A stretch of 64,000 bases of DNA from Candidatus Pacearchaeota archaeon (GTDB lineage Archaea > Nanobdellota > Nanobdellia > Pacearchaeales > JAHJTO01). The notes beneath the pieces were generated by a model. It was not told where the DNA came from and ran no database searches. It saw only the letters and a program-made list of their open reading frames with translations. Numbering within the stretch: position 1 is the stretch's first letter; the number at the start of each line of letters is the position of its first letter. The translations under genes and the position numbers were made by a program. Location of the stretch: positions 28,322 through 92,321 of the forward strand of contig JAWCMS010000002.1 of NCBI GenBank assembly GCA_038849525.1, read 5' to 3'. Below, one piece after another: positions 1-64,000 of the stretch.

Positions 1-362
1 TAGAAATTTCTCTATTTCTTTTGAATACTTTTTCGCTGAAGTTAAAAGTCCTTTCACTTCTGGATTATAGTCTACCACGAGAACTTGCTTGGGCTCATAT
101 TTTTCAATTCCATCAAATGAGCCCGAATCGTTTATATTCACAATTGCACCCAGACTTGAGAAGGCACTTTTATAAGGTTTCGAGCTGCAAACGTATTTCT
201 GGCCTATTACTAAAATATTCAAGCCATCTAGTCTTCCATGCTTTTTTTCTATCTTTTCCTTAACTCTTTTAGTTGTTTCTTTTTCGGCCTTCTTATGCCA
301 TTCTTCTAGCTCTCTTAGCTTTTGAATGCTTGCTTTTGATAATTTAACTATATTTTTCATTT

Positions 363-1010
363 TTATTTTTGACCTCCTGTTTCTTTGGCCTTTTCTAAAA
401 AATAATCTGCCAGATCGCTTCCTTTGGTGTACATATCAATCACATTTTTCAATATTGAAAATGCATTTTCCCAGCCTTCTTTGCAAGTTTTCTGATGTTT
501 TGGCAGATATGACTCAATTACTCCTACATTCTTCTGAATTTCTTTAGGGTTTCCATGACAAGTGCCTCCATAAGCATATACTATATTTTGAGCGTCATCT
601 ATACTCCCCAAATCATCTATATTGTTGCATTTACGCAGCCAGTCAAAATAATCTCTGGCTTTTTTTGCTTTCGCAGCATCAATTTTTCTTAATGGAAAAG
701 TTAAGATGGCTGATGGCCCATGAGAAGAATACTTTATCCAAGGCATGCCTTTTGTCATAGCAACATAAGCAATGTCGTTGCCCTTATTGGCTGCTTTTTC
801 GCCTTTATTCTCAGGGAAGTGTTCATCGGTTATCAATCCATCATATTTTTTTTCTGCAAGTTTTGACAATGCCTCTGCCTTTGTTTCTGTAAAATCGACA
901 TCAATATCCTTCACACTACCAAAATAGCTTTTTGCAATTCCAAGGTGCTCGTCTTCTATTACCAATATTTCAAGTTTTGTTTTATTTGCCATTTTTGTTT
1001 GCCTATTCAT
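363..1010 (-). CDS. Response-regulator receiver (CheY-like REC) domain protein with uncharacterized C-terminal domain
   Basis: N-terminus LEILVIEDEHL...DGLITD resembles a REC acidic pocket. The rest has no recognised motif. Confidence 0.45.
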   Translation of the reverse strand: MNRQTKMANKTKLEILVIEDEHLGIAKSYFGSVKDIDVDFTETKAEALSKLAEKKYDGLITDEHFPENKGEKAANKGNDIAYVAMTKGMPWIKYSSHGPSAILTFPLRKIDAAKAKKARDYFDWLRKCNNIDDLGSIDDAQNIVYAYGGTCHGNPKEIQKNVGVIESYLPKHQKTCKEGWENAFSILKNVIDMYTKGSDLADYFLEKAKETGGQK

Positions 1011-1134
1011 TACCTTGTGTTATCACCTTTCAGTGATATTACATTATTTTTATGTTGTAAAATTATTTAATTATTTCTATTTAAAATTTTAACAAAATGA
1101 GAAAATTTATAAATATAACATGTTTTATTAAAAT

Positions 1135-2124
1135 ATGACTTTAAAATATATAAAACTTATAAAAGGACTAGATTTAAAGGATTTCAAAATACTATATGAA
1201 CTGGACAAGAATAGCAGAGCAAGTTTGACTGAAATTGCTAAAAAAACAAGGCTAAGCAAGGAAGTAGTATTTCATAGAATCAATAAACTTATTGAGAAAG
1301 GATATATCTTGAGGTTTCAGGCAGTTATTTCGACTTACAGGATAGGGTATCAGTCATATAAGATATATCTAAAGCTTCAAAATCTGACAAAAGTAGCAAA
1401 GCAGGAAATTCAAGAATATTTGTTAAAAAACAAGAATATTTTCTGGATAGGAAACTGCCAAGGAAAATGGGACTTAATCATTGCAGCATGGGCGAAAAAT
1501 GTACGAGAATTCAGCAAGATACAAGATGAAATACTTGGAAAGCTGAGCAACTATGTGTTGGAAAAAGAGATATCAATAAGCTCAAAAAGCATTCAATTCA
1601 ACAGAAGATGGTTTTATGCTGGAGCTGAAACAATTGAAACAACATTCGGAGAAGAACTCGAACCTGTAAAAGTTGATGATATTGATTTAAAGATTCTTGA
1701 AGAGCTAGCCTTAAATTCAAGAATTAAGATAGTTGATTTAGCTGAAAAGTTAGGAATTACAGTTGCTGTTGTAATTTATAGAATAAAACAGCTTGAAAAA
1801 AATAAAGTAATTACAGGATATAAAATTGCCTTGGATCCTAAAAAAATGAATTATGAAACATGCAAGGCTTTTATTTATCTTAAAGAAATAAAAGAAGAAA
1901 GAAAAAATGAATTGCTAAACTACATTAAATCAATGAAAAATGCACTTAATATTGTTCTGACAGCCGGAAGATGGGAGATGGAAATAGAGTTTGAAGTTAA
2001 GAACTTTAAAGAATACTATGTATTAATGGCTGAACTGCAGGAAAAATTTTCAGATATCATAAAAACTTATGATTCTGTTGTTCTTGTTTCAGAGCCAAAG
2101 CAGTTTTTCATGCCAAAGGCATAA
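1135..2124 (+). CDS. Lrp/AsnC-family transcriptional regulator with two tandem wHTH modules
   Basis: Two repeats of 'D..D.KIL.EL..NSR.S..EIAK..G.S...V..RI..L...G.I' (HTH_AsnC-like), each followed by a RAM-like segment. Confidence 0.6.
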   Translation: MTLKYIKLIKGLDLKDFKILYELDKNSRASLTEIAKKTRLSKEVVFHRINKLIEKGYILRFQAVISTYRIGYQSYKIYLKLQNLTKVAKQEIQEYLLKNKNIFWIGNCQGKWDLIIAAWAKNVREFSKIQDEILGKLSNYVLEKEISISSKSIQFNRRWFYAGAETIETTFGEELEPVKVDDIDLKILEELALNSRIKIVDLAEKLGITVAVVIYRIKQLEKNKVITGYKIALDPKKMNYETCKAFIYLKEIKEERKNELLNYIKSMKNALNIVLTAGRWEMEIEFEVKNFKEYYVLMAELQEKFSDIIKTYDSVVLVSEPKQFFMPKA

Positions 2125-2140
2125 TTTCTAGGCCTCTCTT

Positions 2141-2950
2141 TTAAATACCTCCACAATCTTTTTCCATAACTATTTTTTCTGCGAGCTTTTTTTCATAAGA
2201 AGTTAGCTGCCCTTGTTTTAAAATCCAGCCTTTTTCTGAAAAAAGACTTTGAAAACCTTTTTTCATTGCTTCTTCTAGTTCTGAAAAAGAAGGAATTGTT
2301 CCAAGATAGTCTTTTATGCAACCAACCTTTCTTTTAGATTTCTCAAACAGCTCTTTTTTCTGCTTTTCTGAAATATTCTGGCATTCAATAATCTCCTGAA
2401 TATTATCATCTAGAATAATTGTCCCGTGTTGAAGCAGAAAACCATTAAGCCTTGTTTGAGCATTTCCAGAAATTTTTTTATGTTTAACAATTATATCATA
2501 AGGATTGTCATTTAAATAACAATTTCCTTCTCTTTTCTTAGATAATATTTTTCTTTTATAGGCCTTTATTCCTAAATTGTTTAATCCTTTAACTAATCCT
2601 TCAGAAAGATAGTTATAAGCATCTAAAACTTTATGAGGGATTCCTTTTTCAGGCAATATTAAAGAATAAACGAAATCATTTTTATGCAAAACAGCTGTTC
2701 CGCCAGTAATTCTCCTGACTAAATGAAATCCTTTTTCTTTTATCTTGTTTAAGTCAAAATCATTTATATTTTGATGATATCCAATAGTTATTGCTGGAGG
2801 AATAAATCGATAAAATCTTAATGCTGGAAGAGACTTTCCTTCAGAACAAGACTTTAATATCGCTTCATCTATGGCCATCTGCATTGCGCCACATTCTTCT
2901 ATAATTGGAATTAGTCTTATCTCATTTTTCATTAAAACATTCTCCAGCAT
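2141..2950 (-). CDS. Lipoate-protein ligase A catalytic (N-terminal) domain / octanoyltransferase-like (BPL/LPL family)
   Basis: LRFYRF.PPAITIGYHQ......LV.RRITGGTAVLH motif of the LplA/LipM catalytic domain. At 269 aa it lacks the LplA C-terminal domain, like archaeal split LplA-N. Confidence 0.65.
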   Translation of the reverse strand: MLENVLMKNEIRLIPIIEECGAMQMAIDEAILKSCSEGKSLPALRFYRFIPPAITIGYHQNINDFDLNKIKEKGFHLVRRITGGTAVLHKNDFVYSLILPEKGIPHKVLDAYNYLSEGLVKGLNNLGIKAYKRKILSKKREGNCYLNDNPYDIIVKHKKISGNAQTRLNGFLLQHGTIILDDNIQEIIECQNISEKQKKELFEKSKRKVGCIKDYLGTIPSFSELEEAMKKGFQSLFSEKGWILKQGQLTSYEKKLAEKIVMEKDCGGI

Positions 2951-3782
2951 TATATGAACTCCTGATTAAGGGCCCTGCAATAACTTTTTTTAGCCCTATT
3001 TTTTTAGCTATGCTCTTTATTTCCTGAAATTCTTTAGGATTATAAAATTTTTTGATTTTTGCATGTTTTGAACTTGGAGACAAATATTGTCCTATTGTTA
3101 CAATGTCTACTTGAGCTTCTTTTAAATCTTTAAGCGTTTGGATTATTTGTTTTTTTGTCTCTCCTAAACCTATCATAAATCCTGATTTTGTAGTTATAAC
3201 TGGATTAATTTTTTTGGCTCTTTTTAATAATTCTATAGAAAGCTTATAGCTCCCTTTTGGCCGTAATTTAGGGAATAATATCTTAGCCACTTCAACATTG
3301 TGGTTTACTAAATCAGGCTTAGAATCAACTATTTTTTTTAAAGAATCCCAATTTCCTTTTAAATCTGAAATTAACAATTCAATCTTGCATTTAGGATTTA
3401 TTTTTCTTATCTCTTTGACAGTTTTAACAAAATGCCCTGCACCCCCATCTTTCAAATCATCTCTTGTAACACTGGTTATGACTACATAGTTCAATTTTAA
3501 TTTTTTTACGGCTTTTGCAATTCTTTCAGGCTCATTTTTGTCTACAAGATTTGGAATTCCTTTTTTAATATTGCAATATTTGCAGTTTCTTGTGCAAGTA
3601 TCTCCTAAAATCATGAAAGTTGCTGTTTTATTTGAAAAGCATTCATATCTGTTAGGGCAGTTTGCCTCAACACAAACTGTATGGAGTCTGCTCTTAGAAA
3701 CAAGGTTAAAAGTTTCAAGATAACTATCTTTATTAAAATCCTTTATCTTTATCCAATTAGGCAGTTTCATCTTTAGATTCAA
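2922..3782 (-). CDS. lipA: Lipoyl synthase (radical SAM)
   Basis: CVEANCPNRYEC auxiliary-cluster motif plus CTRNCKYC radical-SAM CxxxCxxC. Adjacent to the LplA-like gene. Confidence 0.85.
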   Translation of the reverse strand: MNLKMKLPNWIKIKDFNKDSYLETFNLVSKSRLHTVCVEANCPNRYECFSNKTATFMILGDTCTRNCKYCNIKKGIPNLVDKNEPERIAKAVKKLKLNYVVITSVTRDDLKDGGAGHFVKTVKEIRKINPKCKIELLISDLKGNWDSLKKIVDSKPDLVNHNVEVAKILFPKLRPKGSYKLSIELLKRAKKINPVITTKSGFMIGLGETKKQIIQTLKDLKEAQVDIVTIGQYLSPSSKHAKIKKFYNPKEFQEIKSIAKKIGLKKVIAGPLIRSSYNAGECFNEK

Positions 3783-3811
3783 ATAAAAAAATAAAAAAAA
3801 TAAATAACTGA

Positions 3812-4594
3812 TTACTTTTTGCTTATTGATTCTCTTGCAATAAGATCTGTCAATGGATGTTTTGGATTTAATGGAGACATAACCATCTGATTGACTGCAG
3901 GAGGATACTTGAATCCTGTCTGCTCCAGCCTTTTTAATGCTGTGTCGAGCTCTTCTGGTTTCATTCCAATCCAGATTTCATCATCCTGAGCATCTCCAAC
4001 GCTTCTTGCTCCTCCACAGGGGATTGTGAGCCATGGAGATTTTCCCATTGCAACTGCAGAGATAACTTCGCATGCAGCATGCCCATTTATGCAAGAGCAT
4101 GGCTTTTTGCCAGTTGCGTCAAAATAGCTTACCATCAAGAGATAAGACTGGGAAGAGTTTACAAACATCACTATTGCATCGGGCTCCTGCTTTAATCTTT
4201 GGAACTCTTTTAAAGGCCCGAAGATGGCTGCTTCAAACTTTTTCTGCGGCAAAGCCTCTATATTTTTGACAAGCTTGTCAAATGTATTTGGATTGTATGC
4301 AAATCCCTTCACCCATCTCTCTTTGATGTCTGCAGGAGGCATTCCAAATCCCAATATATATGTCCCTACAACACAAGCATCTATATTCTCAAAATAAACT
4401 CCCCTTGTCTTTTCATAAACTGCCGCCAACTTCATAACTTGGCATAAAGCAAGATTGTCTTCCAGAGGCATTACTCCGATTTTTTTAAGCTCGTCTTTTT
4501 TCTTTAGGAACTTTATTCCAACAGGAACACCTTTCCCTCTGACTAGAGAGTTGTATCTATTGTGCAAATCCTCAAAATTTAAATTTTTGCCCAT
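3812..4594 (-). CDS. DUF169 (ArCR, COG2043-like) family protein
   Basis: About 260 aa with a ...PVGIKFLK... start and Cys/His-containing core, resembling the archaeal conserved DUF169 family. It is embedded in the lipoate cluster. Confidence 0.4.
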   Translation of the reverse strand: MGKNLNFEDLHNRYNSLVRGKGVPVGIKFLKKKDELKKIGVMPLEDNLALCQVMKLAAVYEKTRGVYFENIDACVVGTYILGFGMPPADIKERWVKGFAYNPNTFDKLVKNIEALPQKKFEAAIFGPLKEFQRLKQEPDAIVMFVNSSQSYLLMVSYFDATGKKPCSCINGHAACEVISAVAMGKSPWLTIPCGGARSVGDAQDDEIWIGMKPEELDTALKRLEQTGFKYPPAVNQMVMSPLNPKHPLTDLIARESISKK

Positions 4595-4607
4595 TTTTTA
4601 CCTCCTT

Positions 4608-4994
4608 TTATCCAATTTTTTGTTTTATCCATACTGAAGCTTCTTTCGCATCAATTAGCTTTTTGGCTTCAGAAGGATTATCAAGTCTGACTTTCATTAT
4701 CCAGCTTTCATAAGGCTTTTTGTTTATTTTTGAAGGCTCGTCAAAAAGTTTATCATTAACTTCAATAATCTGGCCTGAAACCGGGCTTGACAAATGGCCA
4801 GACCATTTGACAGCTTCCAGAGAAACATAAATATCGCCCTGCTTTATTCTTTTTCCTTTTTCCGGAAGTTTGATAAACACAAATTCCTTGACTTTTTTTG
4901 CAGCAGGCTCAATAACTCCTACAACTGCAATATCTTTCTCTATTTTTACCCATGAATAATCTTTGTTATATTTCAGATTTTTTGGAAGATCCAT
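4608..4994 (-). CDS. gcvH: Glycine cleavage system H-like lipoyl carrier protein
   Basis: Lipoyl-attachment region ...YVSLEAVKWSGHLSSPVSGQIIEVN... (E-x-VK motif) in a GcvH-like fold. The start is placed at the internal Met (MDLPKN) to limit overlap with the downstream gene. Confidence 0.7.
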   Translation of the reverse strand: MDLPKNLKYNKDYSWVKIEKDIAVVGVIEPAAKKVKEFVFIKLPEKGKRIKQGDIYVSLEAVKWSGHLSSPVSGQIIEVNDKLFDEPSKINKKPYESWIMKVRLDNPSEAKKLIDAKEASVWIKQKIG

Positions 4995-6678
4995 TTTTGC
5001 CCCTTTTAATTCGATTATTATCATTATTTTCAGAATTAAATTCTTTTTCTTCTTTAATCCTTCTCGTTATGAAGATTATTATTCCTGAAATTGTCAAGGC
5101 AATTACTAGCAGCCCTATTGCAACAAATACATTATTCATCAAAGCAGGTTTTATCAGCAAAACAATGCCTAAACAAAGCATCATCGTCCCTGATATTAAC
5201 TTTAGAACCTGCCCCTGCGCTTCTGTAAGCTTTTTTGCTCCAAGAGTTATTGTAAACATGAGCACAATTGCTGACAAAGGTATGACATAAACTATGTTGT
5301 AAAATGCCAGATACAGATAATATTGTATTGTTGAGAGGTCATTCAAGGTCAGAATTCTTGTGAATACCATTGGAAATCCTGCTGTGCAAAGCAGCTCATA
5401 AGTGTTTGCGGCTATTGCCAGCACTATTGTTCCAACCACCATAGAATACATTGATTCTGCTTTCAGAAGATTTCTCATTCTTTTAAACAGGCTTGGCTTG
5501 GCTTTTTCAGGGATTACAAGTGAAATTCCTTTCTCAAAAAAGAAAAAGTCCTTAATGTTTATGGCTGCGACTATAAGTGCTATAACTCCGGCTATTGTAG
5601 TAATTATCATAATCTGGCCGATAATCAGGAAAAGATTAAGCCATGCAGACATGAATAAAAAGTATATCAGAGCTGAAAAGAATACAAATGTTCCTCCGAT
5701 AATAAGCATTTTCTTCCTGGATTGGGCATATACAAGCATGCTTAGCAAGAAAAACAAAACAAAAAATGAGCATGGATTAAATCCGTCTAAAAATCCAAGT
5801 ATTACTGTGAATATCGGAAGAGACATTTTAGAGGTATCAACCTTTCCAAAAAGAGGAAGAGTTACTGTGCTTTCTGTCTCAGGAGTTATATCTTTTGGCT
5901 GTGGCGGATAGGGGATTAATCCATCAATTTTATCAGCAGGGCAAATACATCCCCCGTCCTTGCATGAGATTATTTCATCTTCAAGATTTTCTCTTATGGC
6001 AGTCTCTCCAATTATATATCTGTCCCCAATAAATACAATAGGGTATGCAGCATACTCCAATCCATAAACCTGCTTAAAATTCTCATAAATTTCTTTCTCT
6101 TCTGAGATTGAAACATCATGCTTTTTTAGATCAACATTGTACTTTTCATTCAATGAATCAATATAAGGCAAGATATTATCGCATGTTATACAATTCCCAT
6201 GAATGAATACATGAACGCAAACTTCTCCTAATGGAGAGATTGTTTCCTTAGATTCTGAAATCTCTGATTCTGAAGGTTTTTTTAGTTTTTCAATCGGATC
6301 TGTACAGCCATGCTCAATGCAGTATTTTACTTTATCTTCAATCTCCTCAGCCATATAATCGGCATAGCCCACCCAAACTTTATCATCTAAGAAAGTTGTA
6401 GGAACTCCCATTGCAGATGTTCCAAATGCTTTAGCCATATCAGAAAAGAGCTTTGCATTTTCTGGATTTGACCAAGTTTCATAAGATTTAACTTCTAATT
6501 CGGGATATTTCTGCTCTAAACCTTCTAAAAATGGCTTTTCATGAGCGCAATGAGGGCACCCTTCTCCCCAGAAAAAATAAAGAGAAACTTTGTTTTCTTC
6601 CTGCGCTAAAACAAAAGAGGATAGTAAAACTAAAATAAAACTTGCTAAAATAAACGCTTTTATGTATGATTTATTCAT
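4966..6678 (-). CDS. Membrane thiol:disulfide oxidoreductase: two thioredoxin-like domains fused to a DsbD/CcdA-type transmembrane domain
   Basis: Signal/TM segment, then WGEGCPHC and HGNCITC thioredoxin-like CxxC motifs, then a polytopic domain with FLDGFNPCSF typical of CcdA/DsbD. The C-terminal tail is highly charged. Confidence 0.6.
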   Translation of the reverse strand: MNKSYIKAFILASFILVLLSSFVLAQEENKVSLYFFWGEGCPHCAHEKPFLEGLEQKYPELEVKSYETWSNPENAKLFSDMAKAFGTSAMGVPTTFLDDKVWVGYADYMAEEIEDKVKYCIEHGCTDPIEKLKKPSESEISESKETISPLGEVCVHVFIHGNCITCDNILPYIDSLNEKYNVDLKKHDVSISEEKEIYENFKQVYGLEYAAYPIVFIGDRYIIGETAIRENLEDEIISCKDGGCICPADKIDGLIPYPPQPKDITPETESTVTLPLFGKVDTSKMSLPIFTVILGFLDGFNPCSFFVLFFLLSMLVYAQSRKKMLIIGGTFVFFSALIYFLFMSAWLNLFLIIGQIMIITTIAGVIALIVAAINIKDFFFFEKGISLVIPEKAKPSLFKRMRNLLKAESMYSMVVGTIVLAIAANTYELLCTAGFPMVFTRILTLNDLSTIQYYLYLAFYNIVYVIPLSAIVLMFTITLGAKKLTEAQGQVLKLISGTMMLCLGIVLLIKPALMNNVFVAIGLLVIALTISGIIIFITRRIKEEKEFNSENNDNNRIKRGKNGSSKKSEI

Positions 6679-6986
6679 TTTTCACAGCAACACTCACATT
6701 TTAAAATCCAGCCTTTGGAATATCCCAATGCCTTGAATATGTCACACACTCTTTTATCATTGATTTTATAGAAGATCTTCTTCCCTTCCCTTCTTGATTT
6801 TAGAATCCTTGCATCCTCCAGATTTCCTAGATGTATTGAAACAGTTGACTGGGTTCTTTTCACATGAGGAAAAATCTCACAGACGCACTTTTCTCCTTCT
6901 AATAGAAATTTAACAATTTTGAATCTTGTATCATCAGCCAATGCCTTTAACAATTCAATCTCTTTTCCCATAGAACATATTGGCAA
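6675..6986 (-). CDS. ArsR/SmtB-family metalloregulator
   Basis: LKALADDTRFKIVKFL..GE.CVCEI......QSTVS.HL..L..A.I winged HTH. A C-terminal CECCC cysteine cluster suggests a metal- or redox-sensing site. Translationally coupled to the DsbD-like gene. Confidence 0.75.
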   Translation of the reverse strand: MPICSMGKEIELLKALADDTRFKIVKFLLEGEKCVCEIFPHVKRTQSTVSIHLGNLEDARILKSRREGKKIFYKINDKRVCDIFKALGYSKGWILKCECCCEK

Positions 6987-7062
6987 ATGTCAATATATAA
7001 ACTTTATCAACGCCCTGCTCGGGCTTCGTCATCACCACTTAGAAAGTCATCACTCACGTGAA

Positions 7063-7165
7063 CGCCCGGACCGAGATTTGAACTCGGGTCGGAACCGATC
7101 TGTTCAGCAATTTCTTCCGAAATTGGTTGACAGGGTTCTATGCTAGGCCGCTACACCATCCGGGC
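7063..7165 (-). tRNA. tRNA-Asp (anticodon GUC) with a ~30-nt intron at position 37/38
   Basis: Manual fold: acceptor GCCCGGA/TCCGGGC. Anticodon stem GAACC/GGTTC with loop CUGUCA interrupted by ~30 nt. T-arm CCGAG-TTCAAAT-CTCGG. Discriminator G. It is a GC-rich island in AT-rich DNA. Confidence 0.7.
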
Positions 7166-7239
7166 TTATTATATCAATAATAATTGATAATATTTTTAAA
7201 ACTTTTTAAATTTAAACCTTTAATCTAAAAATTTAATAA

Positions 7240-7944
7240 ATGATGAAAATAGCATTTATATTGCCTGTTTATAATGAAGAAAAAGATTTGAAAAAAGGTG
7301 TTTTAAAACTCTATAATTATTTAGTCTCGAATAAAATAAAATCATGGAAGATAATTATTGCAGATAATGCATCAACAGATAAAACTCCTGAGATAGGCAA
7401 ACAACTTGCAAAAAATTATACTAATGTATTTTATTTTTATTTGCCTATTAAAGGAAGAGGGTATGCTTTAAGAAAAACATATAATTCATTCAATGCAAAA
7501 ATTTATTTTTATATGGATATTGACCTCTCAACTGATTTAAACCATATAAAAGAAGTGCTGAACGAAATGAATTATAATGATATTGTAATTGGAACAAGGC
7601 TTTCGAAAAACTCAAAAGTTGAAAGAAGTTTGTTTAGAGAATTAATTTCTAGAACATACAATTTGATTGCAAGATTTTTAACAAAAACTAAAGTTTCTGA
7701 TCTTCAATGCGGATTTAAAGCCATAAATAATAAAATTATCGAAGAAGTAATTCCTTTGGTTAAGGATAATAATTGGTTTTTTGATTCTGAAATGTTGATA
7801 ATAGCAGAAAAAAGAGGATATAAGATTAAAGAAATTCCTATAAAATGGACTGATGATCCTTATTCTAAGGTTAAAATATTAGAAACTTCTTTAAATTATC
7901 TAAAAAATTTGTTACGTCTTAGAAATTTTATAACAAAGATGTAG
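7240..7944 (+). CDS. Family-2 glycosyltransferase (dolichyl-phosphate sugar transferase-like)
   Basis: IAFILPVYNEE...IIIADNASTDKT and a D.D-type motif (YMDIDLS) typical of GT2/DPM1-like enzymes. Confidence 0.75.
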   Translation: MMKIAFILPVYNEEKDLKKGVLKLYNYLVSNKIKSWKIIIADNASTDKTPEIGKQLAKNYTNVFYFYLPIKGRGYALRKTYNSFNAKIYFYMDIDLSTDLNHIKEVLNEMNYNDIVIGTRLSKNSKVERSLFRELISRTYNLIARFLTKTKVSDLQCGFKAINNKIIEEVIPLVKDNNWFFDSEMLIIAEKRGYKIKEIPIKWTDDPYSKVKILETSLNYLKNLLRLRNFITKM

Positions 7945-8677
7945 TATTAAACTTATTGAAAATTGAATATATCTTTTTTAGTGAATCCTTTGTATGATTT
8001 TTAACTTCAGACAAACAATTCGATTTTGGATACATTATATCCCCCGACTTGTTTACATGATTAAATCCTAAAACATGCAATAATTCATGCAAACCTGAAG
8101 AAGCTTCATTACTACACTGATACTCATAAAGAAATATAACCCCTTTTGTTATTATATTATATCCATTTATCGGATAGTGCTGTACAGGGCCCCCTTCTCC
8201 AAGAATTTTCCAGTGTCTTTCTGTTTCAGGCGCTTCTGAAGAAGAACTACAATAAATTAGTATATCCGCATTTTCATTTCCAATTTCTTCATTAAATTTA
8301 ATTAGATTGTCTGAATATTTTTCAACTATACTGAATGCGTCTTTCATTACTTTTTTTCTTGCGTCATCACATCCTCCAAGATAAGAATATTTCAGATTAT
8401 TAGAATACCAAATCGGATAAGAAAAAAGAGTCGGGGATTCTATATAACCAATTGTTTGCTCTGGAGGGAAGTCTAAAGGATTAACATGCATTTCTTTCTT
8501 TTCTTTACTGACAAACTCATTAGATATTTCTTTAGATGAATAATTGGATAATCCTAAAATCTCTATATGATCTTTTATTTTTGCTTTATTTTCTTCATGT
8601 TGGAGAACACAATTATTGATGCCTGCAACTAAAAACAATAAAACAATTATCAATATAACCAAAAAATCTCTTTTCAT
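7928..8677 (-). CDS. Secreted or membrane-anchored zinc metalloprotease (metzincin-like)
   Basis: N-terminal hydrophobic segment. Extended zinc-binding motif HELLHVLGFNH (HExxHxxGxxH). Confidence 0.6.
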   Translation of the reverse strand: MKRDFLVILIIVLLFLVAGINNCVLQHEENKAKIKDHIEILGLSNYSSKEISNEFVSKEKKEMHVNPLDFPPEQTIGYIESPTLFSYPIWYSNNLKYSYLGGCDDARKKVMKDAFSIVEKYSDNLIKFNEEIGNENADILIYCSSSSEAPETERHWKILGEGGPVQHYPINGYNIITKGVIFLYEYQCSNEASSGLHELLHVLGFNHVNKSGDIMYPKSNCLSEVKNHTKDSLKKIYSIFNKFNTTSLL

Positions 8678-8683
8678 ATTTTA

Positions 8684-8817
8684 TCCCGGCGGGCGGACTC
8701 GAACCGCCAACCACTCGGTTTCTTTTTTGGCTGCCTATGAATCATCTTTTTCCCGAAGGAATATCTTCATAGCGCAATAAGCTACAGCCAAGTGCTCCAC
8801 CGTTGAGCTACGCCGGG
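8684..8817 (-). tRNA. tRNA-Tyr (anticodon GUA) with a long (~59 nt) intron
   Basis: Manual fold: acceptor CCCGGCG/CGCCGGG with the archaeal Tyr identity pair C1-G72. D-arm GCTC-AACGGTG-GAGC. Anticodon stem CUUGG/CCGAG with loop CUGUAG then the intron. T-arm GGCGG-TTCGAGT-CCGCC. Discriminator A. Confidence 0.6.
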
Positions 8818-8904
8818 ATAAATATAGAAAAAATGATTGTCTTATAAAGTTTTCTCAATGATGAGAAAGATATAATAATCACTTTTGCAGATTTTTTAAA
8901 AATT

Positions 8905-10302
8905 TTATTTAATTACCGTAGATCCTATAGGTGACTGCTCTGGAACAATTATAGAAAGAGAATTTGATTTTGCTTCATGTAAATTCCCTTTAGTATCTTT
9001 GTAAGTAACAAAAGTTAATGGAATAGACAATGTACCTATTATTGTAAGTTTGCTGTATACTATATAAGAGAGCATTATCTCTTCATTTTGCCCTAATCTA
9101 TCGATATGCCATATTAATGTTTTCTTTCTTATTTCTGTAGGAGAAAGGGTACCAAACTTTTCAGGTACAAGTTCAGTAAAAGCAGGTAGCCTATCAATAA
9201 TTTTTAAATCAGTCACTTCTTTTCCTTTGTTTTTTATCGCAAGAACTATTTTTGTAGCGAATACCCCTGATTTTGTTTTAACATTGACTGCTTTTTTGTT
9301 TATTTTTACTTGTGGGGTCATTATATAAATAAAAATCCATGTTGCGATAATAAGTAAAATTAATATTAAAAAGGGTAGGTAATAAGATGTTCTTGCTTCA
9401 ACAGTAAGCTTTTCTCCTGGATTCAGCTCTTTTGTAAATTCATAAATTACACTGTTTCCTTCTCTTTTAATGTTTGTTGGTTTGATATTAAAGTTTGTAA
9501 ACATTCCAGCAATAATTGATTTTTTTAAAGAAATTGTAATATCTGTTACACTATTGCCAGTGTTTTCTTTTGTTACAGTTGTTTTATAGTTTAAAAAATA
9601 ACCAGATTCTTCTGTTGTTTCTTCTACTGAAATTATCGATTTTAGCGTTATATCTTTAATTATTTTAAAATCATAATCGTCTATAGTAAATGTCGCTTTT
9701 ATTTCATATGTTCCTGCTTTTGGTAACGTACTTTTAAGCGGAACATTTAAAACAATTCCATTTTTAGTTAGTGTTACTTGTTTTGTATAGCTTAAAAGCT
9801 CAGAAACAAGAGTAAGCTCTGCATCAAGAATTGTATCTTTAGTCAAATTTATAGTTACATTAATTTCTTTTTCGTCACTTGAAATTGTTGTAGGCATTTC
9901 TAACTCAATTAAATCAGATAGAGAAATAAAATCAAGCATCATAGTACTTTTTTTAATTTCTTTTTCACCTTTTATATAATATAAAAATGAAAAACTACCA
10001 CTCTGATTAGCTCTTATCTCTTGGCTTGGATAAATTTCTCTTCTAACAGTTTTTTCACTGTTTCCTGCTACAAACACTGCATCTTTTGGAGTTATATTTA
10101 TATCAAGTAATGTGTCTATCAAGAAAATATCTGAATTTCGATTATTGTTTATAATAGTAATATCAAAAGTTGCTGGTAATGAAAGCTCTTTTATTATTAT
10201 ATTGTTTATAGCAGTTTCTTTAAGCTCTACATCTGCATTTGCAAAAGGGAATATCAGAAGAAATATTGCTACGATAATAATTATTAAACCTTCTTTTTTC
10301 AT
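8905..10302 (-). CDS. Surface/membrane protein: signal peptide, Ser/Thr/Ile-rich beta-rich ectodomain, TM helix, cytoplasmic tail
   Basis: N-terminal hydrophobic signal; TM at ...YLPFLILILLIIATWIFIYIM...; repetitive beta-strand-like composition. No catalytic motif recognised. Confidence 0.35.
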   Translation of the reverse strand: MKKEGLIIIIVAIFLLIFPFANADVELKETAINNIIIKELSLPATFDITIINNNRNSDIFLIDTLLDINITPKDAVFVAGNSEKTVRREIYPSQEIRANQSGSFSFLYYIKGEKEIKKSTMMLDFISLSDLIELEMPTTISSDEKEINVTINLTKDTILDAELTLVSELLSYTKQVTLTKNGIVLNVPLKSTLPKAGTYEIKATFTIDDYDFKIIKDITLKSIISVEETTEESGYFLNYKTTVTKENTGNSVTDITISLKKSIIAGMFTNFNIKPTNIKREGNSVIYEFTKELNPGEKLTVEARTSYYLPFLILILLIIATWIFIYIMTPQVKINKKAVNVKTKSGVFATKIVLAIKNKGKEVTDLKIIDRLPAFTELVPEKFGTLSPTEIRKKTLIWHIDRLGQNEEIMLSYIVYSKLTIIGTLSIPLTFVTYKDTKGNLHEAKSNSLSIIVPEQSPIGSTVIK

Positions 10303-10342
10303 TTTGCTAAAATGTAAATAATATTTAAAAATGTTTTGATAA

Positions 10343-10843
10343 TTATTTCTTGGCTTCTAAAACAAGAAATGCCTTTAGCTGTTCTGTCATTTCGTTCATT
10401 TCTTCAACTAATTTGTCTTCATAATCTGAGATTCTTCCTCTTATTATATAATTATCATATAACCCTCTTAAGAATTTCAGGAATGCAGTTGCTTCCCATC
10501 TATTTTCATAGTCTTTTTCAAGATATGCTGAAAATTTTATTTCCAAAGAACCTTTATTTGTCTTAACTTTTATACCTTCTTTTATAACTTCAACATCATT
10601 CATACCTAGGATTAACCAATGCATTTTTATTATAAATCTAAAATAATCACTTATCTTTCTCTTGGCAACCCATTCTATTTCTATTTCTTTACCTTTAGTA
10701 GAATTTTTTTCAGAATAAACTCGTTCTTCTACTTCATACTCTAAATCAGTCGCTAGAGTAAAAAGAAACCTATATGTATCTTTAAAATCGAAAATACCAT
10801 CGTGCTTGATTTTAGATTCTGCTATTTTATCTTTTTCAGCCAT
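10343..10843 (-). CDS. Hypothetical protein
   Basis: Long ORF with coding-like composition; no recognisable motif. Confidence 0.3.
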   Translation of the reverse strand: MAEKDKIAESKIKHDGIFDFKDTYRFLFTLATDLEYEVEERVYSEKNSTKGKEIEIEWVAKRKISDYFRFIIKMHWLILGMNDVEVIKEGIKVKTNKGSLEIKFSAYLEKDYENRWEATAFLKFLRGLYDNYIIRGRISDYEDKLVEEMNEMTEQLKAFLVLEAKK

Positions 10844-10942
10844 TTGTGCTCTTTTTTATTTTAATATTTATATTTATTTAAGAAATAGTGTTTAAATATT
10901 TTTGGAAAATGGTTTATTTTTTAATTTAGACTGATACTAAAA

Positions 10943-11509
10943 TCAAAAAAACCGATCTTCACATTCTTCGCATATAAGTCTTCTATCTATATCATAGAGC
11001 AATCCATATGTGCCACATTCTTCGCATTCTCCTTCTTTTGTCCAAGACCTTCCTTCTTTTCCTTCCGATATCCTTTTTAATTTTTCTGTTTCTTCTTTTA
11101 TTTGCATATTTCCCACAGCGATTTCAAATAAACTAGGCTCTATTCTTAAAATATCTTTGATTGTAAGAATACCTATAACATTTCCTTTGACAGTAACAGG
11201 GAGCCAGCGTAATTTTTTATTTCTCATTCTCACAAGAGCTTCATAAATATCACGGGAGGGTTTTATAGTTGTTATTTTTCTAAGCATTATATCTTTTACT
11301 TTGACATTATGTAAATCTTGTTTTTTTGTTAGTGCCCAAATAATATCTTTTTCAGTTATGATACCTTTTAATTTTCTATTATCTTTTACTATCAATAGGC
11401 CTATATCTTTCTTAACCATGCATTTTGCACATTCTGTTATCGTAGCTGTAGGCTTGACACTTATAACATTTCTTGTCATTATATCTCCAACTTTAATCCC
11501 AATTTGCAT
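10943..11509 (-). CDS. CBS-pair domain protein with C-terminal CxxC...CxxC zinc ribbon (paralog A)
   Basis: Two CBS motifs (VGDIMTRNVISV..., VKDIMLRKITTI...). C-terminal ECEECG...CEECED. About 60% identical to the ORF at 14773-15363. Confidence 0.7.
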   Translation of the reverse strand: MQIGIKVGDIMTRNVISVKPTATITECAKCMVKKDIGLLIVKDNRKLKGIITEKDIIWALTKKQDLHNVKVKDIMLRKITTIKPSRDIYEALVRMRNKKLRWLPVTVKGNVIGILTIKDILRIEPSLFEIAVGNMQIKEETEKLKRISEGKEGRSWTKEGECEECGTYGLLYDIDRRLICEECEDRFF

Positions 11510-11665
11510 TTTTTCTCCTATAATGTGCTAAATAGAAAATTATATAAATAACTATCTTATATAAAGCATATAAAGTATATGCCTGCTAGGCTAAGGAAGT
11601 GTTTAGGTATATATTTTATTGAAGTATTATATTTAACACTGTAAGATAGTAAAAAGATTAATAAA

Positions 11666-12622
11666 ATGGTTAAAAGTGAACCGAGAAAATTGATAAAATT
11701 TGGAAATTCCTCTTATATAGTTAGCCTTCCAAAGAAATGGATAGAGAAAAACAACTTGAAAAAAGGAGATATTATCTACCTCGAAGACAACAACGATAGT
11801 CTTACTCTTAATCTTAAAGACAAAAGAAAGCCTGACAGCAAGAAAATTGTAATCTCTATGAACAATAAAGATTCTGATGAATTAAAAAGAGAGTTTACAT
11901 CAGCATATATAAATAACTATTCTGAAATTATTATTGAAGGAAAAAATGAAAGAAAGAGAGATGAGTTAATAAACAAAATTGTGCAGGAGAAAATAGGCGT
12001 AGAGATCGTAGAGCAAAATGCCGAGCAAATAGTGATAAAAGATATTCTTGACCTTGAAGCCATTTCTTTTGAGAAAATCACAAGAAGGCTTGACAATGTT
12101 GTCAGGTCAATGTTTGATGAATTAATAACTGCATTGAAAAGTGGAAATTTGAAGGAGTGGAATATAAAAGAAATCCAGCGTGCAGATTATGAAGTAAACA
12201 AACTGTATTTTCTTGTGTGGAAACTTGTAAGAAAATGTCAAGATGAGCGCACAGCACTGAGCAGCATGAAACTCAGTTCAAAGGACCTTTCAGATATACA
12301 ATGGATATCTTTACACCTTGAATACATAGGTGATGATTTGAAGAGGCTTGCGAGAAACCTCGCTGTTCTAAAGATAGATGCTGAAACTATTAAGAAAATA
12401 CTTTTGATGATACAGACTCTTGAAAAGAAATATATTACTGTAATGAATGCCTATTACTCTCTTGACAAACTGTCAGCAAGAAAAATAGCTTCATCAAAAT
12501 ATGAATTTCAAAAAAATTGTGATGCTCTTTACTTAAACCATCCTTCAGTAAGCATATCAATCGAAAAACTCAAAGGAATATCAAGCTCAATACACAACAT
12601 TTCAAAAATAATAGCATACTAA
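11666..12622 (+). CDS. AbrB/SpoVT-like swapped-hairpin domain fused to a PhoU-like helical domain (archaeal phosphate-uptake-regulator-like)
   Basis: N-terminus KLIKFGNSSYIVSLPKKWIEKNNLKKGD matches the AbrB/MazE looped-hinge helix fold. The C-terminal helical repeats resemble PhoU. A paralog lies at 56168-57106. Confidence 0.55.
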   Translation: MVKSEPRKLIKFGNSSYIVSLPKKWIEKNNLKKGDIIYLEDNNDSLTLNLKDKRKPDSKKIVISMNNKDSDELKREFTSAYINNYSEIIIEGKNERKRDELINKIVQEKIGVEIVEQNAEQIVIKDILDLEAISFEKITRRLDNVVRSMFDELITALKSGNLKEWNIKEIQRADYEVNKLYFLVWKLVRKCQDERTALSSMKLSSKDLSDIQWISLHLEYIGDDLKRLARNLAVLKIDAETIKKILLMIQTLEKKYITVMNAYYSLDKLSARKIASSKYEFQKNCDALYLNHPSVSISIEKLKGISSSIHNISKIIAY

Positions 12623-12623
12623 A

Positions 12624-13613
12624 ATGAAACCAACAAAAATACTTGTAAATGGAGTAGAAGAAGAAATAAACAAATTTTTAGAGATTGACAATGGGAATCA
12701 TCTTGAAAAAATAACAGAATACTGGAATCAGGGTTCAAGATCTGTAACTGAAATGTATAGACATCCAAAAAAAGATGAAGTTTATATGATAAAGCAGTAT
12801 GTTTCTACAAAATATGATGAATTTATTACAGAAAAAGCCATCCTCAAAGTTGCAAATAAGTATATCGAAGGACTTTTCCCGAAAATATTTGCATATGAGA
12901 GCAGTGTTCTTCATGAAAACAGAATACTTCTTTGCGAAGGAATAAAGTCAGATACTTTAGAACAAAAAATAGAGAAATCTGATAAAATAACCTTTTCACA
13001 AATTGCGTTAGCAATAAAACCTATAACTATTCTTCACACACAACTCAGCCAATATGCAAAAGAAATAGAAGATGAAATGAGAGTCCTTTCGAAAGGCAAG
13101 TTGTACAGAATATATGAGTTAAGCAAATATAATTGTCTAAAAAATATAGTGACACAGTTCAAAAATGCTGATAAATGGACATATAAACTGATAAGTTCCC
13201 TTCTTGAAGAATATGTATTTAGAGATGAATACAATGTCCTTGCACCACATGATGGATTTCCAAGGCAAAATCTTATAACGAGGCTTGTTGACGCAGGAAA
13301 TATCTATTGGACTTCATGTCTTATACATCTTGGCTGTACTATAGGACTCCCAATAGTGCAGAATAAATTTGAAAATCCTCACGAAGAAATGAAAAGTTGT
13401 GTTAATTTTTATCTTCAAAATACAAGGATTAAGGCCGATACAAATCACTTCCTGACAGGATTATATCTTGCATCAGTCTATGCAAACATGAGGATGATTA
13501 ACTTTAACAGGAGGATTGGAGAAAAAACAGATGAGTACAAATCATGCGCTGTAAAGCATGCTAGATATGTGTCAATGCCATTGGCAGAAAAAATAGCCGG
13601 AGACCTGAAATGA
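12624..13613 (+). CDS. Divergent protein-kinase-like (PKL) fold protein
   Basis: VYMIKQY (candidate beta3 Lys), then PHDGFPRQNLI (HxDxxxxN catalytic-loop-like), then LVDAGN (DFG-like). Starts 2 nt after the upstream gene ends. Confidence 0.4.
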   Translation: MKPTKILVNGVEEEINKFLEIDNGNHLEKITEYWNQGSRSVTEMYRHPKKDEVYMIKQYVSTKYDEFITEKAILKVANKYIEGLFPKIFAYESSVLHENRILLCEGIKSDTLEQKIEKSDKITFSQIALAIKPITILHTQLSQYAKEIEDEMRVLSKGKLYRIYELSKYNCLKNIVTQFKNADKWTYKLISSLLEEYVFRDEYNVLAPHDGFPRQNLITRLVDAGNIYWTSCLIHLGCTIGLPIVQNKFENPHEEMKSCVNFYLQNTRIKADTNHFLTGLYLASVYANMRMINFNRRIGEKTDEYKSCAVKHARYVSMPLAEKIAGDLK

Positions 13614-14776
13614 CATCCATCCTAGAGAGATATACTACAAACAAAGAAATGCTTACCCAAGATTTACAGCGACTACTACAACTTTCAGTACTTCGGGAAA
13701 GAAAAGAAACTCTTGAGCTTAAAATAGAATCTATGGAGATGCAGAAAGGGCACAGAAATAAATTCTTGAGAATTCTGACTCACCAATATTTTCACAATAC
13801 ACAAAAAAGAGATTTTGTAGTATATTTTTTGAAGGAGCATTACAATGAGGAAAGTTTTGAAAATGAGAGAAAAATACTTGAATTCACAAACAATTTTTCG
13901 TTCAAATATGATGAGTGGACATTTATGACTCCTCCAAAAGGGACACCTACACAAGGAATGTCAAAAAGAATATTTCCAAAATTAATTAACACAGAGAGAT
14001 ACAATGATAGTAATGCAGACAGTTTCTACAACAATAAAATTCTTATCCTTCAAGGGATAGATCCCGAGAGAAATCTCAAAGAGATAGTGTCAGGAAAAAA
14101 AGACATCTATTGGCTGGATATAACCGGAGCATCTGATCCGATAGTTTTGCTGCAGGATTTTTTGTTTTATCAGAAAGGAATAACAAAAGAGGCTATCGGA
14201 GAATTTAATTTGAAGAATTTCAAGGAAAAATTCTCTTCAAGGATGGAATATGCACAGTTTGAGAAAGTTATATACTCTGATGATGGTCTTTCAATAAACT
14301 TGGTAGAGCTTTTGGACAAATATCTAAATAAAAATGATACTCTTATCCATAGGACTTATCCTGAACATAATCTTATTAATGGACTAGTTGATGCGAATAT
14401 TGAATTCGGACCGAGAGCAATTCCATTAGGAAGCTTGTATGGAGATTATCATGTTTTCAAAAGTATGTCTGAGCCTGAAAAAAGTGTTTCAAACCTTATA
14501 GACAATATCATAGAAAAACGAAAGAATATGGTTGAAGAAGCTATCTTAAAGGGAATGATTCCTGCTGATGCAAGAAATATCCAGATTGATAAAAATTATC
14601 TTGAAATGGGATTTTATCTAAGAAGTATATACCATAATCTTGGTTATTTCTTGAACCAAAATATTGATAATACTATCCTGCTTAGAGAGTGCATAAACTA
14701 CCAAATAGACATTCTTGCCTGCAAAGAGTTTGAGAACATACGAAGAACAGCTAATAAAGCAAAAAATAACTTCTAA
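13610..14776 (+). CDS. Paralog of the upstream PKL protein, probably catalytically degenerate
   Basis: TYPEHNLINGLVDANI aligns to PHDGFPRQNLITRLVDAGNI of the neighbour, but the catalytic Asp is replaced by Asn. It overlaps the upstream gene by 4 nt. Confidence 0.35.
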   Translation: MTSILERYTTNKEMLTQDLQRLLQLSVLRERKETLELKIESMEMQKGHRNKFLRILTHQYFHNTQKRDFVVYFLKEHYNEESFENERKILEFTNNFSFKYDEWTFMTPPKGTPTQGMSKRIFPKLINTERYNDSNADSFYNNKILILQGIDPERNLKEIVSGKKDIYWLDITGASDPIVLLQDFLFYQKGITKEAIGEFNLKNFKEKFSSRMEYAQFEKVIYSDDGLSINLVELLDKYLNKNDTLIHRTYPEHNLINGLVDANIEFGPRAIPLGSLYGDYHVFKSMSEPEKSVSNLIDNIIEKRKNMVEEAILKGMIPADARNIQIDKNYLEMGFYLRSIYHNLGYFLNQNIDNTILLRECINYQIDILACKEFENIRRTANKAKNNF

Positions 14777-15363
14777 TCTCTTTCTTCTTCATCCTTGCAC
14801 TCTTCGCATAAAAGACGGCCATCAACATTATACAATAACCCAAATGCCCCGCATTCCTCGCATTCTCCTTCTTTAGCCCATATATCTCCTCTAGCAAGAG
14901 ATTCTCTTCTTTTTCTTAATTTTATCGCTTTATATTTTTCTTCTTCCTCTTTTATGGGAGTAAATTCTCTGACAATCTCAAACAAACTGGGCTCTATTTT
15001 TAGAATATCCTTTACAGTCAGCATGCCAATTACTCTAGATTTTACTATAACTGGTAACCACCTTATTTTTTTACCCTTCATTTTTTTCAATGCTTCATAC
15101 ATATCTTCACTTGGTGAAATAGTGATAACATGTCTTGTCATAATATCCTTTGCTTTAATCTTCGATAAGTTTTTAGATTTTGCAATTGCTCTTATTATGT
15201 CTCCTTCTGTTAATATTCCTTCTAATTTTTGGTCTGTTTTTACTATAAGAGAACCAACCTTGTTTGAAATCATTATTTTAGAGCATTCAGATATAGATGT
15301 GTCAGGCGTAACAGAAATAAAATTTCTAGTCATTACATCGCCAACTTTTATGCCTATTTTCAT
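14773..15363 (-). CDS. CBS-pair domain protein with C-terminal zinc ribbon (paralog B)
   Basis: Same architecture as 10943-11509 and about 60% identical to it (MKIGIKVGDVMTRNFISV...EGECEECGAFGLLY...CEEC). Confidence 0.7.
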   Translation of the reverse strand: MKIGIKVGDVMTRNFISVTPDTSISECSKIMISNKVGSLIVKTDQKLEGILTEGDIIRAIAKSKNLSKIKAKDIMTRHVITISPSEDMYEALKKMKGKKIRWLPVIVKSRVIGMLTVKDILKIEPSLFEIVREFTPIKEEEEKYKAIKLRKRRESLARGDIWAKEGECEECGAFGLLYNVDGRLLCEECKDEEERD

Positions 15364-15457
15364 AGTTTTATGATAGAATTTGTATTTATAACTTTTTTGT
15401 TATCTTTAAAGCAAAGTGACATTAATTTATAAAGTTTAAAAAATATTATTTAAAATC

Positions 15458-16129
15458 ATGATAAAGGCAATCCTCTTTGATTTAGATAATACTTTAGTGG
15501 ACTTTATGGCGATGAAGAAGAAAAGCTGCGAAGCTGCTATTGATGCAATGATTGCTTCTGGATTAGAGATTAAGAGAGATGAAGCATTAAAGATCCTTTT
15601 CGAATTATATGACAAATATGGAATAGAATATCAGCAGATTTTTCAAAAATTTCTTGAGAAGACGAAAGGGAAAGTTGATTATAAGATTCTTGCAAATGGA
15701 GTTATTGCTTATAGAAAAATAAGAGAGTTTTATCTTTCTCCCTATCCAAGAGTAATTCCAACATTAATTGAATTAAAGAAAAAATACACTCTTGCAATCA
15801 TAACAGATGCTCCAAGGCTTCAGGCATGGTTGAGATTGGTTTCCATGAAGATTGATTCTTTTTTTGACATTGTAATAACAGCAGCCGATGTAAGGAAGAA
15901 AAAAATAACTGCTGCACCTTTCAAAGCTGCATTGAAAGAATTAAAGATAAAGCCCGAAGAAGCAATGATGGTTGGAGATTGGATTGATAGAGATATTAAG
16001 ACAGCAAAGTCTTTGGGAATAAAAACATGTTATGCGCGTTATGGAGATGAAAAGCCGGCTCCTCTAGGACAAAGCGGAGCTGATTATGAGATTGAAGATA
16101 TAAAAGATTTGATAAAAATAATCTTTTAG
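15458..16129 (+). CDS. HAD-superfamily hydrolase (phosphatase-like)
   Basis: Motif I ILFDLDNTLVDF; later ...ITDAP... and ...MVGDW.DRDI... (HAD motifs III and IV). Confidence 0.7.
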   Translation: MIKAILFDLDNTLVDFMAMKKKSCEAAIDAMIASGLEIKRDEALKILFELYDKYGIEYQQIFQKFLEKTKGKVDYKILANGVIAYRKIREFYLSPYPRVIPTLIELKKKYTLAIITDAPRLQAWLRLVSMKIDSFFDIVITAADVRKKKITAAPFKAALKELKIKPEEAMMVGDWIDRDIKTAKSLGIKTCYARYGDEKPAPLGQSGADYEIEDIKDLIKIIF

Positions 16130-16770
16130 AATAGCTCTCTGTAGCAATAACTGATGATGATTCTTAAGTCGAATGTGGGTGTGATGAGCAGTTTTCTTAG
16201 GTTTTATGCAATGAGCTAGCCATTTAATTCAGCTTCAAGATTACTAGTATATTTTGTGTAATTCCCCGACTTTATAACTTCAAAAACCTATGAAAAATCT
16301 TGCGGAAAGAGGAACTTAAAATCATTTTTAATTTCTTTTGCTTTTTATCTAAATCTTTGAAATTTATTCTGGCATATTTCGTTTATCTTATTTTCTTTTT
16401 TATATATTCATCTCTCCATCCCTCCTTTTTTAAAATAGGGTCTATGTACCTTTCTCTCGTTTCTTTTTCTGACAAGTCCATAATATTTTAAGATAAACTT
16501 AATTCATCATCGAGTTGCATCTTATTTCACCTTGCTTTTTCTTAGCACGTTTTAATAAGAGCTTTTGTATTTAAAGATTTTATCTTACTCTTATAAAATA
16601 TTTTATGGTTTAACAGAGTCGGGCTAGCCAAAAATAGCGAGATTAACATTCAACTAAAAATTAACAAAGGCAGAGCTTATTAAAACAAAGTCTCGATCAC
16701 CCGAATACGACAAAAAGGGAGGCGATTTTAAAATGACCCTTTAATACGACAGAGAGTAGAATAGAAAAAT

Positions 16771-16800
16771 TTAAAAAAACACCCTATAATATAATTTTAG
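16771..16800 (+). promoter_or_regulatory. Candidate archaeal BRE/TATA promoter upstream of the thermosome gene
   Basis: aaaaaacaccctataatataatttt lies 30-60 nt upstream of the thermosome start. A purine-rich stretch is followed by an AT-rich TATA-like element. Confidence 0.3.
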
Positions 16801-16830
16801 GTTAAAGGGAAAAATCTATTGGAAATTAAA

Positions 16831-18438
16831 ATGGTAGAAAAACAACCTATATATATACTCCCAGAAAATGTGCAAAGGATGCTTGGAAGAGACGCGCAAA
16901 GGAATAATATTTTAGCGGCAAGAATGGTTGCTGATACGGTCAAAACAACTTTAGGACCAAAAGGAATGGATAAAATGCTTGTTTCTTCTATTGGAGATAT
17001 TACTATTACAAATGATGGGGTTACTATCCTTGAAGAAATGGAAATAGAGCATCCTGCAGCAAAAATGTTAGTTGAAGTTGCAAGGACGCAAGAAGATGCT
17101 GTAGGGGACGGAACAACAACTGCAGTTATCTTAGCTGGAAAAATGCTTGAGAATGCTGAAAAATTATTAGATCAGAAAATTCATCCAACTGTAATTGCAA
17201 AAGGTTATAGAATTGCAGCAGAAAAATCAATAGAACTGCTTAACAAAATTGCAGTTACGATCTCTAGCAAAGATGATTCTCTTTTGAAAAATATCGCAAT
17301 GACTGCAATGACTGGGAAGTCAGCAGAAAATGCGAAAGAAAAACTTGCAGATATTATTTCAAAAGCAGTAAAACAAATAATTGAAAATGATAATATTGAC
17401 TTGAATAATATTAAACTTGAAAAACAAAAAGGTAACGGAATAGAAGATACAGAATTAATTACTGGAATTGTTATTGATAAAGAAAGAGTGAATTCAGAGA
17501 TGCCTAAAGAAATAAAAAATGCAAAAATTGCCTTGATTGATGCTGCACTTGAAATTAAGTCACCGGAAACAGAAACTAAAATTTCCATTTCTTCTCCAGA
17601 GCAACTTCAATCTTTCCTTGATCAAGAAGAAAGAATGTTAAAAGAAATGGTTGATAAAATAAAGAAAAGTAAGGCAAATGTAGTTTTTTGCCAAAAAGGG
17701 ATAGATGATGTTGCACAGTATTATCTTATGAAAGAAGGAATTTATGCATGTAGAAGAGTAAGCAAATCAGACATGGAAAAGATAGCTTTAGCAACTGGTG
17801 CAAAAATAATTTCAAAATTAGATGAATTAACTGAAAAAGATTTAGGCTACGCAAATCTAGTTGAAGAAATAAAAACAGGAGAAGAGGGAATGACTTATGT
17901 TAGAGGATGCAAGAATCCAAAAGCACTAACAATCTTGATAAAAGGCAGCACAGAACATGTGCTTGATGAAACAGAAAGAGCAATAAAAGATGGATTAGGA
18001 GATGTTGCTGCTGCTTTGAAAGAAAAAAAGATTGTAGCTGGTGGCGGTGCTATCGAAGTTGAATTGGCAAGAAGATTAAGAAAAGAAGTAATAGTTAAAG
18101 GAAGAGAACAACTTGCAATAGAACAATTTGCAGATGCTTTGGAAAGCATTCCAAAAATCTTAGCTGAAAATGCTGGGATGGATCCTATAGATGTTATAAC
18201 AGAATTAAAATCAAAACATAATTCAGGAGAAATAAATGCAGGTTTAGACTTGTTAACAGGAAAAATAGATAATACTCTAAAGAGAGGCATTATAGAACCA
18301 TTAAAAATTAAAACACAAGCAATTCAATCTGCTTCTGAAGTAGCGATTATGATTCTAAGAATAGATGACATAGTTGCTGCCGTAGGAAAATCTAGCGGTA
18401 GTTCATCACATATGCCATCCATGTCAGAAGAATATTAA
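16831..18438 (+). CDS. ths: Thermosome subunit (group II chaperonin, Cpn60/TCP-1 family)
   Basis: GPKGMDKML..., [12 protein letters not shown] and ...VAGGGA... signature motifs. The ORF track starts at a TTG at 16819; the ATG at 16831 (MVEKQP) is more likely. Confidence 0.9.
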
Positions 18439-18736
18439 AGATAAATGCATTGATTTCTTAAAATTCCAATGAAATAAAAAATCTTCTTGATTACATCAAA
18501 AGTCTCTTAGATCTGATAAGCGCAGCTTACACAAAAAGAGATGCAAGTTATCTTGAAAACGCCTTCAAGATAGAGAGAAAAATGAGGGAAGAAGGTTATA
18601 AGATGTGGACTGAAAAAAAAGGAAAGGAAAATATTGTCATATATAGGCTAATTTCTTCAGGTAGGCACATTTATCTTGCTTCAAGTCCTTTGATTGCTTT
18701 TCTTTTGGGTTGATCATTTTTTGTGAGTCTTTCTTT

Positions 18737-19198
18737 TCATTTCTGATATCTTTTAAAGAAATAGTTTATTTCAATTACTGCTTCATCAGGACTGCTTGAA
18801 GAATGAATAACATTTCTAGTTGCTCGATTTTCAGAATCTGCAATTCTCATCTTGTCTGTTCCAAAGTCTCCACGGATTGTGCCTTTCTCAGCCTTTTCAG
18901 GATCTGTATTTCCAGTAATTTTTCTCAGAACAGAAACTGCATTTTCTCCTTCTAAAATCATTGGCATAACTTCTCCTGAGGTTATATAGTCTATTAACGA
19001 TTGATATATTTGATCCCCTCTGTTTACTCGAACATGCTTATAAAATTTTGCAGCTAAATCAGGACTTACTTTTACAATGTTACTTTTAACAACTCTCAAT
19101 CCGGCCTCTTTTATTCTTTTTAATATTTCATCTTTATATTTCATGCCATCTGGCTTTATCATCGCAAATGTTCTTTCATAAACCATCGTTCTCTTCAC
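18737..19198 (-). CDS. ndk: Nucleoside diphosphate kinase
   Basis: ERTFAMIKPDG... and active-site region NVIHSS.SPDEA. About 150 aa. It overlaps the tgt start by 23 nt. Confidence 0.8.
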   Translation of the reverse strand: MKRTMVYERTFAMIKPDGMKYKDEILKRIKEAGLRVVKSNIVKVSPDLAAKFYKHVRVNRGDQIYQSLIDYITSGEVMPMILEGENAVSVLRKITGNTDPEKAEKGTIRGDFGTDKMRIADSENRATRNVIHSSSSPDEAVIEINYFFKRYQK

Positions 19199-20348
19199 TC
19201 ATTTCTATCTTATCATCAGTTTTATTATAAATTTTTTTTGTTTTTTCTTTAAATTCAAGAAAATTTCCTTTTTTTATGGCTTTTTTGGCATTTTCAATTA
19301 AGTTTGTTATGTAATAAATATTATGATAAGAGGCTAATCTTCTCGCATTGCCTTCTTCCATTTTTAAACCATATCTTATATATGCTTTTGAATAATTATT
19401 ACATACAAAGCATTTACAGTTTTTATCTAAGGGGTTTGAATCTTTGGCATATTTTGAATTAAAAAGGTTTATTTTGCCTTGAGAGGTAAAAATAGTTCCT
19501 CTCCTTGCATTTTGAGTAAGAAACTTAGAATCAAACATATCAACCCCTCTTGATATTGCTTCAAGAATTTCTAAAGGGTGGCCTGCGCCCATTAAATAAC
19601 AGATCTTATCTTCTGGAATTACTGATTTGTGGGTTTCTATTGCATTATATTCTTGTTCTTTTGTCTCTCCTAAAGCTAAACCTCCAATAGCATAGCCATC
19701 AAAATTTAACTTTAATAGTTGTTCACAGCATTTTTTTCTTAAGTCAGGATAAACTCCTCCTTGAGAAATTGCAAATAACAGCTGTCTTTTTGATTTTTGA
19801 ATGTTTTCTTGTATTTGGTCATGATGTTTTTTGCATTTTTTTGCCCATAGAACTGTTTTTCTTACCGCCTCTGCGATTTTTTCTTTAGGTTCGCAAAGTA
19901 AGGGCATCGAGTCAAGGCACATTGCTATTTCTGAATTTAAATCAAGTTGTATCTCCATATCTTTTTCAGGCGTAATAAATAATTTTTGTTTGGTAAAAGG
20001 ATTCCTAAAGAAGACCCCTTTATCATTTGAATCTATATAGCAAGCTGGATTATACATTTGAAAACCTCCAGAGTCAGTAACATTAATTCCATAAAAATTC
20101 ATAAATTTTCCAATTCCGCCAAGCTCTTTTATTAATTTCTCCCCGGGTTTGAGATGAAGAATAAAAGTATTTGAGATTATTGCTTTTATCCTTATTTTTT
20201 TTAAATCTTCAGAAGAAAGATACTTTACAGAAGCTTTTGTTGCAACTGGCATAAATACTGGAGTCTCAAGATTTCCTTTCTTTGTTTTAAGTAGCCCGAT
20301 TCTTGCATTTGTTTTTTTATCTTTTTTAATAATGCAAAAGCAATCCAT
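19176..20348 (-). CDS. tgt: tRNA-guanine transglycosylase (archaeosine/queuine TGT catalytic domain)
   Basis: LETPVFMPVATKASVK..., GGLALGE, and a C-terminal zinc-site region CxCxxC...H (CKCFVCNNYSKAYIRY). Confidence 0.8.
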   Translation of the reverse strand: MDCFCIIKKDKKTNARIGLLKTKKGNLETPVFMPVATKASVKYLSSEDLKKIRIKAIISNTFILHLKPGEKLIKELGGIGKFMNFYGINVTDSGGFQMYNPACYIDSNDKGVFFRNPFTKQKLFITPEKDMEIQLDLNSEIAMCLDSMPLLCEPKEKIAEAVRKTVLWAKKCKKHHDQIQENIQKSKRQLLFAISQGGVYPDLRKKCCEQLLKLNFDGYAIGGLALGETKEQEYNAIETHKSVIPEDKICYLMGAGHPLEILEAISRGVDMFDSKFLTQNARRGTIFTSQGKINLFNSKYAKDSNPLDKNCKCFVCNNYSKAYIRYGLKMEEGNARRLASYHNIYYITNLIENAKKAIKKGNFLEFKEKTKKIYNKTDDKIEMSEENDGL

Positions 20349-20429
20349 ACTTTTTCATTATCGATAGATATTTTTGAAATTATCGTTTTTAAACGTGAAA
20401 TTTATAAAGTAAATTCTATAAATGAGATA

Positions 20430-21167
20430 ATGGAAAACTCGATAAAAATCACATTAATAATTGCTTTTACAATAATTTTACTTGCAATTTTTGGTTATTT
20501 TATAGTCTATCAATTTACAGTACCTTCAAAAGAAGTTAATGTTGATGGGGTTGCAGAAATAAAAGTATTTCCAGATATAGTAGCTATTTATCTCAAAATT
20601 GAAACAAATGGTTCCAGCGCAGCTATAGCAAAAGACAAGAATTCAGAAATTGAAGAGAATATGGTGAATGCATTAATTCGAGAAGGATTTGCAAGAGAGG
20701 ATATAACAACATTTGATTATGCTATATATGAGGATTTTGAATGGACAGAAGAAGGAAAAAAAAGTCTCGGATGGAAAGCAATTCATACTTTAAGAATAGA
20801 GCTGAGCTCAGACAAAATGAATCTTACAGGAAAAGTTATTGATATTGTTGTAGATAATGGTGCAATTATCAATTTTATTAATTTTGAATTAAGCCAGATA
20901 AAAGAGAATGAATATAAAAAAGAAGCGCTTACATTAGCAACACAAGACGCAAAAGCGAAGGCTGAAGGGATTGCTGAAGGCCTTGGAATGAAAGTAGGAG
21001 ATGTAGTTTCTGTTTCGACATCCATATGGGAATATAGGCCATGGCCGATGTACGATAAAGTTATTACATTGAAAGAAGCAGAAGAAGCAAAAGAAGCTAT
21101 TACAACAATACAACCAGGAAAACAGACTGTTGCCGCATTTGTTTCTATAAAATACAAACTTATCTAA
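20430..21167 (+). CDS. SIMPL/DUF541-family protein (secreted or membrane-anchored)
   Basis: N-terminal TM or signal. C-terminal ...IQPGKQTVAAFVSIKYKL typical of SIMPL ('26 kDa periplasmic immunogenic protein') domains. Confidence 0.55.
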   Translation: MENSIKITLIIAFTIILLAIFGYFIVYQFTVPSKEVNVDGVAEIKVFPDIVAIYLKIETNGSSAAIAKDKNSEIEENMVNALIREGFAREDITTFDYAIYEDFEWTEEGKKSLGWKAIHTLRIELSSDKMNLTGKVIDIVVDNGAIINFINFELSQIKENEYKKEALTLATQDAKAKAEGIAEGLGMKVGDVVSVSTSIWEYRPWPMYDKVITLKEAEEAKEAITTIQPGKQTVAAFVSIKYKLI

Positions 21168-21180
21168 TTTTTTATCTATT

Positions 21181-21621
21181 TTAAGCTAATTTTCTGAGTT
21201 CAGAAAACCATTCTGCAAGAGAAAAACAGATTTTTCCACCTGAATCTTTTATATACCCTTCTATTTGGGGATTTATTGCAAAATTTGAATCATGTTGTCG
21301 CAAGTCTGTTCTTAATGCAATTATAGGCCCTAATTTTTTTAGAGAAAATTCAGCTATCTCTCCTGCTATTCCATCATCGACAGCATGGCTTCCATCAAGA
21401 ATCGGCGCCATTATTTTTGCTTTGGACATTAGCTTTCTATTAGATAATATTATTGCTTTTGCCGCATCTTTTGATGTAACTTTTTTTATTATTCCTGAAT
21501 CCCTAAAAGGTTCCTTAACAATAAAATATTTCTCAATTTCAGGAATTATCATTTTAAGAAGCATTCTTCCTGTCTCTGAAAATCCCAGCTGATTTGCAAG
21601 ATACAACAAATTTTTAGCCAT
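21181..21621 (-). CDS. Nucleoside 2-deoxyribosyltransferase-like (SLOG-type Rossmannoid) protein
   Basis: ...APILDGSHAVDDGIAGEIAEF... resembles the D-x-G-T-x-x-E-x-G nucleophile region of NDT/Rcl-family enzymes. Only 95 bp downstream of the AbiEii-like gene on the same strand. Confidence 0.45.
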   Translation of the reverse strand: MAKNLLYLANQLGFSETGRMLLKMIIPEIEKYFIVKEPFRDSGIIKKVTSKDAAKAIILSNRKLMSKAKIMAPILDGSHAVDDGIAGEIAEFSLKKLGPIIALRTDLRQHDSNFAINPQIEGYIKDSGGKICFSLAEWFSELRKLA

Positions 21622-21716
21622 TGTTTTTCAATAGAATTTTAGTTTATAAGATTATATAAACAACAAAATAAGCATTAAAACAATCAATTATTATTACATC
21701 ATCCGGAATCCTTTTT

Positions 21717-22499
21717 TTATTCAAAAAGACTTCTTTCAAATAAAGGTTTTATCTCTTCAAAATATTCTGCCTTACTTTCAAAATAAGCATTGTCAAATTT
21801 TTGTGTTTCAAAAAAATCAGGCATCATGGATTCTTCAAGAACTCTTCTGAACTCATCAAATTTTTTTGAGTCAGTTATGTATTTTAAAACATTATCAAGA
21901 ACTTGTATCTCCCACCCATAATCATTATATGATTTTGCTTTTTGTCTTATCTCTTCTTTTGTAGCTTTTGTTTTGAGAACATTAACAATATAATCCATAT
22001 CAAACAAATCAGAAGGTTTCATTGAACCTCTCATTTTCATTCTGTGCATTGTTGCGATTACCTTGTCAGCATAAATTTCTGAAGGATCTTCTACGAGTAT
22101 CGGAGAATATTTTCCCTCGCTTTTCTTAAATTTCTTTGGGGCACTTATTCTATCAACTTCGATTTTTCCGTTAGGCGTATTTGGTATATCTTGATTATAA
22201 GATATTCTAAAAAAATCTGTATTGTTTTTTGCTAGTTTTGGATGATACACTTTATTGTCTATGCATATATCTTTGTTAAGATCTTTTATAATATGATTCT
22301 TATAAAGATCAAATCCACCTTCTTCTATAGCAGCATCTATATCTGAAGAATATCTCGGAGATGAATAAAAAAAATGTAGCGCTGCTCCGCCTCTTATAAT
22401 GAGATTTTCTCTTGAAACGGGACTTTCCTGTATTTTGTAAAGGATATGCTCAAGTAATGAGTCTCTCTCTTTTATTAAATCTGCTCTTTGGATATTCAT
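21717..22499 (-). CDS. AbiEii/AbiGii-type nucleotidyltransferase (DUF1814, type IV toxin-antitoxin toxin family)
   Basis: N-terminal LIIRGGAALHFFYSSPRYSSDIDAAI matches the GG(T/A)AL...R.S.DID signature of AbiEii NTases. No AbiEi-like wHTH partner is seen. Confidence 0.55.
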   Translation of the reverse strand: MNIQRADLIKERDSLLEHILYKIQESPVSRENLIIRGGAALHFFYSSPRYSSDIDAAIEEGGFDLYKNHIIKDLNKDICIDNKVYHPKLAKNNTDFFRISYNQDIPNTPNGKIEVDRISAPKKFKKSEGKYSPILVEDPSEIYADKVIATMHRMKMRGSMKPSDLFDMDYIVNVLKTKATKEEIRQKAKSYNDYGWEIQVLDNVLKYITDSKKFDEFRRVLEESMMPDFFETQKFDNAYFESKAEYFEEIKPLFERSLFE

Positions 22500-22575
22500 A
22501 GAATAAATATGTCACTTGACTATTTAAACCTTTTGCTAATTACTACTATTGAGTGACATAATAAACATTATTTCA

Positions 22576-22646
22576 TGCGCCGGCCGGGATTCGAACCCGG
22601 GTTACGTGCTTGGCAAGCACGAGTCCTACCACTAGACTACTGGCGC
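22576..22646 (-). tRNA. tRNA-Gly (anticodon GCC)
   Basis: Manual cloverleaf: GCGCCAG acceptor; anticodon arm CGUGC-UUGCCAA-GCACG; T-arm CCGGG-TTCGAAT-CCCGG. 71 nt, no intron. Confidence 0.8.
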
Positions 22647-22761
22647 GTTATTAATTCAAATAAAATTGTGTTTTTTAATATTATGGTAATAAACTTTTTA
22701 TGAATTTATCTTATTCTTAGAAGTTTTTTAGCATATTTCTAATTATAGTAAGAAATAAAAA

Positions 22762-22833
22762 TGGGCCTAAGCGGAGTCGAACCGCTCTCTATTCGGTGTA
22801 AACGAATTGTCCTAGCCGATGAACGATAGGCCC
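22762..22833 (-). tRNA. tRNA-Val (anticodon UAC)
   Basis: Manual cloverleaf: GGGCCTA/TAGGCCC acceptor; anticodon arm AUUCG-UUUACAC-CGAAU; T-arm AGCGG-TTCGACT-CCGCT. 72 nt. Confidence 0.8.
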
Positions 22834-22911
22834 TTAAATCTTTATAATTTTTACTGTTTAAAACTTTATCTATTAATAAACTTTAAATATTCACTTTGGT
22901 GCATATTAATA

Positions 22912-24711
22912 ATGACAGAAGAAACTAAAAAAGCAGAAGAACTTCTAAGCAAAGTAAAAGAAAAAGAGAAGCCTTTAGAGGAAGAAAAAATTTCTAAAGA
23001 AGCACAGAAGCAGATTGAGCAATTAAAAACAAAACTCGAAACTTTCAAAAAAAGTATCTTAAAAAAATTTCCATTCATAGATGCGATAGGATTAATCCCC
23101 CCACAAGCAGCAAAGCTGTTTGAAGAAGAAAATATAGAAAAAGAAAAGCTTATACACATAGCAATAATAATTTCAAATGAAAAAGAAAAAGAATTTGGTA
23201 AGGTTAAAACAGAAGCAATTAAATTAGTACAAGCAATAAGACCGAAAATATGGTTACATATCTACACGATAAATGAAATATGGGAAATGGCTTCTGATGG
23301 TAAATATGATATGGTTGAGGCTATAGGAATGTCTATGCCTATGCATGATAAAGGAATATTAGGAGCACTAAGAGTTGCAAGTATTCATAAATCTTTATGT
23401 ATAAGAAAATTTGAGAGGTATATTGTATCTTATGTTATTGCTGGTTCTTTAATTAGAGGAACTGCAACTAAGACAAGTGATATTGACGTATTTGTTATTA
23501 TTGATGATACTGACGTTAAAAGAATGACAAGAACTGAATTAAGAGATAGATTAAGAGGAATTATTTATGGATATGTAATGGAGGCCGCAGATATTGCAGG
23601 AGTAAAAAACAAATTATCTCCGCAAATTTATATTCTGACAGAATTTTGGGAAGGAATAAGAGATGCAAATCCAATTTTCTTTACGTTTGTTAGGGATGGG
23701 GTTCCATTATACGATAAAGGAACATTTACTCCGTGGAAATTGCTTTTGAAAATGGGAAAAATTACCGGAACGCCGGAAGCAATTGAAAGATTTCTTACAA
23801 TTGGAGAGAAAGTTGAGGAAGTAATTGATAGAAAAATGATAGATATCGCAACTGAAGATATTTATTGGAGTGTTATTACACCATCGCAAGGAGCATTGAT
23901 GCTTTACGGTTTGGCCCCACCTACTCCTAAAGAAACAGTCGAACTAATGAAAAAAATTTTTTATGAGAAAGAAAAACTACTTGAGAAGAAATATATTGAT
24001 TTTTTAGAACATATTGTTGTTGATGTTTATAAGGCATACGAGCATGAAAAATTGAAAAAAATTTCTGGGAAAGAAATAGATGAGTTATTAAAAGGAACAA
24101 AAGAGTATATTAAAAGGATAAGAAAACTTGTTGAAGAGGTTGGAAAAAGAAGTGCAGAAAAAACAATAGTAAATATATACAAAGATATAATCGGTATTCT
24201 TGAAGGATTATTCGGCAAATTTAATGAAGACCAGCTTGTTTCTAAATTTAAATTAGAGATAATAGAAAAAGGAAAATTACCAGGATCTTATTTAAAGATT
24301 CTAGACGAAGTAATCAAAGCAAAAAAAAGCTATGAATTAAAAAATGGGTTATTAAAAATGTCTAGACAAGAAGTTGAAAGTATCAGAAAGGATGCTCAAA
24401 TTTTGATTGCGGCATTAACAGAATATTCGCAGAGGCAAAAACTTTTCGAAATGAATAGACTAAGGTTTTCAGTTAAAATAGGAGAAAAAGAAGGGGAGAT
24501 TTATCTTATTGGAAATAATGCTTTTGTAATTTCTGATTTGAAAACACCTGAGCTAAAAAAAATTGATTTGGAAAAGAGTATTATAAAAAAAAGTAACATG
24601 ACAGAATTAGAAGAATCATTAAAAAATCCGCAGGCTGAAACAAAATTGTCTAAGGATATAATCGAAAGAATAGAAAAATTGCTTGATAAAAAAATTGAAT
24701 TTGTTATTTAA
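22912..24711 (+). CDS. Large Pol-beta-superfamily nucleotidyltransferase: N-terminal coiled coil + NTase + KNTase-like helical domain + C-terminal helical extension
   Basis: AGSLIRGTATKTSDIDVFVIIDD is the minimal-NTase motif hG[GS]x9-13Dh[DE]. The following domain (...GVPLYDKGTF...GKITGTPEAIERF...) is homologous to the C-domain of 30281-31162. The ORF-track start at 22819 overlaps tRNA-Val, so the start is moved to the ATG at 22912 (MTEETKK). Confidence 0.5.
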   Translation: MTEETKKAEELLSKVKEKEKPLEEEKISKEAQKQIEQLKTKLETFKKSILKKFPFIDAIGLIPPQAAKLFEEENIEKEKLIHIAIIISNEKEKEFGKVKTEAIKLVQAIRPKIWLHIYTINEIWEMASDGKYDMVEAIGMSMPMHDKGILGALRVASIHKSLCIRKFERYIVSYVIAGSLIRGTATKTSDIDVFVIIDDTDVKRMTRTELRDRLRGIIYGYVMEAADIAGVKNKLSPQIYILTEFWEGIRDANPIFFTFVRDGVPLYDKGTFTPWKLLLKMGKITGTPEAIERFLTIGEKVEEVIDRKMIDIATEDIYWSVITPSQGALMLYGLAPPTPKETVELMKKIFYEKEKLLEKKYIDFLEHIVVDVYKAYEHEKLKKISGKEIDELLKGTKEYIKRIRKLVEEVGKRSAEKTIVNIYKDIIGILEGLFGKFNEDQLVSKFKLEIIEKGKLPGSYLKILDEVIKAKKSYELKNGLLKMSRQEVESIRKDAQILIAALTEYSQRQKLFEMNRLRFSVKIGEKEGEIYLIGNNAFVISDLKTPELKKIDLEKSIIKKSNMTELEESLKNPQAETKLSKDIIERIEKLLDKKIEFVI

Positions 24712-24768
24712 CTTTCTTTGAATGATAGTTTCACAAGCTTTAAAAAGCTAATTTTTATTTAAAATAAC

Positions 24769-25026
24769 ATGCAAGGTATTGTTGTAAATTTTAGAAGAGG
24801 AAAAAGAACATATAAACCAAGGCATTTCCTTATTCAAATTGAAGGAATAAATGATAGGAAAAAAGCAAAAGAATTAGTAGGAAAAATAGTAACATGGAAA
24901 TCAAGTTCTGGAAAAGAGATTAATGGAAAAATCGCATCTCCTCATGGAAATAAAGGTATTTTAAGAGTAATCTTTGAGAAAGGACTTCCAGGACAAGCAT
25001 TGACTCAGAAAGTAGAAATAAAATAA
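24769..25026 (+). CDS. rpl35ae: Ribosomal protein L35Ae
   Basis: 85 aa; MQGIVVNFRRG...GKIVTW......G.I...HG..G.LRV.F...LPGQA pattern of eL33/L35Ae. Confidence 0.85.
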   Translation: MQGIVVNFRRGKRTYKPRHFLIQIEGINDRKKAKELVGKIVTWKSSSGKEINGKIASPHGNKGILRVIFEKGLPGQALTQKVEIK

Positions 25027-25043
25027 AAATTTATACTTAAAAA

Positions 25044-25580
25044 ATGACAATAAAAAATCCGGCACCGTACAGAAAACTACAGATGCCTTATACCAGAAAA
25101 TCAAGAGTAAAAAGTAAGTCTTATATAAAGACAGTCCCTCCTGTCGCTGTTGTTAAGTTTGTGATGGGTAATTCCAAAAAATGGAATACCGACGGCTTTC
25201 AATATAAAGTTTTTATATTAAGCGAAGCTGATGGACAAATAAGAGATGTGGCTATTGAAGCTTCTAGACAGCAAATACTGAGAGAGATCACAGAAAAGAT
25301 AGGAAATGATTTTTATTTTGCTGTCTCTACCTATCCCCACCATATGCTGAGGGAACATAAGCAAGCAGCAGTTGCGCAGGCAGATAGAATGTCTCAGGGA
25401 ATGACATTAAGTTTTGGAAAGACTGCTGGAAGAGCTGCACAAGTACATAAAGGAAAGCCGATATTTATCATAGGAGTAAGCACAGAAAATGCAGTTGCAA
25501 AATTAAGAGAGATTTACAACATAACAAAAGCCAAGCTCCCTATTCCAACAAGATTTGAAGTTCAGAAAATTAAAGTTTGA
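25044..25580 (+). CDS. rpl10e: Ribosomal protein L10e (uL16)
   Basis: N-terminus ...PAPYRKLQMPYTRKS......Y...VP and about 178 aa, typical of archaeal L10e. Confidence 0.85.
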   Translation: MTIKNPAPYRKLQMPYTRKSRVKSKSYIKTVPPVAVVKFVMGNSKKWNTDGFQYKVFILSEADGQIRDVAIEASRQQILREITEKIGNDFYFAVSTYPHHMLREHKQAAVAQADRMSQGMTLSFGKTAGRAAQVHKGKPIFIIGVSTENAVAKLREIYNITKAKLPIPTRFEVQKIKV

Positions 25581-25586
25581 GAGTTT

Positions 25587-26411
25587 TTAAGGTTCTATAG
25601 GTATTATCAAAACATAATCTATAGGAATTCTTGATTTATCCTTAATTCCATTATATTCCATTATCAAATCTTCATTTGAGTTGTATTTTTTTGCTATTTC
25701 ACTTAAAATTTCATTTTTATTTGTTTTATGTTTTATAAATTTCAACTCTTTTGAATTAATATTTATTCCATACTTTTTTTGATCTTCTAATAATAATAGA
25801 AGAGATTCTATTTTGGGAATATAATTAATAGATTCTTTTTTTAGCAGATCTTCAGGAATTTCAAAAGCATTCTTTATATCAGGGTATTTTTCTAAAATTT
25901 TTTCAATTTTCTTAGTACCAGTATTATAACTCAATAAAGCAAGTTCTAAAGAATGATACTTTTTTACACAGTCTAAAATAAAATCTAATGCTGCTCTTGT
26001 AGACTTTTCTGGATTAATGCTCTCATTAATATAAGAATCATTTTTAAGTCCATAATATCTTGCTGTTTCAGGCATAAATTGTCTTGGTCCACAAGCTCCT
26101 GCAAATGATATACATTTTAAATTTCCTCTGCTTTCGACATATTCATGTGCCATAAGGAGATCAAGAAGACTTTCTTTGCTGCATTTAATACCTGCTTCAT
26201 CGAATTTTTTAACATATTCATCAACAATTTGTCTATACATTCCTTTTCTTTCATTAATCTTATTTAAACCTCTGGAAACTTCATTTATATTGTTTATATA
26301 ATACACTAACCATCTCCCAAATAAATTTGGTTTGGAAATTATTGTAGGTGTAGAAGCACTACAATTAAGTAAAATGCATAATATTAAAGCCTTAGTAAAA
26401 TTTTTTTTCAT
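25587..26411 (-). CDS. Secreted lytic transglycosylase (SLT domain) with C-terminal LysM domain
   Basis: Signal peptide. SLT catalytic region AHEYVESRGN...AGACGPRQFMPETARYYGL (E-S ... AGA-G-x-Q-x-P ... Y). C-terminal LysM-like EILSEIAKKYN...DLIMEYNGI. Confidence 0.65.
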   Translation of the reverse strand: MKKNFTKALILCILLNCSASTPTIISKPNLFGRWLVYYINNINEVSRGLNKINERKGMYRQIVDEYVKKFDEAGIKCSKESLLDLLMAHEYVESRGNLKCISFAGACGPRQFMPETARYYGLKNDSYINESINPEKSTRAALDFILDCVKKYHSLELALLSYNTGTKKIEKILEKYPDIKNAFEIPEDLLKKESINYIPKIESLLLLLEDQKKYGININSKELKFIKHKTNKNEILSEIAKKYNSNEDLIMEYNGIKDKSRIPIDYVLIIPIEP

Positions 26412-26606
26412 TTTTTTGATTCTTTTGAAATGAAGAATATTTTTTAAACTTTTTTATAAAAATTAATAATGAAAATTTTACTTTTTATTATTTAAAGTAA
26501 CAAAAGAAAAAATAATCAATAAATTAAACAGAAAAATATTTAAATAAAAATTTCTTTGAAAAACAACTAATTCTAAAGGCAAAAGGGAAACAGAGAGGTT
26601 ATAAAA

Positions 26607-26822
26607 ATGCAATCTAAAGAGAATCCTTATGGAAGGAAAGGGGATTTAACAACAAAACAAATAATAGACAGAATACTAGCACAACATTTTGATAACTCTC
26701 CAAATCGAGTTAAAACAATTGGAGAGATAGAAGATGAGATGTTGAAGATTATTTCTGAAAAAGTTAAATTTGTAGATTTTGGGAATGGAGAATCCTGCGA
26801 CTTTCCTGGAACACAGAGATGA
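26607..26822 (+). CDS. Small ORF whose N-terminal region resembles the first ~30 residues of PpsA (possible partial duplication or upstream ORF)
   Basis: TKQIIDRILAQHFDNS versus KTLINRILDEHFSQK of ppsA. Similar gga-agg-aaa-ggg motifs precede both start sites. Coding status is uncertain. Confidence 0.25.
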   Translation: MQSKENPYGRKGDLTTKQIIDRILAQHFDNSPNRVKTIGEIEDEMLKIISEKVKFVDFGNGESCDFPGTQR

Positions 26823-26940
26823 AAGAATGTAATTGGCTTGAGGAATTTTTCTAAGAGAGAAACTAATGTATAAAAGAAAAAATTTATTAACATAGAATAC
26901 GCTATAAAAGAGAAATCTATGCGGCAAGGGAAGGAATAAT

Positions 26941-29496
26941 ATGTCTGGAAAAAGAGATGATGCCGCTGTTAAAACATTAATTAACAGAATTCTAGATGAA
27001 CATTTCAGCCAGAAAAAAGAAAAAAAACTAGAAAAAGAAAAGAAAAATCTTTTTGAAGAGAAAAAAGATATAAAGAAACTTAAGGGAAATAAGATGGAAG
27101 AAAAAAAATCTGATAAACTAATGGAAAGAAACATCCTATGGCTAAATGAGATAGGCAAGGAAGATATTAATATTGCTGGCGGCAAAGGCGCAAATCTTGC
27201 TGAAATGTATAATATAGGGTTACCTGTACCACCTGCATTTATTATCACTGCAAATGCCTTCAAGAAATTTATCGAAGACACTGGCTTAAAAGATAGAATT
27301 CTTAATGAGTTAAAAAAGATAGACATAGAAAATACTTCCTATTTAGAACAAAAAGCATCTGAAATTCAACTTATGATTACAAGACAAAAAATACCACAGC
27401 ATCTTGAAGAAGAGATTATTGAAGCTTATAACAACATGAATGTAGACTCTTCTATTCTTAAAGCGGCTTCGTCAGATGTTTTGAATATCATAAAAACTGC
27501 AAGAGAACCAATATTTGTAGCTGTCCGTTCATCAGCAACAACGGAAGATTTAAAGACAGCAAGCTTTGCTGGACAACAGGAAACTTTTTTGAATATAAAA
27601 GGTACAGCACAGCTGATAGAAGCAGTAAAAAAATGCTGGGCTTCATTATTTACAGCCAGAGCAATTTATTATAGGGAAAGAAGAGGATTCGAACATGAAA
27701 AAAGTCTGATTGCTGTAATTGTCCAAAAAATGATCAATTCAGATAAATCTGGAGTAACTTTTACAATAAATCCTGTGACAAACAATAAAGATGAGATTGT
27801 TATCGAAGCAGTTTTTGGTTTGGGAGAAGGGATTGTATCGGGAGCTATTGCTCCAGATAGATATATTGTCGACAAGCATACAAACAAAATAAAAGAAAAA
27901 TTTGTTTCATTTAAGCCAATCTATTTTACTAGGAGCAGTAGTGGTAATACTGTAAAAAGTAATTTGCCAATGGAAAAAATAAATGAACAGGTTCTTGAAA
28001 ATTATGAAATTATTAAGTTAGCAAATTATGCTAGGGATATAGAAGAACATTATGGGATCCCACAAGATATAGAATGGGCAATAGAATATGGAAAAATTTA
28101 CATTGTACAAACAAGACCTGTAACAACAGTAGAAAAGGAAATAAAAAAAGTTGATATTTCTGGTAAAATAATTCTTGATGGGCTTGCTGCAAGTCCTGGA
28201 ATTGCAACTGGGAGAGTCAGACTCATAGGAACGCTTGCAGATTTGTCAAAACTTATTCCAGGTGAAATTTTAGTAACGAAAATGACGAATCCTGATATGG
28301 TTGTTGCAATGCAAAAATCTGCTGCAATAGTCACAGACGAAGGTGGTCAGACATGCCATGCCGCAATAGTTAGTAGAGAAGTTGGGTTGCCGGCAGTTGT
28401 AGGAACAAGAAAGGCAACTAAAGTTTTACAGAATGGTCAACTAATTACAGTTGATGCCTATAATGGCAAAATTTACGAAGGGAAGGTTGAAATCCAAAAA
28501 GAAGAAAAAGCAATTGAAACAAAAGAAGAATTAAAAGTTAGCGAAGAAGTGGAGATGCCAAGTGAAACTGTAGAAGAATTTCTTGAAGAAGAAAAAATTG
28601 AAGCAGAACGAAAAATACCAAAAGTTTATATGAACTTAGGAGAACCAAATAAAATCTATGATTACAAGAATCTGCCTTTCGATGGGATAGGATTAATGAG
28701 GCTTGAATTTGTAATAGCTTATCAAATAAGACGTCATCCTTTATTTCTTATTGAATTAGGACAAGAGGACAGGTATGAAGAAGGAATTGCAAAAGGAATA
28801 TCAATTGTTGCAAAAGAAGTTTATCCAAAACCAGTAATAGTAAGATTTTCTGATTTTAAGACAAATGAGTATAGAGGATTAGAAGGGGGAAACAAATATG
28901 AAGAAGAGGAAAATAATCCAATGATAGGGTTTAGAGGAGTAAGTAGATATATAAGCAGAGAATTTGAACCAGCTTTTAGACTTGAATGCAAGGCAATTAA
29001 AAAAGCAAGGGAAAAATTAGATAATATACATGTTATGTTGCCTTTTGTTAGAACAGTAGAAGAAGTAAAGAAATGCCTTAAAATAATGAAGGAAGAGGAC
29101 TTAATAAGAAACAATACATTTAAGATATGGTTAATGGCAGAAGTTCCTTCGATTGCTTTAATTCCTGAAGAATTTGCACAACTTGATATAGATGGAGTAA
29201 GCATAGGAAGTAATGATTTAACTCAACTTATTTTAGGCGTAGATAGGGATTCTGCACTACTTGGAAGGATGGGGTATTTTAATGAAAGAAATCCTGCAGT
29301 TTTGAAGGCAATTCAAAATATAATAAAAGGATTTCATAAATATGGAAAGACTGTAAGCATATGTGGCCAAGCTCCTTCTGTGCATTCTGAAATCGTTGAG
29401 TTTTTAGTAAAAGAAGGAATAGATTCTATTTCTGTGAATCCTGATGCTGTAGAAAAAGTCAAGGAGCATATTAATAAGCTTAGTTTGAATAATTAA
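26941..29496 (+). CDS. ppsA: Phosphoenolpyruvate synthase (pyruvate, water dikinase)
   Basis: ATP-grasp N-domain (NIAGGKGANLAEMYNIGLPVPPAF). Phospho-His domain (TDEGGQTCHAAIVSREVGLPAVVGT). C-terminal PEP-utilising TIM barrel. 851 aa. Confidence 0.9.
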   Translation: MSGKRDDAAVKTLINRILDEHFSQKKEKKLEKEKKNLFEEKKDIKKLKGNKMEEKKSDKLMERNILWLNEIGKEDINIAGGKGANLAEMYNIGLPVPPAFIITANAFKKFIEDTGLKDRILNELKKIDIENTSYLEQKASEIQLMITRQKIPQHLEEEIIEAYNNMNVDSSILKAASSDVLNIIKTAREPIFVAVRSSATTEDLKTASFAGQQETFLNIKGTAQLIEAVKKCWASLFTARAIYYRERRGFEHEKSLIAVIVQKMINSDKSGVTFTINPVTNNKDEIVIEAVFGLGEGIVSGAIAPDRYIVDKHTNKIKEKFVSFKPIYFTRSSSGNTVKSNLPMEKINEQVLENYEIIKLANYARDIEEHYGIPQDIEWAIEYGKIYIVQTRPVTTVEKEIKKVDISGKIILDGLAASPGIATGRVRLIGTLADLSKLIPGEILVTKMTNPDMVVAMQKSAAIVTDEGGQTCHAAIVSREVGLPAVVGTRKATKVLQNGQLITVDAYNGKIYEGKVEIQKEEKAIETKEELKVSEEVEMPSETVEEFLEEEKIEAERKIPKVYMNLGEPNKIYDYKNLPFDGIGLMRLEFVIAYQIRRHPLFLIELGQEDRYEEGIAKGISIVAKEVYPKPVIVRFSDFKTNEYRGLEGGNKYEEEENNPMIGFRGVSRYISREFEPAFRLECKAIKKAREKLDNIHVMLPFVRTVEEVKKCLKIMKEEDLIRNNTFKIWLMAEVPSIALIPEEFAQLDIDGVSIGSNDLTQLILGVDRDSALLGRMGYFNERNPAVLKAIQNIIKGFHKYGKTVSICGQAPSVHSEIVEFLVKEGIDSISVNPDAVEKVKEHINKLSLNN

Positions 29497-29559
29497 ATTT
29501 ATCACTTAATAGTGAACACAGATAGAAAGATTTTTAAATTCTTATAACATAAAAAGATT

Positions 29560-30222
29560 ATGTCAAATAAAAATTTAAAAGAACTTGAACAACTTGTAAA
29601 AGAAGTAAAATTTATAGACTTAAATCTAGAAAATATAATCAAAAAACCATTTGATTCTTATGATTCAAGGCACAATCTTGATGCTATTGTAAAGCATGAA
29701 TACCCTATAGATACAGCTGCTTCTTCATATTTTCATGATGATGACATTCCATATATGAATAAGTATATAACAAAAGTAGTTGAAAAAAGGAAAAATAAAA
29801 TGAAAGAGATTATTAAAAATAATTTTGAAGATTATCTTAATGAAATTGATGAAAAAAGTTTACTTGAGCTCGCTTTTAGTATGGATGAAAAGTATAGAAA
29901 AATATTATCTGCTGAAGGAAGTTATGAAAAAATAATAAGCCTTATAAGAGAATATGCCGCACATCCTGACCTTTGTATTGAATATATCAAAAACAGCAGA
30001 AATCCAAATGTATTACAAGACACTTATAATGCTATAATCGAAGTAGAAAAGCAAACAATTGCAAATAGAGAAGGATTTTTTAGCATAAATGAAAATGAGG
30101 GAAAGATTATTTTAAATAGAAATAATGTTGAGAAGTATATAATTAGTATGGTTGATAAAAGTGATGCTAACAAAAAAAATAAAATTTACTCTGGTATCGT
30201 AGAATCTTATTTTGAAAAATAA
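29560..30222 (+). CDS. Hypothetical protein
   Basis: 220-aa ORF with coding-like composition; no recognised motif. Confidence 0.3.
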   Translation: MSNKNLKELEQLVKEVKFIDLNLENIIKKPFDSYDSRHNLDAIVKHEYPIDTAASSYFHDDDIPYMNKYITKVVEKRKNKMKEIIKNNFEDYLNEIDEKSLLELAFSMDEKYRKILSAEGSYEKIISLIREYAAHPDLCIEYIKNSRNPNVLQDTYNAIIEVEKQTIANREGFFSINENEGKIILNRNNVEKYIISMVDKSDANKKNKIYSGIVESYFEK

Positions 30223-30280
30223 ATATTCTTTTTAAAAAATCAATCTTAATTTAAGATGCTATCTACTTGAGAAAGTTTTA

Positions 30281-31162
30281 CTATTTAGGCATAAATCCAG
30301 TAATTTTTTTCACAACAATGGCCATTTCTCTAAGATATTCATCTGCTCTTTCCCTCCAAAGCTGGATTTCTTCGCCTTTTATGTCTGTAATTTCTCCTCT
30401 CAAAATTTTATGAGTCAATGAATAAAGTTCCCTATACCAATCTACATATTTTTCTTTCAGAAGCCCTTTATCGACTAGAAACTCACGCATTGCAGCAGGA
30501 ATATGCTCTGGACTTGGAGGAGATTGTTTTGCAGCTATTAATGCAGAATGAGATGAATCGACAAATGCCCAGTATATAGCTTCAAGAGAATTAAGCATTG
30601 ATGTTTTTGCTCGAAGTAGATGTGCAGGTGCCCTGCCTAAAGTTATATAAATCATTTCAGGAGTCCCTTTTATTTTTCCTTGGATCATTAATGATTTAAG
30701 AGGATTAAAAAATCCTCCAAAGTCAATTAATGGAACACCCCATCTTATAATATTAAGAATTACTGGCTCTCCCCTCATCATCTCACTCCACCAAGTTGTT
30801 AATCTTACTGTATTAATGTGTAATGGCTTGATATAAGGATTTTTATTGATTATTTTACCGAGCTCTTCACGATACCATGCAATAAGTTCAGAATCCCATT
30901 GGATTGTTGCATCGTCTATAACAATTATTATATCAATATCTGATTTTGGTGTTGTGATTCCTTTTGCTGCAGAACCGAAAAGAATAATGCTTTTTATGAC
31001 TTTGCCTATTTTCTGATAAACTTTGTTTGCGAAGTCTAGTGCGATATCTTTATCATTAGCAAGTTTTAAGGTAGGAAAAGTTTTTTCCATCTCTTCTTTA
31101 GTTTTTTTTGGTTTTAATTCAGTCTTTTCGTTTTCTTTTTTAGAATTCTTTTTATTCACCAT
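30281..31162 (-). CDS. Pol-beta-superfamily nucleotidyltransferase with KNTase-like C-terminal helical domain (paralog of 22912-24711)
   Basis: ILFGSAAKGITTPKSDIDIIIVIDD NTase motif. The C-domain ...GVPLIDFGGFF...GKIKGTPEMIYITLG... aligns with the large paralog. Confidence 0.55.
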   Translation of the reverse strand: MVNKKNSKKENEKTELKPKKTKEEMEKTFPTLKLANDKDIALDFANKVYQKIGKVIKSIILFGSAAKGITTPKSDIDIIIVIDDATIQWDSELIAWYREELGKIINKNPYIKPLHINTVRLTTWWSEMMRGEPVILNIIRWGVPLIDFGGFFNPLKSLMIQGKIKGTPEMIYITLGRAPAHLLRAKTSMLNSLEAIYWAFVDSSHSALIAAKQSPPSPEHIPAAMREFLVDKGLLKEKYVDWYRELYSLTHKILRGEITDIKGEEIQLWRERADEYLREMAIVVKKITGFMPK

Positions 31163-31218
31163 CTTTTTGTTTATATATTAAACAATTTTTTATTTTTAAA
31201 TGTTGTTTTTTGATGTTT

Positions 31219-32991
31219 TTATTCCATTGGTGCACCTGAAAATCTTGACTGTTTTCCAGATATTGTGCCACCAAGTGAAACAGGCAGAGCAGAAAATCCT
31301 GCACCATACATAGCAAAATGCTGTTCTGGAAATGTAACTCCGTATCCTACACCGCCAGCACCGTAAAGCCCTCGCGCTGTGGCCCACGTGGGTGAGGGCG
31401 TTGTAGTATAAATTGGAGAGCTTAGTGCTTCAATAGCATATGGATGAGCTGATGTTTTAAATTGTGTAACCCATGAGCCTGCCTCAATGATTGACTTTCC
31501 TGTAAAACCTGCTTTTTCTATTTCCTCCATCATTTTTTTTATAGGAACATTTCCCATTCCTGGAGGCAAGTCGGAATGTTCCATTCCAAAATTATCTGTC
31601 AAATGAACCTTTTTAACATATGGTGCAATTTTTTTGGTTTCTGCAATAATTTCTTTTTCTTTAAAACCTTTCTGTCGCATTAGGTTTATATGTGCGATAT
31701 CCCATGTTGCTCCAATGAGCTTTTCTGCCTCTTTTTCTGCTTTTTCTCTTTTCATTCCTGAAGCGACAGCTTTTTCTATAAAATGTTCACGACTTTTATC
31801 AATAACTTTAGCTAATGATTCTGCTCTTGAAAACACCATATTAGGTAAAACATTTTCAATAGCGATTATTGGAGTATTTTCACCAAACTTCTTGTAAGCT
31901 TCCCATGCAACGTTGCCTATTGTTTCAGGAGCTTTTTCAAGTGCAAAATCTGTAACAGGTTGGTACAATTTTGGTGGGTTGTGTTTAGTTATATTTTCCA
32001 TTAAATTCAATGAATGAATAAGGATGTTCCTTTCTTCTAGAGGGTCTAATGCTGCGAGTTCTTTTTTTTCTTTCCACATTTTTGCAATTTGATTCATCTT
32101 CTCTTTTGTTTTTTCATCTCCGTATTTGTAAACCCATTCGTATAATGTTCTGAATCTTGTTGCTGCATCTTCAAAATAAAGTCTTGCTCTGTTTAATTTT
32201 AACCAATCTTCTCTTTGTTGGGGAGTCATTTCTGCTTCTGATTTTATTTTTCCTTCCATAATTGATTTCAAAAGTATGTCTGCGCTGGGAACTTGAGCCA
32301 TTATTTCATCTCCTATTCTCAGCATATCTGAAACTTTAATCAAATGGTTTTCCCATTCTGTTGCATTAATAGAATCAAGCCTTTCTTCAGGAGACCTATA
32401 TATCGGCTCTACTTCTCCAAGAGTCATCATCTCTTCACCTCTTATTGCTGTCAGTTCTCCTGATTCCCTATTTATTGCAACAATTATGTTTCTTTGTGGT
32501 TTTTCAAATTCAAATTTTCCAATTTTTTTCTGCCAATCTTCTGCGGGAATAACAGAGCCATGAATAGTTACAGGAATATTTCCTTTCGGATTAATTGCAT
32601 GAGCCTTTTCTATTATCCCAAGAAGATGCCTTTCTGCTTCTTCTCTTGATATCTCGCTCCATCCTCTGTCAGTAAATCCTGAAGGATCTATTAAAGGACC
32701 ATGTATTGTCACTTCTGCATTCGCAAGTTTTGCAAGTCTTTTCATTTCCTCGAAATGCTGTTTTGGAATCTGCTCAAATATCTCAGGTGACATTGTTCCC
32801 ATCTCTACTGTATTAATTCCTTCTCTCAATCTTGCCTCAACTTCAGCAAGCTGATTTGCTGTCTGAATAGAAGTAGTTGCACCTATATTAGCTGCAGAAA
32901 GACTGTATCCGGTAAACAACTCACTGTATCTAGCAGACAATTCTGGGTCTAGACTAGCATAAGAACCAATATATGATTTTGAATAAATCAT
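31219..32991 (-). CDS. Large protein containing a xylose-isomerase-like TIM-barrel (sugar-phosphate isomerase/epimerase / AP-endonuclease-2 fold) region and a Gly/Ala-rich C-terminal tail
   Basis: ...YVKKVHLTDNFGMEHSDLPPGMGNVPIKKMMEEIEKAGFTGKSIIE resembles the PF01261-type C-terminal barrel region. The last ~70 aa are G/A/S/P-rich and GC-rich at the DNA level. Confidence 0.35.
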   Translation of the reverse strand: MIYSKSYIGSYASLDPELSARYSELFTGYSLSAANIGATTSIQTANQLAEVEARLREGINTVEMGTMSPEIFEQIPKQHFEEMKRLAKLANAEVTIHGPLIDPSGFTDRGWSEISREEAERHLLGIIEKAHAINPKGNIPVTIHGSVIPAEDWQKKIGKFEFEKPQRNIIVAINRESGELTAIRGEEMMTLGEVEPIYRSPEERLDSINATEWENHLIKVSDMLRIGDEIMAQVPSADILLKSIMEGKIKSEAEMTPQQREDWLKLNRARLYFEDAATRFRTLYEWVYKYGDEKTKEKMNQIAKMWKEKKELAALDPLEERNILIHSLNLMENITKHNPPKLYQPVTDFALEKAPETIGNVAWEAYKKFGENTPIIAIENVLPNMVFSRAESLAKVIDKSREHFIEKAVASGMKREKAEKEAEKLIGATWDIAHINLMRQKGFKEKEIIAETKKIAPYVKKVHLTDNFGMEHSDLPPGMGNVPIKKMMEEIEKAGFTGKSIIEAGSWVTQFKTSAHPYAIEALSSPIYTTTPSPTWATARGLYGAGGVGYGVTFPEQHFAMYGAGFSALPVSLGGTISGKQSRFSGAPME

Positions 32992-33085
32992 AATTCACCT
33001 CTTTTAATTATAATTATTAAATTTATCGGATTTATTAACTTTTTTAAAAGCATGTAAAAGTTTTATCCTATAATTATATATAAAA

Positions 33086-33619
33086 TTACATTGCTGGCTT
33101 ATATTTTTTTATCTTTTCTTTTCTTTCTCTTTCTAACATTTCATGGTCTAGTTGCTTTATTTTAATTTCTTCAAAAGGGGTATACTCTTTTTCAAATGTT
33201 ACTTGCAATTTTGGCATGAAAACTTTTTCTTTTGCTATTTCTGCAAGTTCTGCTTTTTCAAATATTTTTGGTATTGGTGTGAATTCTGAAAGTGAAATTA
33301 TGGGGCTTTCGTATTTTCTTTCTTCTTCAGATGGCTTTGCAAGATAGCTTATTTTTTCTTCCTTTTCTTCTTCTTTTTCAATTTTCGATGACATACCTAC
33401 TGTTGCCTCAAGATTTCTTTCTATTTCTAAAGAAGAAGCTTTTTCAGGAAGAATTGAAATAAATTCTTCTTTTTCCTTTGGAATCAGTGACTCTTCAAGA
33501 TTTTCTGGTTTTTCCTTTTCTTCTGCTGATTCTTTAGGTATATCTGATTCTTTTTTTGATTTTTTCTTTTTTAACATTTCCCATGCCTTGCTTATTTCAT
33601 TATCTATTATTACTCCCAT
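33086..33619 (-). CDS. Acidic, low-complexity (Glu/Lys-rich) hypothetical protein
   Basis: Highly charged EEKEK repeats. Directly downstream of the 491-aa hypothetical gene. Confidence 0.3.
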   Translation of the reverse strand: MGVIIDNEISKAWEMLKKKKSKKESDIPKESAEEKEKPENLEESLIPKEKEEFISILPEKASSLEIERNLEATVGMSSKIEKEEEKEEKISYLAKPSEEERKYESPIISLSEFTPIPKIFEKAELAEIAKEKVFMPKLQVTFEKEYTPFEEIKIKQLDHEMLERERKEKIKKYKPAM

Positions 33620-33664
33620 ATTATCTAAAAGAAAAAGATATATTTAAGATTATTGCCAATTTAA

Positions 33665-35140
33665 TTATAATTCTCCTTTAGATTTTAATATTGCTTGAAC
33701 TTCTGCTCTTTTTAATCTTAATCTTTCAAGAACATCTGGCTCATCAAAAGGATTTGGAAAAGAGGCCATTCCTCTTGATTTCTTAAAAACATCATAAATT
33801 TTGAAACATATAGATGCTGACTCTAGCTCTGTAAGTTCACGGACAATAGATTCTTCATAGCTATCTGGAGGAATACCTTTTTCTTTTAGCATTTTCCCTT
33901 TTTCTTCCTCTTCTTTTTCAATTTCTTCAGGGGTTTTTTCCTTTTTTTCTTTCTTTTTTACCCCCCATCTTTCTTTAAAGTCTGATAAAATTCCTGAAAA
34001 CAAACCTTCTTCTTTCGGTTTTTTTTCTTCTTCATCTTTTTTTGTGTATCTTTCTATATCTTCTTTTAGAGCTTCTAGAGATTCTGTTGTAACTGCTGTA
34101 ACTGCAAAAATATCTTTCAAATCCTTTTCCTTTTTAAGATACTTCAATAAACATAATTCATCATCATTCAAGGCATAAGCTTTGAAATTAATAGTTACTT
34201 TGCCTGAATGCATTGCTTGCTGCGTTGGAAATGTCCTGAAAGAAAAATTTATTATGCCTATTTTATTGTAATTTCTTAGTTTAAGATTCTTAAATCTTAT
34301 TGGGAGGTCTTTTGCGATTACTGCATCAACAACATTGAATTTTGATTTTCCTATCAATTCAAGCTCAAGAATCATTGTACCAAATACTGAAACAAGAGAG
34401 GGGGTTTCTGTTCCTTTCATTCTCAATTCTTCTGCTGCTGTAAGATATGGTTTTACCCATTCTGTATAAAGTTTTAATGTATTAACCTGACTTTTAAGAT
34501 AGCTTTTTTCTATTTCATATCTCTTTCTCAGTTCTTTTTCGCTTAACTTTACCCATTCGAAAAATTCTGCTACTCGCGGTTTCAAAACTCTCTTTACTAT
34601 TTCATTAAGATCCATTGAGTCTACAGCTTCCGGAGAAACAGCTGCCATAAATGCAGGTCGTAATAAAGTAAATCCATACTGATGCGTCATGTTGTCTATA
34701 CTCCCCATTCCTCTTTTTGAATCTACAGTAGAGAGCCATCTCTGCTTCAACCCTAAAATACCCATTTCTCTAACTTTTGGATCAGTACTTTTCGCATTAT
34801 TATAGTCATTAAAAAGCATTTCAAATTCTTTTAGATCATAAATCAAATTAACTATAGATTTTATCAGAGTATTGACATAACCAAGAATCTTTATGCTTTC
34901 TTCTTGCATTCTTGTTGCTCTTTGACCTAATTCTGCAAAATAGCTTGAGCCAGGAGATGTCATAAAATTGTCTTTTGTTTTTGTTAGCTCATCTGAAAAA
35001 AAATTTTTTGCAAAATCAATTATCCAAAAATAAATAGGCTGTAAATTATCTATAGTCGTTTCATAGTTCAACTCATTTTCCCATACGGGCTCTTTGTATC
35101 TTGGATTTATTTTTGCAATTAATTCATCTAACTCCCCCAT
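33665..35140 (-). CDS. Hypothetical 491-aa protein with coiled-coil and charged C-terminal region
   Basis: Long ORF with coding-like composition; no catalytic motif recognised. KEKK-rich linker near the C-terminus. Confidence 0.3.
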   Translation of the reverse strand: MGELDELIAKINPRYKEPVWENELNYETTIDNLQPIYFWIIDFAKNFFSDELTKTKDNFMTSPGSSYFAELGQRATRMQEESIKILGYVNTLIKSIVNLIYDLKEFEMLFNDYNNAKSTDPKVREMGILGLKQRWLSTVDSKRGMGSIDNMTHQYGFTLLRPAFMAAVSPEAVDSMDLNEIVKRVLKPRVAEFFEWVKLSEKELRKRYEIEKSYLKSQVNTLKLYTEWVKPYLTAAEELRMKGTETPSLVSVFGTMILELELIGKSKFNVVDAVIAKDLPIRFKNLKLRNYNKIGIINFSFRTFPTQQAMHSGKVTINFKAYALNDDELCLLKYLKKEKDLKDIFAVTAVTTESLEALKEDIERYTKKDEEEKKPKEEGLFSGILSDFKERWGVKKKEKKEKTPEEIEKEEEEKGKMLKEKGIPPDSYEESIVRELTELESASICFKIYDVFKKSRGMASFPNPFDEPDVLERLRLKRAEVQAILKSKGEL

Positions 35141-35179
35141 CTTTCCTCTTTTTAAAAACTATAATATTAAATAGAGGTT

Positions 35180-35761
35180 TTGGCTATAAAAACCTTTTTG
35201 ATATTAAGGAAATATAATGGAAAAGTATTTATTTTTACATTTCAAAGAAAAGATATGATTGATGTCATTTTTATTATAGCAGAGAAGGATTTCAGAGATG
35301 AAGAACTTTTCCATACAAAAGAAGAGATTGAAAAGAATGGTTTTTCCAGTATAATTGCTTCAAAAACTACTGGTATAAAAACAGGAATGCTCGGAGGAAA
35401 GGCTAAAGCTGAAATAACACTAAAAGAAATTAATGTTAATGATTGTAAAGCAATTATTTTTGTTGGTGGTTCTGGAAGTTACCAATATTTCAATGATAGT
35501 ACTGCATTAGGTATAGCAAAGGAGGCATTTAAAAAAGGAAAGATTATCGGAGCGATATGCATAGCCCCTGCAATTCTCGCGAATGCAGAAATACTGAAAG
35601 GAAAAAAAGCAACTATATTCAAGGGAAAGGAAGATATGATTGAAAGCAAAGGTGCATTTTATAAGAATAGCAATGTTGTTAAAGATGGGAATATAATAAC
35701 AGCATGTGGTCCTCAAGCAGCAAGAGAATTTGGAAAGGAAATTGCAAATATGTTAAAATAA
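35180..35761 (+). CDS. DJ-1/PfpI-family protein (class I glutamine amidotransferase-like)
   Basis: ...AIIFVGGSGS......GKIIGAICIAPAILANAEILKGKKAT with the nucleophile-elbow Cys (AICIAP). Confidence 0.75.
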   Translation: MAIKTFLILRKYNGKVFIFTFQRKDMIDVIFIIAEKDFRDEELFHTKEEIEKNGFSSIIASKTTGIKTGMLGGKAKAEITLKEINVNDCKAIIFVGGSGSYQYFNDSTALGIAKEAFKKGKIIGAICIAPAILANAEILKGKKATIFKGKEDMIESKGAFYKNSNVVKDGNIITACGPQAAREFGKEIANMLK

Positions 35762-35762
35762 A

Positions 35763-36041
35763 ATGGTATTTGAATGGCTCAAAAAAAAGCCTATAGAGAG
35801 GGTAGAAGGCAGAGAGATAGAAATAAAAACGGATACAAAGGAAGAAGATATAACTAAAAAAGCAATAGAAAAAAGCGAAGAACAGATTAAAGATCAAGAA
35901 AAAAGGGAAAAAATAAACAGATTTATTTCAAGAATTTCAGCAATAATGGAAAGAATCGAACTGCTTGAAAGGAAGATGGATAGAGTAGAAAGCAGATTAG
36001 GAATAAAAGATGAGGCGAAAAGAAGTGAAGAAAAGAAATAA
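35763..36041 (+). CDS. Small charged coiled-coil protein
   Basis: 92-aa Lys/Glu-rich ORF that overlaps the lspA start. Coding status is uncertain. Confidence 0.25.
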   Translation: MVFEWLKKKPIERVEGREIEIKTDTKEEDITKKAIEKSEEQIKDQEKREKINRFISRISAIMERIELLERKMDRVESRLGIKDEAKRSEEKK

Positions 36042-36459
36042 TAAGAAAGAGGAATACAATTATGAATACCTATTTTTGCTATTTGCAATAATTGTATTTA
36101 TAGACAGGATACTAAAGACTTTTTTGAGAGAGGGATGTTTTTATAAGTTTTGCATAAAAAAAGCGATAAATACCGGGGCAGCATTTGGAATATTTCCAGG
36201 GATGACATGGTTTTTTATTGCTATCGCTATAGTGATACTTATTTCAATAATTTTGTTTATTAATGAATTTGGGAAAACAGCGAGAATCGCACTAGTGTTT
36301 ATAGCAGCAGGAACCACTGCAAATCTTATTGATAGGATTTTTTTTGGTTATGTAATAGATATTCTTTCTGTTTTCGGTTCTTCTTCATTTAATCTGGCAG
36401 ATGTAAGTAATTGTATAGGAGCGATTATTCTTATTTATAGTTTAATTAGAAAAAAGTAA
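36010..36459 (+). CDS. lspA: Lipoprotein signal peptidase (signal peptidase II)-like membrane protein
   Basis: Four TM segments with NTGAAFGIF and ...GYVIDILSV...FNLADVSN motifs (NTGAAFG / VVDF...FNVAD of LspA). Confidence 0.55.
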   Translation: MRRKEVKKRNNKKEEYNYEYLFLLFAIIVFIDRILKTFLREGCFYKFCIKKAINTGAAFGIFPGMTWFFIAIAIVILISIILFINEFGKTARIALVFIAAGTTANLIDRIFFGYVIDILSVFGSSSFNLADVSNCIGAIILIYSLIRKK

Positions 36460-36490
36460 TATTTAAAATCCCTTCCCTATTAAATCAAAT

Positions 36491-38227
36491 ATGGCAAAGA
36501 GAGCTAATTCTAAAGAAAAAAAAGTTAAGGAAATTATCAAACATGATATTATTCTTGCATATGCTTTAGAAAATGCAATAATTCATGACGGAAAAGCTCA
36601 AATTAATGCAGTTATCTCAAAACTTTTTCAAGTTGGATTGAAAAAAGAGCAGATTAAAGATGTAATAAAAGATGTTCAGAGTATTGTCAATAAAGTTAAT
36701 ACAATGACTAGAGAAGAACAAGCAAAAGAATTTGATAAGTTAAGTGAATTGTTACCTGAAAAGAAGAAAGAAGAAAGAAAAAAAGGAGAACTTCCTGAAT
36801 TGCTAAATGCTGAAAAAGGAAAAGTAATATTAAGACACGCGCCTTTTCCTTCAGGAGCTTTGCATATAGGAAATGCTATTCCTTTGGTTATAAATGATGA
36901 ATATGTAAAAAAATATGAAGGAAAGGCTTTTTTAATTATTGATGATACAATAGGAAGTGAAGAAAAACAAATTGTTCCTGAAGCGTATATGCTAATTCCT
37001 GATGATTTGAAGTTAATGGATATAAAATATGATGGAGATATAATATATAGGTCTGACAGACTTAATATATATTATAAATATGCTGAGATGCTTATAACAA
37101 AAGATAAAGCTTATGTCTGCTTCTGCAATCCTGAAAGATTAAGAAAATTAAGAGCAGAAGGGAAAGAATGTGAATGTAGGAAAAAAGATTATGAAGCTAA
37201 TATAAAAGACTGGAAATGGATGTTTAGTAGCGAAGCAAAAGAAGGATCTGCAACTTTGAGAATTAAAACAGATATGCGGCACCCAAACCCTGCTTTTCGC
37301 GATAGAGTTCTTTTCAGAATAAGCGATAGAGAACATCCTAGAATTAAAGGGCTGAAAGTATGGCCAATGCTTGAGTTTTCTGCTGCTATTGACGATCATC
37401 TTTTGGGAATCACCCATATAATAAGGGGTAATCAATTAAGAATAGAAGGGGAGATGGAAAAATACATTTGGGATGTTTTCGGATGGAAACATCCAGAATT
37501 AATTTATACTCCTTTGATAACTTTGGAAGGAATAAAAATTTCAAAATCAAAGTCTCAGGAAGAAGTTAGTAAAGGAGTTTACAAAGGATGGGACGACCCT
37601 AGGACATGGAGTATTCGTTCATTAATAAAAAGAGGAATAAAGCCTGAAGCAATAAGAAATTTCATAAAACTATTTGGTATGTCTGATAAAGAAAATATGA
37701 TTATTCCTATCGAATTATTATATAATGAAAATATGAAACTTATTGAAGATTCATCAAATAGATACTTTTTTGTTAATAATCCAATCAAAATTAAAATTCT
37801 CAAAGCAAAAAAGATGATTGCAAAAATTCCTTTACATCCAAACCATCCTGAAAGAGGATTTCGAGAAATAAAGACAGGGACAAGTTTTTTCATTTCAAAA
37901 GATGATTTTGACAGTCTTGAAGAGAATAAAATTTATCGTCTGATGCATCTTTTTAATTTTGAAAAAAAGAAAGACAAATTAGTTTTTCATTCAACTGAAC
38001 AGAAAGCTGAAAATATAGAGAGAATGATTCACTGGCTTCCTTGCCTTAAGACATTGCCAAAAGTCAAGGTTCTTATGCCTGATGGGAGTTGGATAGAAGG
38101 AATTGCAGAAAAAGATGTTAAAAAAATTAGGCAAGGAGAAGTTATTCAATTTGAAAGATTTGCATTTTGTAGATTAGTTGAAAAACCAAAAAAAGGAGAT
38201 TTAGAGTTTTGGTGGACTCATACCTGA
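36491..38227 (+). CDS. gltX: Glutamyl-tRNA synthetase, archaeal type (class I)
   Basis: HIGH motif (PSGALHIGNAIP), KMSKS motif (KISKSKS), and an archaeal-type C-terminal anticodon-binding extension. Confidence 0.85.
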   Translation: MAKRANSKEKKVKEIIKHDIILAYALENAIIHDGKAQINAVISKLFQVGLKKEQIKDVIKDVQSIVNKVNTMTREEQAKEFDKLSELLPEKKKEERKKGELPELLNAEKGKVILRHAPFPSGALHIGNAIPLVINDEYVKKYEGKAFLIIDDTIGSEEKQIVPEAYMLIPDDLKLMDIKYDGDIIYRSDRLNIYYKYAEMLITKDKAYVCFCNPERLRKLRAEGKECECRKKDYEANIKDWKWMFSSEAKEGSATLRIKTDMRHPNPAFRDRVLFRISDREHPRIKGLKVWPMLEFSAAIDDHLLGITHIIRGNQLRIEGEMEKYIWDVFGWKHPELIYTPLITLEGIKISKSKSQEEVSKGVYKGWDDPRTWSIRSLIKRGIKPEAIRNFIKLFGMSDKENMIIPIELLYNENMKLIEDSSNRYFFVNNPIKIKILKAKKMIAKIPLHPNHPERGFREIKTGTSFFISKDDFDSLEENKIYRLMHLFNFEKKKDKLVFHSTEQKAENIERMIHWLPCLKTLPKVKVLMPDGSWIEGIAEKDVKKIRQGEVIQFERFAFCRLVEKPKKGDLEFWWTHT

Positions 38228-38263
38228 AAGTTAAATGAAATAATATTCATCCTGCATTTTACA

Positions 38264-38512
38264 ATGCAGAGTTACTATTGCATATCAATGCAATTTTATA
38301 ACAATTACCTAATGATGAAAAAATCAATTAAAGACTTGATAAAAGCAGTCATCCTGACATTATGGGCGGTTTTCTTTGCTCATTGGCTTTCAGGAATAAC
38401 AGGAATTGAGGCGTTGACAAGATTTGGAACAATAGGGTGGATAATACTTTTTGTGTATTATCTTGTTTTTGTCTACATAGGAATAAAGGCTGTTGATTCA
38501 ATCAGGCTTTAG
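38264..38512 (+). CDS. Small membrane protein
   Basis: 82 aa with two hydrophobic helices. Coding status is uncertain. Confidence 0.25.
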   Translation: MQSYYCISMQFYNNYLMMKKSIKDLIKAVILTLWAVFFAHWLSGITGIEALTRFGTIGWIILFVYYLVFVYIGIKAVDSIRL

Positions 38513-39028
38513 AAGAAATTTTCCACAATCGATTAAAAATTTCCATGAAATAGTTTTTGAAATCCTCATGCTTATTACGAACGAGGTTTCATCTTTATCA
38601 TGAAGTCTTATAAAGACTTTGTTTCCATCGATAGTTACTGAAACTTTTGATTTAAATGGATCTGAAAGATATCTTATTGTTGTCAAAGAAGATTTTTGTA
38701 GGATTGTTTTTACACTAGACATGGCAAGGGCATATCTTCTGAGTTTTTCCTTTATTCTTCTCTTATCCCAATTTTCCCAATTGAAATTAAGAATCTTAGC
38801 TGTAGTTCCAGAATAACCAAGAACATAAAAATCTTTTTTTATTCTTAGAATGTCCTCACATAAGAATTTCAATGCCCTCTTGCCTTTGAATACACTGATA
38901 TTCACCTCTTCTTTTGTTTCTTTTGGCTCGACTCTAAAAGGTTTAATCGTCTGAGAAAGTTGCTTCTTTTTCTCGTCTATCTGTCTTTTTTGGTCATCCA
39001 TATAATCCAAAAGATTTTTGACGTCCAC
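38498..39028 (-). CDS. Hypothetical protein
   Basis: 176-aa ORF; no confident motif. Confidence 0.3.
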   Translation of the reverse strand: MDVKNLLDYMDDQKRQIDEKKKQLSQTIKPFRVEPKETKEEVNISVFKGKRALKFLCEDILRIKKDFYVLGYSGTTAKILNFNWENWDKRRIKEKLRRYALAMSSVKTILQKSSLTTIRYLSDPFKSKVSVTIDGNKVFIRLHDKDETSFVISMRISKTISWKFLIDCGKFLLKPD

Positions 39029-39209
39029 CTCTCAAAAGACGGAACTTATCTTAAGTACTATAAGATTCATTCGATAAGAGCATTTGATATACTTTATTTA
39101 CTGTCACTTCCAGATTTTGAGAGATTAAAAAGAGAATATCTTGAGGATAAGATTATTAATTTTTTCAAAAGTTATGAATTGGAGACATAAACTTGAAAAT
39201 ATATTGAAT

Positions 39210-40571
39210 CTATATCAGAGTCTTTTTCATGTAATAACCACTAAGAGAATAGCCAAGCCTTCTGTAGTATTCTCTGACGCCGACGCCTGAAATCACATTA
39301 AGAATTTTGCATTTTTCTTTTTTTGCAATATTTTCAGCTTCTTTTATCAATTGACTACCTAATCCTTTATGTTGGTAAGAACTTTTATTTTTTTTACCTA
39401 TCTCTGTCTGAGGGCCATAAACATGTAATTCTCTAATAAATGCAGTTTTGTCTTTGTTTATTCTTAAACGACAAAGACCAAAGATAATATCATCTTTATT
39501 AACAATCTCAAGGAAAAGTTCCTTGCCTTGGGAGGCAGAATATTCTGTTTTTTTAAAAGTTAATGTATTATCGAGTTTAGTTTGAGGGTTGTCTCTAAGA
39601 AACAATCCGACTTCACGGCATCTTATGCATTTGCATTTTTTATTTTGCTTTCTTAATTCCTCAGCTAAAACTTTTCTCAGATCTATCCTTTTTGTTCCTG
39701 CAATCATATATCTCGGAGGAATCTCCCTCATTATTCGCATGATTCTACAATAACGAGGAACAGTAAGCTTGAATTTGATAAGAAGAGGTATCAACTCGTC
39801 TAATGAATAAGGCTCGTATTTTCCTTCTTTATACAATTTAACTAATTCGCTTCCTGGCAAAACTTGGCAAGGATAAATTTTAATTTGATCTGGCCTGAAT
39901 CTTTCGTCAGAAAATAATTTTTTGAATAATTTCAAGTCTTTTTCTGGATTTGAGCCAGGCAGGCCAGGCATTAGATGATAGCCTACTTTAAAGCCTGCAT
40001 CTTTCAGACGCTTTGTTGCCTGAACAACATCTTTTACTGTATGCCCTCTTTTGTTTATTTTGTATAATTTATCGTCAGGCATCTGAACTCCTAATTCAAC
40101 TCTTGTTGCTCCGAATTCAAGCATTCTCTTAATTTCCTTGTCAGAACAAACATCTGGCCTTGTTTCAATGCACAATGCAACACATCTGTGCTTTGCAGTT
40201 TCATTGATTGATTTTGCTTCTTCCAATGACTTACTGATTTTTCCATTCAATGCATCATAGCATTTCTTGATGAATTTGTATTGAAAATCAATCGGATAGG
40301 AAAGAAAAGTTCCTCCCATTATAATTAATTCAATTTTGTCAGTGGGATGATTCATTGTTTTGAAAGAATTTAATCTATTGATAACTTGTTTGTAAGGATC
40401 ATAATTTAATGATTTTGCTCTTAAAACAGCTGGCGAATTTGGAGTATAGCTTTGAGGTACATTTAATGACGGACAATATAAACATGTTCCATGCGGACAT
40501 TTCCTTGGATGGAGCATTACAGCTAAGGGGGTGACTCCTGAAATTGTTTTTGTTGGTTTTTTTAGTATCAT
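39210..40571 (-). CDS. elp3: Elongator complex protein 3 homolog (radical SAM + GNAT) / tRNA U34 carboxymethyltransferase-like
   Basis: Radical-SAM Cys cluster (HPRKCPHGTCLYCPS) and C-terminal GNAT (QHKGLGSQLIKEAENIAK). The start is set at the internal Met (MILKKPTKT); the upstream extension in the ORF track looks non-coding. Confidence 0.85.
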   Translation of the reverse strand: MILKKPTKTISGVTPLAVMLHPRKCPHGTCLYCPSLNVPQSYTPNSPAVLRAKSLNYDPYKQVINRLNSFKTMNHPTDKIELIIMGGTFLSYPIDFQYKFIKKCYDALNGKISKSLEEAKSINETAKHRCVALCIETRPDVCSDKEIKRMLEFGATRVELGVQMPDDKLYKINKRGHTVKDVVQATKRLKDAGFKVGYHLMPGLPGSNPEKDLKLFKKLFSDERFRPDQIKIYPCQVLPGSELVKLYKEGKYEPYSLDELIPLLIKFKLTVPRYCRIMRIMREIPPRYMIAGTKRIDLRKVLAEELRKQNKKCKCIRCREVGLFLRDNPQTKLDNTLTFKKTEYSASQGKELFLEIVNKDDIIFGLCRLRINKDKTAFIRELHVYGPQTEIGKKNKSSYQHKGLGSQLIKEAENIAKKEKCKILNVISGVGVREYYRRLGYSLSGYYMKKTLI

Positions 40572-40630
40572 AGCTTCAATAACCAAAAGATATTTAAATA
40601 ACTTACTTTTGACTACTTTAAAGAAGTAAA

Positions 40631-41143
40631 ATGGATGAAATAATAGAAAAAAAACAGAATAAAATAAATGAGCTCGAGCGATTGATAAGAATGTATGCAA
40701 GATTTGATGTAGAAAGCAAATTTTCTGACGATGAAAAAGTAAGAGAATGGTTTAATAATTTTCTCAATAAAGTAAAACATAGCATAGCAAAACTTAAAGA
40801 AGATATAGGATTAGAAAAAGAGATTTTAGAATTATTAGTTAATGAGAGAAATATTTTAATTTTTGAATATAAGCAGATTCTTAATGAAGAATTTGATTAT
40901 AAAAAGTGTGAAAATTGCATTTATTTTTATCAATTTCCTGATGGAAGAAAAATAGATTTTAGTGATGATGTATATTGTGGCAGAAATCCTAATTTTGATC
41001 CTATAAAAGATAAAAAGAGAATATTAAAATGTAGAGAAACTAACTTTATACCATTTAATAAAAAAAATTATTCTAAAGAAAAAAAATTATATCTTAAAAA
41101 TAAGATAAAAGAGTTATTTTTTAAAAATGGCAGAAGTGAATGA
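40631..41143 (+). CDS. Hypothetical protein with Cys-x2-Cys...Cys...Cys cluster
   Basis: N-terminal coiled coil; CENCIYFYQF...YCGRN...KCRE possible zinc ribbon. Confidence 0.3.
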   Translation: MDEIIEKKQNKINELERLIRMYARFDVESKFSDDEKVREWFNNFLNKVKHSIAKLKEDIGLEKEILELLVNERNILIFEYKQILNEEFDYKKCENCIYFYQFPDGRKIDFSDDVYCGRNPNFDPIKDKKRILKCRETNFIPFNKKNYSKEKKLYLKNKIKELFFKNGRSE

Positions 41144-41699
41144 AGAGATAGCAAAAGCATATTTCGAAGAAGTTTGTGGATATTTTGTCAAGACAAACCT
41201 TTATTTTAAAAAAGAGAGTGAAAAACCCCATAAAAGAGGAGGTGTCGGAGCAAGTGATATCGACTTGTTACTCCTTCATCCAACTGATGGAAAATATGGT
41301 AAAAGAGCAATGGTTTCTGTGAAAGGATGGCATGAATATGTCTTAAATTTAAAAAATTGTAAGAATAACTATAAATGGATGCATGGCTTTGAAAAACAGG
41401 ATTTAAAGGCCGTAGAGAATTTTTTCGGAACAAAAGAATTCAACAAAATACTTGTTGTACCAAGAGTAAATGAAAAAGAAAGATGGATAATAGAACAATA
41501 CGGTAAACAAAATAAAGGGATTGATTATATCATAAGTTTTCCTTTCATGCTTAATGAGCTTTTTAATAAGTTTAAGCAGAGCTCAAGATATTATAAAGAA
41601 TCTGAAGTTCTGCAAACTCTTGCAGTAGCATATAAACACAGCTTTAGGCCCTTGCTAAAGGAAAGAGAAAGATTAATTAAAAAATTAAAAAAAATTTAA
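41127..41699 (+). CDS. Hypothetical protein with possible PD-(D/E)xK (Hjc-like) nuclease-fold core
   Basis: E..GYFV...GGVGASDIDLLLLH...AMVSVKGW parallels the E / (P)D / (E/S)-x-K layout of restriction-endonuclease-fold enzymes. The Glu of ExK is replaced by Ser, so activity is doubtful. Confidence 0.25.
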   Translation: MAEVNEEIAKAYFEEVCGYFVKTNLYFKKESEKPHKRGGVGASDIDLLLLHPTDGKYGKRAMVSVKGWHEYVLNLKNCKNNYKWMHGFEKQDLKAVENFFGTKEFNKILVVPRVNEKERWIIEQYGKQNKGIDYIISFPFMLNELFNKFKQSSRYYKESEVLQTLAVAYKHSFRPLLKERERLIKKLKKI

Positions 41700-41700
41700 A

Positions 41701-42396
41701 ATGAAAATACTAAAAAAGATTGAAAAATTTAATGAGGAGCATTCTGACGCAAATCAGCAAAATGTATGGGATGCACTTGCAAAACAATGGCATAGCTATA
41801 GACAAAGACAATGGAAGGATATTGAAATAATAATAAATTCCTTGGGATGGAAACCAGGAAAAATTCTTGAGATAGGGTGTGGGAACTGTCGTAATCTTCT
41901 TACATTTGCCCAAAGGGGATTTGATTGTTATGGTATTGATTTTAGCAAAGAAATGCTCAAATATGCAAAAGAATTTTGTAAAAAAAATAAAATAAAAATA
42001 AAGTTAAAAAAAGCAAAAGCTGAAAGCCTACCTTTTCCTAATAATTCTTTTGATTATGTACTATCAATTGCATTATTGCATCATCTGAAAAAATCAGAGC
42101 AACTAAAAGCAGTAAATGAAATGTTTAGAATATTGAAGCCTGGAGGAAAAGCTATAGCTACAGTATGGAATAAACTAAATCCAAAATTTTGGAAATTTTT
42201 ATTTAAAAAAGAAACTTTTATTCCATGGAGAATTGATAATAAAGTTTATAGAAGGTATTATTATTTTTTCAATTTTTGGGAGTTAAAAAAAATGTTGAAG
42301 GATAGGGGATTCAAGATAGTCAAATCTTCATCAATTTTTTCAAGAAATATTATTCTTGTTATAAAAAAACCATTAATTATAAGAAAAAATTTTTGA
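41701..42396 (+). CDS. Class I SAM-dependent methyltransferase
   Basis: Motif I ILEIGCGNCRNL; motif II ...GIDFSKEML; ...LKPGGKAI (post II/III). Confidence 0.75.
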   Translation: MKILKKIEKFNEEHSDANQQNVWDALAKQWHSYRQRQWKDIEIIINSLGWKPGKILEIGCGNCRNLLTFAQRGFDCYGIDFSKEMLKYAKEFCKKNKIKIKLKKAKAESLPFPNNSFDYVLSIALLHHLKKSEQLKAVNEMFRILKPGGKAIATVWNKLNPKFWKFLFKKETFIPWRIDNKVYRRYYYFFNFWELKKMLKDRGFKIVKSSSIFSRNIILVIKKPLIIRKNF

Positions 42397-42521
42397 AATA
42401 TTATATTTGTAATTAAAAATGAATAAGAAATTATATAGACCATACTAAAAAGCATTAGCTAGATTAACAAAAGCTGAAACAAAAAATAATAATATTGATG
42501 TTTTTTCGATTTTAATTTTTT

Positions 42522-42803
42522 TTATATACTTAGTTTTTCTTTTATAGAAGTATAAATGTTTGATAATTTTTTATAAATAACGATCGGAATTGATTTATAG
42601 TTTGATGTTAAAACTTCTTTTCCTGATTCCAAATTGATTAAAGCCTCAGTTATCATATTATTATCCCAATATATCGGAGCTTTTATTTTTTCATAATAAA
42701 TTCCATTTAAAGGATTAACAAAATTATCAATTGTTTTAACAAGATTTATAGAATATTTCTCAAGTTTTTCAATTTCTTTTTTATTTGGTAAGTATATTTC
42801 CAT
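42522..42803 (-). CDS. Hypothetical small protein
   Basis: 93-aa ORF downstream of the 42843-43373 gene. No motif recognised. Confidence 0.25.
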   Translation of the reverse strand: MEIYLPNKKEIEKLEKYSINLVKTIDNFVNPLNGIYYEKIKAPIYWDNNMITEALINLESGKEVLTSNYKSIPIVIYKKLSNIYTSIKEKLSI

Positions 42804-42842
42804 AAAAAATTTAAGTTTAGTAGGAATTTATAAATTTTATTA

Positions 42843-43373
42843 TTAACCTATATAACTATTTTTATTTTTATTTCCTTTTTCTATCTGTATCATATCAAGC
42901 ATAGAAGATTTTTGTTTTAACAAAAATTTGCCTTCCATATTAATATGAAGTCTCAGAATGTTAAAACCTGAAAGAAGAGTAAAATTCCATATTAATTTTT
43001 CTGATTTTTTCAGCCTTTGAAGGATTGCTATTATCTTGGATAGATTAAAATTTTGTTTTTCAGCTTCTTTTTTTGCTATTTCTATTGCTTTGTTTAGATC
43101 AATTTTTATCTCATCTTTTTTTATCTCTTTAAGTTCTTCTTTTTTTATCATTTCTGCTTTTTTAGGGATTATTTTTTGATCGAGAATGAAAGTCATTATA
43201 CCTTCTTCTTTTGAAATATAATAATCAAGCTGTTTTTTTTCTTCATTGTTGTCATAGTCAAAAACAAAAAAAGCTGCACAGAAATATGATTTTGGATGCT
43301 TTTTCTTGAATTTTATGAATTCTGAAGAATTTTCAAGATTTGTGAATAGATCACTCAGATTTAAAGAGGTCAT
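42843..43373 (-). CDS. Hypothetical protein
   Basis: 176-aa ORF immediately downstream of thrS. No motif recognised. Confidence 0.3.
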   Translation of the reverse strand: MTSLNLSDLFTNLENSSEFIKFKKKHPKSYFCAAFFVFDYDNNEEKKQLDYYISKEEGIMTFILDQKIIPKKAEMIKKEELKEIKKDEIKIDLNKAIEIAKKEAEKQNFNLSKIIAILQRLKKSEKLIWNFTLLSGFNILRLHINMEGKFLLKQKSSMLDMIQIEKGNKNKNSYIG

Positions 43374-45107
43374 TTATTTTTTCTCCTGAATCTCCTTCTG
43401 AAGATCTTTTATGAAATCATCTATTTTTATACCATATTTCACTTTTCCATCCCTAGTCCTAACTGCAATAGTATTATTTTCTTCTTCTTTCTTTCCGATT
43501 ACTATCATATAAGGAATCTTTTCCATCTGGCTATCACGAATTTTGGATTGAATAGTAGTGGATGAATAATCTGTTTCGACTCTAATATCAAGTTCTTTAA
43601 GCATATTTTCAATTTTTTGTGCATATTTTATGTTTTTATCAGTCAATGTCATTATTTTAACTTGAATAGGAGAAAGCCATGTTGGAAATGCACCTGCATA
43701 GTGCTCTATTAAAATTGAAAAAAATCTTTCTAAAGAACCAAGCATTGCACGATGTATCATTATTGCACGATGTTTTTGATTGTCTTCACCTATGTACTCT
43801 ATATTAAATTTTTCTGGAAGATTAAAATCGAACTGTATAGTTGAGCATTGCCATTCTCTTCCTAAAGAATCGAAGAGTTTAATATCTATTTTCGGTCCAT
43901 AAAATACTGCTTCACCTTCTGCTACCTTATAATTTATTTTTTTCTTTTTTAATGCTTTTTCAAGACTTTTTTCAGCTAAAGCCCACATTTTATCTGTTCC
44001 CAAATATTTTGATTTATTTTTTGGATCTCTAACAGATAAATCTGCTTTGAAATTGTTAAATCCAAAAGTTTTAAGGAAAAAAAATACAATGTCTAGAAGT
44101 TTTTCGATCTCTTCTTCTGCTTGTTCAGGAGTACAGATAATATGTGCATCATCTTGAGTAAATCCTCTCACTCTACCTAATCCATGAAGAGTTCCTGATA
44201 GTTCTTTTCTGTAAACTGTCCCAAGTTCACAATATTTTATTGGTAGTTCTTTATAACTTCTTTGTTTTGACTTGTAGATATAAATATGAAACGGACAATT
44301 CATCGGCTTCATCATGAATTCTTCATTATCAAGTTGCATTGGAGGATACAGATAGTCTTTATAAAATTGTAAATGACCAGAAGTTTTCCATAAGCTTATT
44401 TTTCCAATATGAGGGGTATAAACATAAAAATAACCTTTTTTCCTATGTTCGGCTTTCCAGAAATCTTCTATGACTTGTCTTATAATTGCCCCTTTAGGTG
44501 TCCAGATTGGTAATCCAGAGCCTATTTCTGGATAGATAGCAAACAAGTCTAGTTCTTTTCCAAGTTTTACATGATCTCTCTTGGCTGCCTCTTCTCTTCT
44601 CTTTAAAAAATCTTTCATTTCAGATTCTGAAGCGAATGAAATTCCATAGATCCTTTGTAACATAGGTTTTGACGAATCACCTCGCCAATATGCGCCTGCA
44701 GTACTTAGCAGTTTGACAGCTTTAATTTCACCTGTATTCTTAATTAAAGGACCAGAGCACAGATCAATAAATTCTCCATGTTTATAAAAGGAAATTTTGT
44801 TTCCTTTGATTTCGCTTAAAAGTTCAAGCTTATATGGTTGATCTTTAAGTAATTTTTCAGCTTCCTTTCTCTTAAGAAAAATATGCTTGAATTCGAGATT
44901 TTGCTTGATAATTTTATACATTTCGGCCTCTATCTTCTCAAGGTCTTTAGGAGTAAAAGGTTCTGTATCGAAATCATAATAAAAACCCTCATCAATTGCT
45001 GGTCCAATTGCTAATTTGGCATTTGGCCTTAGTCTTTTGACAGCATCAGCCATAACATGACTTGTAGAATGCCAAAAAGCTTCCATACGCTCTTTTTCTT
45101 TTGTCAT
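43374..45107 (-). CDS. thrS: Threonyl-tRNA synthetase (class II, bacterial-type architecture lacking the N-terminal TGS extension)
   Basis: N-terminal WHSTSHVMADAV (second-additional/editing-domain His motif); class II core (RGFTQDDAHI, ...GPKIDI...); C-terminal anticodon-binding domain. Confidence 0.85.
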   Translation of the reverse strand: MTKEKERMEAFWHSTSHVMADAVKRLRPNAKLAIGPAIDEGFYYDFDTEPFTPKDLEKIEAEMYKIIKQNLEFKHIFLKRKEAEKLLKDQPYKLELLSEIKGNKISFYKHGEFIDLCSGPLIKNTGEIKAVKLLSTAGAYWRGDSSKPMLQRIYGISFASESEMKDFLKRREEAAKRDHVKLGKELDLFAIYPEIGSGLPIWTPKGAIIRQVIEDFWKAEHRKKGYFYVYTPHIGKISLWKTSGHLQFYKDYLYPPMQLDNEEFMMKPMNCPFHIYIYKSKQRSYKELPIKYCELGTVYRKELSGTLHGLGRVRGFTQDDAHIICTPEQAEEEIEKLLDIVFFFLKTFGFNNFKADLSVRDPKNKSKYLGTDKMWALAEKSLEKALKKKKINYKVAEGEAVFYGPKIDIKLFDSLGREWQCSTIQFDFNLPEKFNIEYIGEDNQKHRAIMIHRAMLGSLERFFSILIEHYAGAFPTWLSPIQVKIMTLTDKNIKYAQKIENMLKELDIRVETDYSSTTIQSKIRDSQMEKIPYMIVIGKKEEENNTIAVRTRDGKVKYGIKIDDFIKDLQKEIQEKK

Positions 45108-45205
45108 ATAATGAATTAAAAGAACTATTTTATAAATTTAACCTATTCTTATTTTTCTTTTCGCTAAAATTTATATATTAGTTAAATTTTAAAGAATAGA
45201 TTAAA

Positions 45206-46573
45206 ATGAAGATTAAAATCCTATTTATTATCGTACTACTTCTTATTTCTATACAGTTCATGCAATTCACAGCTGCGAAAATAATTCTCCCTGAATTTAA
45301 CAAAGTTTATTCTATTGGGGACTCTATAGATTCAAGTTTTGAAATCATCGAAGAGCAAGAAGTTGTTGGTATGATAAAGTTAGAGATAGACTGTGGGGAA
45401 AAAATCCTGTTTTATACATCCCCTATCTCGTTAAAAACAAATGAAGTTAAAAAAGTTGAAGTATTTCCTTATGTCTTGACAAAAAAAGGAGAATGTAATA
45501 TAAAAGCGACATTAGACGGACAGAACAATTTTTCAGATAGCGCAACAAGCAAAACTTTTCTGGTAAGCGATGAACTAAACATTTCATTAAAAATCAATAA
45601 AGAGAATTTCAAACCAGAAGATATTTTGAAAATTAAAGGAGAAATTAGAAGGGCTAATGGAGAATATGTTGATGGAACTGCTTTAGTAAAACTAAATAAT
45701 GAAGTCTATTCTATTATAGTCAAAAAAGGATATTTTGAATTTGAAAATACTCTCAGTAAAAATTTTCCTTCAGGAAAAAATAACATTGAAATAGAAGCAA
45801 AAGATAATTTTGGGAATTCTGGAAATTTCATAAAAAGTATCAACGTTGTATCTATTCCGACAAGTCTTGAAATTATAGCAAATAATAACGAATTTTTTCC
45901 TGGAGATGTATTAGAAACATATGCTGTCTTATATGATCAAGGAGGAAAAAAAATCAATACCTCTATAAGTCTTATTTTATACGATTCATGGGGAATTGAT
46001 GTTATAAAAAAAATGATAAATGATTCTGAAGAAATATTAAAATATGAATTTGACAAAAAATCTCCGACAGGAGAATGGTGGATTTATGCTTATTCTGAAG
46101 GAATTAGGACAAGAAGGTTTATTATATTAAAAGAACAAAGTAAAATTTCTGCCATTCTATCAGAAAATATGCTTACTATAGTTAATTTAGGGAATACTTT
46201 ATTCAAGAAACCAGTAGAAATATTATTTCAAAATGAAAAGACAAATTGGACAGAAATTAAGGAGATGAATCTTGGAATAGAAATACAAAAAAAATTTCAA
46301 CTCAATGCTCCAGAAGGGTTATATAATATCACAGTAAAAACAGATGACTTTGAAAAAACTTTCAATGATGTTTATTTGACTGGAAATGTGATTGTAGTAG
46401 AAGATATAGACAATAGAACGACTAGAATTGTACGTAATGTAACTGCAGTAGTAATAATTATCGCAATAATTTCAATTATACTAGCTGTGAAAATAAATAT
46501 ACGTAAGAAAAAGCCCATTTTAATTGAAAGATCATATAATCCAATAACAAAAAAATTCAAAGAGAAAATATAA
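45206..46573 (+). CDS. Secreted surface protein with C-terminal TM anchor (Ig-like/beta-rich ectodomain)
   Basis: Signal peptide, beta-rich repeats, and a C-terminal ...AVVIIIAIISIILAV anchor followed by basic residues. Confidence 0.4.
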   Translation: MKIKILFIIVLLLISIQFMQFTAAKIILPEFNKVYSIGDSIDSSFEIIEEQEVVGMIKLEIDCGEKILFYTSPISLKTNEVKKVEVFPYVLTKKGECNIKATLDGQNNFSDSATSKTFLVSDELNISLKINKENFKPEDILKIKGEIRRANGEYVDGTALVKLNNEVYSIIVKKGYFEFENTLSKNFPSGKNNIEIEAKDNFGNSGNFIKSINVVSIPTSLEIIANNNEFFPGDVLETYAVLYDQGGKKINTSISLILYDSWGIDVIKKMINDSEEILKYEFDKKSPTGEWWIYAYSEGIRTRRFIILKEQSKISAILSENMLTIVNLGNTLFKKPVEILFQNEKTNWTEIKEMNLGIEIQKKFQLNAPEGLYNITVKTDDFEKTFNDVYLTGNVIVVEDIDNRTTRIVRNVTAVVIIIAIISIILAVKINIRKKKPILIERSYNPITKKFKEKI

Positions 46574-46577
46574 AAAA

Positions 46578-47210
46578 GTGGTAAGAGTTTTAATTTTTGA
46601 TTTTGATGGAACTATAGTTGATTCTAAGACTGCATATATTGATACAATACATCGTTCTCTATTGAAGCGTTCATTTATTTATCCAAAAGAGCGTATTGCT
46701 AAAGCCTTAGGACCTAAAATTGAAACTACACTAAAAAATCTTAATAAGTTCTCCCATAAGATGCTTAAATCTTTAAAAAATGAAATAAACAAGAATATAA
46801 CAAAAAAAGTAAAGGAATTAAAACTTTGCCCATATGTTAAGGAAACTCTAAGAAGATTAAAACAAAAGAAATTTAAAATAATACTTTTGACAAATTCTGC
46901 TAGAAAATTTGTGATTACTTTTTTAAAGTATAATAAAATAATGAAATATTTTAACAGATTATTCTATGCTGAAAATTTTAAAAGCAAAGAAGAAGCTATA
47001 AGGAATATAGCAAAAAAATATAATATTTCTATTAGGAAAATAGTGTATATAGCCGATAAGAAAAAAGATGTTGAAATAGCAAAAAAAATTGGATGTAAAA
47101 TAATAATTGTTCTTATATGCTCATGGGACAAAAAAGAGTTTCATAAAGAAAAGTATACAATTAATTCAATGAAACAGCTTGAAAAAATGCTTTTAGAATT
47201 GAATATTTAA
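46578..47210 (+). CDS. HAD-superfamily hydrolase
   Basis: Motif I LIFDFDGTIVDS; later ...LLTNSAR... and ...YIADKKKDVEIAKKIG. Confidence 0.65.
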   Translation: MVRVLIFDFDGTIVDSKTAYIDTIHRSLLKRSFIYPKERIAKALGPKIETTLKNLNKFSHKMLKSLKNEINKNITKKVKELKLCPYVKETLRRLKQKKFKIILLTNSARKFVITFLKYNKIMKYFNRLFYAENFKSKEEAIRNIAKKYNISIRKIVYIADKKKDVEIAKKIGCKIIIVLICSWDKKEFHKEKYTINSMKQLEKMLLELNI

Positions 47211-47550
47211 TTTCTTTGTGTTTTTTTTCTAGTTCATCAAGCATTTTTTCAATTTCTAATTTTAATCCTTTATATTTAATGAATTCAAATTTTATTTTTT
47301 TTAGTTTTCCATAAATTTCTAATTCTTTTTTTAAACATAAAAGAAATGCACTTTTTTTTATACTTAGTGTTTTATTCTTCATTAATCCATAAATTATATC
47401 GACAGCTGCATTGTCAAGACAATAAATTTTATTTATTCTGATTTTGATATTAAATTTTTTTTGTGTCTTTTCAATTTTCTTATCAAGATATTTTATAAAA
47501 TGAGTTTCATCTAGTTCCTTACCATTTTGGAGAATATACACAATTGACAT
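47161..47550 (-). CDS. Hypothetical protein
   Basis: 129-aa ORF; Lys-rich; no motif. Confidence 0.25.
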   Translation of the reverse strand: MSIVYILQNGKELDETHFIKYLDKKIEKTQKKFNIKIRINKIYCLDNAAVDIIYGLMKNKTLSIKKSAFLLCLKKELEIYGKLKKIKFEFIKYKGLKLEIEKMLDELEKKHKEIKYSILKAFFQAVSLN

Positions 47551-47601
47551 AATTACTCTGAACTATAAAGATTTTTAAATTCTTTGAACAAAAGGTAGTG
47601 A

Positions 47602-48573
47602 ATGAAAAAAATTATACTACTGATTATTTCATCTATAATTGGAATGATATTATTTGCAGCAGTAATATTTACTTCTGACATTAAAAGAATAATAAATATA
47701 TTTGAAATATTTTCATTTTATAAATACCTTATTGTTCTTATATTCTATATTGTAATCTATCTTATAACATTAGCAAGATGGGGAATGATATTAGATACAT
47801 TTGGATATCATATACCATTTACAAAACTTCTATCGATGAGACTTTCTGAATGGACTTTTGGATACTTGACTCCTTTCGCAAGACTTGGAGGAGAGCCTGT
47901 AATGGTTTATCTTTTCAAAAAAGAGTGTAATATAAAGTATAGAAAAGGAATTGCAATTATAATTTTGAATAAAGTACTTGATTTTACAGCTGCATTAAGT
48001 TTATGTATTGTAGGAATTACTTTCTTCGCAGTATTTTATAATGATATGCTCCCAAAAAAAGCAACATTTCTGCTTGCTCTTACAATAACTCTACTTTCAA
48101 TGCTCACTTATCTTTTTTATATAAAAATAAAGAGAAAAAAAGGATTTTTCTCAATGTTTATAAAAGCATTTAAAAATACAGATGTGCATAACGGAATACT
48201 TCTTGTTGAGAATGAGCTTTATAAGTTTTTTAAAAAGCATAAAAAAAAGATAATTTCTTCGCTGTGTATTTCATTTATAATTGCATTTATGACCCTCATT
48301 AGCTATAAAATATTGGCAGTGTTTATAGGAGCAAATCTTTCATTAGCACAAGTGCTAATAGTGTTTACATTTCTTGTCATTGCATTTATATTGCCTATCC
48401 CGGGATCTTTAGGTTCAATGGAGGGATCGATGGCTCTTGCATTTGTACTTATGGGATTCAGTGCAGGTCAAGGAGTTGCATTTGCTCTCATATTAAGATC
48501 ATGTGAATTTATACTTACAGGAATAGGCTCAATCTTCTTGTCATATTATGGCATAAAGCTAAAAGGACCTTAA
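47602..48573 (+). CDS. Polytopic membrane protein (UPF0104 / lysylphosphatidylglycerol-synthase-TM-region-like flippase domain)
   Basis: Eight or more predicted TM helices with a ...GYLTPFARLGGEPVMVYL... motif similar to the UPF0104 family. Confidence 0.4.
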   Translation: MKKIILLIISSIIGMILFAAVIFTSDIKRIINIFEIFSFYKYLIVLIFYIVIYLITLARWGMILDTFGYHIPFTKLLSMRLSEWTFGYLTPFARLGGEPVMVYLFKKECNIKYRKGIAIIILNKVLDFTAALSLCIVGITFFAVFYNDMLPKKATFLLALTITLLSMLTYLFYIKIKRKKGFFSMFIKAFKNTDVHNGILLVENELYKFFKKHKKKIISSLCISFIIAFMTLISYKILAVFIGANLSLAQVLIVFTFLVIAFILPIPGSLGSMEGSMALAFVLMGFSAGQGVAFALILRSCEFILTGIGSIFLSYYGIKLKGP

Positions 48574-48624
48574 AAACGTGTAATCTAACAATAATTTTAA
48601 AAAGGTTAACAGTGTTAACTTCTT

Positions 48625-48948
48625 ATGTTTAAATGTTTAACACAGAAAATTGAATTGAATTGTATAATTCCCACAATAAGAAAAGAATTTATTTCCATTT
48701 TGGAATCGAAAGGAATGAATGATTCCGAAATTTCAAAGAGATTAGGCATAACAAAAGCGGCAGTCTCGCAATACAAACATAAAAAAAGGGGAAAAATGAT
48801 TAAGTTTCCTTCTAAAATACAAAAAGATATAAAAAAATCTGCCAATCAGATAATGAAAGGAAAAAATGCCAATTCTGAAATTTTAAAGATTATTGAAAAT
48901 TTAAAGAAATCACGATATATCTGTATTATATGTAAAGAACGTAGATAA
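48625..48948 (+). CDS. Small HTH DNA-binding protein (putative regulator of the adjacent Fe-S assembly genes)
   Basis: ...ISKRLGITKAAVSQYKHKKRG... helix-turn-helix. Located directly upstream of the iscS-like gene. Confidence 0.4.
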   Translation: MFKCLTQKIELNCIIPTIRKEFISILESKGMNDSEISKRLGITKAAVSQYKHKKRGKMIKFPSKIQKDIKKSANQIMKGKNANSEILKIIENLKKSRYICIICKERR

Positions 48949-48954
48949 AATAAA

Positions 48955-50106
48955 ATGAAAGTCTATATGGATAATGCGGCAACAACCCCTGTAAGAAAAG
49001 AAGTAATAAAGGCAATGTTACCTTATTTTAACAAAAAATTTGGAAATGCTTCTTCTTTACATTTGTATGGTAGAGAAGCTCGAGATGCGATTGAGAATGC
49101 AAGAAAAACAATTGCAAGAATAATCAATGCAGAGCCTGAAGAGATTATATTTACTTCTGGAGGAACTGAATCAGATAACATGGCAATCAAAGAGATTGCC
49201 TTTGCAAGCAAAACTAAACACAAGAACGAGATTATTACGTCTAAGATAGAGCATGATGCTGTTCTTGAGTCATGCAAGATGCTTGAAAAGATTGGATTTA
49301 AAGTTCATTATGTTAATGTTAACAAAGAAGGAATCGTAGATATCGATGAAATTAAAAGAATGATTACAGATAAAACAATTCTTGTCTCGATAATGCATGC
49401 TAATAATGAGATAGGGACTATTCAACCAATAGAAGAAATAGGAAGAATATGTAAGAGATATAATGTTTACTTTCATACAGATGCTGTACAGACATTTTGC
49501 AAACTTCCCATTGATGTTAAAAAAATGAATATTGATTTGCTTTCTGCAAGTTCTCACAAGATTTATGGGCCAAAAGGAGTTGGCTTTCTTTACATTAGAA
49601 AAGGCATAATAATTGAACCTTTGATTCATGGTGGAGGCCATGAATTTGGTTTTAGGTCAGGAACCGAAAATGTTCCTGGAATAGTAGGATTTGCAAAGGC
49701 AGCAGAACTTGCTAATAAAGAAAGAGAGAGGGAAAGGAGAAGATTAAAGAAAATGCGAGATAGAATCATAAGAGAATTAAAGAAAATAGAAGGATGTGAA
49801 ATAAATGGTTCTTTGAAAAATAGGCTCGAAAATAATATTAATGTATCATTTAGGGCAATTGAAGGTGAATCTATTCTCTTAAAACTTGATAAAAAAGGAA
49901 TTGCAGTAAGCACAGGGAGTGCTTGTTCAAGCAAAAGTTTAGAGCCGAGTCATGTCTTATTAGCATTAGGATTACCACATATTGCAGCGCATGGATCAAT
50001 AAGAATAAGTCTAGGAAGGTTTAATACAGAAAAAGAAGTTGATTATTTGTTAAAAGTTTTTCCAAAAGTCATTGAAGAACTAAGAAAAATTTCGCCATTT
50101 AAATAA
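48955..50106 (+). CDS. iscS: Cysteine desulfurase (NifS/IscS family, PLP-dependent)
   Basis: MKVYMDNAATTPV...; PLP-Lys region (SASSHKIYGPKGVG); active-site Cys loop (STGSACSSKS). Confidence 0.85.
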   Translation: MKVYMDNAATTPVRKEVIKAMLPYFNKKFGNASSLHLYGREARDAIENARKTIARIINAEPEEIIFTSGGTESDNMAIKEIAFASKTKHKNEIITSKIEHDAVLESCKMLEKIGFKVHYVNVNKEGIVDIDEIKRMITDKTILVSIMHANNEIGTIQPIEEIGRICKRYNVYFHTDAVQTFCKLPIDVKKMNIDLLSASSHKIYGPKGVGFLYIRKGIIIEPLIHGGGHEFGFRSGTENVPGIVGFAKAAELANKERERERRRLKKMRDRIIRELKKIEGCEINGSLKNRLENNINVSFRAIEGESILLKLDKKGIAVSTGSACSSKSLEPSHVLLALGLPHIAAHGSIRISLGRFNTEKEVDYLLKVFPKVIEELRKISPFK

Positions 50107-50121
50107 GAAAAGGAAAAAAGA

Positions 50122-50346
50122 ATGAAAAAACAAATAAAACAATTTATAACGAAAGAAATGTCAATTTCAGAAGTTGCAGCCAAATATCCTGAAACTATTC
50201 CTACTTTAATAAAATATGGAATGCATTGTTTAGGATGTCCTATGGCAATGCAAGAAACTTTAGAAGAAGGGTTATCAGCACATGGGTTAGATGTTAGCAG
50301 AATAATTGAAGAAATGAATAAACTAGTTAAGAAAAAAAGAAAATGA
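50122..50346 (+). CDS. DUF1858-like redox-disulfide domain protein (hybrid-cluster-protein-associated)
   Basis: ...MSISEVAAKYPETIPTLIKYGMHCLGCPMAMQETLEE... matches the CxxC-containing DUF1858 family. Confidence 0.55.
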   Translation: MKKQIKQFITKEMSISEVAAKYPETIPTLIKYGMHCLGCPMAMQETLEEGLSAHGLDVSRIIEEMNKLVKKKRK

Positions 50347-50810
50347 ATTATAAATCATATTGGAAAAAAGAAGAATTCATTTTGAAGGAAGCACTTTTAC
50401 ATGTGACTATAATATCTATAATAGTTTTCGCAATTGCATATTTTGGAAAAAATTTTAATCATATCGGCTTGATTTTGATTGCAGCAGGAATTCTTCCTTT
50501 AATTAGCTTAAAGTTGACAGGGGAAAAGATAAAAGAAAGTATTGCTGAGATTGTTTTTGGATTTATCAATACTGGATTAATAACTCTTTTTGCTATCATA
50601 GGATATAATATTGAAGGTTTGTTAGGGGCAGTCATTGGAGTTGTATTAGGAGATGTCATAACAGAAGGTTACTCTGGAATTTTAGAAGGTGAAGTTGTGG
50701 ATTTAATGCTGAGATGGAAAATAAAGGAAAAAATAGATCCTCTAAATTCATCTTTAGGAAAGATGGCAGGAGCATTGTTTGGAGGAGGTATAGTGCTTCT
50801 GATTTTTTAG
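50343..50810 (+). CDS. Small membrane protein
   Basis: Four hydrophobic helices, Gly-rich. Lies between the DUF1858 and iscU genes. Confidence 0.3.
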   Translation: MNYKSYWKKEEFILKEALLHVTIISIIVFAIAYFGKNFNHIGLILIAAGILPLISLKLTGEKIKESIAEIVFGFINTGLITLFAIIGYNIEGLLGAVIGVVLGDVITEGYSGILEGEVVDLMLRWKIKEKIDPLNSSLGKMAGALFGGGIVLLIF

Positions 50811-50816
50811 TTTAAT

Positions 50817-51269
50817 ATGACAGATCCAATTAGATACTCAAAGAAAGTAATGAAATATTTTTTACATCCAAAAAATATTGGTGAGATTAAAAATGCTGAT
50901 GGAATAGGCAAAGTAGGAAATCCAATATGTGGGGATATAATGTATATTTATATTAAAGTAGGAAAACGTGGAAAAAATGAAATTATCGAAAACATAAAGT
51001 TCAAGACATTAGGATGTGCTGCTGCAATTGCAACAAGTTCTGTTGTAACTGAGTTAGCAAAAGGCAAAACTTTGCAAAAGGCAATAAAAATAACAAATAA
51101 AGATGTTGTAAAATTTTTAGGGGGGCTGCCTCCTATAAAGCGTCATTGTTCTTTACTTGCAGAAGAGGCTCTTGGAGAGGCGATTTACGATTATTTAAAG
51201 AAAAATAAAAAAGAGATTCCTAAAGAACTAAAAGAAAAGCATAAGAATATATTAAAGGAAGAGAAATGA
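50817..51269 (+). CDS. iscU: Fe-S cluster assembly scaffold (NifU/IscU-like)
   Basis: ...GKVGNPICGDIMYIYIKV... and ...LGCAAAIATSS... and ...KRHCSLLAEEAL (three conserved Cys plus His of U-type scaffolds). Confidence 0.8.
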   Translation: MTDPIRYSKKVMKYFLHPKNIGEIKNADGIGKVGNPICGDIMYIYIKVGKRGKNEIIENIKFKTLGCAAAIATSSVVTELAKGKTLQKAIKITNKDVVKFLGGLPPIKRHCSLLAEEALGEAIYDYLKKNKKEIPKELKEKHKNILKEEK

Positions 51270-51312
51270 TTTAAAAGCCACAAACGTTAAGACTGATGGG
51301 AAAAAGAGGATA

Positions 51313-51723
51313 ATGGAACATAAAAAAGCCGATTTCAAAAGAAAAATAAATCACATAATATCAGCACCATTTATCTGGATTTTAATTATTCCTTTGACTA
51401 TCTTAGATATCTTTGTTGAAATTTATCATAGAATATGCTTTCCATTATATGGTCTTCCTTATATAAAAAGAAAAAGTTATATTAGAATATGGGACAGACC
51501 TCAACTAAAGTATCTTAATTTTTTTGACAAGATAGCATGTGCTTACTGTGGTTACGCTAATGGATGGTTACATTACGCTTCTGTTATAGCTGCGAAAACA
51601 GAAAAATATTGGTGTGGAATAAAGCACAAGAGATATAAAGGATTTATTCCGAATTTACATGAAAAAGAATTTCTTGAATATGGAAATGAAAAGCAGTATA
51701 GAAAGTTTATAATGAAGAAATGA
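51313..51723 (+). CDS. Hypothetical protein (TM helix + Cys/His-containing domain)
   Basis: IACAYCGYANGWLHY... possible metal site. Sits inside the redox island. Confidence 0.3.
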   Translation: MEHKKADFKRKINHIISAPFIWILIIPLTILDIFVEIYHRICFPLYGLPYIKRKSYIRIWDRPQLKYLNFFDKIACAYCGYANGWLHYASVIAAKTEKYWCGIKHKRYKGFIPNLHEKEFLEYGNEKQYRKFIMKK

Positions 51724-52166
51724 GGATTCTTGCAGTCTATTCTACAATAACAGGAAATACACTAAAGTTACTAAAAGGAATCAAAAAGAGTATAAGGGAA
51801 ATGAGAATAATAAAATCTTCAAAAAAAGCTGTTAAAGAAATAAAAAAAGCTGAGTTAGTAATTTTTGCTTCTGGAATTTATATGTGGAAGCACCATAAAA
51901 AACTTTTAAGATTTTCTGAAGACATACCAAAAATTAGAAAAAAAGCCCTTATAATGTCAACTGCGGGCTTGCCTTTTAAGTGGATTATGCATCTTACATT
52001 GAGAAAAATATTAGAAAAAAAAGGTTTTATAATCTTGGGTGAATTTTCTTGTAAAGGATATGATAAATTTGGGCCTCTTAAGATTTTTGGAGGAATAAAT
52101 AAAGGTCATCCTAACAAAAAAGATATAAATATGGCTACTGAATTTATTAAAAATAAGATAAAATGA
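51720..52166 (+). CDS. Flavodoxin-like fold protein
   Basis: N-terminal MRILAVYSTITGNTLKL (flavodoxin FMN-phosphate loop T-G-N-T). About 148 aa. Confidence 0.5.
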   Translation: MRILAVYSTITGNTLKLLKGIKKSIREMRIIKSSKKAVKEIKKAELVIFASGIYMWKHHKKLLRFSEDIPKIRKKALIMSTAGLPFKWIMHLTLRKILEKKGFIILGEFSCKGYDKFGPLKIFGGINKGHPNKKDINMATEFIKNKIK

Positions 52167-52522
52167 CATCGACAGGCTTTGGTTGGATAAAATTCAACGA
52201 GAAAATTTATGAACATGATATAATGATAACTGTTTCCAGTGAAATTGTTAAGAGAAATGAAGAAGAATTAAGAAGAAAATATGGAACATGCCATGCAATC
52301 GATGCAAGTGAGATAGAATTTCTACTTAAAGAAAAGCCAAGAGCAATAATATTTGGAAATGGACAATCTGGATGTGCAAGATTATCACAAGGAGCGAAAT
52401 CTGTATTAAATAAAGCAATGACAACAAGATTAATTGAAAGCTTAACTCCTGCAGCATGCAAAAGATTTGATCAGTTAAGAGAAAAAGAGCCTATTGCTGC
52501 TATTTTTCATGTAACTTGCTAA
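52163..52522 (+). CDS. Mth938-like (DUF498/NDUFAF3-like) domain protein
   Basis: About 119 aa with ...AIIFGNGQSG... and a C-terminal ...AAIFHVTC, as in Mth938-family proteins. Confidence 0.4.
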   Translation: MTSTGFGWIKFNEKIYEHDIMITVSSEIVKRNEEELRRKYGTCHAIDASEIEFLLKEKPRAIIFGNGQSGCARLSQGAKSVLNKAMTTRLIESLTPAACKRFDQLREKEPIAAIFHVTC

Positions 52523-52646
52523 TGTAGTGGCTAATTAAAAATTTGAATATAATGTTCGTTTAATTACAAAAAATTTCTGAAAAAAGGTTCTGACCAATAA
52601 AAAGTTAAAATTTAAATAGTTGTTTTTATTATAAAAATAAAACAAA

Positions 52647-53087
52647 ATGACAAAAGAGGCAATCATAAAACTTCTTAATCAAGCTCTTGAGCTAGAACAT
52701 GCGGCTGAAATTCAATATCTAGCTCACGCTGAATTGATTGATGGGTTGTATGCAGAACCTATAATATCAAGGTTAAAAGAAATTGCTGAAGACGAACATA
52801 AACATGCTGCGATTTTCAGAGAGTTGATAGGCGGCATTCTTGGAGGCACTCCTATAATGAGTGTTGCCAAAACATATCCTGGAAAAGAGATAAGGCAAAT
52901 TTTAGAGCAGAACTTGAAAAATGAAAAAGAAGCTATAGATATGTATACAAAGATTTTAGAAGCGATTTATAATGACAAAAAAAACCTGCCATACGAATTC
53001 CATAAGCTTGAGCATGATGTAAGGTCTATTATAATGGATGAGCAAGAGCATGTCTCTGAGCTAAAATTGTTGCTTGCAAAACGTTGA
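52647..53087 (+). CDS. Ferritin-like/rubrerythrin-like diiron four-helix-bundle protein
   Basis: E...EH.AEIQY and E.EHKHA paired E-x-x-H motifs (ALELEHAAEIQY; AEDEHKHAAIF; MDEQEHVSEL). Confidence 0.55.
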   Translation: MTKEAIIKLLNQALELEHAAEIQYLAHAELIDGLYAEPIISRLKEIAEDEHKHAAIFRELIGGILGGTPIMSVAKTYPGKEIRQILEQNLKNEKEAIDMYTKILEAIYNDKKNLPYEFHKLEHDVRSIIMDEQEHVSELKLLLAKR

Positions 53088-53105
53088 GAAGTTTATTCTG
53101 CAAAT

Positions 53106-53354
53106 ATGGGAAGAAAAAGGATTATTAAGATTCCTAAATCTGTAAAGATTAAATGTCCTCACTGTGGTAAAAAAAATTTAATAAAAATGCCAAAGGAGAA
53201 TATTTATTTTTTTGAGTGTAAAAAATGCAAAAATAAAATTGAAACTCCACAAAGCCAATGTTGTATTCTTTGTGCTTACAGCAATTCAAGATGTTATAAT
53301 GAATTGATAAGAACAGCACAAAGAAATGAGCTTGAAGTAAGACAAATAAAATGA
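53106..53354 (+). CDS. Small zinc-ribbon protein
   Basis: CPHCGKK...ECKKCKNK...CCILC. Multiple CxxC pairs in 82 aa. Confidence 0.4.
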   Translation: MGRKRIIKIPKSVKIKCPHCGKKNLIKMPKENIYFFECKKCKNKIETPQSQCCILCAYSNSRCYNELIRTAQRNELEVRQIK

Positions 53355-53713
53355 AAAAAGTATTATTATTATTCTTATTATTATCTTTTTTGTTTATAAT
53401 AGGAATGAGCGGATGCCATCAGACTTCAGTAAAAGAAAAAGAAGAACAAAAACAGCAAATTCCTACAATGCATGTAATTAAAATAAAGGAATTTAAATTT
53501 CAGCCATCTGAAATAATAATACATCGAGGTGATAGTATAGTATGGATAAATGAGGATCCTTATCCTACAGTACACACAGTATCTGCTTATGACTTATCAT
53601 ACAGCTTTAAAATGATTTACGGACAAAATGCGACAAAAATATTTAATGAATCTGGGACATACGAATATTACTGCGCTGTTCATGGAGAAAAAGGAAAAAT
53701 AATTGTAAAATGA
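53351..53713 (+). CDS. Cupredoxin (plastocyanin/azurin-like blue-copper protein), secreted and possibly lipid-anchored
   Basis: Signal peptide ending ...IIGMSGC. Type-1 Cu ligands H (HTVSAY...) and C-x-x-H-x-x-x-x-K/M (YYCAVHGEKGK). Confidence 0.65.
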   Translation: MKKVLLLFLLLSFLFIIGMSGCHQTSVKEKEEQKQQIPTMHVIKIKEFKFQPSEIIIHRGDSIVWINEDPYPTVHTVSAYDLSYSFKMIYGQNATKIFNESGTYEYYCAVHGEKGKIIVK

Positions 53714-53943
53714 AAGTTATTGTTTATTCCACATCAACATGTCCTTATTGCGACATGGCAAAAGAATTTTTAAGAAAAAACAAAATTAAATTCTTAGATA
53801 TAGATGTTAATGAAAATAAGAATGCAGCAAGGGACATGATAAAAAAGTCAGGCCAGACAGGAGTCCCTGTAATAGAGATCGATAATCAGATTGTAATTGG
53901 CTTTAATAAGCAAAAGCTCAAAGAATTATTAAAACTAAAATAG
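53710..53943 (+). CDS. Glutaredoxin/NrdH-like thioredoxin-fold protein
   Basis: MKVIVYSTSTCPYCDMAKEFL...TGVPVIEID. A CPYC active site followed by cis-Pro. Confidence 0.75.
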   Translation: MKVIVYSTSTCPYCDMAKEFLRKNKIKFLDIDVNENKNAARDMIKKSGQTGVPVIEIDNQIVIGFNKQKLKELLKLK

Positions 53944-53956
53944 AGGGAATATAAAA

Positions 53957-54136
53957 ATGACAGATAAGATACCAAAAGTCAATCCAAAAAAATGTATATC
54001 TTGTGGAGCATGTATAGCAACATGCCCTAATCAGGCGATTGAATGGAGAAACGGCAAAGCATTCATAAATCCGAAAAAATGCAAAAAGGCATATGAATGC
54101 ATTAAAGTCTGTCCTGTAAAGGCGATAAGTAAGTAA
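53957..54136 (+). CDS. Small 4Fe-4S ferredoxin (absent from the ORF track because it is <60 aa)
   Basis: ATG at 53957. 59 aa: ...CISCGACIATCP...CKKAYECIKVCP. The first motif is canonical CxxCxxCxxxCP; the second is atypical. Confidence 0.6.
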   Translation: MTDKIPKVNPKKCISCGACIATCPNQAIEWRNGKAFINPKKCKKAYECIKVCPVKAISK

Positions 54137-54208
54137 ACCAAATAACAATAGATTTTCCCATATTTGCATCCCCAAGAATCAAAATAGCTTCTTGAATATC
54201 AGCTACTC

Positions 54209-55108
54209 TTATTCTTTTTTATCGGTTTTATTTTCTAGATTATTTCTTACTCTTTTCATGTTTTCAAGAATGGTTTCGTAACCTTGCGGTCCTCTCTCGT
54301 TTAGAAGTTGAATCAAAAAAGTCGAAATAAAATGATTCCCTTTATCAAGAATATCTCCAATGTGGACTATGAAGCGTTCTGCTTTTTCATCAAGCACCGT
54401 ATTCTCAAGATTTTTAAGAGGTATTTCCACGTGCTTAGGCAGTGTATAAATAGACTTAGGAAGCAATTTTTCCAGCGGAGAAAAATAGTCTATAGTCCTC
54501 TTAAATTCCCTGCAATTTAGATTAAGCAGAATCTTAATCTCTTTTGCTTTTTCCCTTGGAATTTTATATTTTTCATTGAGACATTTGAAGAAAGTTTTTT
54601 CCTCATCTCCAATACCGCCATATAATATGAGATATTCTGGTGCTATTCTACACATTAACGGCATCGCAATACTTTCATGAAGCACGCATTTCTTGTCATC
54701 TAGGTAATAACAAGGAGATTTCAATTTTGGTCTTATTAGTGGCTTTGCTACTTCCTTTATAGAAAATAGAGTTGGGGTATTTTGAGTGATTTTTTTCATA
54801 AAAAGTATAGTTGAAGGATCCTGAAGGACTTTCTGCAGATTTTCATATGAAAAAGAACTCTCACTTGATTCAAATACATCCTCTATACTTACTGTCAACT
54901 CACATATTTCATTGAACAAATCCAAAAAAGGCTTTTTTTTCGGATTTGCATGTCTGTAAATTCTCTCCAAATCACTAAGATTTAAATGCACAGAAGGATA
55001 TTGCTTCGTATTTTTTTCACTATAAGGTTCTGTCTTTTCTTTGGGACAGCACGATGCGCACTGATTACATTTAAAATATTTCATTTCAGTAAGCCCAATT
55101 TTTTCCAT
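54209..55108 (-). CDS. YkgJ-family (UPF0153) Cys-cluster protein, putative Fe-S/zinc oxidoreductase
   Basis: N-terminal CNQCASCC (CxxCxxCC), as in the YkgJ/flavin-interacting Cys-cluster family. 299 aa. Confidence 0.4.
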   Translation of the reverse strand: MEKIGLTEMKYFKCNQCASCCPKEKTEPYSEKNTKQYPSVHLNLSDLERIYRHANPKKKPFLDLFNEICELTVSIEDVFESSESSFSYENLQKVLQDPSTILFMKKITQNTPTLFSIKEVAKPLIRPKLKSPCYYLDDKKCVLHESIAMPLMCRIAPEYLILYGGIGDEEKTFFKCLNEKYKIPREKAKEIKILLNLNCREFKRTIDYFSPLEKLLPKSIYTLPKHVEIPLKNLENTVLDEKAERFIVHIGDILDKGNHFISTFLIQLLNERGPQGYETILENMKRVRNNLENKTDKKE

Positions 55109-55494
55109 TCTTTTCTTGTTTTTTCGTTAACATACACCTGAAGTGGTTCGATTTTCAGGTTACTAATAGTATATTTATCTTTTAGATATTCCTTCAGCAT
55201 ATTAGCAAAGACATCAGCAACAATTTTTGGTACACCACCAAAACTGCTTGAGTAGTCATAGATCTTCAATATTCCATTCTCAATTACAAATTTTCCTCCA
55301 CCAAGCACCCTTCTTTCTGAGATTCCATTATCCTCTGCGATTGTTCTATGGTAAGGTTTTTCACCTCCTCTTATTCGAAGATTTGCAGAATACCATACCA
55401 AGAATTTTCCTTCTTTAGCAATAATATATTTGCTTTCATTATCAGGAAATCCTTCTACGAAGCCTATTTTATATTCAAGATTTTTCTTTGCCAT
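55081..55494 (-). CDS. Hypothetical protein
   Basis: 137-aa ORF; Gly-rich GGGKF and SSSFGG stretches; no known motif. Confidence 0.25.
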   Translation of the reverse strand: MAKKNLEYKIGFVEGFPDNESKYIIAKEGKFLVWYSANLRIRGGEKPYHRTIAEDNGISERRVLGGGKFVIENGILKIYDYSSSFGGVPKIVADVFANMLKEYLKDKYTISNLKIEPLQVYVNEKTRKEWKKLGLLK

Positions 55495-55508
55495 TTCATT
55501 TTATCATT

Positions 55509-55712
55509 TTATTTTTTCTTTCCATTCTCTCTGCCAAGTATGTTATCTGCTATCTGCATGAGATCATACTGATCGAACCTCTTTGCCAAAGAGCCTTCAA
55601 ACTGAGACATTTCTTTGATTTTCAAATAGCTTGGCAAAAATTTTCTTAGTTCTGCTACATCTTCAGCATTATCATTTATGACAAGTATTTTCTCTAGCTT
55701 TTTGTTTTCCAT
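55509..55712 (-). CDS. Hypothetical small protein
   Basis: 67-aa ORF between two other small minus-strand ORFs. Confidence 0.2.
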   Translation of the reverse strand: MENKKLEKILVINDNAEDVAELRKFLPSYLKIKEMSQFEGSLAKRFDQYDLMQIADNILGRENGKKK

Positions 55713-55773
55713 TTTATTCTTTTAGCTTTGTTTTTTATATTGTTTTTTCATAAGGAATATATACCCCCCTTAT

Positions 55774-56037
55774 TCAGTGCACATAAGCAAAAGTGCTTTG
55801 TTTCATGCCTAAAATAACTCCTTCCAGGTTTATTCTCAGATATTTTCCTGTTCTGTCCAAAACATCAAAGTGGTTTTCCAATTTATCATAACTCCACAGT
55901 TTACCATTGATGTCTCTATACATCATTGCTCCTGTCTTCGGATTGATTCCAACTTTCGCTTCTTGCAGAGAATAGCACTTTTTAGGCAAAACATACCCTG
56001 CATTCTTCATGAATTCAAATGTTTCTTTAAGGTTCAT
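55774..56037 (-). CDS. Hypothetical small protein
   Basis: 87-aa ORF, divergent from the AbrB-PhoU-like gene. Confidence 0.25.
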   Translation of the reverse strand: MNLKETFEFMKNAGYVLPKKCYSLQEAKVGINPKTGAMMYRDINGKLWSYDKLENHFDVLDRTGKYLRINLEGVILGMKQSTFAYVH

Positions 56038-56167
56038 TTTGTCTCCTTATATGTTACTTTATAGTGATAAAAGAAATTTAAGAAGATTTTTAATAAGATA
56101 TATATATTTGTATAAGTATATATAAAAACAAAAGATTTATATATTAAAAGATAATGATAAGTACAAC

Positions 56168-57106
56168 ATGAAACGTAAAATAATCAAGTTAGGCACGGCA
56201 ACTTTAGTAACCAGCTTGCCTGCAAAATGGATTAAGGAATTTGGATTAAAACAGGGCGACTATATTGATGTTGAAGAAATGAAAAGTAACCTTATCTTAT
56301 CAACAGAAAAAGAAATCGCTAAGGCAGAAAAGAAAATTGATCTTAAAGGAGTTAACACAAAGCTTGCATCTTATTATATCGAAGCGGCATACTGCATTGG
56401 CTATGATAGGATAGAGATTCTACATGAGCCTTATATTACAGAGTATAAAACGAACAGAAAGATATCAACATCAGAATTTATACAAAAAGAGGCAAATAGC
56501 TTTATAGGGATAGAAATTATTGAGCAATCCCCTGAAAAAACTGTTCTGAAAGATCTCGGTAAAGTGTCTGATACAGAGGCTGACAATATCTTAAGAAGGT
56601 GTTTTTTGCTTACAAAGGACATGTTCAATGAATGCTTTAATGCAATAAAAAATAAGAACAAGGAAGTTTTAAAAGAAATGGATAGCAGAGGTAACAATGT
56701 CCAGAGATTTATATATTATTATAAAAGAATATTGAATAAAAAAGGATACAAGGATTTTAACAAAACTGCTGTAATGTACCATAACATCGAAATTCTTGCG
56801 GATATTGTCGGTATAACAAAATACATTGCGAAAGAAAGCCTACTCTTCAGAAAAGATTACACTGAAAAAGCACTGAAAGTTTTTTCAATGACTACAGATT
56901 CAATAAACAAACTCGATTCTCTTTTCTTTACATTTTCAAAGGAAAAGTCAATGGAGATAATAAAAGAAAGGGCGCAGATATGGGAACTCATGAATACTGA
57001 AAAAAATAAGTCAACAGCGGAAGATGCTTATCTCTATTCTAAGTTAGCAATGATAGTTATGAATGTTTCTTATCTCGCTATTGGAAGGTTTTACTTAGAA
57101 TTATAA
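56168..57106 (+). CDS. AbrB/SpoVT-PhoU-like regulator (paralog of 11666-12622)
   Basis: KIIKLGTATLVTSLPAKWIKEFGLKQGDYI (AbrB-like). Conserved mid-domain GIEIIEQSPEKTVLKDL versus GVEIVEQNAEQIVIKDI in the paralog. Confidence 0.55.
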   Translation: MKRKIIKLGTATLVTSLPAKWIKEFGLKQGDYIDVEEMKSNLILSTEKEIAKAEKKIDLKGVNTKLASYYIEAAYCIGYDRIEILHEPYITEYKTNRKISTSEFIQKEANSFIGIEIIEQSPEKTVLKDLGKVSDTEADNILRRCFLLTKDMFNECFNAIKNKNKEVLKEMDSRGNNVQRFIYYYKRILNKKGYKDFNKTAVMYHNIEILADIVGITKYIAKESLLFRKDYTEKALKVFSMTTDSINKLDSLFFTFSKEKSMEIIKERAQIWELMNTEKNKSTAEDAYLYSKLAMIVMNVSYLAIGRFYLEL

Positions 57107-57898
57107 GGCGCAACAAGTACCAAAAATTTCATCTTTAGAACAATTTTCCCAAACTATCCATTCAGCATTTATAGGTTTTTTATCACAACAAACTTTAATG
57201 TTTACTTTATAATCAGAAGTTGGTACATAGATATCATCAATTTTTTTCATGACGCTTAAACGGATATTCTCATCTATCTCGCAATCCGAAAAATCAATAT
57301 AATAAGTGTTAGTTTCATCCTGAATAAAAGTTCCTTTGCAATTATCATCCAAAAAATTTCCTTCTTTATCTACTCTTACAATTTCATATTCTTCTGTAAG
57401 TTCCTTATTAGTTTCAAGTGCAATAATACAATTCCAAGCTAGACTACTAAGGTATACTTCAAGGAATGAGATTATTAGACCTAAAAAGAAAATGCTTATT
57501 GCCACAAAAAATAAAATTTTGTCAGTTTTTGTTGGTTTATTTTTTTGCACTAAAAAAAGTACAAATATTAAAAAAAGTATAGGTAATATTTCAGCGTGAT
57601 GGTTCATTCCAAATGAAGGAATTTTAAATATTAATGATGAGAGAAATATAATTAATGTAGCTATCATAGCAGCAAGATTTTTTCTTTTTATAAGAAAAGC
57701 AAGAATTAAAAATGCTAAACCTTCTATGGCCGTTCCGTAACCTATGCCAATTTTAAGTAAATGAGTTATATTGCCTAATTTAGCCCAAATGCTGATAGCA
57801 ATTGAGAGTATAACTCTGATGATAATTATCCAAAATGTCAAAATTAGAAATAAATTCGAGATGTTTTGCTTATCAAATTTTTTCATTTTCATCTTCAA
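57101..57898 (-). CDS. Membrane protein with C-terminal extracytoplasmic Cys-rich domain
   Basis: Five predicted TM helices, then a domain with 9 Cys (CIIAL..., DNCKG, SDCEID, VCCDKK, ENCSKD, GTCCAL). Confidence 0.35.
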   Translation of the reverse strand: MKMKMKKFDKQNISNLFLILTFWIIIIRVILSIAISIWAKLGNITHLLKIGIGYGTAIEGLAFLILAFLIKRKNLAAMIATLIIFLSSLIFKIPSFGMNHHAEILPILFLIFVLFLVQKNKPTKTDKILFFVAISIFFLGLIISFLEVYLSSLAWNCIIALETNKELTEEYEIVRVDKEGNFLDDNCKGTFIQDETNTYYIDFSDCEIDENIRLSVMKKIDDIYVPTSDYKVNIKVCCDKKPINAEWIVWENCSKDEIFGTCCAL

Positions 57899-58649
57899 AA
57901 ATTATTTTAAGAAGCTCTGATGGTTCATTTATTTTATAAGAAATGTCTTTTAATTGTGACAAATCTTTATTTGCATATCTGAATGCAACCGTCTTATATT
58001 TTAATTTATGTGCTCCTACAAGCTCATCAGTATCATGACCGATAAAAATAACTTCATCTTTCTTTAGCCCGTGTTTTTTCAAAGCAGTTTCGAAAAATTT
58101 TGCATCCGGCTTACATACATGAACATCTTTTGAGGATATAATATCTGAAATTTCTGAACCGTATCCTATTTTTTTCAGCGATTCCTGAAGTTCATAGCCG
58201 TGCTTTGTCGCATCTGTAAGAACTATTATTTTGATTCCTTCCCTTGCGATCTGTTCAAGAACTTCTTTCACTCCAGGAATAACTTTTGGAGATTTTTTAT
58301 TTTGGTTGATATAATTCATTAAATCATTATAGTATTTTTCAATCATTAATTCCTTAAGGGTATCTTTATATGCATCCTTTCTTTCATAACCTTCAATTGT
58401 CTGAGCCTTGGTTTTATATTTATTATATATTTTCTTAAATTTTTCTTCATTAATGTTGCTAAAAGAAGATGTTTCTTTTGGAATTTCATCTTCTTTATCT
58501 GCTATAAAATTTTTACTTTTAAGATAATCAAATAATTCATTTTTCTGTTTACTATCTTCAAACAAAATGTTCCCGCCATCTATAAGTAGTGCTTTTATTT
58601 TATTTGTCATTTTTCTTTTTTTCATGTTTCTTAGAAACTTCCTTTGCAA
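57873..58649 (-). CDS. HAD-superfamily hydrolase
   Basis: LIDGGNILF (degenerate motif I), ...IVLTDATKHG..., ...VCKPDAKFF..., ...IGHDTDELVGA (motifs II-IV). Confidence 0.55.
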   Translation of the reverse strand: MQRKFLRNMKKRKMTNKIKALLIDGGNILFEDSKQKNELFDYLKSKNFIADKEDEIPKETSSFSNINEEKFKKIYNKYKTKAQTIEGYERKDAYKDTLKELMIEKYYNDLMNYINQNKKSPKVIPGVKEVLEQIAREGIKIIVLTDATKHGYELQESLKKIGYGSEISDIISSKDVHVCKPDAKFFETALKKHGLKKDEVIFIGHDTDELVGAHKLKYKTVAFRYANKDLSQLKDISYKINEPSELLKIIFEDENEKI

Positions 58650-59214
58650 TTATGCCTTCTAATTCTTTCTGATCTGTCTTAACCTTGTCAAAAAGATAGC
58701 TAAAGTCATTTAGTGTAATGTCACGCTCCTTGTTTATTATTTGTTTCATCTCACTCAAAGGCATATTTTCTCTATAAAGATGAGTTTTACCATATACTTT
58801 TAAAGTTTCTAGAAAGTTATCCTTTATTTTATTATAGTGAGTCGTTCCAGGTTTAATTGAATCATAAATTAGAGGGTTAATTGAATTAATGATTTCGTTG
58901 CTTTCTTGTATTTTTTCATTCGTATCTTCTATGGTGTTAACAATATCTCTTCTAAGAATAATTCCTTCAAATAAACTATTTTTTTGAGCAAGAGGCTTTA
59001 CTTTTATAGAGTATATTCCTATATAGCTTCCAAGTATAATTGCAGCTATAGAAGCGATAGTTACTACCTTCTTCTTTAAAGAATTATAATAATTTTTAAT
59101 TTCCTTTATTTCCTTTGATTTTTTGGCCATAGCTTCTATTATTGTCTTATCTATTACTTTAATGTCTTCTTGGTAAATCGCATTTACGTCCTTGATTTGG
59201 TTTTCAGTTTTCAT
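58600..59214 (-). CDS. Membrane-anchored hypothetical protein
   Basis: Single TM (VVTIASIAAIILGSYIGIY) with coiled-coil flanks. Confidence 0.3.
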   Translation of the reverse strand: MKTENQIKDVNAIYQEDIKVIDKTIIEAMAKKSKEIKEIKNYYNSLKKKVVTIASIAAIILGSYIGIYSIKVKPLAQKNSLFEGIILRRDIVNTIEDTNEKIQESNEIINSINPLIYDSIKPGTTHYNKIKDNFLETLKVYGKTHLYRENMPLSEMKQIINKERDITLNDFSYLFDKVKTDQKELEGIIAKEVSKKHEKKKNDK

Positions 59215-60317
59215 ATTTTTATCTCCTTGATTTTCGCATAATTTTTTACATTTGTCAGAAGATCCTCTTTTGCATGCTCTGCTTTTCTGGCAGCGACTTC
59301 AAATATTTTTGGATCATATTTGTTTTTAGCCAAAAATTTCTTGTCATTCATCACTTCTCTATATTCTTTAGCTTTTTTCTCTGCAAATCCAGCTAATTTT
59401 ATGTATTCATGAATTCTTGCTAATGAATAAATTTCTTTGAATTTTTCGAAATTTTGGTTTATACTTAATTTTGAGTATAACATTTCAATAGCCTTATTTT
59501 CCTTTTCAGCATTATTTTCCCAGCCAAATGAAAAGATGATTCTCGCCAAGTCTGTTTGTGGTACACCATACATCGCTCTTGACCAGTCTATAATCCATAA
59601 GTCTCCATTTTTCTTCAAGATTATATTGCTAAAATGAAGATCCCCATGAGTCAAACCACTTCTATTGGCATTAAGTTTATCTGAAATATTCTTATAATCA
59701 AATTTTTGGGTAAAGCCAAATGATTCATATTCCTTCCAGTAGTCTGATTTTTCAATTAGTTTTTTGATCCTCTTGTTTAAAGGAATAGAGTGATACGCCA
59801 CAATGTTGTCTATTATTTTTTCAAGGGTGTTTTCTTTTTCCTCATAGCTCATTTGGAATACTTTCTTTGCCAAATCAATATCTTCTTTATCCAAAAGTTC
59901 GAAGGCAATAAATTCAGAATTATTGTAAATATTTGATAATACAATTTTATTATTTAGTTGTTCTCCAAGATAATCAGAAATAACCTTTTCTTTCTCTATC
60001 TCGTGCTTTTCAGCATTTTTCCCAAAACATATAAACTCTGTTCCGTTTGGAAATCCCATTTTAACATAAACGCAATCAGGATGGCCACTTTTTTTATTTG
60101 CACTTGATATAAATTCATCTGTTCTGATAAAATCATTGAGTTTATTGTATTCTGATTTCGTAAGCTCTCCATTTTTCAATTTTTCCTTTATGCCATATTC
60201 GATTAATTCAGCGATAAACTTATCAATACCTGAACTAACGAACTGATTAAGGCATTCATTATCATAATTTTCTTCCATTTTAACTTTCTTCATATATTTC
60301 TTATATACGCTTAACAT
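59211..60317 (-). CDS. Aminoglycoside-phosphotransferase/choline-kinase-like (APH-family) small-molecule kinase
   Basis: Catalytic loop LTHGDLHFSNIIL and metal-binding IIDWSRA (HGDxxxxN...IDWE pattern). Confidence 0.7.
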   Translation of the reverse strand: MLSVYKKYMKKVKMEENYDNECLNQFVSSGIDKFIAELIEYGIKEKLKNGELTKSEYNKLNDFIRTDEFISSANKKSGHPDCVYVKMGFPNGTEFICFGKNAEKHEIEKEKVISDYLGEQLNNKIVLSNIYNNSEFIAFELLDKEDIDLAKKVFQMSYEEKENTLEKIIDNIVAYHSIPLNKRIKKLIEKSDYWKEYESFGFTQKFDYKNISDKLNANRSGLTHGDLHFSNIILKKNGDLWIIDWSRAMYGVPQTDLARIIFSFGWENNAEKENKAIEMLYSKLSINQNFEKFKEIYSLARIHEYIKLAGFAEKKAKEYREVMNDKKFLAKNKYDPKIFEVAARKAEHAKEDLLTNVKNYAKIKEIKI

Positions 60318-60459
60318 AAGATATTTTTAAACCTTTCTATCAGTTACTATTATGAGGTAATAAAATAATTTAGATTTCCTGTTGAACAGTATAAAACCCC
60401 CAACCATGATAAAGATTAAAAGCCCCTTTTTATTATTTATAGTATAAAAAAGAGGAATC

Positions 60460-62646
60460 ATGAATGAAAAAGAAATTTTGAAGTTTTCAAAAGAATATGC
60501 GAAAAAAGCCGGCTTTGTTTTGAATAAAGACAAAAAGCAGTTAGATTATATTATAAAAAGCTTGAAAAAGAATGAAGAAAAATATGGTTTTAGATTCTGT
60601 CCTTGTCGTGTTGTTACAGGCAATTTTGAAGAAGACAGAATAATAATCTGTCCTTGTATTTATCATAAGCAAGAGATTAAGGATATGGGGCATTGCTTAT
60701 GCAGATTATTTTTTGATCCTAAAAGAATTGTTAAAGGAGAAATCTGTGAGATTGAAGAAAAAAAGCAATTAGAAAGTTGGGTTAATGAAAAGCTTGTTCA
60801 AAAATCAAGAAAAGACAATGCTTCTTTTGTTATTGACAGATTTTCTGAACAACAGCCACAATGCAATTTTGGCTTATCAGGAGTGTGTTGCAAGAACTGC
60901 AATATGGGTCCTTGTCGCATTACTGAAAAAGCATCAAAAGGAGTATGCGGAGCAGATGCAAATGTCATATGCGCAAGAAATTTATTAAGAACAATCAGCG
61001 CAGGAGCATGCTGCCATGTTGAGCATGCTCGTGAAAATGCCTTGCTGTTATGGAAAATAGGATTGAAGAAAACAAAAGCTTATTCTATTAAAGATAAAGA
61101 AAAACTGAAATTGATTGAAAAAAAGCTTGGCAAGAAATCATCTTCAATTAACAAATCTGCTCTTAATGTTTCTTTGGAAGCATTTGAAGATTTCAGAAGG
61201 CAACATGGAGTTTTTCATAAATCAGAAGGCAATTATCTAAATTGGTTAAGAATAAATGCTCCAAAATATCTGCAAGATGAATGGAAAGAATTAGATATTC
61301 TTCCTGAAAATGCAGACATTGAGACAACAAGAATAAATCATGCCACAACAATGGGCAATGATGCAGATGCAAATTCTTTGCTTTTGCAATGTTTAAAGCT
61401 TGGATTAGTTGACGGCTATGCTGGATTAAGAATGGCTACTGACTTGCAGGATATAATGTTCGGAACTCCTAAATTGATTAAAGCAGAGGCTAATCTTGGA
61501 ACAATAAAGGAAGATTACATCAATTTAGCTGTCCATGGACATATTCCTCTTCTTGCAGAAAAAGTGCTTGAATGGAGTAAAAAATTAGAAAATGATGCTA
61601 AAAAAGCAGGAGCAAAAGGAATAAACATTGTTGGGGTTTGCTGTCAGGCAAATGAAATGGTTCAAAGGCATGGAATTGCAATGGCTAGCCATACAATGCA
61701 GGCTGAATTGGCTTTAGTGACTGGAGCAATAGAAGCAATGGTCGTTGATGCACAATGCATTTATCCAAGTTTGGCAAGTGTTGCAAGCTGTTATCATACT
61801 AAGCTTATTACAACAATGGTTGCAAAACTGCCAGGAGCAATATATATTCCTTTTAAAATAGAAACTGCAGATGAGCAAGCAAAACAAATAGTAAGAATTG
61901 CAATTGATAACTTCAAGAATCGAAATAAGTCAAAAGTCTATATTCCAAATCAGAAAATGGAATTGTATTCTGGATTCTCAGTTGAGCAGATAATAGAGGC
62001 ATTATCCAAACTGAATAAAAAAGAGCCACTAAAGCCATTATTGGACAATATCAAATCAGGAAACATAAAAGGAATTGTTGCAATAGTCGGCTGCAGAAAT
62101 CCTAAATTAAGAGGACAGAAGTTCTGCGAAACTTTAATTAAAAAACTTCTGAAAGAAAATATTCTCGTTGTAACAACAGGATGCATTTCTCATGCAGCTG
62201 CGCAAGAAGGCTTAATGAAGCCTGATGCAATAAGATATTGTGGAGACAAATTAAAATCTGTATTGATTGCAATAGGAAAGGCAAACAATCTTCCTGCTTT
62301 GCCTCCTGTCTTACATATGGGCAGCTGTGTTGATAACTCAAGAATTATTAGATTAGTCTGTGAAATTTCAAATTACAGCAAGATTCCAATCTCTAAACTT
62401 CCTATATTAGCCTCTGCTCCTGAATTAGTTACTGAAAAGGCAGTTGCGATAGGAACAAATGCATTATGCCATGGATTGACTGTTCATGTAAATCCGCCTT
62501 TATGGACATCCGGAGCAAAATTACTAGAAAGTAAGCTTTCAAATCTTCCAAATGGAGGAAAAATATTCTATGAAGATGATGTTGATGAGGCCGCAAAGAA
62601 AATTTTAAAAATTATTGAAGAAAAGAGAAGAATATTAAAGATTTAG
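60460..62646 (+). CDS. cooS: Ni,Fe carbon-monoxide dehydrogenase catalytic subunit (CooS/CODH family) with N-terminal ferredoxin:thioredoxin-reductase-catalytic-subunit-like domain
   Basis: N-terminal ~90 aa: FCPCR...x14...CPCIYH...GHCLCRLFF (FTR CPC/CPC/CHC-like). Then CooS B/D-cluster motif QCNFGLSGVCCKNCNMGPCRI. C-cluster ligands VHGHIPLL, GVCCQANE, DAQCIYPS, GCRNPK, TGCISHAA, HMGSCVDNSR. Confidence 0.75.
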   Translation: MNEKEILKFSKEYAKKAGFVLNKDKKQLDYIIKSLKKNEEKYGFRFCPCRVVTGNFEEDRIIICPCIYHKQEIKDMGHCLCRLFFDPKRIVKGEICEIEEKKQLESWVNEKLVQKSRKDNASFVIDRFSEQQPQCNFGLSGVCCKNCNMGPCRITEKASKGVCGADANVICARNLLRTISAGACCHVEHARENALLLWKIGLKKTKAYSIKDKEKLKLIEKKLGKKSSSINKSALNVSLEAFEDFRRQHGVFHKSEGNYLNWLRINAPKYLQDEWKELDILPENADIETTRINHATTMGNDADANSLLLQCLKLGLVDGYAGLRMATDLQDIMFGTPKLIKAEANLGTIKEDYINLAVHGHIPLLAEKVLEWSKKLENDAKKAGAKGINIVGVCCQANEMVQRHGIAMASHTMQAELALVTGAIEAMVVDAQCIYPSLASVASCYHTKLITTMVAKLPGAIYIPFKIETADEQAKQIVRIAIDNFKNRNKSKVYIPNQKMELYSGFSVEQIIEALSKLNKKEPLKPLLDNIKSGNIKGIVAIVGCRNPKLRGQKFCETLIKKLLKENILVVTTGCISHAAAQEGLMKPDAIRYCGDKLKSVLIAIGKANNLPALPPVLHMGSCVDNSRIIRLVCEISNYSKIPISKLPILASAPELVTEKAVAIGTNALCHGLTVHVNPPLWTSGAKLLESKLSNLPNGGKIFYEDDVDEAAKKILKIIEEKRRILKI

Positions 62647-62651
62647 AGAAA

Positions 62652-62849
62652 ATGGAAAAGTATATAGCAATTCAAAAGCAAATGTGTATTTGGAGGCATA
62701 TTCTTATTTATAAAGGAGGCAGCACAGCTGAAGGCATGAGAAAGAGTATAGACAGAGGTTATAACATTAAAGATTGTCATAAATGTTTTGGATACGATTC
62801 TAAATGTTCTGCTTATTGTTCTTTAAAGAAAAATAGCATTAAGGAATAA
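62652..62849 (+). CDS. Small Cys-rich ORF (candidate peptide)
   Basis: 65 aa with a C-terminal KDCHKCFGYDSKCSAYCS Cys cluster. It converges on and slightly overlaps the 3' end of the rSAM/SPASM gene. Coding status is uncertain. Confidence 0.3.
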   Translation: MEKYIAIQKQMCIWRHILIYKGGSTAEGMRKSIDRGYNIKDCHKCFGYDSKCSAYCSLKKNSIKE

Positions 62850-63939
62850 TTTCAGGCCCAAAATATTTTTCATGTTCAAATTGAGATTCTTTGATTATTC
62901 CACTTTCAATTAAACTTTTAACTTCTGGCATTTTTGTTTTTAATTCACTAATCAAATGCTTGACTGTTTTGCAAATCAAGTCATTTCCTTCTTCAGGCCA
63001 TAAATTACTGTAATTCCAGTACAAACATCTGCCTCCACAAATGTCTTTATCAGAACATTTCAAACATCTTCCTTTGATTTGGAATTTTTTCAATTTTAAA
63101 GGGTTTGAATTTAAATCGCCTGCATAAAATGTTTCAATAGAATTCATAATCGGGCAAGCAGAAATTTTTCCTGAAGTTGTTATGGCATATCCAGAATGTC
63201 CTGCTCCGCATCTCATTAAAGTTTTTTTATTTTGCAACAAGTCTTGCATAATATCAACAAAAGGATATAACATAATAACTCTTCCTTTTCTCATCTCAGA
63301 AATCCAGAAATCGATTAATCTTGAAATTGACTTATTATATTCATTAACAAATTTGCTGAATTTTTCTTTATTAAAATCAAATTTATAGAATCCTGCATCT
63401 AACTGCCAGTGAATAGATTTAAAACCTATTGACAAAAGATGCATAACCTGTTCATACAAATCAGGCTTGTTGATTGTCATTCTTGCAATTAACTCTCCTT
63501 TGTAGCCATTTTTTTTGATTAAAGCAATATTTTGCATGACTATATCATAAGTTCCTTTTCCCCGATTAAAATCAGTCCTTTCTTTATTGCCATCCAAAGA
63601 AACAAGAATCTTATCAATTCTGTTCAAATATTCAGAAGGCAATTTGTTCAAAAGTTTCCCATTGGTCTGCATTCTAAAAGAAATATCGAGATTATCCATA
63701 ATTTCTTTTATCTTTTCAATTTCAAGCAATGGCTCTCCGCCATAAAAAATAAGTACTGCATTCTTGTCTTTTAATAGAAATCTATTTAGTTTTTTAATAT
63801 CAACTTCTGATTTCTCAGGTGCTGAAAAATCAAATTTAAATATTTTATTGAGTTCATTACCAAATTCATTCATTGATTTTTCATAACAATATTTGCATTT
63901 AGAATTGCATAATTCAGTTAGTATGATATGATAATACAT
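62839..63939 (-). CDS. Radical SAM enzyme with C-terminal SPASM domain (anSME / peptide-modifying maturase family)
   Basis: CNSKCKYC (CxxxCxxC) near the N-terminus. SPASM auxiliary-cluster Cys: CGAGHSGYAITTSGKISACP and CLKCSDKDICGGRC. Confidence 0.8.
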   Translation of the reverse strand: MYYHIILTELCNSKCKYCYEKSMNEFGNELNKIFKFDFSAPEKSEVDIKKLNRFLLKDKNAVLIFYGGEPLLEIEKIKEIMDNLDISFRMQTNGKLLNKLPSEYLNRIDKILVSLDGNKERTDFNRGKGTYDIVMQNIALIKKNGYKGELIARMTINKPDLYEQVMHLLSIGFKSIHWQLDAGFYKFDFNKEKFSKFVNEYNKSISRLIDFWISEMRKGRVIMLYPFVDIMQDLLQNKKTLMRCGAGHSGYAITTSGKISACPIMNSIETFYAGDLNSNPLKLKKFQIKGRCLKCSDKDICGGRCLYWNYSNLWPEEGNDLICKTVKHLISELKTKMPEVKSLIESGIIKESQFEHEKYFGPEIIP

Positions 63940-64000
63940 GATTTTGTCTGATTAATAAGATATTTAAATTTAAAGAAAATTAAAAATGAATGGTTTTTTC

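What the first reader, a model, noticed from the sequence alone, without database searches (positions are those of the whole stretch)
60460..62646. Ni-CODH catalytic subunit fused to a ferredoxin:thioredoxin-reductase-like N-terminal domain, in a small AT-rich (DPANN-like) archaeal genome
Every C-cluster ligand of CooS-type CODHs is visible: His in VHGHIP, and Cys in GVCCQANE, DAQC, GCRNP, TGCIS and GSCVDN. The B/D-cluster motif CNFGLSGVCCKNCNMGPCR is also present. Before it, the first ~90 residues carry CPC-x14-CPC-x12-HCLC-RLF, which is the redox-active Cys arrangement of the FTR catalytic subunit (CPC...CPC...CHC). I do not know this fusion as a described CODH architecture. It would link CO/CO2 redox chemistry directly to a disulfide-reducing module. 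No cooC, cooF or acs genes are nearby. The neighbours are an rSAM/SPASM enzyme, a Cys-rich small ORF, an APH-like kinase and HAD genes. A full CODH is unexpected in a lineage that otherwise looks metabolically reduced; apart from bacterial-type genes such as thrS, the flanking genes look archaeal. Function could be CO oxidation, or a hydroxylamine/NO-type reductase as in the related hybrid-cluster proteins.
Basis: partly seen in the sequence, partly recalled or inferred. Interest (0 to 1): 0.75.

Follow-up and report, generated by a model that had tools for sequence, protein, structure and literature searches.

The report
CO dehydrogenase fused to disulfide reductase
A tiny symbiotic-type archaeon (Pacearchaeota) encodes a complete nickel CO dehydrogenase with an iron-sulfur disulfide-reductase module joined to its front end; this probably lets traces of carbon monoxide power the cell's thiol-repair chemistry, but the architecture was already listed once in a 2019 supplementary table and nobody has tested its function.

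Summary
ORF 60460-62646(+) encodes 728 aa. Residues 1-88 are an FTR-catalytic-subunit/FDR-type domain (Pfam PF02943, E=6e-20), with all six Cys present as CPC-x14-CPC-x12-CLC. Residues 110-728 are a full CooS-type Ni,Fe-CODH: it scores above the TIGR01702 cutoff, all 14 D-, B- and C-cluster and acid-base residues are identical to ChCODH-II, and the model superposes on ChCODH-IV at 1.2 Å.

The fusion is real. It occurs in 15 protein clusters that form one clade, and the N-domain is as conserved (81%) as the CODH body (82%). The recurrent partners are a small ferredoxin, a YruB-type glutaredoxin, and IscS-DUF1858-NifU; in this window a ~6.3-kb block displaces them 6-12 kb upstream.

Related DPANN genomes carry Trx-Fd-FTR or Grx-FTR cassettes with a stand-alone copy of the domain. 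The unfused sister CODHs have a Grx gene directly upstream.

Best reading, inferred (~0.45): a CO-driven protein-disulfide reductase. Main rival: thiol-based maintenance of the CODH itself, supported by clade-specific Cys next to the catalytic His.

Not new as an architecture: Inoue et al. 2019, Table S1, flags the 76%-identical PIU75765.1 as "fused with FtrB-like domain". It is functionally unstudied.

The parts
60460..62646 (+). Whole fusion gene (728 aa plus stop): FDR/FTR-like domain, linker, CooS-type Ni,Fe-CODH
   Evidence: ORF; domains; identical to MEM2956496.1
60318..60459 (+). Upstream intergenic region with a TATA-like A/T box and a GAGG ribosome-binding site, i.e. the gene's own expression signals (read from the sequence, not tested)
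   Evidence: Sequence read
60460..60723 (+). Residues 1-88: ferredoxin:disulfide-reductase / FTR-catalytic-subunit-like domain
   Evidence: PF02943 E=5.9e-20. PDB sequence hits 7pwe and 4tpu, E~1e-17. Domain model has pLDDT 91-97 and matches only FDR/FTR folds: TM 0.78 and rmsd 1.8 Å to 7pwe. Mean pairwise identity among fused homologs is 81%.
60598..60606 (+). C47-P-C49, first Cys motif (one predicted cluster ligand plus one predicted redox-active Cys, by homology to FTR)
   Evidence: Both Cys are invariant in 15 fused and 18 stand-alone homologs; the middle residue is Pro in most and Thr or Val in four
60649..60657 (+). C64-P-C66, second Cys motif (predicted cluster ligands)
   Evidence: Invariant
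60694..60702 (+). C79-L-C81, third Cys motif (CHC in plant FTR, CYC in solved FDRs)
   Evidence: Both Cys are invariant. The middle residue is L in all fused proteins and L, H, K or F in the stand-alone relatives.
60724..60786 (+). Residues 89-109: variable linker, containing C96
   Evidence: 54% mean identity against ~82% for the flanking domains. pLDDT ~59. Corresponds to the short Cys-containing N-terminal tail of the unfused sister CODHs.
60787..62643 (+). Residues 110-728: CooS-type Ni,Fe-CODH catalytic domain, CODH-IV-like
   Evidence: TIGR01702 595.7 bits > 478. 6elq E=2.6e-199. Foldseek TM 0.95 (normalised to target), rmsd 1.2 Å, 49% identity to 6elq.
60862..60948 (+). Residues 135-163: D-cluster ligands (C135, C143; Cx7C, type II) and B-cluster ligands (C144, C147, C152, C163)
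   Evidence: Mapped to ChCODH-II C39, C47, C48, C51, C56, C70
61009..61017 (+). C184-C185-H186: clade-specific vicinal Cys pair directly before the catalytic acid-base His
   Evidence: Cys in 15/15 fused and 5/5 sister CODHs. C184 is Cys in ~1% of the other 99 CODHs. H186 = ChCODH-II His93.
61540..62328 (+). Span holding the C-cluster ligands H361, C395, C433, C545, C575, C623
   Evidence: Identical to ChCODH-II H261, C295, C333, C446, C476, C526. Cys fraction 1.00 in all groups.
53957..54136 (+). 59-aa dicluster-type ferredoxin with 7 Cys; the conserved upstream partner of the fusion gene in relatives
   Evidence: 85-89% identical to the ferredoxins lying 10-200 nt upstream of the fused CODH in L001 and L041; also related to those of L002 and L043. 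NCBIfam ferredoxin hits.
53710..53943 (+). 77-aa glutaredoxin-like protein, YruB family, CPYC motif; the likely disulfide acceptor
   Evidence: TIGR02196 93.9 bits > 88.55. Orthologs lie next to the fused CODH (L042, 18 nt; L001; L041) and next to the unfused sister CODHs (L006, L008).
48955..51269 (+). IscS (48955-50106), DUF1858/TIGR03980 redox-disulfide protein (50122-50346), 155-aa membrane protein, NifU/IscU (50817-51269): an Fe-S and sulfur-trafficking module that co-occurs with this CODH clade
   Evidence: tblastn and ORFs. TIGR03980 79 bits > 44.95. Present within 10 kb in 6 of 7 fused loci and in both sister loci.
52647..53354 (+). Ferritin/rubrerythrin-like protein (52647-53087) and GDCCVxC-domain Cys-rich protein (53106-53354), recurring in several fused loci
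   Evidence: Pfam and NCBIfam. The ferritin-like gene is also in L042 and L043. The GDCCVxC protein is also in L001 and L041.
54209..60317 (.). ~6.3-kb lineage-specific block that separates Grx-Fd from the fusion gene here. Not part of the system.
   Evidence: None of its nine genes has a tblastn match in loci L001-L015. No gene of this kind is called in L041-L043. The Fd-to-CODH gap is 10-200 nt in L001, L002, L041 and L043.

Best explanation
The gene encodes one polypeptide that joins a ferredoxin:disulfide-reductase module (FDR, the single-subunit relative of the FTR catalytic subunit; one [4Fe-4S] cluster beside a redox-active Cys pair) to the N-terminus of a complete, catalytically competent CooS-type Ni,Fe-CO dehydrogenase of the CODH-IV kind.

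Proposed mechanism (inferred):
- CO is oxidised to CO2 at the C-cluster.
- The two electrons leave one at a time through the B-cluster to the D-cluster, which sits at the dimer interface and is built from the first residues of the CODH body.
- They pass directly, or through the small co-encoded ferredoxin, to the tethered FDR [4Fe-4S] cluster.
- The FDR uses them to cleave its C49/C81-type disulfide.
- The resulting dithiol reduces a small thioredoxin-fold protein. The best candidates are the co-encoded YruB-type glutaredoxin, a thioredoxin in some relatives, and possibly the DUF1858 redox-disulfide protein.

The cell would thereby turn trace CO (about -520 mV) into reduced protein thiols for disulfide repair, oxidative-stress defence and Fe-S/sulfur trafficking, without needing NADPH or a central-metabolic source of reduced ferredoxin.

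Shown: the domain identities, ligand conservation, single origin and purifying selection of the fusion, and the recurrent gene partners. Inferred: the electron path, the acceptor and the physiological role.
For: 1. Both halves look functional. All 14 CODH cluster and acid-base residues are identical to ChCODH-II, and TIGR01702 scores above its cutoff. The six FDR Cys are invariant in 15 fused and 18 stand-alone homologs.
2. The FDR core is as conserved as the CODH body (81% vs 82%) while the linker drifts (54%).
3. The fusion is monophyletic (36/40 bootstraps) and is found in JGI, ENA, NCBI and Logan assemblies, so it is not an assembly artefact.
4. Stand-alone copies of this same domain (70-86% identical) sit in Trx-Fd-FTR (L012, in the same thrS-HAD syntenic slot) or in translationally coupled Grx-FTR pairs (L014/L015). 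These are the classical donor-reductase-acceptor cassettes.
5. Elsewhere the domain is repeatedly fused to Grx or Trx, and the closest solved structure is a Grx-FDR fusion.
6. In fused loci a ferredoxin lies 10-200 nt upstream in 4 of 7. A Grx or Trx lies within 8 kb in 6 of 7, and is directly adjacent in L042.
7. The unfused sister CODHs have a Grx gene 5-33 nt upstream.
8. The D-cluster ligands (C135, C143) lie about 25-35 residues into the CODH part (which starts at residue 110), so an N-terminal tether places the FDR at the enzyme's known electron exit (established CODH structure).
9. FDRs are experimentally shown ferredoxin-dependent Trx/NrdH reductases, as cited in PMC6262447 and PMC7278568.
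10. The closest characterised CODH, CODH-IV, was already proposed to feed CO electrons into oxidative-stress defence (PMC1287953). Ferritin/rubrerythrin-like genes recur here too.
Against: - There are no biochemical data for any member.
- The third motif has Leu where plant FTR has the catalytically helpful His and the solved FDRs have Tyr.
- One fused genome (L002) keeps a separate stand-alone FTR-like gene 1.8 kb away, which is odd if the fused domain does the same job.
- Partner genes are near but not invariably adjacent; in this window they are 6 kb away.
- The sister clade pairs Grx with a CODH that has no FDR domain and no FTR-like gene within the ±8 kb fetched. The whole Grx-linked clade also carries extra Cys next to the catalytic His. 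Both facts fit thiol chemistry aimed at the CODH itself.
- No CooC Ni-insertion gene is in the window or in any related locus.
Confidence: 0.45

Rival explanations
1. Self-maintenance or redox switch. The FDR domain (and the neighbouring Grx) acts on the CODH itself. It would keep clade-specific cysteines near the active site (the vicinal C184-C185 before catalytic His186, plus C311 and C594) reduced, or re-reduce them after O2 exposure, so that the enzyme reactivates using its own CO-derived electrons. This is not exclusive of the main explanation.
For: C184-C185 are Cys in 20/20 members of the fused and sister clades, whereas C184 is Cys in ~1% of the other 99 CODHs. C311 and C594 show the same pattern. 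The sister clade has Grx directly upstream of a CODH that lacks any FDR domain. Inoue et al. speculated that N-terminal Cys extensions of CODHs serve maturation or chaperone roles. CODH-IV-type enzymes are linked to oxidative stress.
Against: The same FDR domain exists as a stand-alone gene in Trx-Fd-FTR and Grx-FTR cassettes in genomes where no CODH is nearby, so its ancestral job is general disulfide reduction. No distance or geometry is available to show that C184/C185 can form a disulfide or be reached. A dedicated 90-aa Fe-S module is a heavy solution for an intramolecular switch.
Confidence: 0.22
2. Pure electron relay. The N-domain has kept its [4Fe-4S] cluster but works only as an extra wire or docking pad between the D-cluster and the small ferredoxin, in the manner of CooF or the extra clusters of Cdh-type CODHs. 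There is no disulfide chemistry, and the product is reduced ferredoxin, for example for IscS/IscU persulfide reduction in Fe-S assembly.
For: A ferredoxin gene lies immediately upstream in most fused loci. IscS, NifU and ThiI genes co-occur. Leu replaces the His/Tyr of the third motif.
Against: The two Cys that are not cluster ligands in FTR (C49 and C81 equivalents) are invariant in all 33 homologs, and the core is under the same constraint as in the stand-alone forms that are gene-coupled to Trx/Grx. CODHs reduce ferredoxins directly from the D-cluster without such a module (established knowledge).
Confidence: 0.13
3. Not a CO dehydrogenase in vivo. It would be an Hcp-like hydroxylamine/NO reductase, or a Ni-free protein.
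For: Same Prismane superfamily. No cooC is found nearby. Ni-free or variant CODHs show some hydroxylamine reductase activity (PMC6344411 introduction).
Against: All C-cluster ligands and both acid-base residues are those of active CODHs. TIGR01702 scores 595.7 bits > 478, while the Hcp models score 18-22 bits against cutoffs of about 360. The model superposes on ChCODH-IV at 1.2 Å rmsd. Many CODH loci lack a local cooC.
Confidence: 0.05
4. Annotation or assembly artefact: two adjacent genes (an FTR-like gene and cooS) wrongly merged into one ORF.
For: Stand-alone FTR-like genes do occupy the same syntenic slot in relatives (L012).
Against: The reading frame is continuous in this window and in 14 further protein clusters from independent assemblies and sources. 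The linker corresponds to the sister CODHs' own N-terminal tail. The fused clade is monophyletic.
Confidence: 0.01

Closest known systems
[quoted passage not shown]
   Same: Same two-domain architecture, 76% identity over the full length (P0014). Same ligand pattern (H, H, C x5, K; type II D-cluster). Same Fd / IscS / DUF1858 / NifU neighbourhood.
   Different: It was recorded only as a singleton in a table. The main text never mentions thioredoxin (0 occurrences), and the single occurrence of 'fused' only says that fused CODHs were classified in the table. No function, clade, partners or origin were analysed. In this window the partner genes are displaced by a 6.3-kb block.
Carboxydothermus hydrogenoformans CODH-IV (PDB 6elq)
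   Same: Closest solved structure: E=2.6e-199, 49% identity, TM 0.95, rmsd 1.2 Å. Monofunctional CooS type, not linked to ACS or ECH. Lies in a gene context that suggests oxidative-stress defence (rubrerythrin; PMC1287953).
   Different: CODH-IV has no N-terminal FDR domain. It is encoded with CooF and an NAD/FAD oxidoreductase as electron carriers, and none of these is present here. It is bacterial and thermophilic, whereas this protein is from a DPANN archaeon and carries extra clade-specific Cys.
Ferredoxin:disulfide reductases (FDR): M. acetivorans FDR (PDB 4tpu) and the Desulfotalea psychrophila glutaredoxin-FDR fusion (PDB 7pwe)
   Same: Same fold (TM 0.72-0.78) and the same ungapped CPC-x14-CPC-x12-CxC spacing. 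Single-subunit type. Gene- or domain-linked to Grx/Trx-fold acceptors.
   Different: In those enzymes the fused partner is the acceptor (Grx) or a rubredoxin domain, and electrons come from free ferredoxin. Here the fused partner is a large electron-source enzyme. The third motif is CLC here rather than CYC.
Plant/cyanobacterial ferredoxin:thioredoxin reductase catalytic subunit (e.g. PDB 1dj7, 2pvg, 7bzk)
   Same: Homologous domain (E 1e-6 to 1e-9; TM ~0.63) with the six Cys that build the [4Fe-4S] cluster and the adjacent active disulfide.
   Different: Different Cys spacing (one insertion and one deletion in the alignment). CHC rather than CLC. Works as a heterodimer with a variable subunit, and no such subunit was seen here.
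Hybrid cluster protein (Hcp)
   Same: Same Prismane superfamily. A DUF1858/TIGR03980 'hybrid-cluster-protein-associated redox disulfide' gene co-occurs in the neighbourhood.
   Different: The Hcp HMMs score 18-22 bits against cutoffs of about 360. The ligand set is that of a Ni,Fe C-cluster.

Membership tests
CooS-type Ni,Fe-CO dehydrogenase catalytic subunit (TIGR01702) | Whole-protein HMM score above the curated equivalog cutoff | tested here: met
   595.7 bits vs cutoff 478, residues 110-726
CooS-type Ni,Fe-CO dehydrogenase catalytic subunit (TIGR01702) | C-cluster ligands: one His plus five Cys | tested here: met
   H361, C395, C433, C545, C575, C623 align to ChCODH-II H261, C295, C333, C446, C476, C526. 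Conserved in all 119 aligned homologs.
CooS-type Ni,Fe-CO dehydrogenase catalytic subunit (TIGR01702) | B-cluster (4 Cys) and D-cluster (2 Cys per subunit) ligands | tested here: met
   C144, C147, C152, C163 (B-cluster) and C135, C143 (D-cluster; Cx7C, type II)
CooS-type Ni,Fe-CO dehydrogenase catalytic subunit (TIGR01702) | Acid-base catalysts His93 and Lys563 (ChCODH-II numbering) | tested here: met
   H186 and K660
CooS-type Ni,Fe-CO dehydrogenase catalytic subunit (TIGR01702) | CODH three-domain fold | tested here: met
   Model pLDDT 90.8. TM 0.95 (normalised to target) and rmsd 1.2 Å to 6elq.
CooS-type Ni,Fe-CO dehydrogenase catalytic subunit (TIGR01702) | Nickel in the C-cluster, CO-oxidising activity, and a Ni-insertion helper (CooC) | not testable with these tools
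   No CooC-type Walker-A motif in the 64-kb window and no CbiA/CooC gene in 9 related loci. The rest of the genome is not available, and activity needs an experiment.
Ferredoxin:disulfide reductase / FTR catalytic subunit superfamily (Pfam PF02943) | HMM match above the gathering cutoff | tested here: met
   71.7 bits vs 22, residues 7-98
Ferredoxin:disulfide reductase / FTR catalytic subunit superfamily (Pfam PF02943) | Six Cys in three CxC motifs (four cluster ligands plus a redox-active pair) | tested here: met
   C47, C49, C64, C66, C79, C81; invariant in 33 homologs
Ferredoxin:disulfide reductase / FTR catalytic subunit superfamily (Pfam PF02943) | FTR/FDR fold | tested here: met
   Domain model pLDDT 91-97. 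The only significant PDB fold hits are FDR and FTR.
Ferredoxin:disulfide reductase / FTR catalytic subunit superfamily (Pfam PF02943) | Genetic coupling to a ferredoxin donor and a Trx/Grx-fold acceptor | tested here: met
   Trx-Fd-FTR (L012) and Grx-FTR (L014) for stand-alone relatives. Fd and Grx/Trx lie near 6 of 7 fused genes.
Ferredoxin:disulfide reductase / FTR catalytic subunit superfamily (Pfam PF02943) | A bound [4Fe-4S] cluster and disulfide-reductase activity | not testable with these tools
   Needs spectroscopy and enzyme assays
Classical plant/cyanobacterial FTR (heterodimeric) | CPC-x16-CPC-x8-CHC spacing with the active-site His | tested here: not met
   Spacing here is x14 and x12 and the motif is CLC. 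The alignment to 7bzk and 2pvg needs gaps.
Classical plant/cyanobacterial FTR (heterodimeric) | Partner variable subunit (FTRv) | not tested
   No dedicated search was run. None appeared among the annotated neighbours.
Hybrid cluster protein (Hcp, TIGR01703 / PRK05290) | HMM score above cutoff | tested here: not met
   17.9 bits vs 360.8 and 22.4 bits vs 367
CODH/ACS (Cdh alpha, TIGR00314) or bacterial CODH/ACS | HMM above cutoff, or an adjacent acetyl-CoA synthase gene | tested here: not met
   69.1 bits vs 781.3. No ACS gene in the window or in related loci.

The most novel reading that the evidence does not exclude
A self-contained CO:protein-disulfide oxidoreductase. One polypeptide would oxidise CO and hand both electrons through C, B, D and the FDR cluster to a disulfide, with no soluble carrier needed. 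Genome-reduced DPANN archaea would then have a CO-powered thioredoxin/glutaredoxin system that replaces NADPH- or metabolism-dependent thiol reduction and also supports Fe-S assembly. This would be a new physiological role for Ni-CODH (thiol homeostasis rather than energy conservation or carbon fixation). It would also be the first FDR/FTR wired directly to an enzyme instead of to ferredoxin.
Probability: 0.4. Interest if true: 0.72.

Novelty: new variant of a known kind. Interest (0 to 1): 0.58.

Why it matters
Ni-CODHs are known to feed CO electrons into acetyl-CoA synthesis, hydrogenases, NAD(P)H formation and, by proposal, peroxide detoxification. A hard-wired link to a disulfide reductase would add thiol-redox maintenance to that list.

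It would also give a concrete, testable answer to how metabolically minimal DPANN archaea obtain low-potential reductant for their thioredoxin-fold proteins and Fe-S machinery.

For enzymology, it offers a natural construct in which the FTR-type two-step disulfide cleavage is driven by a defined two-electron source. CODH-IV-like enzymes are also of interest as O2-tolerant, high-affinity CO scavengers.

The caveat is that the architecture is confined to one small clade of uncultivated archaea, was already catalogued in a 2019 supplementary table, and every functional statement here is inference.

Tried and rejected
- **Window contig lookup:** looking up the window's own contig by the exact protein found no record, so nothing beyond base 64000 could be read.
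- **GTDB genome scan:** the scan with the full protein returned only distant bacterial CODHs (32-44% identity, none covering residues 1-107), so it added no taxonomy or context for the fusion.
- **N-domain searches:** the word-indexed search with the N-domain returned only 18 small proteins and did not list the fused ones. The exhaustive representative search also hides the fused clade, probably because its 50%-identity representative is an unfused CODH. Independent CODH-FTR fusions in other lineages therefore cannot be excluded: only the top 150 of 636 hits were visible.
- **Literature:** searches for the fusion in main texts gave nothing. The primary FDR papers (PMC6005431, PMC4697749) are not held, so FDR biochemistry is cited second-hand.
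- **Model coordinates:** they are not exposed to scripts, so the FDR-cluster to D-cluster distance and the geometry of C184/C185 could not be measured.
- **First tree script:** it timed out and was redone with vectorised distances.
- **rSAM/SPASM and 65-aa Cys-rich ORF as partners:** rejected, because neither these nor the kinase and HAD of the 6.3-kb block recur in any related locus.
- **Hcp-like function:** rejected.
- **Merged-gene artefact:** rejected.

Full report
**1. Observation.**
It has a GAGG ribosome-binding site and a TATA-like A/T box in the 142-nt gap upstream. Pfam finds two domains. FeThRed_B (PF02943) covers residues 7-98 (E=5.9e-20, 71.7 bits against a gathering score of 22). 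Prismane (PF03063) covers residues 142-692 (E=2e-143). NCBIfam's equivalog model for the anaerobic CODH catalytic subunit (TIGR01702) scores 595.7 bits, above its 478-bit cutoff. The hybrid-cluster-protein models reach only 18-22 bits against cutoffs near 360, and the Cdh-alpha model reaches 69 against 781. The identical sequence is MEM2956496.1 from a Candidatus Pacearchaeota MAG (contig of 162,650 bp), annotated only as a CODH catalytic subunit. Pacearchaeota belongs to the DPANN/Nanobdellati archaea. The window is ~30% G+C throughout, and the gene does not stand out in composition.

**2. The CODH half.**
The best solved relative is C. hydrogenoformans CODH-IV (6elq, E=2.6e-199), followed by CODH-II. 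I transferred the ligand numbering of ChCODH-II (established knowledge of that enzyme) through the HMMER alignment. Every functional residue is identical:
- D-cluster: C135, C143 (Cx7C, the [4Fe-4S] 'type II' arrangement)
- B-cluster: C144, C147, C152, C163
- C-cluster: H361, C395, C433, C545, C575, C623
- Acid-base pair: H186, K660

An AlphaFold2 model built on an 87-sequence alignment has mean pLDDT 90.8 and pTM 0.86. It superposes on 6elq with a target-normalised TM-score of 0.95 and rmsd 1.2 Å at 49% identity. This is a bona fide CooS-type Ni,Fe-CODH by every sequence and fold criterion. Nickel content and activity cannot be tested here.

**3. The N-terminal half.**
Residues 1-88 match solved ferredoxin:disulfide reductases best. 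These are 7pwe (the Desulfotalea psychrophila glutaredoxin-FDR fusion) and 4tpu (the Methanosarcina acetivorans FDR), both at E~1e-17 and aligned without gaps through the Cys region. Plant and cyanobacterial FTR catalytic subunits match at 1e-6 to 1e-9 and need gaps. The motif is C47-P-C49, x14, C64-P-C66, x12, C79-L-C81. The domain folded alone gives pLDDT 91-97 over residues 1-90. Its only significant PDB fold matches are 7pwe (TM 0.78, rmsd 1.8 Å), 4tpu, and the FTR catalytic subunits (TM ~0.63). It is therefore an FDR-type member of the FTR-catalytic-subunit superfamily, not a classical heterodimeric FTR. The spacing differs, and the His of the CHC motif is Leu. The solved FDRs have Tyr there, and close stand-alone relatives have L, H, K or F, so that position is variable in this branch.

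**4. Is the fusion real and maintained?**
Fifteen 90%-identity clusters (P0001-P0015, 76-100% identical) carry both Pfam domains. They come from JGI, ENA, NCBI and Logan assemblies, on contigs up to 236 kb. In a neighbour-joining tree of 119 CODH domains they form one clade (36/40 bootstraps). Their sister group (40/40) is a set of unfused DPANN CODHs, P0016-P0020, at 68-73% identity. Among the fused proteins the FDR core is as conserved as the CODH body (mean pairwise identity 81.4% vs 82.2%), while the linker is not (54%). All six Cys and many surrounding residues are invariant. The linker corresponds to the short Cys-containing N-terminal tail of the sister CODHs ('KKKCVIP...ETWIDEKLV' against 'GEICEIE...ESWVNEKLV'). 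The module was therefore joined to the very N-terminus of an intact CODH. The picture is a single fusion event followed by purifying selection on both parts. A merged-gene artefact is excluded.

**5. Gene neighbourhood.**
None of them recurs in any related locus.

What does recur around the fused gene, across seven distinct loci (this window, L001, L002/3, L004/5, L041, L042, L043), is the following:
- A 55-67-aa dicluster-type ferredoxin lies 10-200 nt upstream in L001, L002, L041 (uncalled, found by tblastn) and L043. It lies 1.5 kb upstream in L004.
- A 77-85-aa glutaredoxin lies 18 nt upstream in L042, 0.8-1.3 kb upstream in L041 and L001, and 6.8 kb downstream in L043. L004 has a thioredoxin instead.
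- IscS, a DUF1858 protein and NifU/IscU lie within 10 kb in six of the seven loci.
- MarR/ArsR-type regulators, ferritin/rubrerythrin-like proteins and a GDCCVxC Cys-rich protein also recur.

In this window all of these are present on the same strand: IscS 48955-50106, DUF1858 50122-50346, NifU 50817-51269, flavodoxin 51720-52166, ferritin-like 52647-53087, GDCCVxC 53106-53354, cupredoxin 53351-53713, Grx 53710-53943 and Fd 53957-54136. A ~6.3-kb block (54209-60317), absent from all relatives, separates the ferredoxin from the fusion gene. The Grx passes the YruB-family model (93.9 bits > 88.55). The DUF1858 protein passes TIGR03980, 'hybrid cluster protein-associated redox disulfide domain' (79 bits > 44.95). 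No cooC, cooF, acs or hydrogenase gene was found among the window proteins scanned or in any related locus, and no CooC/ParA-type Walker-A motif exists in the window. About ten ORFs of 90 aa or more and most shorter ones were not scanned against the family libraries.

**6. Where the N-domain came from.**
Searching with the N-domain alone finds stand-alone 82-111-aa proteins that are 52-86% identical. Their contexts are informative. In L012/L013 the order is thrS...HAD...thioredoxin, ferredoxin, FTR-like, with the last two overlapping. This is the same syntenic slot as the fused gene but without a CODH. In L014/L015 a glutaredoxin and the FTR-like gene overlap by 4 nt. These are textbook donor-reductase-acceptor cassettes. 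L002 even keeps a stand-alone copy (83% identical to our N-domain) 1.8 kb upstream of its fused gene. The unfused sister CODHs (L006-L009) have a 76-77-aa glutaredoxin 5-33 nt upstream, in a same-strand run that contains IscS, DUF1858, NifU and ThiI. An exhaustive HMMER search with the N-domain (636 representatives at E<=1e-3) shows that this module is otherwise fused to glutaredoxin, thioredoxin, rubredoxin-like, CoA-binding or kinase domains. Among the 150 listed representatives it is never fused to a large redox enzyme.

**7. Mechanism (inference).**
[quoted passage not shown] I cite this second-hand from PMC6262447 and PMC7278568; the primary papers were not held. In CODHs, electrons leave the C-cluster through the B-cluster to the D-cluster, which is built from Cys residues close to the N-terminus at the dimer interface (established knowledge). 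Here those Cys are C135 and C143, about 25-35 residues into the CODH part, which begins at residue 110.

An N-terminal tether therefore places the FDR module at the enzyme's electron exit. The most economical reading is a CO-driven protein-disulfide reductase. The path would be CO, C-cluster, B-cluster, D-cluster, (optionally the small ferredoxin), FDR [4Fe-4S], the C49/C81 disulfide, and finally Grx or Trx (and possibly DUF1858). Thermodynamically this runs strongly downhill: CO2/CO is about -520 mV and FTR-type disulfides and Trx/Grx are about -200 to -320 mV (textbook values, from memory). The two electrons of CO match the two needed per disulfide. The role would be thiol homeostasis, oxidative-stress defence and support of Fe-S and sulfur trafficking in a genome-reduced organism. 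This echoes the proposal that CODH-IV feeds CO electrons to rubrerythrin (PMC1287953). I put this at about 0.45.

**8. Rivals.**
A finding that cuts the other way is that the whole Grx-linked CODH clade has extra cysteines. This covers the 15 fused proteins and the 5 sister proteins. The vicinal pair C184-C185 sits immediately before the catalytic His186 and is Cys in 20/20 of them. C184 is Cys in about 1% of the other 99 CODHs. C311 and C594 behave similarly. The sister clade also pairs a Grx with a CODH that has no FDR domain. Together these fit a model in which the thiol machinery services the CODH itself, as a redox switch or for reactivation after O2 exposure (about 0.22; not exclusive of the main model). 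A pure electron-relay role for the N-domain, delivering reduced ferredoxin to the ISC system, is possible (about 0.13). It does not explain why the two non-ligand Cys are invariant. An Hcp-like or Ni-free function (about 0.05) and an artefact (about 0.01) are poorly supported.

**9. Comparison with what is known, and novelty.**
The architecture has been seen before. Inoue et al. [quoted passage not shown] Their Table S2 gives its neighbours by COG (COG0822 and COG1104; I take these to be IscU and NifS/IscS from memory, which matches the NifU_N and Aminotran_5 Pfam hits). That protein is P0014, 76% identical to ours. The paper's main text never discusses the fusion. A 2026 preprint on CODH genomic contexts does not mention it. 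No other searchable paper links CODH to FTR or FtrB.

The following appear to be new here:
- the clade of 15 clusters and its single origin;
- the constraint on the N-domain;
- its FDR-type affinity;
- its derivation from Trx/Grx-Fd-FTR cassettes;
- the conserved Fd/Grx/ISC partners;
- the clade-specific Cys.

Relative to characterised systems it is a new variant of known kinds. It is a CODH with a built-in acceptor module of a type not seen before, or equally an FDR wired to an enzyme instead of to free ferredoxin.

**10. Verdict.**
The function is plausible but untested. Interest is moderate to high (0.58): a neat, directly testable hypothesis about a new physiological use of CO. It is limited by its narrow phylogenetic range, the earlier cataloguing, and the lack of any biochemical or geometric evidence for the proposed electron path.

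Noticed in passing
window 61009-61014 (C184-C185); also C311 and C594 of the ORF: A vicinal Cys pair directly before the catalytic His186 is invariant in the fused clade and in the Grx-adjacent sister clade (20/20). C184 is Cys in ~1% of the other 99 CODHs. C311 and C594 are likewise clade-specific. This may be a thiol switch near the active site.
   Followed up: partly
window 54209-60317: A ~6.3-kb block of nine genes sits between the ferredoxin and the fusion gene. It includes a 299-aa Cys-rich protein, an AbrB/MazE-like 312-aa protein, a membrane protein, a HAD and an APH-like kinase. Relatives have only 10-200 nt at this position. None of its genes has a tblastn match in loci L001-L015. 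Its origin (insertion or rearrangement) is unknown.
   Followed up: partly
window 62652-62849 (+) and 62839-63939 (-): A 65-aa Cys-rich ORF starts 6 nt after the CODH stop and converges on a radical-SAM/SPASM gene of family TIGR04084 (311 bits > 225). This could be a peptide and maturase pair. Neither gene recurs near other fused CODHs.
   Followed up: partly
window 4966-6678 (-): A 570-aa protein combines thioredoxin-like and glutaredoxin-like regions with a SfLAP (DsbD/LysE-like) membrane domain. It is homologous to the two genes immediately downstream of the unfused sister CODH in L006 (a 169-aa protein and SfLAP) and resembles the Trx-SfLAP gene in L042. It may be a membrane thiol-disulfide relay belonging to the same redox network.
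   Followed up: partly
L002 5881-6180 (also L003 1677-1976): A stand-alone 99-aa FTR-like gene, 83% identical to the fused N-domain, is kept 1.8 kb upstream of that genome's own fused CODH. It is either a recent duplicate or the ancestral copy.
   Followed up: partly
window 53957-54136; L001 7815-7991; L002 7788-7991; L041 7737-7910: The ferredoxins next to most fused CODHs have 7 Cys rather than 8 (second motif CxxAxxCxxxCP), which suggests one [3Fe-4S] plus one [4Fe-4S] cluster. The ferredoxins in L012 (stand-alone FTR cassette) and L043 have all 8. The L041 gene was not called by the source annotation.
   Followed up: partly
L004 10483-11991; L005 8014-9549: In the CG06 Pacearchaeota genome, the NifU/IscU gene next to the fused CODH is ~500 aa and carries intein/LAGLIDADG homing-endonuclease Pfam hits. 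It looks like an intein-interrupted Fe-S scaffold gene.
   Followed up: no
window 11666-12622 (+) and 56168-57106 (+): Two paralogous ~315-aa proteins have an AbrB/MazE-type N-terminal domain (the first also has a PhoU domain). One of them lies inside the 6.3-kb block.
   Followed up: no
window 21717-22499 (-): An AbiEii-type nucleotidyltransferase toxin gene (type IV toxin-antitoxin, abortive-infection family) in this small archaeal genome.
   Followed up: no
L042 9873-11144 (-): A RuBisCO large-subunit gene lies 4 kb from the fused CODH in one relative. CO2 released by the CODH could in principle feed it, but there is no evidence of a link.
   Followed up: no
window 60745-60747 (C96, in the linker): A linker Cys is present in 12 of 15 fused proteins. 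The unfused sister CODHs carry a Cys in their short N-terminal tail. This is reminiscent of the 'additional N-terminal Cys motifs' noted by Inoue et al. Its function is unknown.
   Followed up: partly
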